This document shows positions 1 through 64,000 of a DNA stretch of 64,000 nt, piece after piece. The stretch is taken from assembly GCA_050084515.1 (NCBI GenBank), contig CM114271.1, positions 13,888,001 through 13,952,000 of the forward strand, read 5' to 3'. Position 1 is the stretch's first letter. Every line of letters begins with the position of its first letter. The DNA comes from Blasia pusilla. Its lineage: Eukaryota. The position numbers were made by a program, and so were the translations under genes. The notes under the pieces are model-generated. The model saw only the letters and a list, made by a program, of their open reading frames with translations. It did not search any database and was not told where the DNA came from.

Positions 1-1519
1 ATGTAGAGACCTCGAATGGATACCATGGATGTGTTTAAGGACAAGTAAACATATGATATTAGAGATGGTGAAAATCAATTAAGAATGTACTACCACACAC
101 AACGATTGGAAGGGGGAGAGATCAATGGAAAGACCCAACCCATCACAAAAGAGAAATTTTGAATGCTAGACCCACCTTACAAGCTTCACCAACAAAATCT
201 CACATCCCAATCCATTTTGTAGGTATATAATCTCTCGGTGGAGTTTCCCATGTTAGTTTCAAGAATTACTTGTGCATATGATTTTTGAATGTGAATAGCA
301 TAAATACTATTAAATATGTGTTTTTTACTACCCTAAAAGTAGAATTTTTTTACCACATGCACAAAGTGTACACATAATCTGCGCTCTAAATAATGAGAGC
401 ATCTATACTATTCATCGAAAGTGCACATCCCATTAAGAGACAAAATTTTCAACACATTAACAAATTTATTTTGTCTCATCCTTGCATTTGAAAGGAAAGT
501 TAGGGAGAGAGAGAGGGCAAATAGTAGATCATTAAAACGGGTTGTCGACTACTCTAAATAATTAATTTGATTACGACTCCAAATAATTAATCCATGCATA
601 TCACATACTCTTAACAATAAGTATCAAAAACTCATTTCACTAGTGGATAATATGGGCACAATGTGTAAAAATTGTAACGTCTAGCCCATAATTTTCTATA
701 TTATTAATCCAAAGTGTGTATACCACTAATGAAAAAATTATCCATCCATTAGCAAATTTAGTTTCTCTCACCCTTGCATTTGAAAGGAAAGTTAGGTGGG
801 GGGCAACTAGTAGACAATTAAAAATGGGTTGTCCACTACCCCATAATTCAGCTACCACTCCAAGAACTACTTTGTGCATAGCATAAACCCCTAGCAATCA
901 AAAGCCATAACAATCTAAGGGCAAGCTTTGATTTCCCTTGAGGGTCAAGGAGAGTTAAGGCCCCTCATGTGTGGAGGCCCCTAATGGAAGCCGGATAGAA
1001 GCCTTGCGTTTAGGAGAGATAGGAATAGAGGACTCAAAAGTTGTGGACAGGTCACAGAACGGTTGGGATAAGCCATGGGAAGTAGTACATGTGCCAAAGC
1101 CGTAGATTTGTTACTTTCGGTTGTGTGGTTCAAACAGTGAGGTAGGAGGGCAAGGTATATGGTAAGCGAGAATCAAAGCAAGGTATGGGGTAGGCAAGGT
1201 GTATGGTAATCGCAATGTATGACGAAACATGAGGGTTTCGCAAGTCGCGAGTGAGGTTTTTGCGAGTGCAGATTGAGCAACGACTGAGCATTGAGGAAAG
1301 ATCAAGCATCAAGGCACGATCAAGTGCAATCAAAGAAGGCAAGATGGAGGGGGATTTGTCGTTTGTGGGTGAGACTTTTGCAAGTCATGAGGCTTCTACC
1401 TTTGCGGCTCAAAAGAGTAGTGATCAAGCTATATTTCAAAGGTGCGCCTGGACGATCAGCAGAGGCAAGGTGGAGGGGGGATTTACCAATATTTTAAGTG
1501 AGGAGCGGCGGTCACCCAA

Positions 1520-2700
1520 TGTCGTGCGCCTACTCTCCTCGAACGTCAATCTGAGTGTTGCGGAAGTGTATGTAAAGTAGGACACGCTTTCATCGCCAAC
1601 CTGCACCTAAACGCACTTCACGTTAGTCTGGCTTTGGGTCAAGCAGCCTTCCAATCCACCGAGTCCTCGACTCGGCACCTCATCCAGCTCAACCTTCCCT
1701 CATTCCTAGGTTCCCAACACAGGCAAGTCTTCCGAGACTTTGGACACAGTTTTTGGTTAGTCCAGCACCTAAATATAGGCAGACGTCATTTTAGGTGCTG
1801 GACTAACCAAAAATTGTGTCCGCCCGCCTAGCGGTCCAAATTGTCCAACGGACCTTGCATGAGTCCCCAACCAAAACTCAAAATTATAAGTCGCGAGTTG
1901 GAATCCAATAGGGACCTCCGAAATCCACTCTGTTGGACTTGGTTCGGGTTTCGAATCCCAATGCCAAACTCCCAATCCGTTCCGTGCCCTTGAGTCGCAC
2001 CGTGGCGCCCAAAGTTGGGTTCCAATCCCAAGCACCCTTGGATACCTTCTCCCCTTACTAGTACTTCTAGGGATTTCCAGGGTCCCCCTACCTTTGGGAA
2101 GGAGCACACGGGCCCCTCTTTTTGGCCCTCAACCCAACTCCCCGTAAATTTGATTATGGCCCATATCTCGGCTTTTGCTTAAGCGTTTTCCAAGATTTTT
2201 AGTACGTTGGAACTGGCTCTGCATAAGCTTTCCAAAGCTGCCTTATTTGTCCCAAAAACATCTTAAGACTAAAATTTATGGTCATAATTACAGTTGAAAA
2301 CTCCAAACGCTAGCAGCGTTCCAAGTCCAGTTCTCACCCCTTGGCCATGTCTCCTTTGGAGACTCGACTTTGCTTAAGTATGGGTTCCGCGTTTGGTTTC
2401 GGTTTCTTAGTTGCGACCATAAATGCATGAAACTCTTGCCGCGCTTGCGTCTTGCACATGTGTTTCTCTAACTCAAAAGCGCAAAGCATCCCAGCCTGAG
2501 CTCGCTAGAGTTCGGATGTTCTGCTTGGTGCTCGTTTGGTTATGAGGGCCGCGACACCCAAGGTAGAGGAGCGACCATGTGGAGCATTGCTCGAGAAGTG
2601 AAAGATTCATGGTGGAAGGCGAGTTGTAAACCTCTGAACCTCAAACACGCCAACACTAGAACGAGAAGTACCCTAACAAACTCTACTTATTTAGAATTTA
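1520..2700 (-). mobile_element. Non-coding terminal (LTR-like) region of a Gypsy-type element, homologous to 51600-52131
   Basis: Reverse complement aligns in blocks with 51600-52131 (GCGGCCCTCATAAC, AACAGAGTGGA, AAGACTTGCCTGTGTTG, GGAAGGTTGAGCT, GGAGAGTAGGC). Both end in ACGACA at the same point. Inner boundary is approximate. Confidence 0.6.
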
Positions 2701-3788
2701 AGACTTGTTGTCTTTGGTTCTCCTATTTGCTTCTAGATAGGAGTTAGAAGAACTCTAATTTTGGTGCAGTCTCGACCCTACTGTCACTCTCACGAAATGC
2801 ATATGAAGAGGGGCGGGTAGTTTGGGCCTACTTTGGACCCCTAAGGAGTCATTATTTCTTAGTTAATACTAGCTAATGTAACTATGACTTACAGATGGGA
2901 GGATGGTTGGCAGTTTGGTATCCCCCTCCGATCAAACGCTTCCTAATATGGTTGGCACGTCTATGTGGTGAAGGTTTTCATGCCACAAGGTAAATAGGAA
3001 ATACAAATGGGGTCTTTGCAATCATAATCAATTGTAAAGCTGAGTTGAAACCCTCCAACTCGCCCACACTAATAGTATACTTATCTAGACTTTAGGTTCA
3101 AACCTGATCAATTAATTTCTTTACTTATCACTTTATGACAGACAAAAAAAGTGCCGCCATTATGAATTCTAAGTATTTGGCATTCTAGATCCAATTTCAT
3201 CCTTCTTCTAGAAACATTCATATTTCACGAATCTTCATAGCAAAACGCCATCAATGTAGGATTGCAAGACATACTAGTAGAGATTAGACACAACAAATTG
3301 ATATAACAAATGTAATAGGGATGGCAAAACATTTTTATTCTTGCACTTAGTCTAATGATTATGCCTTAAACAAGACTTTGTGATCTTAGAGAGGTCTCAT
3401 TAAGATTAGATATTACAATGTAAACGTAATACATGCAGAAAAATTTCCAAGTAGAATATGGATACATCCTCTTGGTGGTATAATGTGACCATCTTGGGAC
3501 GAAAAAGAATCAGATTATCTACTCCCTAGCACCTTGAGAGGTATTCAGATGCATAAGTTTATAATTGTTATGATTGATGCAGAGGTAAAATTAGATGCAT
3601 AAGTTTATAATTGTTATGATTGATTAGTCTGCAATGGTCAAAGTACACTATCAATAGATTCCTGACGTATCTTTGTATGTATATCCGTGTCTTTAATCTC
3701 TCATTTTTTAATGGAAAATGGGATAGCGTGTTGTGGATGGAGGTGATATGGTTGTTGTTAGGACACCGTTGAGCTTTTTGGTGTAATG

Positions 3789-6700
3789 TGTCGTGCGCAT
3801 ACACATCGCTACACAACCCACATCGTTGGTCACATCTACACACCACACAACACCGATCTTCCCCAACATACGGGTAGATCCACACATAAAACAAATACCC
3901 TCACACATATACATCGAGGCCCCACAACCACCCCCTTAGCTGGCACTTGGGTCCCCCTAACTCTAGATAGTAAATGCCTGTGTGCCCGACATGATCTCTT
4001 ATCCTATACACATCTAGCACCATCAGTGCCGTCATCCCCATAACATTGCCACACTACAACATCACAGCAACCCGCCGTACTGATCCCTCCAAAGATATCT
4101 AACACTCTTGTACCCTACTCCAAACATAGGCACGGCTACTCGCCTACCTCAAGAGCTCGTCTGCACTCTACGCATCTCACCGCTCGTCCCCAACAACGAT
4201 AAAGAAGCTCCGCACCATTGGAAGAGACACAAACCGTGGCATGTCTCTCTGTGGGACTATCCGCTACAGGAATGTCCTTCGCATGTATGCTCCTCTTCCC
4301 GAATCCTCTTGATCAACTAACACTACCTTTGAATGCTACCAACGTGGTTACCGTATCCTCACGTGGCCGACCACCACTACCCGTTGCAAACAACACCGGT
4401 AGATGGCTCACCCGTCCATCACCTTATCACCACCCTGGCCGATAAAAAACCATCTCCTCCCAAAAATCCAAGATGAAACCAAGGGGGTACAACATCGTAC
4501 TCCCTACCAACACATCATACGACTCCGCCGGTGTCCTAATCTCCCGAGTGCGCACCATCGCACTATCCGACTCATGCTCTGGCTGGAGTCTAACCACCAA
4601 CTCCCATCGAGTCATGTACTGCGTGGGTGATACGCCCCCAATAGAGGTCTGTATCTGAAAGGGACAATGCTCAATGTCGCATTTCTGTAAACCCAACGCC
4701 AAACACGACTCCTTCCCTAACATCAAGGGTTGCGCTCCCGAATCAAGTAGGACGCGTTGCGGGTGGTACACCCTACCTGTGGGACTAACCAAGCAAAACA
4801 CTCTTGCTCGATTATCCAACAACACCGCACCTACTCTATGGCCACACGAGCTGGCATATCTACCAACTTCACCGCCGCCGCATGCCATGATCCAGTGGGG
4901 GACATCCCGAGCACCTACTCCAAGGGCAAGTCCACCACCTCCTCAACTACCTTTGAATGAGAGGCAGTCATCTCTCCACGCTCACACAATGTGACGGCCA
5001 GCCGGAACACCTCCACTGGTCCAACTCCCAACATCACCAACTCCATGGCGGAAAACAACAAAGTCTGGCTTACCCTAGCTAGTGGCCACCTCCAACAACA
5101 TGGTCGACACAAGCTCCACCCAAGCTGGCATAGGCATTGTCTTTCCAACTCCTCGTGACGTCGATGCACCTACCTCACGTGTGAGCACTACTGGTTGTCG
5201 AGGCACCATTGACAATGTATGAAGTGCCTCCAACAACGTGAATGACCGGGGAACCCTGGCCTACCGCCCATCGGTCCCCTCCTGTGGATCAATCTCAACC
5301 CTACCTCTGGATGGCTCGGTTACTCTCGCAGCGACCCAAGTCACCACTTCAGTAGCCTCAACCTGAGCCGCACTACACATAAATCCCATCCCCGTAGAAT
5401 CCTCACTAGCATCATGGTAAGATGTGGAGGGTGGCGCCACACTAGCTCCTCTTACCTTCGGGCCTGCCTTTAGCTGCATCATCATCATGGCAGCAATCCT
5501 TTGCTCCAACTGATCGATGCGCGTAAGGAGCGCTGCATGTGCCCATCCTCCATCTCCTGTGACTAGTGATGGCACTCTACCACCACGATCATCCACTACT
5601 CAATCTCCACCAACTCTCTCGCCCCCAAGTCCTCTGCCTACCTCTGGGCATATCTCCTGGCGAAGATCAAAACACCTATCCATAGTGTGACCATATCGGT
5701 GACAATGATCACACTACAACTGTGGCTCATGAGCAATCGGAGGCGCCCTTGGCCCTCTACCATGTTGTGGGTAGTCCCTTTGCCTATGTGACCCACCACA
5801 CGTCCAACAAACCAACCCTGGTCATTGCTAGAAAACATATGTTGGTACGGGCCATTAAGTTGTCTCATCGACTCACGATACCCGTCCTGCTCTCTGGGCC
5901 CATTGGCCCCCTCCCGTGGTATGGGTGCATGTTGGGATGCCTATGGATCTACTCCTACTCGTCAACCTGTTGAATCCCACAAAAATCCCATGTCATCACA
6001 TGCTCCTCACTCATGTTGAGCTCTGCGCGCTCAGACAACTCGAAGACCACCTTCAACATGGGCTTCACCGTGTGAAGCAACATCGAATCCCAAACTCTCC
6101 TCCTTAGCTCCTCGTCCAGCATCCCGTACCAATATTGTACTGACTCTGCCTCTATCACCCCACATGTGGCAATGATCAGCCGTCGCATGCGCGTGAATGC
6201 CTCCCTCAGACTCTCACCGGATCTCCGCTGGAAATCTTGTAGACTCTTCTGCATCGGTCCGCACGCCCTAGTTGCTCCTCCCCAACTGTCAGAAGAACTC
6301 CACTATAGGACTGAAACTTGGTGGTCCTCTATGGCGAGAGGTCTTTGCCAGCTCACCACTCTCATTGCCATCCTCTCCATCTAGTCCTCGGGCTCATGGT
6401 GAAGGTACCTCCGCTCTCACTATCCCATCATATGCCTCGCGGCCACTAGTGGACACATACCTTGGAGCCCAAGACACCCTCTAGGAATCCATCTCTACAA
6501 AGTATAGAGATCAAAAATCCATGTAATCATCCATCGGCGGACCTTCCAAGAGCTGGAACAACCCCTTCCATGCCATAACAGGGTTGAACCTCGTAGGGGT
6601 CTGTATCTCTTGGAAGTTGCAGCACATGTCAAACTCTTGGATGAAGGCATCTAGATCCACACCTGAGAAATGACGCATGCCATGATGGCCCATGTCGTCC

Positions 6701-7600
6701 ATCTCTCTCCACGTAACACTGTCCCCATCCGCGATCTCGTCACCAGACTCGCTATCTAGCGATGACGATCCAACCATGGATGGGAGTTTGGGTGGTTCCT
6801 CACTCAAAACCCTTCGATACCTCACACCACTCTGTGTCACTCCACTACCACTACCCCGTTCTTCCAAACCCTAGAAGAACGTCGGGATGACAACCCTATC
6901 TCACCCACTCAAGCACTCATACTCACCGAGAGTCTCCCACACTCCTCACTAGCTCGCCTACGCTAATGCCAATCCCGTGATAACACACCTAGCCTCACGT
7001 ACACTCAACACTCGAGCTCACCCTAAGCCTCCCAACTAGCTTTCCTAGGCTACTGACACTCTTGGATCATACACATGATCCCTACTCGGCAACCGCCGTA
7101 TGTCCACCAACATGCTATATATGAAAGGAGTCTACACTTGTCACCATCGCTACACCCATCTGACACCAACAACTACCCGACACCCAGCACTCTCAATCAC
7201 ACAAGATAAGTGCGAGAAAAGGGACTCGAATGGGTAACCTGAACACACCCGACCTCAATCTACTCCACCATCAATACTCACTCCTCCCTGTGATACGGCA
7301 ACCTCCGCATCACAACACTCTCCTCGAACACACGTCAAACCTTCTTTCAGAAGATGTGAACCAGCTACCCATCGACATCAACACATGTGTCCCCATCACA
7401 ACCCTCGCACCCACAATCGATGAAGAACTAACGAGTCACCTCCAATTGACTCGTAAAAACTGCCAAACTCCCGTCGCAAATCCCACCATGCTCGCGAAAC
7501 ACCAAGTCTCCAGAACTCTCTCCCATTACGTAACTCAATCAACCACGTCCGACCCCCTCAACTTTTTAGCCTGAACCGACCACATCCGTCTTTGCTCTAC
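3789..7600 (-). mobile_element. Diverged, internally deleted DNMT-Gypsy copy (copy 1): gag, protease and MTase motif I only
   Basis: Starts with the family terminus TGTCGTGCGCATACACATCGCTACACAAC. Gag fragments (6511-6867, 5955-6254 QDFQRRSGESLREA) and protease (4427-4888 LLDSGAQPLMLG) match copies 2/3. VLDIFGGIST at 4076-4108 is followed by a jump to the 3' UTR. 5' end not found. Confidence 0.85.
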
Positions 7601-7809
7601 CACATCTACTCATGCCTCTACCACGTCGGTCTTTGTAACCACATACAAGGCATATCCCGTTCCCAGCCAACCATGTCCGTCCTTCTTACCACGTTGGTAA
7701 GGCGCCGACCATGGCGCTCCCAACCACATGGAGGGGGGGAAGGCCTGGCCCGTGGCCCTATGTGGGCCTCCCAACCCTTCAACCCAATCAACCTTGCATC
7801 TCAAGTGCA

Positions 7810-9850
7810 CCAACGTAACTGGATTGAAGCTTGCTGCTTGCAGCATTGCAGTTGGTGTTGTTCCTACATTGTAATCAATCCTTGCCTTCAAAGCAAGGAG
7901 ATGTTCATACATACACTTCATTTGTTGTAGAGTATAGTTTTGCAGAAGCTAGTTTGAGTCGCGATTGTCAATTACTGACATCAACTTATTCCACATTGTT
8001 TGAATAGCAAGCATAGATCCCAAAGGCTAGTTTTTAGAAGTCTACTCATTGACCTTGTCATTTGGAAATAAGTATTCAAGTTCTTTGATGTTGAGGTCAT
8101 AAGTTTGGGAGGTGGCCTCCTTGAGTACAAGAAAGACCTTTAAATCCTCCTACTCCTCTTCCAAATTTGATGCCAAGGATTAAAATAACATACTATCGAA
8201 TGAACTCCAAGGACACTCGCTCTAGATGTGCACAGACCACAACAAAAGGATTTTGTATGCCCCAAAGTGTACTTGAGCCTGCTATATGCTTGGTGGAGAA
8301 AAGTTTCCATGAAAGACTTGCACTTACCAACTCCACGGTTGTACATAACTCGACCAAGGTCTTGGTCCATATCAACCTTTGTTATGGGGCACTTCACTTG
8401 TTGATGAAGTTGCCTAAACCAGGTTTTCCTCATATGCCAAATATAGAGATGGATAAGAACCCCGATAAAGACTTTTTTTATGGCATAAAGTTCTTCCTTG
8501 GAATCATCCACAATAAAAGAAGATGGTCACCATGGTGGTGGAGGATCGCCTCCACTTACAAATATCATGGCTTGAGAATGATATTTTATGCTCTTAAGAA
8601 CCTTGAACAAGGTCTGCATGAGTATGGCATTGTAGATATGCCTACACCATAGGTAATCCATCGAGGAATGAATCAAAACCAAGCAGGGTGAACAATTGGT
8701 AGTGCGCCATGGAAACAACCACAAAGTAGATAGCACATCAGAGACTCCATCAAGCCAAGAGAGGATTTCTACAATTCCAATTTGCAATTCCACTTGAATT
8801 GTAAATTACAAGGGTTTGCACCTTGTAGATGAAATATACAAATAAGAAGTCAAATTAGAATGTATTCTCAAGCACAACCCAAAGTTGATGGTCCATGTTA
8901 TTTAACCATACAAAACTTACAATGTTACATTAAGGGGACAACAACCCACCTCATGCGTGTTGGTGCCATGTGTGTCATCCATGCTGACCTCCAAATGTGA
9001 CTTAGATTTTGTAGCATCCACAAGGTGAAAACTACTAGAGTGACCGGTTCTTAATTGAGGGGGTTGGAAGGTTTGTAGAAAATGACATGCTCATAATGCC
9101 TTTGAACCTACATCTGGACTACACTCGTGTCATCTATATCGTCATATCTTCCTTCCCGCCTCATGATGGCACTCTTGATGTTTAAAATAACTTGATGTGT
9201 GAGCATTGCATCTCTCCCTATGATATGTGATGCCTTAAACTTTTCTCTCATATTTCTCTAATAGACTTTGTGTGCATCCTCATGATGTGGTAAGGACTAA
9301 TATGGACGCAGAGCAAACACTCCACGAAGTCTAGACTTATGGAAATCACCTTCGGAGCAAGGTTTGCATTGGGAATTAAAGTTGCAGTGTCTAGATCATC
9401 GTGACAAATGCTACCAACTTTGTCAATGTGCTCGGGTCAATGTGTTGGTGTTGAAGGAACTAAATTAACATGCAACCAAGTATAGTATAGGGAGCTATAT
9501 CAACAAAGTGAAATTGGCAACCCCACCCTTGCGATAAACTAAGACGCCTAAGTTGGCTCTTAGGCAAGTTTCCTTTCTCCCCTTTCTTCCAAATGTTCTC
9601 CTCAAGTATCTAAGGGAATACTTCCTTCCACATTATCTTGCGCCCACCTTGTAGGCTATGTGCACATTATTAGTATATAGTAAATCCTAAAATATGCTTC
9701 AAGTCTCACTTGGTTTTATAGAATTCCATTTGGAAATTGTGCAAATGTTCCTTTCCTTATTAGAAGTTAGGGAATTCAGATATCTCTATCCAAGCCTTTT
9801 GTTTAGGTCCATATATGTTAAATAGTCTAACATTGGGGTTTTGGATAACA
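7810..9850 (-). pseudogene. Degraded MULE/Mutator-type transposase-like (SWIM family) remnant
   Basis: Minus-strand fragments IHLYIWHMRKTW (MULE CxWH-like motif, 8140-8511) and DKVGSICH...APKVIS (about 9330-9440). Many stops and frameshifts; boundaries approximate. Confidence 0.55.
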
Positions 9851-12057
9851 TGACAATTTAGAGTTGAATTGAATGTAATTAACTTTGACATGATAAATGA
9901 AATATTGAAAACTCATGGACTATGAAAATATAGAGTTTTAGACACACTGATTCCTTAGGACCAACTATCATGTGCTTATCTCATATTTCGGTCCTAGTGG
10001 ATGATTTCAAAACCTTGCACACGAGCCAAGAGGATGATAACATTCACATGCCAGAACCTGGCAGCACATGTAAAAGACTAGATAATCTTGCATTTAGTAC
10101 CATGTAAATCCATAAGGTGCTTGGTGCAAAGATAGTCACACACATCGATTACGATTAATTGGAAAACGGGAGAGCTAGAGTTTAACAATTTGTATCCAGT
10201 GCTATCACCAATATTCAAAGTAGAACTTTGTGCATTTTTAGATCAGAATAAGTCGCCACAAAACTATACATCCATAAGCCCATGAAATGAAATTACAGAT
10301 GCCTCTCATGAATAAGTTGTACTGTTGTGGTTACATTTCACTTGTGGAAAAAATGTGCACATTATGAAAAACTTGTGATTTACAGTCAAGGCCATTGACT
10401 ATAAAACAAGTGCAACCTCTTTCTACTTCTAAGGATCTCTTATTTAAGCAAATGCCCAAAACTTTTGGCCCAATGTCATGTCGACCTCGACTTGATTATG
10501 ACCATAAGTAGTTACTAGAGACCGGTGCGTTTTGTCACATTATCCATTGGTAGAGTGTTTCGGACGCAAAAATGAGGATTAGCGCGACATGTATGCCTCT
10601 TGTTGTGAGCGGTTTTTGTGGCTACATCTCTACGGTCTAAGAGCGAGTCCCATGGACGAGAGGTTGGATCAACGACCAAGGTTTGCAAATTTTTCTGCAC
10701 CCAAAAGTTTTGGGCATAAAAATTGTCGTGCATCCTATCATGACGACGCTAAATAACAAATATTAGAATATTGCATGTGCTATGCAATATTCTAGTATTT
10801 AACAAGTGATGAGCATCACTTGTTAAACCATCTATTATGCTTAAACCTGTTAAGTCACCTTGTTAAACATTACACTCGTTCGCTCAAGAGAAGGCCACAG
10901 CAAGGGATTCGCAAACCCCATTTTTTTTTATAATATAAATTCAACAATATTTACCAATAACCGATTTCTTTTCTTAGACTGCCCGTTGAAAAACTGATTT
11001 GGTCACATGAGTGACGCCGCCACACTCTGGCCGTCCATAGGACCCGGCTCTGAGACTGTAGGCATGTAGCCACACAAAGTGCTCCAACGACAACGTTGAC
11101 ACGTAAGCGAAACGAAGGGCAAAACGTTCCTCGTATCCAACCGTTCGTCCGAGGCGGCCCGTTCCGAACCCAGGGGGCGAACAAACGGAGACAGGGTACC
11201 GGCGCTCACAACCGCGATCCGACCTAACGGAACCGAGCGGTCTGTCCATCCATAGCCCTGTCAGACACACCGAGTCCCGACGGCGCGGCAATAGCCAGCC
11301 AACGGCTCTCTCTCGCGCTCGGTCCAACTTTAAACGGTCGTCTTCCCCCTCTGCCCCTCCGCTTCCTTTCCTTTCGGCTATCTCCCGCGCGAACTCCGAT
11401 CTGTGCGCTTTCAATTATCGAGGGGCGATTGATTCCTTCCTGCCATGTACGACCTAATCACGCTGTCATTCTCCACCCGCGTTTCCTGGGACGAACAATG
11501 TGTCTGCGTATCCAGCGCCCCAATCCTTTCTTGTCGGCAGCATTTGTCGAATTAGTGAGTTAGCCGATTGAGGTCACGCGGATTTAAACAAGCGCTCTTC
11601 CGCCCCTTTCGAATTGCTCATTGCTCACTGTGGGTCGCCGAATTTCTGCGCTCAGACGTACGAGGAAGCAGGAGGATCTCAGTGACATCGATTGGGACAG
11701 AGAAGAGGATAGATCGAAGCAGTGCTGCGCACTGATTTCGAAGTCCCGGAGTTGAGCAGAACTTCGGTCAGTTGAGTGCGTTGAAATTTCCGGACTTGAG
11801 CTTCACATTTGGAATCGCGTGGAGCGGCTTTGGAGGTACCGGAAATGGGCTTTGGAGCTCGACTGCTTCGTGGCTGTTGTTCTCAGACGACTTCGCGTTT
11901 TGACCCCTACTGATGGTGCAGCTGCCAAATCCACTCTGTGACGATCTAACTGGCTGCATCTGGATTTTGAAGTTTCTGGTCATCTTTATTTCGCGGAATT
12001 ATTCACTGCTCTAGCAAGGTTTAGTACAGTCTGGTGGTGGATTCGAAGGTGGCAGAG

Positions 12058-15000
12058 ATGAAGGGGAAGAGAGAAGTTCTACCCTTCCTGACAGTTCTGA
12101 AAGGAGACGAGGTTGTGGACACCATTAGTCTAGAGGGCCGGGATGTGGTAGTAATGGGAAGGCATCACTCATGCGATCTGGTAGTTGGGCACGCCAGCAG
12201 CAGTCGACGCCACCTCGAGATTCAAATCATTCAGGCAACAAGAGATCTGATTTTTACTGACCTTGGTTCAGGTGAGCTCTCTTCTTTCAATTACTCGCAG
12301 TATGCGACATGCATGACCTGCGTATTCGTCTGCGTGTCTGAAATTTGTGTGCACACAATCTGAACCGGAAGGATTCCCGAATTCCTTCGGTCGCTCGTCT
12401 TCCGATAATGCCCTTCATCGCATGTGTAGACGTGAAAGATAGACTTGAATTTGTAGACATTTGGTTGCCGAATTTATCGAAGCATCTCTCTCTGCACACG
12501 AGGCTTCCTCTCGGACAAGTGAACTGTAGAGCGTAATTGAGCATGCTAAACTGACATGGTCTCGTGCACGTTGACTACTTTTGCTCCGAATGGCTGGCGG
12601 CCTTACGTTCATTGTTCTGTGCATAGTCCATGGAACTTGGGTGCATGGTAGCCGATTGAATCCAATGACGCCGGTCGTGATCAAGAATGGCGCCACATTT
12701 CAGCTGGCTGCGTCGTCACGCGTTTATCGGATTGATTGGCAGCCAGCTCTAGTCGAATACTCGGACTCGGAGCTTTCAGCGTCGGATTCTGTTCAGTCTT
12801 CCAACGCGGAGAGTGCCCTAAGAGAGATGTCTTCGCACAGTGGCTCTAGATCTGGCCTGCGACACGGCTTCGAAAATCAGGTAAATGTCGTGCCCACATC
12901 GTTGGACGAGTCTCCACATAATTCTTGGAGATTCGTATCTTACCACAGGAATTAAAATCGGCATCCTTTCGACAGAGTATAGAAGTTTCCCTGCACTCGT
13001 CTAGTGTACTCTATCCCCTCAAAGTTCTTCAATCATTTCACGGTACTCCATCTTAACTAGGATATGGCAAGTCTGAGGGTGTTACGATAACGTGGAACAG
13101 GAAAATAAGGAGGTGTCGTCGCAGATCGAGTCCAAATCCGGTTCAATGCGACACATCTCCGACAACCAGGTACACTTCTCGCAGTGCAAAATGCAGCTCC
13201 AGTGTTCCGTAATGGCTTTGAGAAGTTCGAGTGAAGAATTGGATGTCCAATGGACGAGGATCGCTGATACTACGAGCTCACTCCCAAACGTCATTTCCAA
13301 TCCCTAGGCTTCCAGATCCATTAGTTTCAAACTGCAACACCGTAAAGGTTCTGAAATGGTGCGTAAATGAAATCGATATTGTGGAACAGGAAAAGAAGAG
13401 TAAAGTGAGCTCTCACCATCAGTCCAAAGTGGAGAGGGCTTTGATTCAACAAGATGAAAACGTCTCCCCGGCAGCGCTGAATTCTCCCGGGAAGCGTGGA
13501 CTGCAGAGAGTTGCGAGCTCACCGAAGCTCCCCATGCGCCGCCTGGCTTTCTCAGGGCTGCAGTCCTCTGGAACGAATGTACCCTCGCCAAGGTCGCCGT
13601 CTGTAAAGAAGGGTCTTACAGACAGATCGGCTTCCGCCAGGCCCGCACCTGCAGAGAAAACCGTTCCTTCCAGTAAGCAGAGGGCAGGGCCAGTGGGAGG
13701 GACAACGCCTTCCAGGCTGTGGCTCCGCAGATGCAACTCTGCGCCCTTGCCTCCACTCGCTACTGACGCCGGGGCTGCAGCCGACATGGAAAATAGCATC
13801 ACGCGTCCTTCGGCTCCTCCTTTGTCTGCGCTGATCGAAGAAGAAGAGGCGTCAAGGGATGGCAGTAGCGCGAGTCACGCTCAGTATGCATTGAACAACG
13901 CTTCTAAGCCCCGTGAAGAAGCAGAGAGCGACGAAGAGTACCGATCGGACAAGGAGAACGTCGATCCGGGGAAATCCATACACAAATGTATGCGAAATAG
14001 TAAGGGGAGTAACCGAGTCCTAGAGAGCTATGGGGGAGCAACGTCTAGAGACTCCTCACTGGTGGAGTCCATCGAGAGACAGCCTTTTCGCCCCTTGGTC
14101 ACCTCCTTCGACTGCACAGCCATGGACTACAGGCCGGTATTTCAGTCAAGCTATGCCTCTTCCGAAGAAGAATATGGCTCCAAAGCGCTGGGATTGCCCA
14201 GGCCTCGCTTATCCTCAGCTGTAAGTCATAACGCCCGCTTCCCGGAACCTTATTTAAAGATGTTGAGATCAGTTCATTTCAACTGTTTAGTAGGTGCCCA
14301 ATGTGAAGCCTTCTTGCCACGGTTATGGAAAGAAAATTGTCCCGATTCTTTATCTATTGACAGTCGTGGGCCCTAATCACAATGGTTAGTCTTTCCTTTG
14401 ATTGCGGAGTCTACAAGTTTCCTCGGAGTCATGGGCCACTGTGGATGCACCAAAACAAATTTTTCTTTGGAATTGGCTCTGGCATTAACATTCTTAATCC
14501 GTGGCGTATCAATCTCCACCAGACCCACAACTTGGACCAGATGCTAAGGACTTTGAAGCTGTCTGATTCCACCGAAGGAAGGAAGCAATGGCACGCTGTG
14601 ATCGACACCAACTGCCTCCTCGACAATGACTCCTTGAATGCCCTCAAGCAACTAGAGGGAATAAAAGAGACCTGTGTCATCATACCGAAAATTGGTCAGT
14701 ACGAATTATGCATCGGCTTGTATTTGGGATATGATTGGGTTTATGTTGTCACTCATGATCTTCCTTCGCTTCCCAGATTTCCCCGTTGTTAGTCTGGTAA
14801 ATTCACGAGATGTAATGGTGAACTGCAGTGGTGCGCGAGTTGGACTTTCTGAAACATAGGGACGGCTTGAGATCACCTGCACGTGCAGCCCTCAAATGGA
14901 TCGAGTCTTGTATGCTTAAACTTCCCAACTGGATTCATGTGCAAAATTCCTCCGAGTCGCTTCCAGTTGGAGTGACTCCACCTCCTTCGCCCTCCAGCAG

Positions 15001-15723
15001 AGGGCTCCCCCAGCACGGTCTTATGTCTCCGACGAATGACGATCACATTCTCGAATGTGCGCTCCTGTTCGACCTCACTGTCCGTCATGGAAAAGTGGCT
15101 CTGCTGACAAGAGACACGGCACTTAAGATCAAAGCCATGGCTGAGGTAATTCAACTGACCCATCTCCCTTCTTGTCTGCAATCCTGCTGCCTGTTCTGAA
15201 GGAGCTTTGTTGTGCGATTTTCCCGCAATCCATGGCGAGTGCAAAGTTCTTAAACGTTCTGTCGTGCGGAATGAGCTTTGAGAACCTCCAAGATGTAATC
15301 CACCTCTACCTTACCGCCGAGTTGGCTTGCAATGCGGGATTGTTCTTCGTCCAGTTATCGTCATTTCAGTCCTAGTACGGCCCTTTTACACGGCGTGGAG
15401 TAGTGTATCCATCGTGTCGGGCAACGTTTGTGCACTCACTATCTTCCGATGCTGACTGGTGACTGGAATTGCAGGGGCTAATATCTGAGAGTGCAACAGA
15501 GTTTTGCGAGAGTTTGCTTAGCCCCTACTCGAACCGTTTTCTTTGGGCCGGTAGCACTGCCCATGGCAAGACATGGGTGGAATCCCCACTCGGCAGCCCA
15601 GTGTTGAATGTCGAAGGCGAATCGAAGTCGAAGTGGCACGCACAAGTCAATCACAAGCTTGAAGATCTGCGCCACCATGTCACTGCGAAACCTCGAGGAC
15701 TCCATGTAGTCCTGACCCAATAG
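12058..15723 (+). CDS. PS1: FHA and PIN domain protein, PS1 (Parallel Spindle 1)-like, about 695 aa; predicted exons 12058-12271, 12627-12880, 13101-13169, 13390-14220, 14541-14694, 14829-15145, 15475-15723
   Basis: N-terminal FHA motifs (MGRH, HASSSRRH, DLGSVHGT joined across intron 1) and C-terminal PIN motifs (VIDTN, IPKIVVRELD, TNDDHILECA, LLTRDTALKIKAMAEG). All introns are GT-AG and phases join in frame. Exon 3 and the exon 4 acceptor are the least certain. Confidence 0.85.
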
Positions 15724-17599
15724 CCCCGAATTCTACGAATCCAGCTGTCGTAGAAATGAACAACTAAATGTTCAAGATTATGACACCAGATATGGCCATG
15801 GCAAGCGACTCTGAAAATCCAGTGACCGAAATACAGATGGTGGACTCCGCGTCAACCCATGAGCTACGACGCAATCTGTGGAAGCCCAGCTCGAACTGTG
15901 AAATAGAAGCATACTTCGGTGTACGAATGTTTCTACGTCACGTAGTTGGAACGAATTATCACGCAAATGATGTTTGCAGCGATTTTTCGGACCCTCTGTG
16001 GACCTGTGCTGAGGTTGGTTCGCTGGGTTTCGTCCAGACTAGTTTTGACTTTTTTGGGTGACATGCAATTGATGAAATTTGTATCTCAGTGTGGCTCTCA
16101 TAACGCACTGTACAAAGTGAGGTTGGAGGTTTCCACTCCGAAACCACTCTAAAAGTCGACAATGTGCAGTTGTTTTTATCACCCTAGGGGCTGCTGTGCT
16201 GTGGTCAGCTCGGATATTGCCCGCTTTTCGGAATGTAGATAATAAGGGAAAATTGAATCATTGCCTCGCCTCACTTTCGCCGTTCGATTCGCAAACTTGC
16301 ATGCTCTCGAAATGAACGCTTCGGAATATGAGGAAACGCAAAGAGGGAATACTACTAAATTTTTGCCCTTGCTATATACTAGATGATATGATGGGGAATG
16401 AGAAGACCCAAATATGAATTTTATTAAATGCGTGGGAATGAATAAACCCACTATTGCAAAATGAGAGTACGAAAATAGTGAGCATACTTATAACGTTATA
16501 TCTTAACATTCCCAGAATACAACCAACATTATATTTGAAGATTTCCCATATATATTATTATATTGATCGTGGGAGAAACCATTGGCAACCTTCTCCAATC
16601 CCCAATAAGCTAAAGATAAATTATTTAATTTTGTGTATGTTCTTCCCAAAACAAAGCATGTGTATGTAAAAGGAAAGGAAGATAAAAATATAAAGAAAGG
16701 AAGAAAAAAATCTTCCATGAGCACTTCGGTATTCTTTTAATTCTTTCCAAAGAAAAATATGAATTTCGCCTCAATAGCAAGCTTTAAATTTATTATCGTT
16801 ATTATAGGACAAAATGAAAAGAAAAAGCCCGAAAAGTGTCGTCATAAACTAACAAGGTATGACATTCTTCATTCAGTTAAGCGCCCGGTCCTATGCAACC
16901 GAAGGTGTGGAGCCCCGGCCCCAAATCTCTAAGATCTAACGGCTGGAAATGCAATTTGTTAATGGGTCCCCAACCATGATTCTCGCCGCGAGTAGGCAGG
17001 GCGTAAGATTTTGTGACTCTACCACCTCCCATTTCCAGTTACCAGAGAATCGGTGCACCGACGGAACGTACAAGAAGGAGGAGATAACAAACACCGAAGG
17101 GGGAAGAAAGCCCGACGGAATTTGATTTTCAACTGGGAAATCTTGCTGCGCCATTTCTTGGACGCGACCCGTGCTGCTTCCCATGGAGCGAGCACACGCA
17201 ATTGTGGCGTGCTCAGTCAATTCCCAACCACAAGCTTGTAATGCACACAGCAATCCGGTCTAGCTGCGCTGTGAAGCTCGTTAGAAGGGCCTTTCAAGGT
17301 TTTTCAGATCGCATTGTCTTTGTGTGTTCCGAAAGCGAGAATTGGCCGACATTGATAGTAAAATACTGAGTCGGACCTTTGTCAGCTGTGAGCTTGGGTA
17401 TTGACAGTTGCTATGAAAAATACAGCCCTTCTTCGCCACCTGCGTGAGCTGCACGACTTGTGTGAATCGGGATTCGGCATCCAATTCTGAAATTCGACTG
17501 GGAAGAGGAAGATGAATCTCGCTCGTACAACTTTTAAGCTCTTCAATTGTGTCAGCATGCATTGACTTATTTACTTTTTCTCTTGTTCATGCAGTAGAT

Positions 17600-18033
17600 A
17601 TGGCACGTGAGATTAAAAAGCCGTCTACACCACTTGGGGCATCTTCTCCCATTGGTATGCATTACATGTGCACAATAATGTACTTCATATTTGTATCACT
17701 GAATTTCATATTTCTCATGATATTGGCATGGACTCTTTTTTAGAGACTACTACAAAGAATGATCCACACTTGGAGCATTCCCCTTCTCCATGTATCCCAA
17801 AGAGGGGGACAAGCTTTGGTGATGGGATTCAAGGAAAGCAACGCAAGAGCTCTATGGATGGTACCGTAGCCCAACCCTTGACAGTATCAAGTAAAGAATT
17901 GATGGATACTATGAGGGAAGCTCGTCATGAACGATGGGAAGATAGACGCATATACCAACAAGAAGCAAATGCTTTTGAGAAACTTAGCGATGCAATAGCA
18001 ATGTTCCTTGCTAAGAAAGCAAGCACCATGTAA
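17600..18033 (+). pseudogene. Possible last exon(s) of the Harbinger accessory protein
   Basis: ORF converges on the transposase 3' end and ends in a helical KELMDTMREARHERWE...LSDAIAMFL segment. Position is typical of Harbinger ORF2, but no Myb/SANT domain was recognised. Confidence 0.35.
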
Positions 18034-18104
18034 GCATAGACAAGGAAGCACCATGACAAGTTTTATATATGATAATACTTTATTGAAAAGATGGGATATT
18101 ACAA

Positions 18105-18792
18105 TCATTGTGGCACTATGTGGTCTAAAAGTCCATCTCTGTTCGTCTTTCCATCATTTGTAACCTCATTATTGGGGACAAAGCTCATGAACCCTGGTGG
18201 AAGAGGTCTTGTTGTACTTGTAAGGTTTACGAGTCCATGTGGAGCATGGTCACCCCTATCGATCACGATGTTGTGGAGGATACAACAAGCAAATATCATG
18301 TATGATAATCTATTCAAGTTTGGATGATAAATAATTCGGTTGAGAATTCGCCATGAACCTTTGAGTGGTCCAAATGTCCTTTCTACACACATGCGCGTGG
18401 AAGAGTGAAGATGGTTCCTAGACTCTTTTCTCCCAGTTGCTCCTGGATATGGGACCATGAGCCAAGGTAAGATTGGATATTTTGCATCACCGATAATGTA
18501 CTCTTGAATTGTGCTGCCATTTCTAAGTGGAAATTTGGGAACCCTAACAACCCTTGTAGATGAACTTGCTAATTTGTAGAAAGTCGAGTTTCAGAGAAGT
18601 TGAGTGTCATGAACACAACCGGGGTATAATCCAAAGATATCTATAAATCTTAATTCAGAATCCACGATTGCTTGCATGACACAAGCATAACATTTATTCT
18701 TGTGGCTATACCATGACGTGGAATTTGAACCAGCTGGTAGTTCAAGGAGAAAATGCGTTCCATCAATAGCACCGCAATAATTCAGAAATCCA
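18105..18792 (-). pseudogene. Harbinger DDE transposase, 3' part
   Basis: CGAIDGTH, QAIVD, PGCVHD, IIGDAKYP, RMCVERTFG.LKG.WRIL and ACCILHN motifs. In-frame TGA near 18593. Confidence 0.9.
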
Positions 18793-18920
18793 TGTCGTGC
18801 GCATACACATCGCTACACAACATACATCGTTGTCACCGAACACACACACAAACACGCATGATCCCATGGTAACTCATGGCATCCAAACAACGAGACAAGA
18901 AGTACCAAAATATCTCCAAT
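18793..18920 (-). repeat. Repeat B2 (right terminus, 128 bp)
   Basis: Direct repeat of 19436-19557; outermost 45 bp identical. Also matches about 49386-49501. Confidence 0.92.
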
Positions 18921-19433
18921 AAAGTAAGATCCAATCTCTCTCTCCACCATCTCATACCATAGCTCTCAAAGGTGTGCACTATCTCTCATGTCAAACCAAA
19001 CCCACTCTCCTAATGAGAGGCTTGGGTTACACTCACAAGGCAAGGTACCATAGCTCCGCCGCCTCATGCCAAGAGGTTCAACAAAGAGATAATGAGCTCT
19101 CAAGCTCTCTCTCCTTGAGGTATACCCCTCCCCTCTCCCAAGTTCTCTCCATGCTAACCTATTCTCCCAAGTCACCTCCTTGGCTCTTGACCTGATGTAG
19201 GAGGTCAAGGGCCACTTACCAAAAATATAAAGTCGATCACATACTCAAAATGGTACTTACCTAAAATAGTAAGTTCCTCAATATGGCTCCAAATGAGCCG
19301 AAACGAAGGGGAAACCTGCTCTCTCAGGTTTCCGGGGGCCTCAGCAGGTCATCCGCGACCTACTGAGCATGTCCTCCACTACTCACAAAGGCGCTCTATT
19401 AGATCTCACCGATCTATCCTAAAAGACGTGACA
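18921..19433 (-). repeat. Repeat A2 (internal copy of the left terminus, 513 bp)
   Basis: Colinear with 29162-29674; about 13 substitutions by manual comparison. Confidence 0.95.
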
Positions 19434-19435
19434 GC

Positions 19436-19557
19436 TGTCGTGCGCATACACATCGCTACACAACATACATCGTTGTCACCACCCACAAATACGCATGATC
19501 CCATGCTAACTCATGACATCCAAACAACGAGACAAAAAGTACCAAAATATCTCCAAT
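19436..19557 (-). repeat. Repeat B1 (internal copy of the right terminus, 122 bp)
   Basis: Direct repeat of 18793-18920. Separated from A2 by only GC (19434-19435). Preceded on the sense strand by CTAGGGGGGCG. Confidence 0.92.
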
Positions 19558-19737
19558 CGCCCCCCTAGCTGGTGGTTAGGTCCCTCTAACTCCAGATAGC
19601 CATCTATCCCTACCTACCATGACATACATCTCTCGGACGCTAAGAGCAAGAAGGCCGGGTGCTCATGTGGCCCCATCGTTAGTCGCCTTCTTGTCATCCA
19701 TGTCACAGACACAAGTCGGAATGTAGAACTACCTACT

Positions 19738-21079
19738 CTATGTACATCTGGGACACATCCATCGTCCATGAGGAACCCTAGTGAGAGGTGGCGTCAAACA
19801 TGCCATATGCCATCCTCTCGAACACCCATCACAGACTAGCATCGTGGCCGCACCACGGGCAGAACCACACAACATACAACGCAAGCCTGCAGGAACTACT
19901 ACTAAGCTCGGATCTACTGTACCATCAATGTTAGGAAGCTGACATGGCGCACAATTACGCATATGGTCCTTCCATACCATACCATCGCGTCCCTCCAGCA
20001 AGAGAACACCCGATGGCAAAATGTCACGCACTCTCAAGATAGTGCGCCCTGCAGTCACATCCAACGTTGTCGGTGCCGTCTGCTGCAAGTAGACATAATC
20101 TCCCTGATGAAACCTCCGGATAGTTGGTCGATAACCACCACCCCGAATAGTCGCATACCTCAACGTATCCCGATGCTGTGCAATCGCCAAGTTCTCGAAC
20201 GCCATGGGCATCACTCTCCGAAATAACTCAGCCCTCTGAGAACATGCTCGCACCCATACATCTAGATCATCGAGGTTCAGCACCTCACCGGCATCTCGAC
20301 AAATGGCCGTAGGTAAATCTGGCTCTCGGCCATAAAGTAGCAAGTACGGTGAAAAAGACGCTAAGGATGCCTGCCTGTTGAATCTGTATCCCATCGCCAA
20401 CCATGGCAACTGGAGGTCCCAATCTCCTAGGTGACCTCTCTGCAAGCCATACTTGCGTAAACCCCTCTTCACCGTCTGCACAACTCTCTCCACTAATCCA
20501 TCCGCCTCAGGATGATCTCGCAAAGTCGTGCGGTGGTCGATCAGCGCCTGATCACACAAGGCCTGGAACTCACCGCAAAACTTGGTACCCTGGTCTGTCA
20601 ACACCTCAGCCGGTGCACCATAATGACTCAGCACTCTGTCAAGGAAGGCATAAGCTACTCCCTCACTCGCTTTGTCAAGCAATGCAACCAACTCGATCCA
20701 CTTTGAGAAGTGCTCGACCATCACCAACACATAACGACTATGACGCTCCGTTAAGGGCAAAGGTCCTGCAAAATCCAAACTCCATCTATACCCTAAGCCC
20801 ATGATCAGTAATGGATGCAAATGTGGAGTCGGAGCATTGAACGATGCTCGGACCCGATCACACACCATGCACCTGGCAACAAACTGCTGAAGATAAGTTT
20901 GCATGCCTCGCAACCAATACTGAAACTGGAGCAAGCTGTACGTCCGCTTCACCCCAAAGTGACCCAACTCTTCGTGGGCATGCTGCACTAGTCGTGCTCT
21001 CTGCGAAGGATGCGGCACTACGCGTACTCTGCCATCCTCCCAAACCCTCAAAACATGTGTCCCCTCCCAACGGAGCCGT
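19738..21079 (-). CDS. Integrase (HHCC zinc-binding, DDE core) with C-terminal PHD finger, copy 2; open frame
   Basis: HEELGHFG...CMVC, WSLDFAGP, VLTDQG, GLVER motifs, then CMLC...CDGCSRGWHMAC...WMCPRC (C4HC3). The ORF-track start at 21144 lies inside an insertion. Confidence 0.92.
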
Positions 21080-22349
21080 TGTCGTATAGTAAAATCAATC
21101 AGTGTGTAAACTCCTTTGTCATTAAGTGTTAGATAGAGTTTCATAAGTATTAAGTAAATTGGCTTAGAAAAAGGAGATTCTTATGTTTAAACCTCTTTAT
21201 GGTGCCTCTTTTATGCGGGCCCAACTTTAGGAAAAGGAGGTAATAAATAAAAGATGACTTTATAAAAGTAAAGTAGTTGCTTTAATGAAAAGCAAAAGTA
21301 GTCTTGGTTGGTGGCTAGGTTAGTTGGGGTAATTTAGAAAATATCATGTGGGTAAAAGAGGATATTTTGGAAGAGATAAGAGGAAATCTACTTGTGTCAA
21401 AATGTGATTGGCTAAGCCTTGGGAGGAAGCCATGTGGCACAAGATAAGATAAGCTCTATTTCGTACTCTTGTGGATCCCTTGTGAGTATATAAAGAGGAG
21501 GGACCTTCAAGGGTTCATCACCTTCTATTCCACATCTTGAGTCTCTCGTGTCTCTCTTGAATGTATGGCTTTGGGATTGCTTGCTCTTCCAATGAGAGTG
21601 GATCACCCCTCTTGGGAGAGTAACTTGACTATGGTCTATTCTTTGAGAGATTTCTAGAGTGTGGTGTGTGTGTGTGGGGATGAGAGGTTTGTCACCGTAG
21701 AGGAGTTTAGTCATACTAAAATAGCGAAAGTTTTGGCTTGTTACTTCCCCAATGAGAGTGGATTACCCCTCTTGGGAGAATAACTCCGCCAAAACCCATT
21801 CTTGAGAGAGAGAGAGAATGTGTCAAGCATGGATAGGGGTGGAGCACAGTGTGCCCGACTTTCCTTTCCTCAATCCTTACCATGTCAAGGTACTCTTTGT
21901 AGATAGGCCTTTGGTTCACTCGCTATTTAGTTTATCACTTTGGGGAGGCGTTCATGAACCAGGTCATGCAATCTCCAACTCCGGTGATTCTTCCTATCGT
22001 CACATATGGAAGGACATGGGATTGTACTTTGTATGTCCTTATATAGCGATCCATGGATGTCAATAGGCCTGGTCAAGTAGGGTTTAACACTAGTTGTACT
22101 ATCTTCCTCGTGTACAAACGTAAAATGGTTTATAGGGATTTTATAGTTAGGAATTTCGGGGTCCGATGTTACGAAGAAGTGATCGCCTTGGCACTTCCAT
22201 TTGTGATACCTGTCGTGAGAGAATGGAGAGTGTACATCATAATTTTGTATTGAAAAAGGAGAACTTATTAGAGAGTTCACCTTGCATCGACCGCATCTAC
22301 CGCAGCTAGAAGGCCCGCCCTTGCTCGAAGAAAGATTCTCGACACGACA
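21080..22349 (+). mobile_element. 1270-bp solo-LTR-like insertion in the pol of copy 2
   Basis: Ends TGTCGT...ACGACA; 4-bp TSD CCGT (21076-21079, 22350-22353). Removal restores QRARRLRWEG. Homologous to 37189-37855. Confidence 0.9.
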
Positions 22350-22539
22350 CCGTCTGGCCCGCTGTAGGATCCGATCCCGCTCTCTAGCATCCATGGTGCT
22401 CGCAACGCTGCCAGTACGAAGGTACTCCAAGACTACTCCATCATCATGAATATCTGGGCCACTTGTCGTGTCCTCACTGGCCTCGGGATCCAAGGACTCT
22501 CCACTACACCTCGCCATCGAAGTCTCCACACTCTGTAGG

Positions 22540-23400
22540 GCGTGGAATGCGTGAGATAGCCTCTACCTTCGTCAGCTGAACACCAAGGCCCCCTGGGTAT
22601 ATCATATGACCCAAGTACTCAATCTGGTCGTAGAAGAACTTGCACTTGCCTGGATGTAGCTTCAACCCATGTAATTACAATCGTCGAAACACCTCCTCTC
22701 GATGTTGCTCATGCTCCTCAACCGTGGCGCTAAAGACTACGATGTCATCAATATAACACATAGCAAAATCCAGACCAGCCAAGATCCTATCCATGACCCT
22801 CTGAAACTCAGACGGGGCGTTCTTTAACCCAAATGGTAAGAACCGCCACTGGTACAAACAATCCTTCCCGTGAGGATCGATGCCCCAAAATGCCGTCTTC
22901 TTCTTGTCCTCCAATCTGATAGGCAGCTGATGGTATCCGGCTCGCAAATCCAATGAACTGAAGACCTTTGCATGACCAATCGCATCAAAGATCTCCTCAG
23001 GGGTGGGCATGGCATACCTATCAGACTTTGTCTGCCGATTGATAGGTCGGTAATCCCCACACATCCGCCTATCGGTCCAGTTGCCATGCACATCCTTCTT
23101 GGCGGGCATGACAATGGCAGATGCATATTCCCCATGCGACATCTCCACTAGTCCTGCTTTGACCAAGTCCTGGCTCCTACTCTGAATCAGAGCCCTCTCC
23201 ATATCACTGTACCTGTAGGGTCGTCGGAAGATCGGCATATCATTCAACAACTCAATGTGGATCCCCGGTCCCTTCAACGTACCCAAATCCTCCGTGCTAA
23301 ACGCAAAGCAGGTCCTATAACTCCTGAGGAACTGATGTATTTGGCGCGCTCTCCTCCTGTCAACTTAGGGCCCATATCTGGCTCCCAAGTCTCCATCGTG
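22540..23400 (-). pseudogene. Ty3/Gypsy reverse transcriptase, copy 2
   Basis: RMCGDYRPIN, FSSLDLRAGYHQ, LPFGLKNAP, YIDDI motifs. Premature stop at 22675. Confidence 0.93.
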
Positions 23401-23704
23401 ACTACGGTAGGACTCTCCGGGGCGGGTATTGGTGGTTGCTATGGTGCAACCCTGTCTCGAACAACAACACTCGGCCGCTCTCTTGCGCCAAGCGCAAGCG
23501 TGATCTCCTCCGGTGCGTGCCGAAACCACGCTCGATCTTTGTGGCTATCATCTCCTTGCGCACTGCAAAACATCCCAAGAAGTCCAAGGGTGTCTCCCGA
23601 TCTCCCCTGGTGCGTAGATCTCCTCGGGTCTCGCCTTGACCCACCTTTGCCTCCACCGTCTCGGTAGGCATGGGGCTCACTAACTTATAACCATTTGTGA
23701 TCCA

Positions 23705-24670
23705 TCACGATCTCATACGATGCTGCTCAGCCACTCCCAAGATGAGGATCCATGTCAAGCAGTTCAAGTCCATCGCCTGATCGAAGACATGGCGTCGTGA
23801 TGCCTCTAACACTAATGGTACTGCCGTCACTCTTGTGGGAAATCCCATCGCTTGCTCTCTCTCGTCGGCGTTGGGCTCCACCAACCGCTGAACATAGTCA
23901 TCCCAAACCAAGCCAGGACCGGCCTCCTTGTATGCATAGGAAGTGGGAAAACTCACAAACGTGGGCAAGGCTGCTCGCTGCCTATCTACTGTGTTGACCA
24001 CAATCAACGGTGGTCAATCATCGTGCCTCACTGCCTGTGATCGACAACCTGGATCCAGAATGGAATCCACTAACAAATGGGAGGGGCGCTCCACTCTCGC
24101 ATACGCCCTCCATAACACCGCATGGGGCACCAAGTTGGTCCACCATAGACGCGGGCGATGGGCTCTAGAACCTACACTCGCCGCATCCAAGAACACTGCT
24201 GGGCCGATCCAGGCACGCACCTGATGAGCACTCGTCACCACCCGTGACCTGGAGTCTCCTAAGATCGGCACATTCTCCAGAATGTAGGCTGGACAATGAG
24301 ACTGGTGCTCATGCAACTACCGTAACACCCTCAACATCTCCCAAAACAACCTGGACCGAGTGTCAGCCAACCCGCTGCCTCGTCCAACACTCGATTGGCC
24401 CTGACATGGCCAACCGGCAATGACCAAATCAATGGTCCCTACCCGGTCTAAGTCCTGCGCCCCCAACAACAAAATATTCCTTGGTAGGGAACTCTGGTAC
24501 CCTTGTACTGCGGACGCAGACAATTGCGCCACATGTCGTAGTGAGATGCGCCTCACAACATCATCACTCTCCACATACAGTAACTGCTGTACTCGCACTC
24601 CTGCCTGCAAAACAACAGCTAACCCGGTGCTAATCCCTCCAAAGAGATCTAACACTCAAATACCCTCCTC
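23705..24670 (-). pseudogene. C5 cytosine methyltransferase domain (DNMT3-like) inside the polyprotein, copy 2
   Basis: Motif I LDLFGG, II YVESD, IV IAGWPCQG (catalytic PC), VI ILENV, VIII AHRPRLWWTN, IX EREQAMGFP, X-like DQAMD, in canonical order. Two internal single-codon stops in one frame. Confidence 0.92.
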
Positions 24671-25090
24671 CGGGGTTCACCACACAATGGGTGTGGTATC
24701 CAAGGGTGTCATCGTAGCACTCCTTGCTACCTCGGATTCCTCAGACCCGTCACGCTCTAGTGCAAACGCCTCGTTCCACGCGGTCTGCACGTACTCATCT
24801 GCTAATCGTTGAAGCTCCTCAGTCGAGCCCCACAGCGGCACCTCTCCTCCACGGAATGATGCAGCTACCATAACACTCCTCTTCATAGAAATGTCAGGAA
24901 CGGGAAAATCCTTTGCATGGACATGTCCCTCAATCAAATCACTAGGCCAAGTGATGGCACTGCTAAATGCTGCTAAGGTCGCCATCTCTCCTGGCCGTTG
25001 CTCGATCACTGCACCTGTGAATCGAACGGGTAATGAGCTAAGTTGCCCATCACCTGACTACCATCCAGGTCTGTAGGACGCTGATTCCTC

Positions 25091-25513
25091 CTAGTAATCC
25101 ATGGAAAACCCCATCGGGTATAACACTACTCCACCAACCAAGACGTCGTAGGACTCTATATCAGTCACTATCGCCTTGGCGCGCACCACGGACTCATCTG
25201 TAGGATGTCCCGGGCGAATCCTCACCACGACCTCATGCCGGGTGATATACTGTGTGGTACTCGCTCCACCCAAGGATGTCTGTATCCGGAATGGACAACG
25301 CTCCACATCGGCTCTCGTCAAGCCCAATCCTCTGAATGACACTTTCCCCAACATCAGGGGTTGCGCTCCTGAATCCAACAAGACGCACTGCGGACTAAAA
25401 GCTCTACCTCCAAGACTCACCAACTGGAAGACCTCTCCTCGGTTATCCAACAACACAACACCAGGAGAAGCCATGGCACGCTCTATCGCGGGTCTAGCGG
25501 GCATCTCCGCCAT
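25091..25513 (-). pseudogene. Retropepsin aspartic protease, copy 2
   Basis: VLLDSGAQ active-site motif and YDVLVG C-terminal motif. Confidence 0.85.
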
Positions 25514-25849
25514 CCTAGCAGCCGCAGCCTACCATAAATCTGACGTGGACGGCCTGAGCATCCGCTCCAAGGGCAGGTCCATCACCTCCTCTGCAATCAC
25601 CTCTGAACGTGATGCAGGAAATCCAACTCTGTGCTCACATAGTGAAGCGGCCAGCAAAAAAGCCTCGGCGGGCGTACCCCCCAACGTCATAACATCGGAA
25701 GCGGAAAATAAAGGAGTGCGGTACACAACGGAGGCCACCCCCAACAACGTGCTCGACACATGCCCCTCCTGAGCATCAACAATAGGAGTCGTTGCACTCG
25801 CTTCTCCCATCGCCCTCCGTGCCTGCACACCAACAACATCACCAACTCT

Positions 25850-27532
25850 CTAGGAACTTTGATGAGGACCCATCGATGGGGTCTCATCGCCGGACAACGT
25901 GAAAGACTGAGGAAGCCTAGTCTGTCTTCTGGCTTCCCCTCGTTGTGGATCCAACTCTGCGGCTGCTCCATGCGTCACAACTGCAGCAGCCTCCATGTGG
26001 GCAACCCCGCACATCCATCCAGGATCCTCCAGATCTCTGGCTGCTCCATATGATGTCGATGCCACGGATCTGGCATCGGGTAACCTCAATGCCATAGCGG
26101 CAATCTGCTCCTATAGCTGCTGTATCTGAGCAGCCATCCCAGCCTCACGTCCGGCGTCTCCCTCGGTGCATCTAGGTGGTGGTACTCTACCTCCTCCACG
26201 GGCAGCTCCACCACCCTGTCGGGCAACTCCAGCTCCTCGTCCCCCAATGGGATCACCTGGTGCACAATCTCTAGGCCCACCCGGACCGGCTACTCGCTCT
26301 GGTGCCCTCTCTGGCCCTCGGTCCGGACGTAACTCAAGATGTAAACTGAAACACCTGGCGCGTGTATGACCATACCTGTGACAATAGTCACACAGATAAC
26401 CTCCTGGTGCAGCACCATCTCCTCCTCCATGTTGAGGCACACGTCCATGACCCTGAGGAGTGCAATCGCGCTGATGATGGGCTCCACCACATGACCAACA
26501 AGTAATAGTAGGCGGCTGCTGTTGAGCCGCATATGAAGGCGCAGGTCTCTATGGCACGGCCTCTCGATATCCTCCCTGAGCTCGTGGTGCCACAGTCGAC
26601 CTATCTCGGAGTCCACGTTGCTACACAGGTGGTGCAGACAATCGTGACTGCTCTCGCCCAGAACCCATGGTGGCTACGCTCTCCTCCGCCATGTTGCGCT
26701 CAATGTTCTCAGCGGTCCTAAAAACATCTCTCAACCTAGGGGAGGTGTTCATAAGAAGCACCCCCTCCCGCACCCGTATGCGCAGGGTCCGGTCCAACAT
26801 CGGATACCATGACTGGATAGCCTGAGCCTCTGTCACCCCCTGAGTGACGTTGATCAACCGGCGCAAGCAAGTGTAAGCCTCACGCAAACTCTCACCCGGG
26901 CGCCTGTGGAAGTCGTGGATGGTCCGCAACTTCTCCGTCCATACCCCCTAGTAGCTCGCCCTCAACTCAGCAAAGAACTCAACCACAGGGTTGAACCTGG
27001 GACGAACCTGACTAGACGGTGCAACTGCTCCCGTGCGAGTGACCCCTCCTAAAACGTCACTAGTGGAAGAGGCAGTAGCCTCTCGTGACTCCTCCTCCTC
27101 ATCTGGGAACGGCTCCGTCCATGACACATAATGTGGGTCATAGTAGAGCCTCCACGCCTCGATCTCACATGCATATCTCTGAGAGAACTCATGGTAATCG
27201 TCCATGGGCGCCCCCTCTAAATTCTGGAACATATCGTTCCATGCTGTAAACGGGTTGAACTCTCTAGAGTTTCTGGCCCGCTGGAAGTCGCACCAACTCC
27301 TAAAATCTGCTATAAAATTGTGCAACTCAATTGTGCCTACTGCACCTGAAAACCTACGCGGTCCTCTACCCCGGTCGTCCATCTTGTACGCCCAACTGGT
27401 AGGACCACTCACAATGTGTGGCGATGTGCTCACAAACTCCTCTACACCCTCCCCCTTGTCTGACGATGACACAGAAGGAGGTCGAGATGGTCCCTCACGT
27501 GGAGACCCTCGGAACCTCGCGCCACTCCGCAT
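25850..27532 (-). pseudogene. Gag with CCHC zinc knuckle, copy 2
   Basis: Retrotransposon-gag-like FHRRPGESLREAY motif and CDYCHRYGHTRARC knuckle. Broken by stops. Confidence 0.85.
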
Positions 27533-29161
27533 AAAACCTCTAGAGCTACTCTCGGGTTCACCACCTCGCCTCTCAAAGTCCCGAACGGACTCCGTGATGA
27601 CCCTCGTGCCCCTCTCACCCGATCACTCTGAACCTCGTGAGTAATCCCTCAATCACTCATCCCAAACATGCGGCACTCGATCTACACTCTCTCTCCACGA
27701 GACGTGTAACGTGCGGCAACACGCGGCGTGGTGCGGCAAATCGACCATGCTATCATCTCATCGACAACCTACCCTCAACTTCGGACATCCCACACATGTC
27801 TATGTCCCCTAAACCACATACATAAATGATGCTCTCAACATCCACACACCCAATATCCCCAAAAAAACTACCCAAATCCCAGAATCCCTCACACGTGCAG
27901 GGTAAAGGACCAGAATGGGTAACCTGAACACATGTCGATGTCGCTCCTCAGCAACTGCAAATCTCGACCCCAACTCGATCGTGGAGACAACTCCTCCAAT
28001 CATCAAGTCATACTCCTCCCGTATTGACGCTGCTCAAAACTCCTCGATAGACAGTGCGGTCCCAACGGAACGGTGTGGCGTTGCAGGCGCCACGGAACGG
28101 CTACGAACGGCACGGCCCTCTTGCAAAACTGCCATTGCTAGGCGATTTTTAGGGTTAAATTGTTCAAACCCTAAACCAGCCGCCACGCCGGCGGCGGCAT
28201 TTGCTGTCATAGTCACCGTGGTCCGCCGTCGACGGTCAACCATCACCATCACCGCCGGTCAAGCGGTCACCGTCGGCCGTAACGGTCCACCGTCCATTGT
28301 CCACCCTTTGGGTGCCATTGCCGCCATTACGGAGTGGAGGGTCTTCCACGACGTTTGTTGATTCCTTGACTTGCGTCGCCACCACGTACTTTGTTTTGGC
28401 CGCCACCGTCATCGCAGTTTTGTCATCAACCAGTGATGGCAGATGACCTCTGGTTATGGTGTTTGAGTTTTGATTTCATGCTGCTATGTTGTGATTGGTA
28501 GCCGTTCGACGACGATCGAGTATCGTGTCGTGATGCCCGTAGCCGCCGTGCCGCTCGTGGCCGCACCGCACCGTCTCGATCGCGGAGCCGCACCGTCATT
28601 GTGGAGCAGAGTGTGGGTTTATTGTTGATTGAGGAGGGTATGCCGCCAACTGCCGCATCCCACCATAACTTTTTTTCTCGCAATTCCAAATTGCGCAGTG
28701 TTTGTTGCACAACATGCAGAGCTTCACGATCTACGACAGCATCAAAAAATATTTAGAATTGGACATTCTAGTAAAAACTGACGGGGACTGTCGTAAAGCC
28801 CAATGTCTCTTTCTCCTACACAAAATTTGGCAGCGCTTCCGCGCTGATTTCTCCCAACGAAAATGTAAAACCTGTAAAAATACAAATGAGCAAGCTACAT
28901 GGTGCTCCCGAGAGCACCGGCATGGGGCAACCCGCCCCCATACTCAATCCCTATAAAAAATTGGGCAGCATTTCCGCGCGCCACTCTTCCACAAAAAAAA
29001 TCGGCAAATGCAAAGAACAATCAAAGCAGCCCTTGCTCCGGTGAGCACTCCCATGAGTCGCTGAACGGGGAACACGGTCCCCAACCTGAAAAAACAGCGA
29101 GTGACTAGCGATCTCCCCCATGAAGCTCTCTCACTCTCTCATTCTCTCATTCTCTCTTTGT

Positions 29162-29674
29162 AACGTAAGATCCAATCTCTCTCTCCACCATCTCACACCA
29201 TAGCTCTCAAAGGTGTGCACTCTCTCTCATGTCAAACCAAACCCACTCTCCTAATGAGAGGCTTGGGTTACACTCACAAGGCAAGGTACCATAGATCCGC
29301 CGCCTCATGCCAAGAGGTTCAACAAAGAAATAATGAGCTCTCAAGCTCTCTCTCCTTGAGGTATACCCCTCCCCTCTCCCAAGCTCTCTCCATGCTAACC
29401 TATTCTCCCAAGTCACCTCCTTGGCTCTTGACCTGATGTAGGAGGTCAAGGGCCACTTACCAAAAATAAAAAGTCGATCACATACTCAAAATGGTACTTA
29501 CCTAAAATAGTAAGTTCCTTAATGTGGCTCCAAATGAGCCGAAACGAAGGGGAAACCTGCTCTCTCAGGTTTCTCGGGGCCTCAGCAGGTCATCCGCGAC
29601 CTACTGAGCATGTCCTCCACTACTCACGAAGGCGATCTATTAGATCTCACCGATCTATCCTAAAAGACGTGACA
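29162..29674 (-). repeat. Repeat A1 (left terminus, 513 bp)
   Basis: Matches 18921-19433 and, in opposite orientation, 38995-39508. Not adjoined by a B repeat. Confidence 0.95.
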
Positions 29675-29678
29675 TCCA

Positions 29679-30100
29679 TGCTGCGCTTCGAATTCAACTT
29701 TAACCCTCTCCATTCTTTCTCCTGTAGGCCACCTCAGTGCCCCATGAGCGACTTGTACGAGTGCGTTGATGACTCTACCAACAATGCGCACTGTAGTAGA
29801 CTTTCTGATGCCAAAGAGCTCACCAATTCCTAATATTTGATCCCCTGTACCAAGACGGCGTAAAGTGATAGCAACTTGCCTAACGACACTCAACAATCTA
29901 TTAGGTAAGGAACGTAATGATCATGGAGGTTTTGTGAGATCTCCTTAGTAGATCCCAAATGAAGTCAAATGTAGTCACACTTACACGGAAGAATTCTTTA
30001 AAATGTGCAAGATTTTCCCTACTCAAAATAATATGATCAATGGAGAGAATTGAAAGAAAATGGGCACATACACTACTAAAAACTTTTGCCACGATAAATG
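29679..30100 (-). pseudogene. Harbinger DDE transposase, 5' part
   Basis: FKEFFRVS..TFDFI and LSVVRQVAITLRRLGTG...GELFGI motifs. Removing 18793-29678 restores the in-frame sequence FEAQHGFLNYCGAIDGTH. Confidence 0.85.
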
Positions 30101-31107
30101 TGCACATCATTTGGAGAGATGAAAGAAAATAAGAAAAATGATGTGCGAATAGAATAAAAAAATGGAAAGATGAAAACAGAAGAGACAATAAGAGAGAATG
30201 TGTCGAAAGAGAAACGAGAGAATGAATTCGAGCGAAGAGAATGAGTCGAGAGAGGAGAGAAGGATGCTATTTCTAGCCTCAGTCTCTTTCCATTCTTAAT
30301 AGAGTCAGGAACAACTAACGAAAATTAGGGGAATAACAGAACTAGGGGAAGAACGTCCATGAGTAACTGGTTCAGTGTATTTAATTGTAACCGGACAGCA
30401 AGGAAAAAATGCCTTGCTGTGCGACAGGGTCTAAGCAACCTTCCGCCTGCGATCGGCCCAAGAGTGTGTCCATGGAACCCGCTCCTAAATGCCTTCAGAC
30501 TGAGCTAACGTGCTTAATAGTATGATAACACCAAATCTGAAATGAAAATAATTTCACTCCTTACCAGATGTATCCTCATGATTCTACCTGAGTACTCATT
30601 TCTTCAGTCCCACTTTACAGTGAGTGCAGAAAGGTCGTCGGTAAAAGATGTGTGACCTTCATAATGGCTACATCATGTTAGCAAATGAACGAGAAAATTC
30701 AGGATAGTAAACGCAACATGTGGGCAAGTGCACTAATCTCTTAAACAAGTGGGTAACGGTTACTTGACGTTGATAAAGTTAACATAGCGCCGATAACTCC
30801 TATATCATTTAATTAGCGCACCAAAAAATTTGGGAAGATAGTATTTTCAGAAAATTATCCAAAAGTCAAGTTAAACATGGATATATTTCTATACCACCTA
30901 TGTACGTATACAATAAGATTGAAAAAAATCCAGTATAATTTACCCCAACTTTTCACGACCATTGCCATCATGGTTGGACTGTCCTAAAGAATCTACAAAT
31001 GAAGGAATCATTAATATTTGAAACCCCCCTTATAGATACTTCATATAAATTTGGGACTCTCTACTTGGTAGAAATAGAAGTATCTTTGAAATTATATAAC
31101 TAAGATT

Positions 31108-31148
31108 CCCGTGTATTGCACGGGCTACAAAAGTGTTTAAAGAGCTAG
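31108..31148. mobile_element. Possible Helitron 3' end
   Basis: Hairpin CCCGTG-TATTG-CACGGG followed 20 nt later by CTAG|T. No 5' end or Rep/helicase sequence seen. Confidence 0.35.
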
Positions 31149-31599
31149 TGTATAGCATGTGAAGGGAAGAGATTAATGATGTTGCACATAAATTCAAATT
31201 TTTTTCTTGCTACCCGTAGCTTGTGAAACATTTTCTTACTGCCCAGTTGCCACATGTCAAACAGAGAGGTGTTTGCAAATTAAGAAGGCACTCTCCCATA
31301 ATAATATAGATTTATTAGATATATCTCCCTTTAGGCATGTGTCATGTTTCTTGAAGTGGAAGGAAAAATATCCACATAGCACTTTGGGGAAAAATTGAAG
31401 GTCAAGCCTATTTGGTCCTAGGTGACTCGTAAAAAATAGGGTAACTTGGAAGGGTTTCCCTTGGTTTGGGACCTTTCAAAACCTATCTAAGGAACTTGTT
31501 ATTTTGAATAGTTCCCTTTTGTTACAAAATTGAATTTCAATTTGCAGAATATTATCTTTCACCAATTTTTGAAAGTTTAGGGTTGAAAAGATGAAGTGC

Positions 31600-33370
31600 G
31601 TGTACAAGGGGAGTGATTTGATGAGAGTGAGGGTAAAGCTTAATGAGGGAGAGTTCAAGAGCTCATTCTCTCTTTGTTGAACCTCCTTTGCACAAGGGAG
31701 TGAAGCTATGATCATGATGCTTCTTACGGCTTCATTCAACTACAACTTTGTGTTTTTTCCTTCGTTTTGTATAATGTAGTGAGCTCAAAACTTGATAAAA
31801 GGGAGCATTATCGTTGAAGGTGACAACATGCGTGATAGTGTCTCCACGGATGCTACAAACTACACCTCAAGATTAGATTCATGATTCCCACAACTACAAG
31901 AGGATATCATGAGAAAGGACCACAACTAGTATAATCTTCCAATAGGAAGAAGGCATCAAGTTTGATTTGTTTAGGTGGACGTTATAGATGTGATGCACGA
32001 AAATCTTGCTAGTGAGATTGGAGATAGTAGGATAGAGGACATGTGGCATCCCATTGTGTATACCACATGGTTCAAGAAAGGTCATTATTGTCTTAGTGTT
32101 ATCATTTCCAAAGATATGGCTACGTACTCAAGAAATGCTTTGGACTTATCCCAAGTTGTTGCTAGATGGGGGTCAAACATTATGACTCGTCTTTTGTAGC
32201 ATATTGGCGAGTATTCATGGGTCAAGAATGACCTTATGATGTCAAGGATGACCTTACGAGGACTAGGGTAACTTGAGAGAGCAAATTTTCCCCTATTTAG
32301 ACTCATTTAAGGCCATATTGAGTTATTTACTATTTTGGGTAAACTTCTATTATGAGCATAGATGAATTTCCATTCTGATAAGTGGCCCTTCATCCCCTAT
32401 TGTAAGTTAAGAGCTAAGCTTGTGATCCGTGTGCACAAGTCATCAAGAAGAGAGTTTGGGAGAGCGAAGGGATATACCCAAGGAGATAGAGTTTGGGAGC
32501 TTATTCTCTCTTTGTTGAACCTCCTTTCCTCAGGAGGAGAAGCTATGGTCCTCCTTGCCTTGTGACTAACCCAATCCTCTCACCAAGACAATAGATTTAC
32601 TTTGCCATAAGAGAAACATGGAGAATATGTGAGAGATTTGATATGACACATAACAAAGAGAAAATGAGACTAAGAGCTCTATAATGTGGCACTTATAGAG
32701 TGGGAGCTTGTTGATATTTGGCAGGTTGAGGATCGTGTTTCCCATTATGCGGCTCATGGAAGTACTTGCCAGAGTAAAAGCCCATAGATTGTGCTCAATT
32801 TTGAAACAAAAGCACAATTACACAAAAATAGATATGGATGGACAAGTTTGGACATGCCACAAACATGGATCGCAAGAGATGGGGCCCATATGTATAATTC
32901 ATGATGGAAGGTAGGGCAAGGGTGGGCAGGGCAATAAGGTGGGGAAGAGTGGATGTGTAGGGAGGAAGAAACGGGAAAGCTAAGAAAAAAATAAGGTGAG
33001 AACGATGTCAAGGATGTCTACTTACTTAATCTATATCCCATTGCCAACCAAGACAACTATTGGTTCCTATCTCCTAGATGACCTCTCTATAAGTCATACT
33101 TGCGCAAACTCATCTTTATCGTATGAACAACTCACTCTAAGTCCATCCGCCCTAGGATGATCTTGTGAAGTGGTGTAGTGGTCAATCAAGGCGTGATCAC
33201 ATAAGGCTTAGAACTCTATATCCTAGGCTATCAACATAGCCGTTGGTGCACCATACTGAGCTATTATTATTGACTCAGCACTTGATCTAGGAATGAAAAT
33301 GCTCTTCCTTCACTTGCTTTTTCCTGCAATGCAACTAACTCTACCTACTTTGAGAAGTACTAGATCACTT
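31600..33370. mobile_element. Old fragments of the DNMT-Gypsy family: two A-repeat-like pieces (+) and an integrase piece (-)
   Basis: GAGCT(C/T)ATTCTCTCTTTGTTGAACCTC near 31660 and 32500 matches the A repeat. 33040-33370 aligns with the integrase core at 20390-20720. Confidence 0.65.
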
Positions 33371-33463
33371 TGCTTGATGAGACAAGTAGAGGATGACGCA
33401 AGCGCGAGATGCAGAGATCAGAAACTCAGCTTCAAGGGAAATCCCTGAAACACTCAAGAGAGT

Positions 33464-36400
33464 CACTAGAGGAAATCTTGGTTTTTATGACTCCAATAAA
33501 GGACTAGGTCGAGTCATTTTTCGTGGTAAATGACTAAGAATGACTCATGACTGTTAGAGTCATATAAACCAAGTCATTTACAGGAAATGACTGGGGCTAC
33601 CCGATCAGTCATTGATTTTTCAGTCGTTGATGTATGACTAATGTACCACGTTATTATGCCACATCTGCGTATGACATGGCATGAGGAATATATAATTTTC
33701 ACCAATGAACGACACGTGTCATAAATGACCTAGTCATAACTACACTTACATGACATGGCATGTTGAGGAGGATTTGAATAACAAATCACAAACGGCCTCG
33801 TGGCACAACACGAGAAAGGACATTGTCTTCATGCAATCATACAACGACACATGTAAATGGATGTTTGTAGTCATTTTGACAGGTGGTGGAAATGACTGTC
33901 ATAATCATTAACTGCATGAGTCATATTCTATGACTCAAGGTATCTTTGAATGGTATGACTCCAACTAAGCGAGTCATTCAAAATGACTATATGAGTCGTA
34001 AAGTGATTGGTTGAGTCATGTATAAGTCTTGTTCTTACTGTTTGAGTCATGTACTAACCGATTGATTCATTTTAAATGATTGGGTGTTACTATCTCACTC
34101 ATGATAAATGACTGGAGACATGAGTCATTTAAATGACTACATTGGTATTGATGTCACTACAATAGCTATATTAACGACTATATAAGTCATATACAATTAC
34201 TGATATGGTTATTATTTGGATTGGCTTAGTCATACAAATGACTATGTTAGTTATTCTCAAGGGTCACACTACAATTATTGTGAGTGATTTTGTTTTCATG
34301 AGAAAACTAAAACTTTCTTTTTGCAACAGAGTACGTTGTGATATTATTAGTCTTTGTATTCTCTAAAATTTCCCAATTTCAGAAAGAGTGAGTCAGATGT
34401 TTAGGGTGCATTGATGTCTCTAAAATCCCCCAAACAACAGCAAGTGAGTGAGATGTTCAAGGTGCAGAAGTCACGAGCACAATGTTGGAGATGAAGGATG
34501 TGTAGATTCATAGCTATCCCGTGTACAATACAACCCAAACCTCAGGAGTCCTTACACATAAGAGTCACAATCTCCTCAATATGGAAAATATAAAAATAGA
34601 CATTGAATGAAAACAGTGCATATAAGGTAAAAAAATGGCTTGAAGAAGTTTTGATGCCATCTCCAACGCTCTGAAAGTTATCAAAATCAGGAAGTTATCA
34701 AAGTTAGAGTTCCTAATGAGCAAGCTTTTTAAGATTTAACTTTGGCCAAATGATACAAGTCCCTATTGCGTCTCCTAGTGTGAGTTGAGCAGGTTCGTCC
34801 ATTGTGTTTGGCTCCCATAGTTGGTAATCAGCTTGCGTTGTATCTTTCAGGTCGACCTTCACCAAACCCAGACTGATATCCTTCCCATGGAACTTGTCTC
34901 AGCCACTCAAGCCTGAGGCTACTCCGTGACCCAATATGTTTTTGCTGAGCTTTGGTTGCGTAAGGTGTACTTCATCTCCCAAGCGCAACTACACACGTAC
35001 CAATTCAAAACACTTGATTAGATGCCAACATAACAACATTAAAATAGTGGATTAACTATTATAACCACATTCATTATCTTGGTGAAGCTCCATCCACCTA
35101 TTGGTAACTTCCTTGAAAAGCCCACAAGCCTCACCTGGTTGGGCGCCAGAAAATGAGAATGGAAACACACATGCATGTATAGTGTTGTCACATATCCACG
35201 AAGAACACATCAACTTTACTTGCAAACTCGGGAAATCTTTAATATTTACCCTTTGTTTCTTGGTGCTCAAGACTTTTAAATCACACTCTGACACAATACC
35301 CACACTCCCAACCAACTCCATGGCTACCTTAACCTTCTTCTTCAATTTTGGTGAAGCCTGTATGTCCATTATTTCTTCACCTATAGAACAAACAGGATAT
35401 ACAAGAGTAAATTATGCCACTTATTCTCACAATCTCTACTTCTGTCCAAGTAGGTTTACATAATCTGTGCAATGTATATATCACAAAGAGAAAAGAAGTG
35501 AATATTTCATGGAATGAAATATGTAAGTGGTACAGAGATGCACCTTGGGAATTGGTAGCCGTCACTGACTTGGCTTTCTCATTGATGCTTGCATGAGGAT
35601 GATCAATCCTCTCCTTAATTACCTGCATAAATTGAGTTTCAATGAGAGTTCCTACCTCTAATTTTCAAGCCTCACTCATTAAAAGAGCTGAATCTAACAG
35701 CAAACAACTCACTCCCAATAGAAGTTTAGATTTCCACACTCAATAAGACTAGTAAAATGTCTCCAAATTAGGAGTCCAATTTCACGATAAGGGGAGTAAA
35801 AGCGTCTCAGGAGAAAAAATAGTATGATCCTGAAAGCCAACATTCATGTGCGGCTTTGTCTTTTTTTTTTAGGGGACTTCTTAACCTCTATACCAATTTG
35901 TGTGGTATTGAGGCTGCCAAGTTCATCTCGATTTTGTCCTAAACAAGCCACGTAAGTAATTAGATCATAAAGAGTGTTTGATACTAACTCAAAAAATCCA
36001 AAGAATTGTAAAAAAGAAAAGAAAAAGGAAGAACTAAGAAGTTGGACTTACTTTTGAGAGTTGATGGTTTGTGTATAAGTGCATCATCAATTGACACATT
36101 CGAGGTGGTTTCTTTCCCATTATCAGCCAATTTTGACATCATACGCATGAGAACATTTAACTTCTCTTCGAGAAGTTGATGACTTGCATGAATATCACTC
36201 CACTTATTTTCTTGCTCTCTTTGCCCGACCTCAATTTGTGATCTCATATCACACATACCTTTATCAAACTTTCTTTCCACCTCATTTAGGTGGGAAGTAA
36301 TATCGGATTCGACTCCCTATGAAGAAAATGTAAAATTTATCACAAAAATTTGCACAAAACTTACCTCCAAGACATCCTATCGAATGGACCAATTTACTAA

Positions 36401-37188
36401 GAAGCAAAATTAACTCACCATCTTTAAAAACATGGAATTACTTACCCGTGAAACTCCACTAAAATCTGTGGAGTTTGGGTGTGGTAATGGTACATCCTCT
36501 GCTATTGTACCATGAAGAGAAACATCTCTTTTTGGAGCCCCCTTAAATTCAGATCCCACATGATGTGTTAAAAAGCATTGGCAAAGTTAAAACTTCCTCA
36601 ATTGTGATAGGAAACATGCAAGCTTTAATAGGAGTACTTAAACAAATGCTTAGATTGATAAATATGCCCATTGAATGAAATATGGTCATTGCAAAGCTAA
36701 CTATGTACAAGTCACATGTCAGGTTCAGGGCTTACAGCAAAACCCTGTAAACCTTCCTGGCATGTGTAGTTCAAAGTCACAGCGTGTGACCTAGCCTTGG
36801 TAATTTGCTCGGCCTTAAATTTCCTAGATTCTAATATCCAATAGTCTACCGTTCGTTCCCACTCCACCGCCCTTGTTTCGGGGTGACAAGGGACGTCTCG
36901 ATGGCCCCCATTCTTTAGCTAGTAGGCCTTTAATGTAGACCTCTGGTTTTTAGGAGTGTGGCAATCTTTTTTCTTAAGAACTCAGAATCCAAAGCTGGTG
37001 CATCGACATAAATATAGGACTCATTTATATAGTTGGTGACCATGGCCATACTTATTGGATCTTGTCTACTTATCTCCATGCATGACAAGTCAAGATAACG
37101 CATGACACGTACATTCAGATCACTCAACCAAGGATCATAACCATGTACCTTGGTTTTTGGATACCCATTTGGCATTAACTGGAAACGG
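33464..37188 (-). mobile_element. CACTA (En/Spm) element end with a decayed spliced ORF, truncated at 37189
   Basis: CACTAGAGGAAA terminus at 33464, then about 800 bp dense in ATGACT/AGTCAT subterminal repeats. Minus-strand exon-like ORFs at 35052-35369, 35984-36280 and 36930-37175. Confidence 0.65.
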
Positions 37189-40100
37189 TGTCGTATAGTA
37201 AAATCACCCGCTATGTAAACTCCTCTATCATTAAGTGTTAGAGAGAGTTTTATTAAGTAAATTAGCCTAGGAAAATGAAATTCTCATGTTTAAACTTCTT
37301 TAGGGCGACTCATTTGCGCGGGCCCAACTTTAGGAAAAGAGATAATAAATAAAAGATGAGATTAGAAAAGTAAAGTAGTAGGGTTGGTGCTTTAATAAAA
37401 CAAAAACAAAAAGAGTCTTGGTTGGTGGCTAAGGTTGGTGGGGTAGTTTGGAAGATATGAAGGGAGTAAAAGCTAGAGGATATTTTGGAAGAGATAAAAG
37501 GTAATCTACTTGTATCAAAATATGATTCGCTAAGCCTCCATACTCCATACTCTCCTCAAGTATGGAGCACGAGTTGTGTCGGATTTTTCTTTCCTTAATC
37601 CGTACCACTTAAGATTCTCTTTGTTGATAGGTACCGATTCACTCGCTATCTAGTTTATCACTTTGGGGACGCATTCATGAACCAAGTCATGCAATCTCTA
37701 ACTTCGGTGATTTTTCCAATAGTCACGTACGGAAGGACATGGGATTGCACTTTATATGTCCTTATATAGCTATCCATGGATGTCAATAGGCCTACTCAAA
37801 TAGGATTTAACACTAGTTGTGCTATTTTCCTTGTGTACAAACGTAAAGTAGTTAGAAGAGACAACAACTATCCTCTTCCGAGGATAGATGACCTCTTTGA
37901 TCGATTGTCGAGTGCCAAGTATTTTAGCTAGATTGACCTGAAATCAGGTTATTATCAGATGACAGATTCGGATTTCCAAAGCGGATGTAGAGAAGACTGT
38001 GTGTAGGAAGAGATACGGTTTTTTCGAGTTTGTGGTAATGCCTTTCGGTCTATGTAATGCAACTCTGACGTTCACCACTTTGATGAACTCCATCTTTCAT
38101 AAGAATACGGATGAGTATGTGATCATCTACATAGATGACATACTCGTTTATTTGAAAAAACTAGAGGAGCACGATCGGCATTTGAAGACGGTGTTTGAGA
38201 AACTCAAGGCGAGCAAGCTGTATGCGAATGCAGATAAGAGTGAGTTTGGTTTGATGAAGATCAAGTTATTGGGTTATGTGGTTAGTGGAAATGGAGTGAG
38301 TCTAGACATGAAGAAGGTAAGCCCAATTTCCGAATGGGAACCGCCTTCCACTGTGAGGGGATAAGGAGGTTCATCGGAGCGGTCTATTTTTACCGGACAT
38401 ATGTGAAGAACTTTTTGGGAATAGTGAAACCTCTCAAAAATTGGACCTCCAAGTTTTCCAACACAACATGAACCGAGGAAGTGGATAAGAATTTCAACCG
38501 AGTCAAGGAGATCCTCTCTTAGGAACCAGTTCTGAAGGTGCCGGAGTTTGACCAACCGTTCAAGGTGCACAATGATGCTAGTGATTTTGCGATTGCAGGT
38601 ATGTTGGTATAAAAAGGGAGACCTGTAGTATACGAGAGCAAGAAGCTTAGCGACATCAAAAGGAGATGGCCCACTCATGAGAAAGAGTTGTTCGCGGTGG
38701 TTCATTGTTTAAGGAAGTGGCGTGACTATTTGGGACTTCGCAAGATTCGAGTATTCACTGATAACATTTTGCTCAAGTATTTTGAGACCCAAGATCGCGT
38801 AACACCGAAGCAACTTCGATGTCATGATACCTTGGTGTTGATGAATGTGGAGCTAATCCACAAGCCCGGGAAAGACAATGTCATTCCAGATGCGTGAAGT
38901 CGTAGGGATGAGCATATGCCATTGACAACACAAGTCTTGAAAACAATGTTCCCTAATTAAGCAGACCTCGAAAGAAGGATTTCTGAAGGATACATATCAT
39001 GTCTTTTAGGATAGATCGGTGAGATGTAATAGAGCGCCTTTGTGAGTATTGGAAGACCGGCTCAGTAAGTCAAGGATGACCTACTGAGGCCCGGGGAAAC
39101 CTGAGAGAGCATGTTTCCCCTTCGTTTCGACTCATTTGGAGCCATATTGAGAAACTTACTATTTTAGGTAAGTACCATTTTAAGTATATGAACGACTCTC
39201 TATTTTTGGTAAGTGGCCCTTGACCTCTTACATCAGGTCAAGAGCCAAGGAGGTGACTTGGGAGAATAGGTTAGCATGGAGAGAGCTTGGAAGAGGGGAG
39301 GGGTATACCTCAAGGAGAGAGAGCTCGAGAGCTCATTCTCTCTTTGTTGAACCTCTTGGCATGAGGCGGTCGAGCTATGATCCCTTGCCTTGTGAGTGTA
39401 ACCCAAGCCTCTAATTAGGAGAGTGGGTTTGGTTTGACATGAGAGAGAGTGCACACCTTTGAGAGCTATGGTGTGAGATGGTGTAGAGAGAGATTGGATC
39501 TTACTTTACAAAGAGAGAATGAGAGAATGAGAGAGCTTCATGGGGGAGCTCGCTGGTCACTCACTGTTTTTGCAGGTTGGGGACCGTGTTCCCCGTTCAG
39601 CGGCTCATGCGAGTGCTCACCGGAGCAAGGGCTGCTTTGATTGTTCTTTGCATTTTCCGATTTTTGTGTGGAAGAGTGGCGGGCGGAAGCGCTGCCCAAT
39701 TTCTGATAGGGATTGATTATAGGGGTGGGTTGCCCCATTCTAGTGCTCTCGGAAGCACCATGTAGCTTGCTGATTTGTATTTTTATAGGTTTTACATTTT
39801 GGTTGGGAGAAATCAGCGCGGAAGCGCTGCCAAATTTTGTGTAGAAGAAAGAGACATTGGGATTTACGACAGTCCCTGTCAGTTTTTACTGGAATGTCTA
39901 ATTCCAAATATTTTTTGACGCCGTCGTAGATCATGAAGCTGTGCACGTTGTGCAATAAACAGTGCGCAATTTGGAGTTGCGAGTAAAACATTATGGTCAA
40001 TCTTGAAAAATTGCCATTGCTAGGGGATTTTTAGTGTTAAATTGTTCAAACCCTAAACGAGCCGCCACGCCGGCGGCGGCCGTCGCCGTCATAGTCACTG

Positions 40101-43100
40101 TCACCAATCAACGGTCAACCATCACCGTCAATGGTCTATCGTCACCCTCAACGGTCACCCGTCACCGTCAACGGTCCGTCGTCACCATCAACGGTCCACC
40201 GTCCATCGACCACTATCAGCCGTTGCCGTTGCCCAGCGTTGCTCAGAGCCGCATTTGGCCGTTGTCCACCCTTTGGTTGCCATTGCCGCCAGTATGAAGT
40301 GGAGGGTCTTCCACGACCACTGTTGATTCTCTGACTTGCGCCGCCACCACGTACTTTGGTTTGGCCGCCACCGTCATCGCAGTTTCGTCATCAACTAGTG
40401 ATGGTGGATGACCTCCGGTTATGGTATTTGAGTTTTGATTTCATGTTGCTATGTTGTGATTGGTAGCCGCTCGACGACGATCGAGTACCGTGCTGTGGCG
40501 CCCGTAGCCGCAACGCGCAGCCGATTGCCGCGCCGTGCCGCTCGTGGCCACACCGCACCGTCTCGATCGCGGAACCGCACCGTCATTATGGAGCAGAGTG
40601 TGGGTTTATTGTTGATTGGGGAGGGTAGGCCTCCGAGTCCCGCATCCCACCATCGAGGGTCGTGCCGTTTGTAGCCGTTTTGTGCTGCCTGCAATGCCGT
40701 ACCGTTCCGCTGGAACCGCACTATCTATCGAGGAGTTTTGAGTAGCGTCAGTACGGGAGGAGTCTGACTTGCTGATTGGAGGAGTTTTCTCCATGACCGA
40801 GTTGGGGTCGAGATTTGCAGTTGCTGAGAAGCGACATCGACATGTGTTCCGGTTACCCATTCTGGTCCTTTACCCTGCACGTGTGAGGGATTCTGGGATT
40901 TGGGTAGTTAACTTGGGGATATTGGGTGTGTGGATGCTAAGAGCATTATTTATGTATGTGGTTTAGGGGACATAGACCTGTATGGGATGTCGGGGTTGAG
41001 GGTAGGTTGTCGATGAGATGATAGCCTAGTCGATTTGCGGCACTCACGAGGCAAGAATGATCGGGTGAGAGGGACATGAGGGTCATCATGGCGTCCGTTC
41101 GGGACTTTGAGAAGGGAGGTGGTGAACCCGAGAGTAGCTCTAGAGGTTTTACACTGAGTGGCACGAGGTTCTGAGGGTCTCCACGTGAGGGACCACCTCG
41201 AACTCCTTCTGTGTTGTCTTCAGATGAGGGAGAGCGTGTAGAGGAGTTTGTGAGCACATTGCCACACATTCTGAGTGGTCCTACCAGTTGGCGTTGAGAT
41301 GGACGCCGGGGGGTAGAGGACGCGTGAGGTTTTCAGTGCGATGAGGCACGATTTCTGAGTTTAGGAGTTGGTGCTACTCCCAACGGGCTAGGAACTCTAG
41401 AGAGTTTAACCCGTTTACAGCATGGAACAGTATGTTCCAGCATTTAGAGGGGTGCCCATGGACGATTACCATGAGTTCACTTAGAGATATGCACATGAGA
41501 TCAAGGCGTGGAGGCTCTACTATGACCCACATTATATGTCATGGACGGAGCCGTTCCCAAATGAGGAGGAGGAGTCAGGAGAGGCTAGTTCCTCTTCCAC
41601 TAGTGACGTTTTAGGAGGGGTCACTCGCACGGGAGCAATTGCACCATCTAGTCGGGTTTGTCCCACGTTCAACCCTGTGGTTGAGTTATGTGCTGAGTTG
41701 AGGTCGAGCTACCAGGGGGTACGGACGGAGAAATTGTGGAGCATCCACAACTTTGAGAGGTGCCCGGGTGAGAGTTTGTGTGAGGCTTACACTCGCTTGC
41801 GCCGGTTGATCAACGTCACTCAGGGGGTGACAAAGGCTCAGGCTATCCAGTCATGGTACGCAATGTTAGACCGGACCCTGCGGACACGGGTGCGGGAGGG
41901 GGTGCTTCTTATGAACACCTCCCCTAAGTTGAGAGATTTTTTTAGGAAGGCGTAGCCACCATGGGTTTTGGGCGAGAGCAGTCATGATTGCCTGTACTAC
42001 CTGTGCAACAACGTGGACTCCGAGATAGGTCGACTGTGGCACCACAAGCTTAGGGAGGATACCGGGAGGCCGTGCCATAGAGACCTGCACCTTCATATGC
42101 GGCTCACTAGTAGCCGCCTACTATTACTTGTTGGTCATGTGGTGGAGCCCATCATCAACGCGATTGCATTTGTCAAGGTCATAGACGTGTGGCTCAACAT
42201 GGAGGAGGAGATGGTGTTGCACCAGGAGGTTATCAGTGTGACTATTTTCACAGGTATGGGCAAACACGCGCCAAATGTTTCATTTGATATCCTGAGTTAC
42301 GTCCGGATTGAGGGCCTGAGAGGGCACCAGGTGGTCCCGTTGGGGGACGAGGAGCTGCAGTTGCTCGACACGGTGGTGAAGCTGCCCATGGAGGAGGTAG
42401 AGTCCCACCACCTAGAGGCGTTGAGGGAGATGCCGGGCGTGAGGCTAGGATGGCTGCTCAGATACATCAGCTACAGGAGCAGATTGCCGCTATGGCATTG
42501 AGATTACCCGATGCCGGATCCGTGGCATCGACATCATATGGAGCAGCCAGAGATATGGAGGATCCTAGTTGGATGTGCGAGGTTGCCCAGATGGAGGTAG
42601 CCGCAATTGTGACGCGTGGAGAAGCCGCAGAGTTGGATCCATAACGAGGCAAAGCCAGGAAACAGACTAGGCTTCCTCAATCTTTCACATTGTCCGAGGC
42701 GATGAGGATCCCATCAATGGGTCCTAATCAGAGTTCTTGGTGATGTTCTTGGTGTGCAGGCATAGAGGGCGATGGGAGAAGCAAGTACAACGACTCCTAT
42801 TGTTGATGTTCAAGAGGGGTATGTGTCAAGCACGTTGTTGGGGGCGGCCACCATTTTGTACCGCCCTCCTTTATTTTCTGCTTCTGATGTTATGACGTTG
42901 GGGGCTACCCCCGCCGAGGCTTTTTGGCTGGCCGCTATGCAATGTGAGCATGGAGTTGGAGTTCCTGCATCACATTCAGAGGTGATTGCAGAGGAGGTGA
43001 TGGACCTGCCCTTGGAGCGGATGCTTGGGCCGTCCACGTCAAATTCATGGCAGGCTGCGGCTGCTAGGATAGCGGAGATGGCCGTGATAGAGCATGCCAT

Positions 43101-43914
43101 GGCTTCTCCTGGTGTTGTGTTGGTGGATAACCGAGGAGTGGTCTTCTAGTTGGTGAGTCTCGGAGGTAGAGCTTTTATTCCGTAGCGCGTCTTGTTGGAT
43201 TCAGGAGCGCAACCCCTGATGTTGGGGAAAGCGTCATTCAGAGGATTGGGCTTGACGAGAGCCGATATGGAGCGTTGTCCATTCCGGATACAGACATCCT
43301 TGGGTGGAGCAAATACCACACAGTATATCACCCGACAGGAAGTCGTGGTGAGGATTCGCCCGGGACATCCTACAGATGAGTCCGTGGTGCAAGCCAAAGC
43401 GATAGTGACTGATGCAGAGTCCTACGAGGTCTTGGTTGGTGGAGCAGTGTTATACCCGATGGGGTTTTCCCTACATTACTGGGAGGAATCAGCGTCCTAC
43501 AGACCAGGATGACAATCAAGTGATGGGCGCCTTAGCTCATTACCCGTTCAATTCACAGTTGCAATGATCGAGCGACGGCCAGGAGAGGTGGCGACCTTAG
43601 CAGCATTTAGTAGTGCCATCACTTGGCCTAGTGATTTGATTGAGGGACATGTCTATGCAGAGGATACTCCCGTTCCTGAAATTTCTATGGAGAGGAGTGT
43701 TATGGTAGCCGCATCATTCTGTGGAGGAGAGGTGCCGTTGTGGGGCTCGACTAAGGAGCTTCGACGATTGGCAGATGAGCACGTGCAGACTGCGTGGAGC
43801 GAGGCGTTTGCACCGGAGCGTGATGGGTCTGAGAAACCCGAGGTAGCATGGAGTGCTACGATGACACCCTTGGATACCACACTCATTGTGTGGTGTATCC
43901 CGGAGGAGGGTATT

Positions 43915-46070
43915 CAAGTGTTAGATCTCTTTGGAGGTATTAGCACCGGGTTAGCAGCTGTTTTGTAGGCAGGAGTGCGAGTGCAGCAGTACATGTATGT
44001 GGGGAGTGATGATGTTGCGAGGTGCGTCTCACTACGATATGTGGCGCAGTTACGCCTACGTTTTCCCGACTTATTGTCTGCGTCCGCGGTACAGGGGTAC
44101 CAGAGTTCCCTACCGAGGGATATTTCGTTATTGGGGACGCAGGACTTAGAGCGATTAGGCACAATTGATTTGGTCATTGCCGGTTGGCCATGTCAAGGCC
44201 AATCGAGTGCTAGACGAGGCAGCGGGTTGGCTGACACTCGGTCCAGGTTGTTTTGGGAGATGTGTAATGTACAAGCGTTTCTAATTTACAGTCGATTGTA
44301 GAGTTCGATCCCCAAGAGGATCATTGTTGGATGAAAAGAGAGGGTAAAGTGATTATTATGTTGTAAAAGTAGTGTGGTTGATTCCAGTAACATCTTCCGA
44401 TCCTTCTCAGTACCTATGTTTTCTTCTTCAATTCTCTCTAGTGGAATTTAAAGCACGCTCAGGCAAATTGTTCTCTCAACATCTAGAAACCTCACAGAGA
44501 TCTCAACAATAAGGTTGGCTTCTCCTACTTTCGGAACTCAATCCGTCTTGGCAGGCTACTCTCTGTCAAACAGATTTCATACAACTCCATGTTGATTATT
44601 CCATTGATGAGAAAGGTTTGTCTGATTTCACTCTTCACTCTGCAGACCCAAAAAGACTACCCAAACGTAAGCATCGCACATCAGAATCAATGAATGAGTG
44701 GTTTATTATTCCATCAAGAATGGGAAGACTTCAAAGTGTATACAAGCTCGAGAGGGTACTAATCTCTTGCTCGGACCATTCCTACAGCATAAGGACTTCA
44801 TGAGCGAATGATAATTGTAGCTTCTGTCCTGTTTCTTAAATATTCTCGGAAGTAGGAGCGTTTCCAAGATCTGAAACGTTCCTGATGAAGTTGGTGTCTC
44901 TTCAATATTTGTAACTACCTAGATCTATGGTGTGCTTTCCTTTTCCGATGATCCCTAGGAATCCATAGAAAAAAATTGTCCTAACTGTCTATCTGATACA
45001 AATGGTTGCGCCTCTTCCTAGGCTAACTGTTTTAACTATGTGCCGGTTCGAATCACAAGCACACTGAGCTTCGCTGCGCTGAATTTCTTGAGGACGAAGC
45101 TCTTCAGTCTTCGTTCTCTTCGTGCTTCGTGCTTCGCTCTTCGTGCTTCGTTCTTTGTTATGGAGCGAAGTACTTCGTGTACAGAGCTTCGTTGAGCTTT
45201 GCTAAGCTTCGTTAAGCTTCGTGTTGGTCCTTTATACTTCGTTACTGCATTTGCTTCTCCTCTAAGGCAAATCCTTGATCTTCCATCTCTCTGCCTTGTC
45301 CTAGGAGCTTCGTGATTCACTTGAATCTAACTCTTTCTTCTCCATGCTAGTATATAATAATCAAAACCATAATGTACAAGAGTCTTTGTTCAATAAAAAG
45401 ATAAATTTCTTCCGAAGTACAAAATTGTGGGTATCACAAGATGTTGAGGGTCTTACGGCAGTTTCAAGAGCACCAGTCTCGTTCTCCAGCCTACATTCTA
45501 GAGAATGTGCCAATCTTAGGAGACTCCAAGTCACGGGTGGTGACGAGTGCTCATCAGGTGCGTGTCTGGATCGGCCCAGCTGTCTTCTTGGATGCGGCAA
45601 GTGTAGGTTTTAGAGCCCATCGCCCACGTCTATGGTGGACCAACTTGGTGCCCCATGCGGTGTTACAGAGGGCATATGCGAGAGTGTAGCGCCCCTCCCA
45701 TTTGTAAGTGGATTCCATGCTGGATCCAGGTTGTCGCTCACAGGCAGTGAGGCACGATGATCGACCATCGTTGATTGTGGTCAACAGGGTAGGCATGCCC
45801 GGGGCAGCCTTCCCCACGTTTGTGAGTTTTCCTGCTTCCTATGCATACAAGGAGGCCGGTCCTGGCTTGGTTTGGGATGACTAGGTTGAGAGGTTGGTGG
45901 AGCCCAACGGTGACGAGAGAGAGCGGGCGATGGGATTTCCCACAAGAGTGACGGCACTACCGTCAGTATTAGAGGTATCACGACGCCATGTCTTGGGTCA
46001 AGCGATGGACCTGAACTGCTTGACATGGATCTTGAGCTTGGGAGTGGCTGAGCAGCATCGGATGAGATTA
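43915..46070 (+). pseudogene. C5 cytosine methyltransferase domain, copy 3, split by a solo LTR
   Basis: VLDLFGGISTG, IAGWPCQG, LFWEM | LRVL, ILENV, AHRPRLWWTN, ERERAMGFP, VLGQAMD. Confidence 0.92.
44263..45438. mobile_element. 1176-bp solo LTR of an unrelated family
   Basis: TGTAAT...ATCACA ends; 5-bp TSD AGATG (44258-44262, 45439-45443). Non-coding, with GCTTCGT-rich repeats at 45065-45315. Confidence 0.88.
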
Positions 46071-49000
46071 CGACAGATCACAGCGGTTGCGTTGGTGAGC
46101 CCCATGCCTACCAAGACGGTGGAGGCAATGGCAAGGGATGAGACCCGAGGAGATTGACACACCATGGGAGATCGGGAGAGACACCCTTGGACTTCTTGGG
46201 ATGTTTTGCAGGTACATCAGGAGATGATAGCCACAACATCGAGCATGGTGCCGCGCACTATATGTGGAGGAGATCAGAGTTTGCAGTTGGTTGCATGAGA
46301 GCGGTCGAGTGTTGTTGTTCGAAACGGGGTTGCAACATAGCAACCATCAATATCCGTACCGGAGAGTCCTACCGGAGTCACGATGGAGACTTGGGAGCTA
46401 GATATGGGCCCTTAGTTGACAGGAGGAGAGCGACACCGAATATATCAGTTCCTCAAGAGTTATAGGAGCTACTTTACATTTAGCATGGAGGATTTGGGTA
46501 CGCTAAAGGGACCGGAGATCCGCATTCAATTGTCGAGTGATAGAGGTGACCCTAGAGGTACAGTGATATGGAGAGGGCTCTGATTCACAGTAGGAGCCAA
46601 GACTTGGTTGGAGCAGGACTAGTGGAGATGTCGCATGGGGAGTATGCATCTGCCACTGTCATGCCCGCCAAGAAGGATGTGCATGGCAACTGGACGGATA
46701 GGCGGATGTGTGGGGATTACGGACCTATCAATCGGCAGAGGAAGTCCGATAGGTATGCCATGATCTTTAATGTGATTGGTCACGCAAAGGTCTTCAGTTC
46801 ATTGGATTTGCAAGCCGGATACCATCAGCTTCCTATCAGATTGGAGGAGAGGCAGACACAGCATTTTGGGGCATCGCTCCTCACGGGAAGGATTTTTTGT
46901 ACCAGTGGCGATTCTTACCATTTGGGTTAAAGAACGCCCCGGCTGAGTTTCAGAGGGTCATGGATAGGATCTTGGCTGGTCTGGATTTTTCTAGGTGTTG
47001 TACTGATGACATTGTAGTCTTTAGCGCCACAGTTGAGGAGCATAAGAGACATCTAGAGGAGATGTTTCGACGATTGCAATTACATGGGCTGAAGCTACAT
47101 CCAGGCAAGTGCAAGTTCTTCTACGACCAGATTGAGTACTTGGGTCATACAATATACCCAGGGGGCCTTGGAGTTCAATAGAAGAAGGTAGAGGCTATCT
47201 CACGCATTCCATGCCCTATAGATATGAGCCGTGTTCACGCATTCATGGGATTGGCAAACTTCTATCGGCGGTACGTTAAGGGATTCAGTTCGATTGCGAA
47301 GTCGCTAACCTTGCTCACCAAGGTGGATCACGAGTGGCACTAGGGAGATGAGCAAGAGCGAGCATTTCAATTGCTCAAGGACAGGTTGACGTCCGTGCCC
47401 ATCTTGAGGAGACCAATCAGGGGGCGTCCTTTCCAGTTGCACACAGATTGGAGCATGTTGGGGCTTGGAGCAGTGCTCACCCAACATGATGATGAGGGTA
47501 GAGAGTTCGTGGTGGCTTACGCTAGCCGCTCGAACAACGCTCCACAGGTGAAGTATAGCTTGTATGAGGGTGAGTGCTTGGCTACGGTGTGGATTGTCGT
47601 GCATTTCAGATGCTACTTATTCGGCAACCCATTTACCATCATCACTGATCGTCAACCACTGAAGGGGTTGATGGAGTCTGACAAGCTTACATGGAAGCTT
47701 GCGAGATGGGCTTTGTAGTTGTAGGAGTATGATTTTTAGGTGGTACATAGACCTAGGATGCTCAACCAAGATGCATATTGGTTGAGTCGTCACCCATGCT
47801 CGAGTCAGCGAGATGTGATTGGAGCTCGATGGCATGGAGAGAGTGATGAGGATTCAATGCCAAGATGGCACGCGTCAGCCTATTTAGGCATGTTGGCTAT
47901 GGAGAGCCAGAGTGTGGAGACTTTGATGGCGAGGTCTAGTGGAGAGTCCTTGGATCCCGAGGCCAGTGAGGAGACCACATGTGGCCGAGATATTCATGAT
48001 GATGGAGTAGTCTTGGAGTACCTTCGTACCGGTAGCATTGCAAGCACCGTGGGTGCTAGAGAGCGGGATCGGATCTTACAGCAGGCCAGACGGTTCCGTT
48101 GGGAGGGGACACATGTTTTGAGGGTTTGGGAGGATGGTAGAGTACGTGTAGTGCCGAATCCTTTGCAGAGAGCACGACTAGTGCAGCATGCCCATGAGGA
48201 GTTGGGTCACTTTGGGGTGAATCGGACGTACAGCTTGCTCCAGATTCAGTATTGGTGGCGAGGCATGCAAACTGACGTTCAGCAGTTTGTTGTCAGGTGC
48301 ATGGTGTGTGATCGGGTCCGAGCATCGTTCAATGCTCTGACTCTAGAGTTGCATCCATTATCGATCATGGGCTTAGGGTATAGATGGAGTTTTGATTTTG
48401 CAAGACCTTTGCCTTTGACGGAGCGTCACAGTCATTATGTGTTGGTGATGGTCGAGCACTTCTCAAAGGGGATCGAGTTGGTTGCATTGCCTGACAACGC
48501 GATTGAGGGAGTAGCTTGTGCCTTCCTTGACATAGTGTTGAGTCATTATGGTGCATCGGCTGAGGTGTTGACAGACCAGGGTACTGAGTTTTGCGGTGAG
48601 TTCCAGGCCTTGTGTGATCAGGCGCTGATCGACCACTGCACAACTTCGCGAGATCATCTTGAGGCGGATGGATTAGCGGAGAAAGTTGTGCAGACGGTGA
48701 AGAGGGGTTTACGCAAGTATGGCTTACAAAGAGGTCACCTAGGAGATTGGTACCTCCAGTTGCTATGGTTGGCCATGGGATACAGATTCAGCAGGCATGC
48801 ATCCTTGGCGTGTTTTTCACCGTACTTGCTACTTTATGGCCAAGAGCCAGATTTACCTGCGGCCATTCGTCAAGATGCTGGTGAGGTGCTAGACCTTGAT
48901 GACCCAGATGTATGGATGCGAGCATGTTCTCATAGGGCTGAGTTATTTTGGAGAGTGATGCCCATGGCGTTCGAGAACTTGGGGATTTCGCAACTTCGGG

Positions 49001-52000
49001 ATACATTGAGGTATGCGACTATTCGGGGTGGTGGTTATCGACCAACTATCCAGAGGTTTCATGAAGGAGATTATGTCTACTTGCAGCAGACGACACCGAC
49101 GACTTCTACTAATATTGATGGTACAGTAGATCCCAGCAGTAGTTCTTGCAGGCTTGCGTTGTATGTTGTGTGGTTTTGCCCGTGGTATCGCCACGATGCT
49201 AGTCTGTGATGGATGTTCGAGAGGTTGGCATATGGCATGTCTGACGCCACCTCTCACTAGGGTTCCTCAAGGATGATGGATGTGTCCCAGATGTACATAG
49301 AGGAGATACTAGGTAGGTTTTGATTATGACTTTTTCTGTGACATGGATGACAGGAAGGCGACTAACGATGGGGCCACTCTCTCATTTGGTACTTCTTGTC
49401 TCGTTGTTTGGATGCCATGAGTTAGCATGGGAGAGTGCGTGTTTGTGTGTGTGTTCGGTGACAGCGATGTATGTTGTGTAGTGATGTGTATGTGCACGAT
49501 ATACATGAAGGATGCGCAAGCAAGTGAATACCTAAGGAAGTTGAAGTGGGGTGAGACGGTGGCCAATCTAAGTTTGAGGCATGGTTTGCTAAGATTTAGC
49601 AAAGCAGGATCTATGTGGGCCAAGGCAAGCTACAGACCAAAGTGTTTTGGAATGTCATGACGGACCTTTGGCATGACACAAAAGGGAGAAATCCACTCTT
49701 TCTGTTTTGGCCAAGATGTTCTTCTAGCCCAAGATAAAGGAAGATGTTGCTCAATATGTGAAGACCTACGTGACTTGTCAAGCGAACAAAGTTTCTTATG
49801 CAAAGAAGCAAGGCTTACTTTGTCCTTTGCCTATCCGAGAAGGACCCTTACAAAGCATTAGCATGGATTCCATTGCGAGTCTTTCGGAATCTCAGGGATA
49901 CAACGCTATACTTGTGATAGTTGATTGGTTTAGCAAGTTAGGGAGGTTTGTGCCGACGAGAGATTCTGCGACGGCCTATGGGACTTCCCGACTGTTCCTA
50001 GATAGTTGGTGGCGAGCTCATGGATTGCCTAGGAGCATTGTGTCTTATCCAGATCCAAAGTTTACCAGTGCCTTTTGGAAACATCTATTCATAAGGTTCA
50101 AGACCAAACTCAACTTTAGTACTGCCTTCCATCCTCAAACGGATGGGAAAACGGAAAAATTAAACTTGGTCGTAATTAAACTAGTACTTAAGGAATGATG
50201 TGAGTGCGGACCAGAAAATTTGGGAAAAGTGGCTAAGTAGGGCTGAGTATTGTTACAACTCCACCAAGCATTCTGCAACTGAAGAATATTTTTTTCTTCT
50301 GGCGTATCCAAGAGTACCAGAAGGGTCTCTTCACTTGGCCATTTTGAGGGGCACTACATCGGCACACACTCATCAAGCAACGGCATAATGTTTGTTAGTG
50401 GAAATGCAGGAACAACAAGAGCGAGCAAGAATAAGTCTTGCCAAGGCTCAACTAAGGTACGTGAAGCATGCTAACAAGAGTCGGCGCCAAGTGAGTTTCC
50501 AAGTTGGGGAACAAGTGTGGTTGAGTGTAAAGAATCTCACTCTTATGAAGGAATTATCCGCAAAATTTTCAGCCAAGTATGGTGGATCGTATGTGATCAA
50601 GGCAAAGCCATTTGAGGATATGTATACATTGGAGTTGGAAAACGAGTTCAAGATTCACCCAACATTCCATGTGTCATTATTGAAGAAGTGTCTTCAAGAC
50701 AATGTGTGTCTGGAGCGAAGAATTGTGTTGAGACCACAACCGGTCAAAAAAAATGAGAAACCAGAGTTGGAGGTGGAGACCATTCTGCGTTCTAGACGTA
50801 GAGCCACCAAGTACAAGTACTTGGTCAAGTGGAAAGGCTACCATGTGAAAGAGGCGACTTGGATTGCAAAGGCAGATCTTGAACACGCGCAAGAGGCATT
50901 GCGAGACTTCAAAGGGATGTAAGATAGGCATATATGTTAGTACATGGTGAAGCAAAGGACATAAGTTGTGATCAAAAAGCTTAGGTTGATAACCTATTGT
51001 AACTAGAAAAGTTTAGTTGTTGCAATAAAGAATGCATGGATTTGGAGATTCGAAGCTAGTGATTGTGATTTTGAGAATGGTAGTGCATGGCAATGAGTAG
51101 TTCTTCATATGCTTAGGATATAGGTCAAGGAGGCAAAACAATGAGTCTTTGAGATGAGAGCTTGTATTCGGATAAGGCATCTACATCAAGATCAAGTGTT
51201 GAAGTACTAACATTTGGACCCACCCTAATGGGTTTGTGGTAATCTCATTCATGATGCATAAGAGAACTTAGTGATTCGCCTAAGTAGAATATGAATGATC
51301 CAAAAGTAGTACGAATTGGCTAAGTAAACAGGAAATTATTTACAAATAGTGAGTAAATGAAGTGTTAGGTTTTAGACTTAGTTAGGTTATTTAGATAGTT
51401 TAGATTAGTTATCCAGAATTGGTCTAGGTTGATTGAAGTGGAAAAGCCAATAAATCTAAGTGCTGCAAGCGACAGCCTAAGACTTAAGCCAAAAGAGGAA
51501 TTGCGGGTTAGCTACCAGAACGCGATTCAATGTTAAGGGGTCGACTTCCCAGAAGTTAACATTAGAAAGGTTTGCGTTGATGAGCACATCAATCTTCTAA
51601 GGAGGGGTGAGTGTTGCGGCCCTCATAACGAAACAAACACCAAATAGGCGCCAAGCGAAACATGAGAACTCTAGTGGACTCACGCTACAATGATTGCGCT
51701 TTGGAGAGGCTTTTGGAAAGGTGTCTTGGAAAAGTCCAAGAGACAAAACACGGAACAGAGTGGACTTCGTAAGCGACACTTGGATTCCAACCTGCGATTC
51801 ATTTTCATAACTCACAACTAAGAACTCATTGGATTTCCATTGGAAATTTGGAACCGCATGACATTCAAACGCCATTTGAGGTTCTTGAAGTGACCAGAAA
51901 GTCTATCCCAAGTCTACAAAGACTTGCCTGTGTTGTGAATCGCAAAACTAGGAAGGTTGAGCTTGATGAGAGGCCGAGTCGAGAATTCAGCAAGTTAGAA

Positions 52001-52131
52001 CCGCTGATTGATTGAGACCCGAGTAATGTGAGTGTATGTTTGGATGGAGATCAGCGTGGAGAGTGTGTCCTATTGAACGCATGCTTCCGCAACAACAAAG
52101 ATTAACGTTCAAGGAGAGTAGGCATACGACA

Positions 52132-55100
52132 CATGTTTTGGGAGATGTTGCGAGTTCTTCAACACTTGCAAAATACCAAGAGATCTTCTCCAACCTACAT
52201 TTTGGAGAATGTCCCATTGTTAGATGACACAAGAGTCCAAGTGATGGCGAGTGTGCATCACGTGCGGTCGTGGATATGACTAGCGGTGATGTTGGATCGC
52301 GCGCACACCGTCCATAATTGTGATGGACAAACCTTTTACCATCCAAGTTTCTTAGATGGGCTTACGATGGAGTTTGGAGACCATTGCTACTTACATTGGG
52401 TGTGATCTCGGATCCATGGAGATTATGTCAAGCTGTTACTCATGATGATGTACCACCGTTAGCAATGACCAATCGAATTGGCCTGCAAAGGGCAACATCG
52501 ACTACATTGGTGAGTTTTCTATCATCTCATGTTTTTCATCATGGAGGATCATACATGATATGGGATGAGCACACACATACATTGGTGGAGATTGTTAAAG
52601 ATGAGTGTTGCAAATCTTATGGAGTTTCAAAGACTGTTTAGCATTAAGTATGCATGACTTATGTACGCTGGAGGGTATTCATATACGCCTATCTTCTGAC
52701 GATCCTACAAGTATTTCGATATGGAGCGAGCCTTGATTGAGAGTAGGAGTTCAGACCTAGTTGATGCTAGACTAGTGGAGAGATTGATTGGAGAGTGTGC
52801 ATTTATCATAGTTATGTTGGAGAAGAATGACATGCATAGCTAGTGGACCAATACGCAGATGTGTGGCGACTATCGTCCTATCAATCAACATTTGAAGGCC
52901 AATTGCTACGTTATGCCTCATGTTATGGCTAATCTTGATCGAGGAGGTCTTTGATGCAATAGGGCATGCAAAGATCTTCAAAATCTTTTATCTCCATGCT
53001 TGATATCATCAATTACCCATCCAGAAAACGGAGAAGCCAATATTTTGGGGGATAGATCCTTTTGAGAAGGATTCCGTGTATCATTGGCGATTCTTACTGT
53101 TTGGGTTGAAGACCGCACCTACAAGTTTTTAGTGAGTAATTGAAGGGATTTTGGTTGGTTTGGTTTTTTTGAGATGTTATATTGACGATATTCTTGTCTT
53201 CAGTGCTAAGTTTGCGGAGCACGAGAGACATTTGGAGGAGATATTTTGATGATTGCAGTTACATGGGCTAAAGTTACATCCAAGAAAGTGCAAGTTCTAG
53301 TATGACCAGATTGAGTACCTTAGACATATACACACCATTTATCAAGGAAGTATTGGAGTCAACTGACAAAGGTGTAGGCCATAATGCGTTTAGGGTCGGG
53401 TTTGAGCTTTCATGGGATTGGTGAACTACTGCCGACGGTACGTGAAGGGCTTTAGTGCGATTGGGAAGATGATCAAGAGCGAGTATTTCGATAGCTCAAG
53501 GATAGGTTGACGTCCTCGCCCATTTTGAGGAGACATATGTATGGTCATCCATTCTAGTTACATATGGACTAGAGTATGTTGTGGTCAAGAGTAGTGCTTA
53601 CTCAAGGAGATGATGAGGGGAACAAGTTTGTAGTGGCATATACAAGCCGCTAAAACGACGTTGTTAAGGAAAATTACGATTCCTATGAGGGAGAATGCTT
53701 AGCAAGGTTACACAAAGAAAAAGTTCACGTTCGCGGACATGTCCATTTTTTTGTGGACCTAGATACCCGCAGCCTGTAGTGCCCCGCACCCAAGCCCATC
53801 TCACCCGTTACGTAAATGTGGGCTCGGAAGCCCACACCCATTTTGTAGCTCGCACCGGCTCACCCTAAGCTGCAAGGTGGGCTCAAGCGTGTACATGGCC
53901 CACATCCAGGTCCAAACAAGGAAATCTCAAGGCCTACAACTAGTCCCATAAGACGGACCCATACCCGCGCAAGGCCCATAAGGCCTACTCCGCCTTGTGT
54001 GAGCTAAGCCGCAAGCCCTACGAGGACCTTGATCCCGCCCAATGCGGGTTGGTACGGGCTAGGCAAGGGCTTATAGAGTACATACCCATTCAATCACTGC
54101 CATGCCAAGCACATATCCGTTCCCACGTCCCAAGCGTGCGTCGGCCATCAGGGTGCCAAAAAAACCCGGCCAGGGGATTCGTTGGGCATGTTCGTTCTAT
54201 GGACGGACTTGTCCATTTTTGTGCAACCTTGGTGATTGGTTATAGTGTGGTTAGTGGCCCATTTCAGATATTATTTCTTTAGGAACCCTTTCATGCTCAT
54301 TATTGATCATCAACCACTTAGATGGTTGATGGAGTGTAACAAGCTTATAGGGAAGTTTTGTAGATTGGTACTATTGTTGAAGGAGTATGATTTTCAAGTT
54401 ATCCATCGCCTAGGTCATCTGAACCTAGATGCGTATGGGTTAAGCCATAGCCAATCAGATGCAACTAGAGGGCCATGGCATGTTGAGAGTGATGAGGAGA
54501 TGGTTTCGGGTTCATATGCATTTGTTTATTTGTGTCTTTTGGCTATGTCAGGTCAGCAGCAGGTATCCACTCCATGAGGGAGGTTGGATGGTGAGTCCTC
54601 AGATCTATATGATAATGAAGAGTCGATACGGACTTGAGACATCCATAAAAATGAGATGGTCTTAGAGTATCTATGTAATAGTGTCTTAGTGAGCACTGTG
54701 GATGCTAGAGAGCGCAAATGAGTCTTACAGTGAGTAAGGAGATTCATATGTGAAGAAACGCATGTGCTTCGAGTTTGGGAGGATGGAAAAGTGTAGACAG
54801 TAGTGCACTCTTTGTAGTGAGCACCAGTCATGAGACATGCTCACGAGGAGTTGGTTCATTTTGGAGTCAAGCATACATATAGCTTGCTTTAGATTAAGCA
54901 TTGTTTGCATGGTATGTAGATTATTGTTCAATAGTCCGTAGTCAGATGCATATGAGTGATAGGATGTGGGCATCGTTCAACACTCCGACACCACACTTGC
55001 ATCCTTCATTGATCATAGAATTAGGATATCTCTAAAGTTTAGACTTCACAAGGCCTTTATCGTTGACGGGGTGCCATAGTCGATACTTGTTGGTCATGGG

Positions 55101-55996
55101 GGAGCCCTTTTCCAAGTGGATTGAGTTGGTAGCGTTGCGGGAATGTAATAACTTTGTGCTCCAATGCTGAACTTACGCACTGTTTCTTCCATAGAGTACA
55201 CAACTTCCCAATCTACGTCAACTTACGCACCGACATGGAGCAATCTGCCCCCATACTCAAATTCTAACACAAATTGGGCAGCACTTCCACACGTCACTCT
55301 CTCACACAAAAGGTGTTGAACCTTGATAACCTTGATGTATGGATATGAGCATTTTTTCAGAGAGCTGAGTTGTCCCTGAGAGTGATGCCCATGGCATTTG
55401 AGAACTTGGAGATTACGTAACATTCGGATATGTTGAGGTATGCAACTATTCGGTGAGGTGGTCAATCCTACTATCCGGAGGTTTCATTAAGGAGACTATC
55501 TCTACTTGCAGCAAATGGTAGCCACAATGTTTGATGGGACCAGATGGCGCACCATCTTGAGAGTGTGTGAGGTTTTTCCATCTGGTATTTTCTTATTTGA
55601 GGGACACAATGGTATGGTTTGGAAGGCTATGCGCCATATCAACGTCCCAACATTGACAATATAATTGATCTGAGCTTAGCAGTAGTTCCTACAGGCTTGC
55701 AATGTATGTTGTGTGGTTCCGCCCGTGGTGCAGCCACTATGCTAGTCTGTGATGGATTTTCAAGAGGATGGCATATGGCATGTCTAACGCCACCTCTCAC
55801 AAGGGTTCGACGATGGATGTGCCTCACATGTACATAGAGTAGGTAGTTCTAGATTCTGACTTGTGTATGTGACATGGATGACAAGAAGGCGACTAGTGAT
55901 GGGACCACATGAGTATCCAACCTTTTTGCTCTTAGCATCCTAAAGATGCTTGTCATGGTAGATAGGAATAGATAGCATTCTGGAGTTAGAGGGACC
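52132..55996 (+). mobile_element. DNMT-Gypsy copy 4, heavily degraded (MTase C-half, RT, RNase H, INT, PHD, part of 3' UTR)
   Basis: Begins at FWEMLRVL...ILENVP. RT YIDD at about 53180; RNase H IIDHQPLRWL; PHD CMLC...WHMAC at 55700-55837. Confidence 0.85.
53703..54231. mobile_element. hAT-like MITE (529 bp) inserted in the RNase H of copy 4
   Basis: TIRs CAAGGTTACACAAA / TTTGTGCAACCTTG. Flanks ATGCTTAG and GTGATTGG both resemble the single family site GTGCTTGG, giving a degenerate 8-bp TSD. Confidence 0.7.
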
Positions 55997-58900
55997 TGTC
56001 ATATCTTTTAGGATAGATCAGCAAGATCTATTAGAGCGCCTTTGGAGATACAAGAGGACAGCCTCAGGAGGTCGAGGATGATCTGTTGAGGCCACGGGTT
56101 GTTGGTGTTTGCTATTTGTTGCAGGTTGGGGACGGTGCTCCCTGCTTCATGGCTCATGACAGTGCTCATGGGAGCATGAGCCATTCGTTTGATGTCATTT
56201 CTTGCTGATTTTTTGTACAAGAGAGTGGCGAACGGAAGCGCTACCCAAATTTTGGTAAATATTGCGTATGGGGGCGGGTTGCTATATTTTGGTGCTCTCG
56301 GGAGCACCATGTAGCTCTTTGATTTGTGTTTTCACTGGTTTTCAATTTTTGTTGGGAGAAATCAGTGCGGAAGCGCTGCCAAAATTTGTGTAGGAGAAGA
56401 GACATCCCCATTTGTTTTTGGTGGAAGATCAAATTGAGAAACTAATTTGACAAGGTAGTAGATTGAGAAGTCAGAAATGGTGCTCAAGTTCAGCATCAAA
56501 ACACGAAGTTGTGACAATTCTCGTGTCGTTGCCACAGCTGCCATTTCTTGTGAGTGAAATCTCAATGTTTCTTTGTAGTGACTCCTTTACTTGGGGTAGA
56601 AAGTAAACATCAATCATTTTTAGTGTACCTGACAAGTGAGGCTATCCCTTCGAGGTAGAGATGAAATGAAAAAGATATTTGAGGTGAGTTGATTTCAGAT
56701 TTTGGGAGGCATTAGCAAGCGTTCAAGCTTGGGGGGAGATTTGGGCGTATGACCCCTATTTAGAGGGGTCAATTGAGTAAAGGTTAAAAAAAAAAAATTT
56801 AATAGAAAAAAAGTAGTAAGGGAGAGACAAGATCCCAGCTTTTCAGCTCTGTTGCAACCCGGCCGAGAAGTCGTGCAACACTTTCCCGTATGCGAGGAAC
56901 CCTGCTTGCCGTCGTCGACGATTGAGTACCGTGTCGTGACGCCCATAGCCACAACGCGCCCCCAATGGCCGCACCGCACAGTCTTGATCGCAAAGCTGCA
57001 CCATCATTGGGAGCAGAGCGAGTGTTTTGTTGTTGAGAAGGGTATGCCACTGAGTGCCGCGTCCCATTACCGAGTGTCATGCTGGTTGTAGCCGTTCCGT
57101 GTCGCGAGTGCCGCACCGCCCCCCTAGACCCACACCGCACATCGAGGATATTTGAGGAGCATCAGTACCAGAGGAGTATGACTTGCTGATTAGACAAGTT
57201 GTCTTCACGACCGAGTTGGGGTCGAGATTTGCAGTTGCTGAGGAGCGACACAGACATTTATTCATGTTACCCATTCTGGTCTTTTTGCCCTGCACGTGTT
57301 AGGGAATTCCGCATATTGGGCAGTTATTTGGGGATATTGGATTTCGTGCAGATGCTAAGAGCATTGTTGAGGTATGCGTTTAGGAGAAGTAGACCTGTGT
57401 GGGATGTCCAAAGTTGACGGTATGTCTTGTTGATGGGATGATAGGACACTAATCTATTTTCCGCACCACGCCGCTTGTTGCTGCACATCATACGTCTCAG
57501 TGAGAGAGTGTAGATTGAGTGCCGCTTGTTTATTTTGAGTGATTGATTGATTACTACTGAGATTGAGAGTGATTGTGTGAGAGGGGCACAAGGGTCATCA
57601 TGGGGTCCTTCCGGGACTTTGAGAGGCGAGGTGATGGACCTGAGATTAGCTCTAGAGGTTTTACGCGGAGTGGAGCGAGGTTTTGAGGGTCTCCACGTGA
57701 CAGATCACCTCGATCTCCTTCTGTGTCATCTTTAGACAAGGGGGAGAGTGTAGAGGAGTTTTTTGGTGCATCATCGCACATAGTGAGTGGTCCTGTCGCC
57801 TGGGAGTAAGAGATGGACGACCGGGGTAGAGGATTGTGTAGATTTCTGGGTGCTATAGGCACTATAGAGCTACACGACTTCATTGCGGAGTTTAGGAGTT
57901 GGTGTGACTCACAATGGGCTAGGAACTCTAGAGAGTTCAACTTGTTTATAGCATGGAACGGAATGTTCCAGCATTTAGAGGGAGCGCCCATGGACAATTA
58001 CCATGAGTTCTCCCATAGATATGCCCAAGAGATTGAGGCATGGAGAATCTACTATGACCCACACTATGTGTCATGGACGGAGCCGTTCCTTGATGAGGAG
58101 GAGGAGTCAAGAGAGGCTACTTCCTCTTCCACCAGTGATGTTTTAGGAGGGGTAATTTGAATTGGAGCAGTTTCATCGTCGAGTCAAGTGCGTCCCAGGT
58201 TTTAACCCCATAGTTGAATTCTTTGTTGAGTTGAGGACGAGCTACCAAGGGGTACGAACTGAGAATTTACAGAGCATCCACGACTTTCAGAGGCGCCCGT
58301 GTGAGAGTTTGCGTGAGGCCTACACCTGCTTGCGCCGATTGATTAATGTCACTCAGGGGGTGACAGAGTCCCAGGCTATCCAGTCATGGTACGCGATGTT
58401 GGACCAAACCCTACGGACACGGATGCGGGAGGGGGTGCTTCTAATGAACACCTTACCCACATTGAGAGATGTTTTTAGGACCGCCAAGAACATTGAGCGC
58501 AACAGGGCAGAGGAGAGCATAGCCACCATGAGTTCTAGGCATCACGATTACTTGCACCACCAGTGCAACATTATGGATTCCGAGATAGGTCTATGGTACC
58601 ACAAGCTCATGGAGGATACCGGGAGGCCGTACCATAGAGACCTGTGCCTTCATATGCGACTCAGCAATAGCAACCTCCTGCAATTATTTGTTGGGCATAT
58701 GGTGGAGCCCATCACCAGCGTGATTGCACCCATTAGGATCATGGACGCATGCCTCAGCATGGAGGAGGAGATGGTGCTGCACTTGGAGGTTATCACTGTG
58801 ACTATTGTCAAAGGTACGGTCACAAATGCAGCCAGGATGGTGCATTATACACCGCTATTTTCTACTTCCGATGTTATGACGTTGGGAGGTACGCCCGCCG

Positions 58901-61900
58901 AGGTTTTTTTGCTAGCCGCTATGCTATCTGGGCATGATGATGGTGTTCCTCCCTCACATTCAGAGGTGATTGCAGAGGAGGTGATGGACCTGCCCCTGGA
59001 GCCGATGCTTGGGCCGTTCACCTCATATCCATGGCAAGTTGTGGCAGCTAGGATGGCAAAGATGCCCGCTAGACCCGCGATAGAGCGTGCCATGGCTTCT
59101 CCTAGTGTTGTGTTGCTGGATAATCGGGGAGAGGTGTTCTAGTTGGTGAGTCCACGAGGTAGAGGTTTTAGTCCGTAGTGTGTCCTGTTGGATTCGGGAG
59201 CGCAACCCCTGATGTTGGGGAAAGCGGCATTCAGAGGATTGGGCTTGACGACAGCGATGTGGAGCATTGTCCATTCAGGATACATACATCCTTGGGTGGA
59301 GCGAGTACCATAGAGTTTATCACCCGATAAGAGCTTGTGGTGAGGATTCGTCCAAGACATCCTACAGATGAGTCGTGGTGCGAGCCAAGGCCATCGTGAC
59401 TGATGTAGAGTCCTATGATGTCTTGGTTGGTGGAGCAATGTTGTACCTCATCGGGTTTTCCCTGGATTACTGGGTGGAGTCAGTGTTCTACACACCAGGA
59501 TGGCAATCCGATGATGGACAACTTTGTTCATTACCCGTTCGATTCACACGTGGAGTTATTGAGCAACGGCCAGGAGAGATAACGACTTTAGCAGCATTTA
59601 GCAGTACCATCAAGTGGCCATCTCATTTGATTGAGAGGCATGTCCATTTAGAGGACACCCCGGCGCCTGACACCTCTAGTAAGAGGAGTGCTCTGGTAGC
59701 CGCATCATTCCATGGAGGAGAGGTGCCGTTGTGGGGCTCGAGTGAGGAGCTCCAACGTTTATCTGATGAGCATGTGCACACAGCGTGGAGTGAGGCATTT
59801 GCACTAGAGCATGACGGGTCAAAGGAACCGGAGGTAGCCAGGAGTGCTACCATGACCCCTTTGGACACCACACCGTTTTTGTGGCCCATCCCAGAGTAGG
59901 GTATTTGCGTGTTGGATCTCTTTGGAGAGATCACCACTGGCTTAGCTGTTGTTTTGCAGGTGGAGTGCACGTGCAATAGAACCTGAACGTTGAAATTGAT
60001 GATGTTGCGAGGCGCGCTTCACTTCACCATATGGCGCAGTTACGCCTCCAATTACCCAACTTGTTGTCGGGGTCTGCCATCCAAGATTCCAGGGGTACTA
60101 GGGTTTCCTACCAACGGACATTTCATTGTTGGGGGTGCAGGACTTGGAACGGGTATAGACCATAGACTTGGTCATTGCTGGTTGGCCGTGTCAGGGCCAA
60201 TCGAATGTTGGACGAGGTAGCGGATTAGCTGGCACTCGATCTAGGTTATTTTGGGAGATGAAGCAGAGCTTGCAATCCCTACAAGAGCATCAATCCCGTT
60301 CTCTAGCGTACATTCTTGAGAATGGGCCGATTTTGGGCGATTCCAGGTCGTGCATGGTGACAAGTGCATATCAGGTACGTGCATGGATTGGCCTGGCAGT
60401 ATTTTTGGATGCGTCGAGTGTAGGTTCACGAGCATCTTTGGTGGACCAACTCGGTGCCACATGCGGTGTTGCGGAGGGCGTATGCAAGAGTGGAGCGCCT
60501 CTCCCATTTTTTGGTGGATTCTATTATGGATCTAGGTCCTCGATCACAGGCAGTACGGCATAATGATTGACCTCCGTTGATTGTGATCAATAGGATTGGC
60601 ATGCCACGAGCAGTCTTTCCCACATTGGTGAGTTTTCCCAATTCTTATGCAATCAAGAAGGTCAGGCTTGGCTTGGTTTGGGATGACCAAGTACAGCGGT
60701 TGGTGGAGCCCAACGCCGATAAGCAAGAGCGAGCGATGGGATTACCCACGTGAGTGACGATAGTACCGTCACTATCAGAGGCATCACGACGATTGGTCCT
60801 CGGTCACGCGATGGACTTGAACTGCTTGACATGGATTTTCAGGTAAGAAGTCGCTAAGTAGCATCATTTGAAGTTGCGACAAATTACAGCTGTTGCGTTG
60901 GTGAGCCCCATGCCTACCGAGATAGTTGAAGCAGTGGCTGGGGGCGAGACCTGAGAAGATCGACATACTAGGGATGATTGGGAGAGACACCCTTGGACTT
61001 CTTGGGACGTTTTGCAGGTACGCCAGGAGATGATAGCCACAACATCAAGCATGGTTCCGGGTACTACACGTAGAGGAGATCAGAGTCCGCAGTTGGTTGC
61101 ATGGGAGCAATTGAGTTTTGTTGTCCGAGACGGGTTTCACCATGGCAACCACCGATATCCGCGTCGGAGAGTCCTACCGTAGTCACGATGGAGACTTGGG
61201 AGCCAAGTATGGGTCCTAAGTTGACAGGAGGAGAGTGGCGCCGGATACATCAGTTCCTTAGGAGTTATAGGAGTTGTTTTGCATTTAGTATGCATGATTT
61301 GGGTACGTTGAAGGGTCCATGCATCCGCATTGATTTGTCGAGTGACACGTCGATCTTTCGACGATCCTACTTGTACAGTGATATGGAGAGGACTCTAATT
61401 CAGAGTAGCAGCCAGGACTTGGTTGGAGCAGGACTAGTGGAGATGTCACATGGAGAGTATGCATCTGTTATTGTCATGCCCGCCAAGAAGGATGTGCATG
61501 GCAACTGGACGGATAGGCGGATGTATGGAGATTACCGACCAATCAATCGGCAGACAAAGTCCAATAGGTATGCCATGCCTACCCCTGAGGAGATAGTATT
61601 TTTGATGCTATTGGGCGTGCAAAGGTCTTCAGTTTGTTAGATCTTCGAGCCGGATACCATCAACTACCTATCAGATTGGAGGACAGGCAGAAGATGTCAT
61701 TTTGGGGCATCGATCCTCACGAGAAGGATTGCTTGTACCAGTGGCGGTTCTTACCACTTGGGTTAAAGAACGCCCCCGCTGAGTTTCAAAGGGTCATGGA
61801 TAGGATCTTGGCAGGTCTGGATTTTGCTAGATGTTATATTGATGATATTGTCTTTAGCGCCACGGTTGAGGAGCATGAGCAACATCTAGAGGAGGTGTTT

Positions 61901-64000
61901 CAACGATTGCAGTTACATAGGTTGAAGCTACATCTAGGCAAGTGCAAGTTCTTCTACAACCAGATTGAGTATCAGGGTCATACCATGCATCCATGTGACT
62001 TTGGTGTGCAACAGACAAAGGTAGAGGCTATTTCATGCATTCCATTCCCTACAAATGTGAGTCAGGTTCGTGTATTCATGGGATTGGCTAACTTCTATCG
62101 ACGGTACGTCAAGGGTTCAGTAAGATTGCAAAGCCACTGACCTTGCTGACCAAGGTGGATCATGAGTGACACTAGGGGGATGAGCAGGAGAGAGCATTTC
62201 ATCTGCTCAAGGAGAGATTGACGTGCGCGCCCATATTGAGGAGACCGAGCAAGGAGCGTCCTTTCTAGTTGCATACCGATTGGAGCACGTTGGGGCTTGG
62301 AGCTGTGCTCACCCAACATGACAATGATGGTAGAGAGTTCATGGTGATTTACGCTAGTCACTCGAACAACACTATAGAGGTGAAGTATATCTTGTATGAG
62401 GGTGAGTGCTTGGGTGCAATGTGGGATGTTGCACATTTCAGGTATTATTTATTTGGCAATCCCTTTACCGTCATTACAAATCATCAACCACTTAAGTGGT
62501 TGATGGAGTCCAACAAGCTTACAAGAAAGCTTGCAAGATGTGCTCTGTTGTTGCAGGAGTATGATTTCCAGGTGGTGCATAGACTTGGGACGCTCAACCA
62601 AGATGCAAATGGGTTAAGCTGTACCCCATGCCCGAGTGAGCGAGATGCGACTGGAGCTCGTTGGCATAGTGAGAGTGATGAGGAGTTGCTGCCCAGATGC
62701 CACGCGTCAGCCTATTTGGGCTTGTTGGCTATAGAGAGCCAGATTTTTGAGACTTCGATGGCGAGGTGTGATGGAGAGTCCTTAGATCCACAGGCCGGTG
62801 AGGATCCGACAGGTAGCCGAGAAGTTCACGACGATGGAGTGGTCTTGGAGTACTTGCGTACTGGTAGTGTCATGAGCACAATGGGTGCTAGAGAGCGGGA
62901 TCCGATCCTATAGCGAGCCAGACAATTTCGGTGGGAGGAGACACATGTGTTGCAAGTCTGGGAGGATGGTAGAGTACGTGTAGTGCCTCATCCTTCACAA
63001 AGAGCATTTTTGGTGCGTGATGCCCACAAGGAGTTGGATCATTTTGGAGTGAAGCGGACATACAACTTGCTCCACAAACAGTATTGGTGGCGAGGCATGC
63101 AGAGTGATGTTCAACAGTTTGTTGCCATGGGCATGGTTTTTGATCGGGTCCGGACCTCGTTCAATGCTCCGACTCCAAAGTTGCATCCACTTCTCATCAT
63201 GGATTTAGGTTATAGATGGAGTTTGGATTTTTCATGACCTTTACCTTTGACGGAGCACCATAGTCTTTATGTGTTGGTGATGGTCGAGCACTTCTCAACG
63301 TGGATAGAGTTGGTTGCATTTCTTGACAAAGCGAGTGAGGGAGTAGTGTATGCCTTCGTAGATCGAGTGCTAAGTCATTACGGCACGCCAACCGAGGTGT
63401 TGACAGACCAGGGTACGGAGTTTCATGGGGATTTTTAGGCCTTGTGTGATTAGGCGTTGATCGACCACCGCACCACTTCGCGAGATCATCCTAAGGCAGA
63501 TGGACTAGCGGAGAAGGTTGTGCAGACGATGAAGAGAGGATTACGCAAGTATGGCTTGCAGAGAGGTCACCTAGGAGATTGGGACCTCCAATTGTCGTGG
63601 TTGGCGATGGGATACACATTCAACATGCAGGCATCCTTAGTGTCTTTCTCACCGTATTTGCTACTTTATGGACGAGAGTCGGATTTACCTGCAGCCATTC
63701 GTCGAGATGTTGGTGAGGTATTGAACCTTGATGACCCTGATGTATGGATGCGAGCATCTTCTCATAGGGTTGACTTGTTTCGAAGAGTGATGCCCATGGC
63801 GTTTGAGAACTTGGCGATTGCATTGCATCGGGATACGCTGAGGTATGCGACTATTCGAGGAGGTGGTTATCGACCTACTATCCGAAGGTTTCATCAAGGA
63901 GACTATATCTACTTGCAGCAGACGGCATCCATGACTTTGGATGTTACTCTAGGGCACACCATCTTGAGAGTGTGTGAGATTCTGCCATCTGGTGTTCTCT
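55997..64000 (+). mobile_element. DNMT-Gypsy copy 5, nested in the 3' UTR of copy 4; runs off the window end
   Basis: Starts TGTCATATCTTTTAGG right after ...TTAGAGGGACC. Gag 57660-58830, PR about 59185, MTase 59905-60870 (GWPCQ), RT 61300-62100, RNase H 62270-62620, INT 62900-64000. Confidence 0.92.

What the first reader, a model, noticed from the sequence alone, without database searches (positions are those of the whole stretch)
19738..19890. PHD finger at the integrase C-terminus, pairing a chromatin reader with the MTase
Seen: a complete C4HC3 finger ends the polyprotein in copy 2 and is recognisable in copies 3 and 4, at the position where chromoviruses carry a chromodomain (compare 50760-50922). 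Known: the LVCDGC.RGWH..CL.PPL..VP.G.W.C pattern resembles PHDs that read the unmodified H3 tail (BAZ2/KDM5-PHD1 type) and lacks the Trp two residues before His used in H3K4me3 cages. Animal DNMT3 uses a PHD-like ADD domain to read H3K4me0. Inference: it steers integration toward H3K4-unmethylated chromatin.
Basis: partly seen in the sequence, partly recalled or inferred. Interest (0 to 1): 0.72.

Follow-up and report, generated by a model that had tools for sequence, protein, structure and literature searches.

The report
PHD finger on a retrotransposon integrase
A very abundant plant jumping gene ends its integrase in a genuine histone-tail-type zinc finger that probably helps it dock on chromatin, but its DNA methyltransferase is made separately, ahead of a leaky-looking stop codon, so the two are unlikely to act as one reader-writer unit.

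Summary
The PHD finger is real: minus strand 19890-19738, all eight C4HC3 ligands, ending the integrase frame (Pfam 41.9 bits). It belongs to a Ty3/Gypsy family with a DNMT3-like methyltransferase, A-coding-B-A-B split repeats and 4-bp target duplications, the layout described for Klebsormidium KnitGypsy-Dnmt3. The family makes up about 22% of sampled bases and is transcribed in sense. The finger is ancestral to the lineage: 60 of 69 integrase-selected relatives carry it and none has a chromodomain. It keeps the H3 Ala1 pocket and Arg2 aspartate and lacks the K4me3 cage Trp. It has, however, lost the acidic K4/R8 contacts of KDM5-PHD1 and BAZ2 (net charge +5), and a complex prediction with H3 passed only weakly. 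The ADD-like pairing is poorly supported. A conserved in-frame UAG-CARYYA, the TMV-type readthrough context, lies between methyltransferase and RT here and in relatives. Gag-protease-methyltransferase would then be made in excess and RT-integrase-PHD only by readthrough. PHD and methyltransferase are also lost independently in relatives. Flanks show no bias toward repeats. Verdict: a new variant of a known kind; the readthrough site is the freshest part.

The parts
19738..19890 (-). PHD finger (C4HC3) and stop codon at the integrase C-terminus
19891..21081 (-). DDE integrase (HHCC zinc domain, core, beta-strand C-terminal domain)
   Evidence: Pfam; AlphaFold model mean pLDDT 78, Foldseek hits to PFV and Ty3 integrases
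21075..22349 (.). foreign insertion inside this copy, absent from other copies
   Evidence: reads of other copies skip 21074-22349; gap in self-BLAST
22675..23364 (-). reverse transcriptase; RNase H is deleted downstream (near 22535) in this copy
23433..23441 (-). conserved TAG followed by CAA CCA (CARYYA, readthrough-type context) between methyltransferase and RT
   Evidence: relatives
23756..24655 (-). DNMT3-like C5 methyltransferase domain (motifs I, IV GWPCQ, VI ENV), with private stops in this copy
   Evidence: Pfam DNA_methylase on the copy at 60159; best PDB hits of an intact relative are DNMT3A/B/C
25091..25528 (-). aspartic protease region (LLDSGA motif)
   Evidence: motif seen directly; Pfam Asp_protease_2 on the relative L093, E 2e-4, below cut-off
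26111..27622 (-). gag-like region with zinc knuckles (broken frames)
   Evidence: assignment inferred from position and knuckles
29161..29674 (-). repeat A at the 5' end (starts TGTC)
   Evidence: 97.5% to 19433-18920
19436..19557 (-). internal repeat B
   Evidence: 91% to 18920-18793
18920..19433 (-). repeat A, 3' copy
18793..18920 (-). terminal repeat B (ends GACA)
18789..18792 (-). 4-bp target-site duplication (partner at 29675-29678)
49139..49297 (+). PHD of copy 3, with an internal stop
55631..55834 (+). PHD of copy 4, one ligand lost and a short gap
50760..50922 (+). chromodomain of an unrelated chromovirus-type element (comparison only)

Best explanation
The finger is an old accessory domain of the integrase in a green-plant Ty3/Gypsy lineage (Gypsy-DNMT3 type). 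It most likely tethers the integration complex to nucleosomes by gripping the first residues of histone H3 (Ala1, Arg2), as chromodomains do in chromoviruses. In this family the grip is probably weaker and less selective for the K4 state than in KDM5-PHD1 or BAZ2. The methyltransferase is a separate tool of the same element: it is translated with Gag and protease ahead of a leaky UAG, while RT-RNase H-integrase-PHD is made by readthrough at lower level and presumably cut free by the protease. Shown: the domain, its position, conservation, the repeat structure, the conserved stop and its context. Inferred: H3 binding, readthrough, proteolytic release and any effect on target choice.
For: Pfam PHD directly after the integrase C-terminal domain. 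60 of 69 relatives found with the integrase core alone carry Pfam PHD and 0 of 69 a chromodomain; most of the other nine end early or have a divergent finger. All 97 lineage rows form one clade apart from the window's chromovirus (SH-aLRT 99, quick tree). Arg2-binding Asp in 26 of 27 and 50 of 57 relatives, Ala1-pocket Trp in 27 of 27 and 50 of 57, cage Trp in 0 of 27 and 1 of 57; the roles of these positions are from KDM5A/B papers. pN/pS among 29 integrase-selected copies is 0.38 in the PHD (90% bootstrap 0.23-0.56) against 0.50-0.68 in unselected integrase parts. Complex prediction with host H3 residues 1-30: 0.45, best control 0.04, weak support. TAG-CAACCA in 16 of 19 and 8 of 8 located junctions in the genome. 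In the intact-looking relative L093 it is the only stop between a 1369-aa Gag-protease-methyltransferase frame and a 1047-aa pol frame, and the hexamer varies within CARYYA among relatives (CAGTTA, CAATCA, CAACCA, CAACTA). CARYYA after UAG drives about 10% readthrough in TMV (PMC2754532).
Against: No binding or targeting experiment exists. The complex score lies in the range where passes were more often wrong than right (at 0.60 or under: 5 of 78 solved complexes and all 4 passing mismatches of 180) and may reflect memory of solved PHD-H3 structures. The finger is basic (+5) and lacks acidic residues whose mutation weakens H3 binding 2- to 17-fold or abolishes it in BAZ2 and KDM5. Flanks of 27 copies were no more repetitive than random DNA. 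Only 15 of 26 covering copies keep an intact finger, as expected for dead copies. One related family has CAACCC, one base off the consensus, and another has no such stop at all.
Confidence: 0.5

Rival explanations
1. One reading: the finger is a strict H3K4me0 reader that steers insertion into K4-unmethylated chromatin and works with the element's methyltransferase as the ADD domain works with DNMT3, so that reader and writer act at the same site.
For: No cage Trp; closest solved fingers include several K4me0 readers; KDM5A also reads K4 through backbone carbonyls, which sequence cannot rule out here. The two domains co-occur across chlorophyte-type and streptophyte-type elements even though the methyltransferase sits before RT in some and between RNase H and integrase in others; some relatives have one continuous frame (P0101).
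Against: Loss of the acidic K4/R8 contacts. The domains are separated by RT, RNase H and integrase and by a conserved stop. PHD without detectable methyltransferase (P0145 and its sisters P0142, P0025) and methyltransferase without PHD (P0144) both occur. No flank bias. The Klebsormidium enzyme showed no activity in yeast, which its authors call inconclusive (PMC5890265).
Confidence: 0.15
2. In this family the finger no longer binds histones well and serves integrase in another way: a basic surface for cDNA, target DNA or genomic RNA, or a structural part of the intasome or particle.
For: Net charge +5 in the window against a median of -4 in 57 chlorophyte-type relatives; acidic wall residue in only 4 of 27 closer relatives against 37 of 57. 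An invariant Cys and His lie just before the finger (alignment positions C380, H381), suggesting packing against the integrase C-terminal domain.
Against: The Ala1 pocket and Arg2 Asp, which have no obvious role in nucleic-acid binding, are nearly invariant; H3 scored above three controls (weak).
Confidence: 0.25
3. The pocket binds a free N-terminus that mimics H3, either a host chromatin factor or one of the element's own protease-cut products, and so regulates or recruits rather than reads histones.
For: The best-kept features are those that hold a free N-terminal Ala-Arg. A review on atypical PHD targets exists (PMC10124903, search listing only).
Against: No candidate ligand was identified; nothing here tests it.
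Confidence: 0.1

Closest known systems
KnitGypsy-Dnmt3 of Klebsormidium nitens / streptophyte Gypsy-DNMT3 (de Mendoza et al. 2018, PMC5890265; part 1 of the text, sections 9 and 10, passages and text supplements seen, figures not)
   Same: Gypsy domain set with a DNMT3-like domain in the polyprotein and DIRS-like split repeats. A K. nitens protein with DNMT-RT-RNase H-integrase (P0126, 55% identical in the integrase) falls in the same clade.
   Different: The paper's text and text supplements never mention a PHD (Fig. 4c itself was not visible). Here the family is very abundant, appears to be in a land plant, and has a UAG-CARYYA between methyltransferase and RT; P0126 is continuous there and ends before the PHD position.
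Chromoviruses (Ty3/Gypsy with an integrase C-terminal chromodomain; REXdb paper PMC6317226, passages; targeting as cited in PMC6673714, passages)
   Same: A histone-reader fold at the end of the integrase, after the C-terminal domain.
   Different: PHD instead of chromodomain; separate clade from the window's chromovirus; split repeats and a methyltransferase.
PHD-bearing transposons: CR1-like LINEs, Chlamydomonas REM1, Chlamys PLEs (as cited in PMC6673714 and PMC8557442, passages; the REM1 paper was not held)
   Same: PHD as a recurrent accessory domain of retroelements, proposed to read histone tails.
   Different: Other element classes or other positions; that REM1 carries its PHD in a separate antisense ORF is recalled, not checked.
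KDM5A/B PHD1 and BAZ2A/B PHD (PMC4225485, bioRxiv 10.1101/715474, PMC5415848; passages)
   Same: Same spacing as KDM5B PHD1 without gaps; L325, D328, P347, G349 and W351 equivalents kept; no cage Trp.
   Different: D308, E321 (acidic wall) and D331 equivalents are Ala, Ala and Ser; the finger is basic.
EpiLTRs and DAM-LTRs (bioRxiv 10.64898/2026.05.21.726589, passages)
   Same: LTR elements that combine a DNA methyltransferase with a chromatin-reader domain.
   Different: Those carry a chromodomain, an adenine methyltransferase and a DNMT4-related enzyme; the preprint names Gypsy-DNMT3 as a separate acquisition and mentions no PHD domain.
UAG-CARYYA readthrough of TMV; in-frame stops in SIRE1, Tca2 and MuLV (PMC2754532, PMC2194720; passages)
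   Same: In-frame UAG with the CARYYA hexamer separating an abundant upstream product from a polymerase-bearing extension.
   Different: Here the stop lies after protease and methyltransferase rather than right after gag; readthrough is inferred, not measured.

Membership tests
PHD finger | C4HC3 ligands with PHD spacing and Trp two before Cys7 | tested here: met
   (41.9 bits, cut-off 24)
   Gly in 26 of 26 copies; Trp in 1 of 84 relatives
KDM5-PHD1/BAZ2-type unmodified-H3 reader | Ala1 pocket (Leu, Pro, Gly, Trp) and Arg2-binding Asp | tested here: met
KDM5-PHD1/BAZ2-type unmodified-H3 reader | acidic wall and acidic residue before Cys1 contacting K4/R8 | tested here: not met
   Ala at both positions; acidic wall in 4 of 27 close relatives
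KDM5-PHD1/BAZ2-type unmodified-H3 reader | binding to H3K4me0 over K4me3 | tested here: inconclusive
   only an unmodified peptide could be modelled; 0.45 against 0.04, weak
DNMT3 ADD module | reader adjoining the catalytic domain in one chain (recalled) | tested here: not met
   separated by a conserved stop, RT, RNase H and integrase
Gypsy-DNMT3 (KnitGypsy-Dnmt3 type) | DNMT3-like domain within a Gypsy polyprotein region | tested here: met
Gypsy-DNMT3 (KnitGypsy-Dnmt3 type) | DIRS-like A-coding-B-A-B repeats | tested here: met
   B-A-B in 27 of 30 loci; 5' A located in 15 of 20 upstream stretches
Gypsy-DNMT3 (KnitGypsy-Dnmt3 type) | grouping with the Klebsormidium element | tested here: met
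   one clade with K. nitens P0126, SH-aLRT 99 in a quick tree; that P0126 is a named KnitGypsy-Dnmt3 copy is inferred from its domains
Gypsy-DNMT3 (KnitGypsy-Dnmt3 type) | methyltransferase activity | not testable with these tools
   motifs IV and VI kept in most copies
Chromovirus | chromodomain at the integrase C-terminus | tested here: not met
   0 of 69 lineage proteins with PF00385
Chromovirus | phylogenetic placement among named chromovirus clades | tested here: inconclusive
   no named references were available; the window's chromovirus falls outside but on a long branch
DIRS/Ngaro tyrosine-recombinase elements | tyrosine recombinase instead of DDE integrase | tested here: not met
   rve integrase and 4-bp duplications in 14 of 16 copies

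The most novel reading that the evidence does not exclude
The element is a self-contained epigenetic delivery system. A leaky UAG lets it package a DNMT3-like enzyme at Gag-like levels to pre-methylate its own cDNA or new flanks, while the scarce readthrough product carries a PHD-tipped integrase that docks on H3K4-unmethylated nucleosomes. A family covering about a fifth of a land-plant genome would then write part of the host methylome.
Probability: 0.15. Interest if true: 0.8.

Novelty: new variant of a known kind. Interest (0 to 1): 0.48.

Why it matters
Integrase-fused readers are one of the few known ways in which LTR elements choose chromatin, and the tested cases are chromodomains. A PHD in that position, kept across chlorophyte and streptophyte elements, offers a second reader type. 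It comes in natural acidic and basic variants, in a family with thousands of datable insertions, so reader specificity can be set against insertion maps. The conserved UAG-CARYYA predicts that the methyltransferase is made in large excess over RT and integrase. That gives a direct handle on the open question of what retrotransposon DNMTs do, and it can be tested with a short reporter.

Tried and rejected
Chance ORF or host gene: rejected. Chromovirus and DIRS membership: rejected. Circular-DNA evidence from reads joining the element's two ends: rejected, because the internal B-A junction of other copies gives the same join. Insertion-site motif: none seen in 14 duplications. Targeting to repeats: 3 of 27 flanks held family DNA against 9 of 40 random windows, and 10 of 27 against 16 of 40 held any repeat; a small sample shaped by later selection, so no verdict on chromatin. 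Lower CHG observed/expected in flanks (0.51 against 0.71) was not tested statistically and is not used. Within-genome pN/pS is dominated by decay after insertion, and the methyltransferase value (0.75, CI 0.64-0.91) is only weak evidence of constraint. The careful tree did not finish; the quick tree is cited. The run search listed no indexed RNA holder; three raw RNA runs of the same species label were laid instead. Literature searches for a PHD on this lineage and for CARYYA in it found no description, but the library lacks most subscription papers, figures and bioRxiv supplements. Earlier-finding look-ups by place and by sequence were empty.

Full report
Observation. On the minus strand, 19890-19738 encodes a complete C4HC3 finger followed by one residue and a stop. 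It closes the 480-aa frame 21180-19738, in which Pfam finds Integrase_H2C2, rve and PHD (41.9 bits, E 1e-10). Two more fingers lie at 49139-49297 and 55631-55834, both damaged. An AlphaFold model of the integrase frame (mean pLDDT 78, above 80 over the finger) matches foamy-virus and Ty3 integrases.

The element. The copy spans 29674-18793. Repeat A (514 bp) opens it and recurs near the 3' end, flanked by two copies of a repeat B of about 125 bp: A-coding-B-A-B. B-A-B is present in 27 of 30 loci picked by the finger, the window's own included. For 15 of 20 fetched upstream stretches I could place the 5' end; with the window copy, 14 of 16 have a perfect 4-bp duplication and ends TGTC...GACA, one has a mismatch and one is ambiguous. 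A repeats of 13 copies are 96.3-99.6% identical. The order is gag, protease, C5 methyltransferase, RT, RNase H, integrase, PHD. The methyltransferase of an intact relative hits DNMT3A/B/C best. This is the layout described for KnitGypsy-Dnmt3: Gypsy domains, a Dnmt3 in pol, DIRS-like repeats (PMC5890265 section 9). The window copy is dead: private stops, no RNase H, a 1.3-kb insertion.

Abundance and expression. The finger query gave 10,247 first-look candidates in the 390-Mb genome, 150 of them scored. Family DNA made up 22-24% of bases in 40 evenly spaced samples. Three stranded RNA runs from one study also cover the neighbouring spliced host gene with few differences. They show sense transcripts along the element, with depth 123-225 over the integrase end and finger against 1-9 for the host gene; most reads are 90-95% alike and so come from other copies. 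The host is not identified; fragments of the lineage in Marchantia and Sphagnum proteins and a 72% Coleochaete relative suggest an early-diverging land plant (inference).

Age of the finger. A search with the integrase core alone returned 87 proteins. 69 belong to the lineage (40% identity or more over the region); 60 of these carry Pfam PHD and none a chromodomain; none of the other 18 has a PHD. Of the nine without, two have a divergent finger, five end at or before it and two truly lack it. In a quick maximum-likelihood tree of 115 integrases the 97 lineage rows, with Pleodorina, Tetrabaena, Chlamydomonas, Klebsormidium and Coleochaete proteins, form one clade (SH-aLRT 99), and the window's chromovirus falls outside on a long branch. 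Rows covering under 150 residues were left out. Among 29 genome copies chosen by the integrase core, 26 cover the finger and 15 keep it intact; pN/pS is 0.38 there.

What the finger can read. It aligns without gaps to KDM5B PHD1. The residues that hold H3 Ala1 (L325, P347, G349, W351) and Arg2 (D328) in KDM5B are kept here and in relatives (Asp 76 of 84, Trp 77 of 84), and the methyl-lysine Trp is absent (1 of 84). The acidic residues that contact K4, T3 and R8 (D308, E321, D331; KDM5A D292, E305, D315; BAZ2 acidic wall) are Ala, Ala and Ser. Their mutation weakens binding about 6- to 10-fold in KDM5 and 2- to 17-fold or fully in BAZ2. The acidic wall survives in 37 of 57 mostly chlorophyte-type fingers but in only 4 of 27 closer ones (groups assigned by hand), and the window's finger has net charge +5. 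K4 is also read by backbone carbonyls, so a K4me0 preference is not excluded. A predicted complex with the host's H3 residues 1-30 scored 0.45 against a best control of 0.04; runs agreed in at least 97% of contacts and partner pLDDT was at least 55. The tool rates this weak: the mark was reached by 51 of 78 solved and 2 of 108 mismatched pairs, but at 0.60 or under by only 5 solved ones and all 4 passing mismatches of 180. Solved PHD-H3 complexes may be remembered.

Pairing with the methyltransferase. A TAG followed by CAACCA lies between methyltransferase and RT (23441-23433). It was found in 16 of 19 located junctions (the others: one offset by an indel, one with a changed hexamer, one sense codon) and in 8 of 8 located in ten further stretches, whereas seven other stops of the window copy are not shared by most copies. 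The methyltransferase end and pol start share a frame in 4 of 5 measurable copies. In metagenome relatives the same site reads TAG-CAGTTA (L093), -CAATCA (L094), -CAACCA (L096, L099) and -CAACTA (L105); a further family has -CAACCC; a more distant family and L140 have none. In L093 it is the only stop between frames of 1369 and 1047 aa. Variation confined to the R and Y positions fits the CARYYA readthrough signal of TMV, about 10% efficient. It also explains why many database proteins begin just before RT. So the writer is probably made in excess and the PHD-integrase only by readthrough (inference). The methyltransferase also moves (before RT, or between RNase H and integrase) and is lost independently of the finger: P0145 runs from protease to PHD without one, and P0144 has one without a finger. 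Co-occurrence is best read as shared ancestry of two useful tools, not an ADD-like unit.

Targeting. No chromatin data were at hand. Flanks of 27 copies were no richer in family DNA (3 of 27 against 9 of 40) or in any repeat (10 of 27 against 16 of 40) than random windows. This neither supports nor refutes steering.

Known and new. PHDs in retrotransposons are called widespread and are proposed to guide integration (PMC6673714, PMC8557442). Gypsy-DNMT3 is described, and LTR elements combining methyltransferases with a chromodomain are in a 2026 preprint. I found no text placing a PHD on the Gypsy-DNMT3 integrase or a readthrough site in it; figures and bioRxiv supplements could not be seen. 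Three earlier AI reports on other genomes reached the same general reading; they are not evidence.

Verdict. Observation confirmed, interpretation partly supported. New variant of a known kind, interest 0.48. H3-tail tethering 0.5, non-histone role 0.25, strict K4me0 reader-writer pair 0.15, H3-mimic ligand 0.1.

Noticed in passing
window 23433-23441 (-), 46337-46345 (+); L093:5083-5091: Conserved UAG-CARYYA between methyltransferase and RT, a likely programmed readthrough placed after protease and methyltransferase; arguably a finding in its own right.
   Followed up: yes
window 18793-19557 and 29161-29674: Split direct repeats (A...B-A-B) on a DDE-integrase element with 4-bp duplications and a 2-nt spacer at the internal B-A junction; how reverse transcription is primed was not worked out.
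   Followed up: partly
P0021, P0033, P0158 and other chlorophyte-type relatives, after the PHD: Tails of 300-480 aa follow the finger; weak Pfam hints of a Tudor domain (E 0.007) and an adenine methyltransferase (E 0.035-0.04), all below cut-off.
   Followed up: partly
chlorophyte-type relatives, methyltransferase motif IV: Many have GWECQ instead of GWPCQ, and the domain sits between RNase H and integrase.
   Followed up: no
window 19962-19939 (-), just before the finger: An invariant Cys and His follow the integrase C-terminal domain in 42 of 42 aligned relatives' columns; they may be structural or add a metal site.
   Followed up: no
window 17617-18792: The copy is inserted into a PIF/Harbinger-type DDE transposase gene (Pfam DDE_Tnp_4) with a neighbouring ORF on the other strand.
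   Followed up: no
window 11634-16705 (+): An expressed, spliced host gene with a PIN domain (Pfam PIN_4; GT-AG joints) lies about 2 kb from the element.
   Followed up: no
window 21075-22349: The insertion inside the copy is itself repeated (37186-37853) and gives RNA on the opposite strand.
   Followed up: no
window 37963-38364 and 49728-50922: Fragments of chromovirus-type elements (RT; integrase, SH3_Tf2-1 and chromodomain) are interleaved with the family's copies.
   Followed up: partly
P0066 (cluster of P0004) and P0044: Members of this eukaryotic lineage are labelled as bacterial in public databases (uncultured Synechococcales; Minisyncoccia), probably through mis-binning.
   Followed up: no
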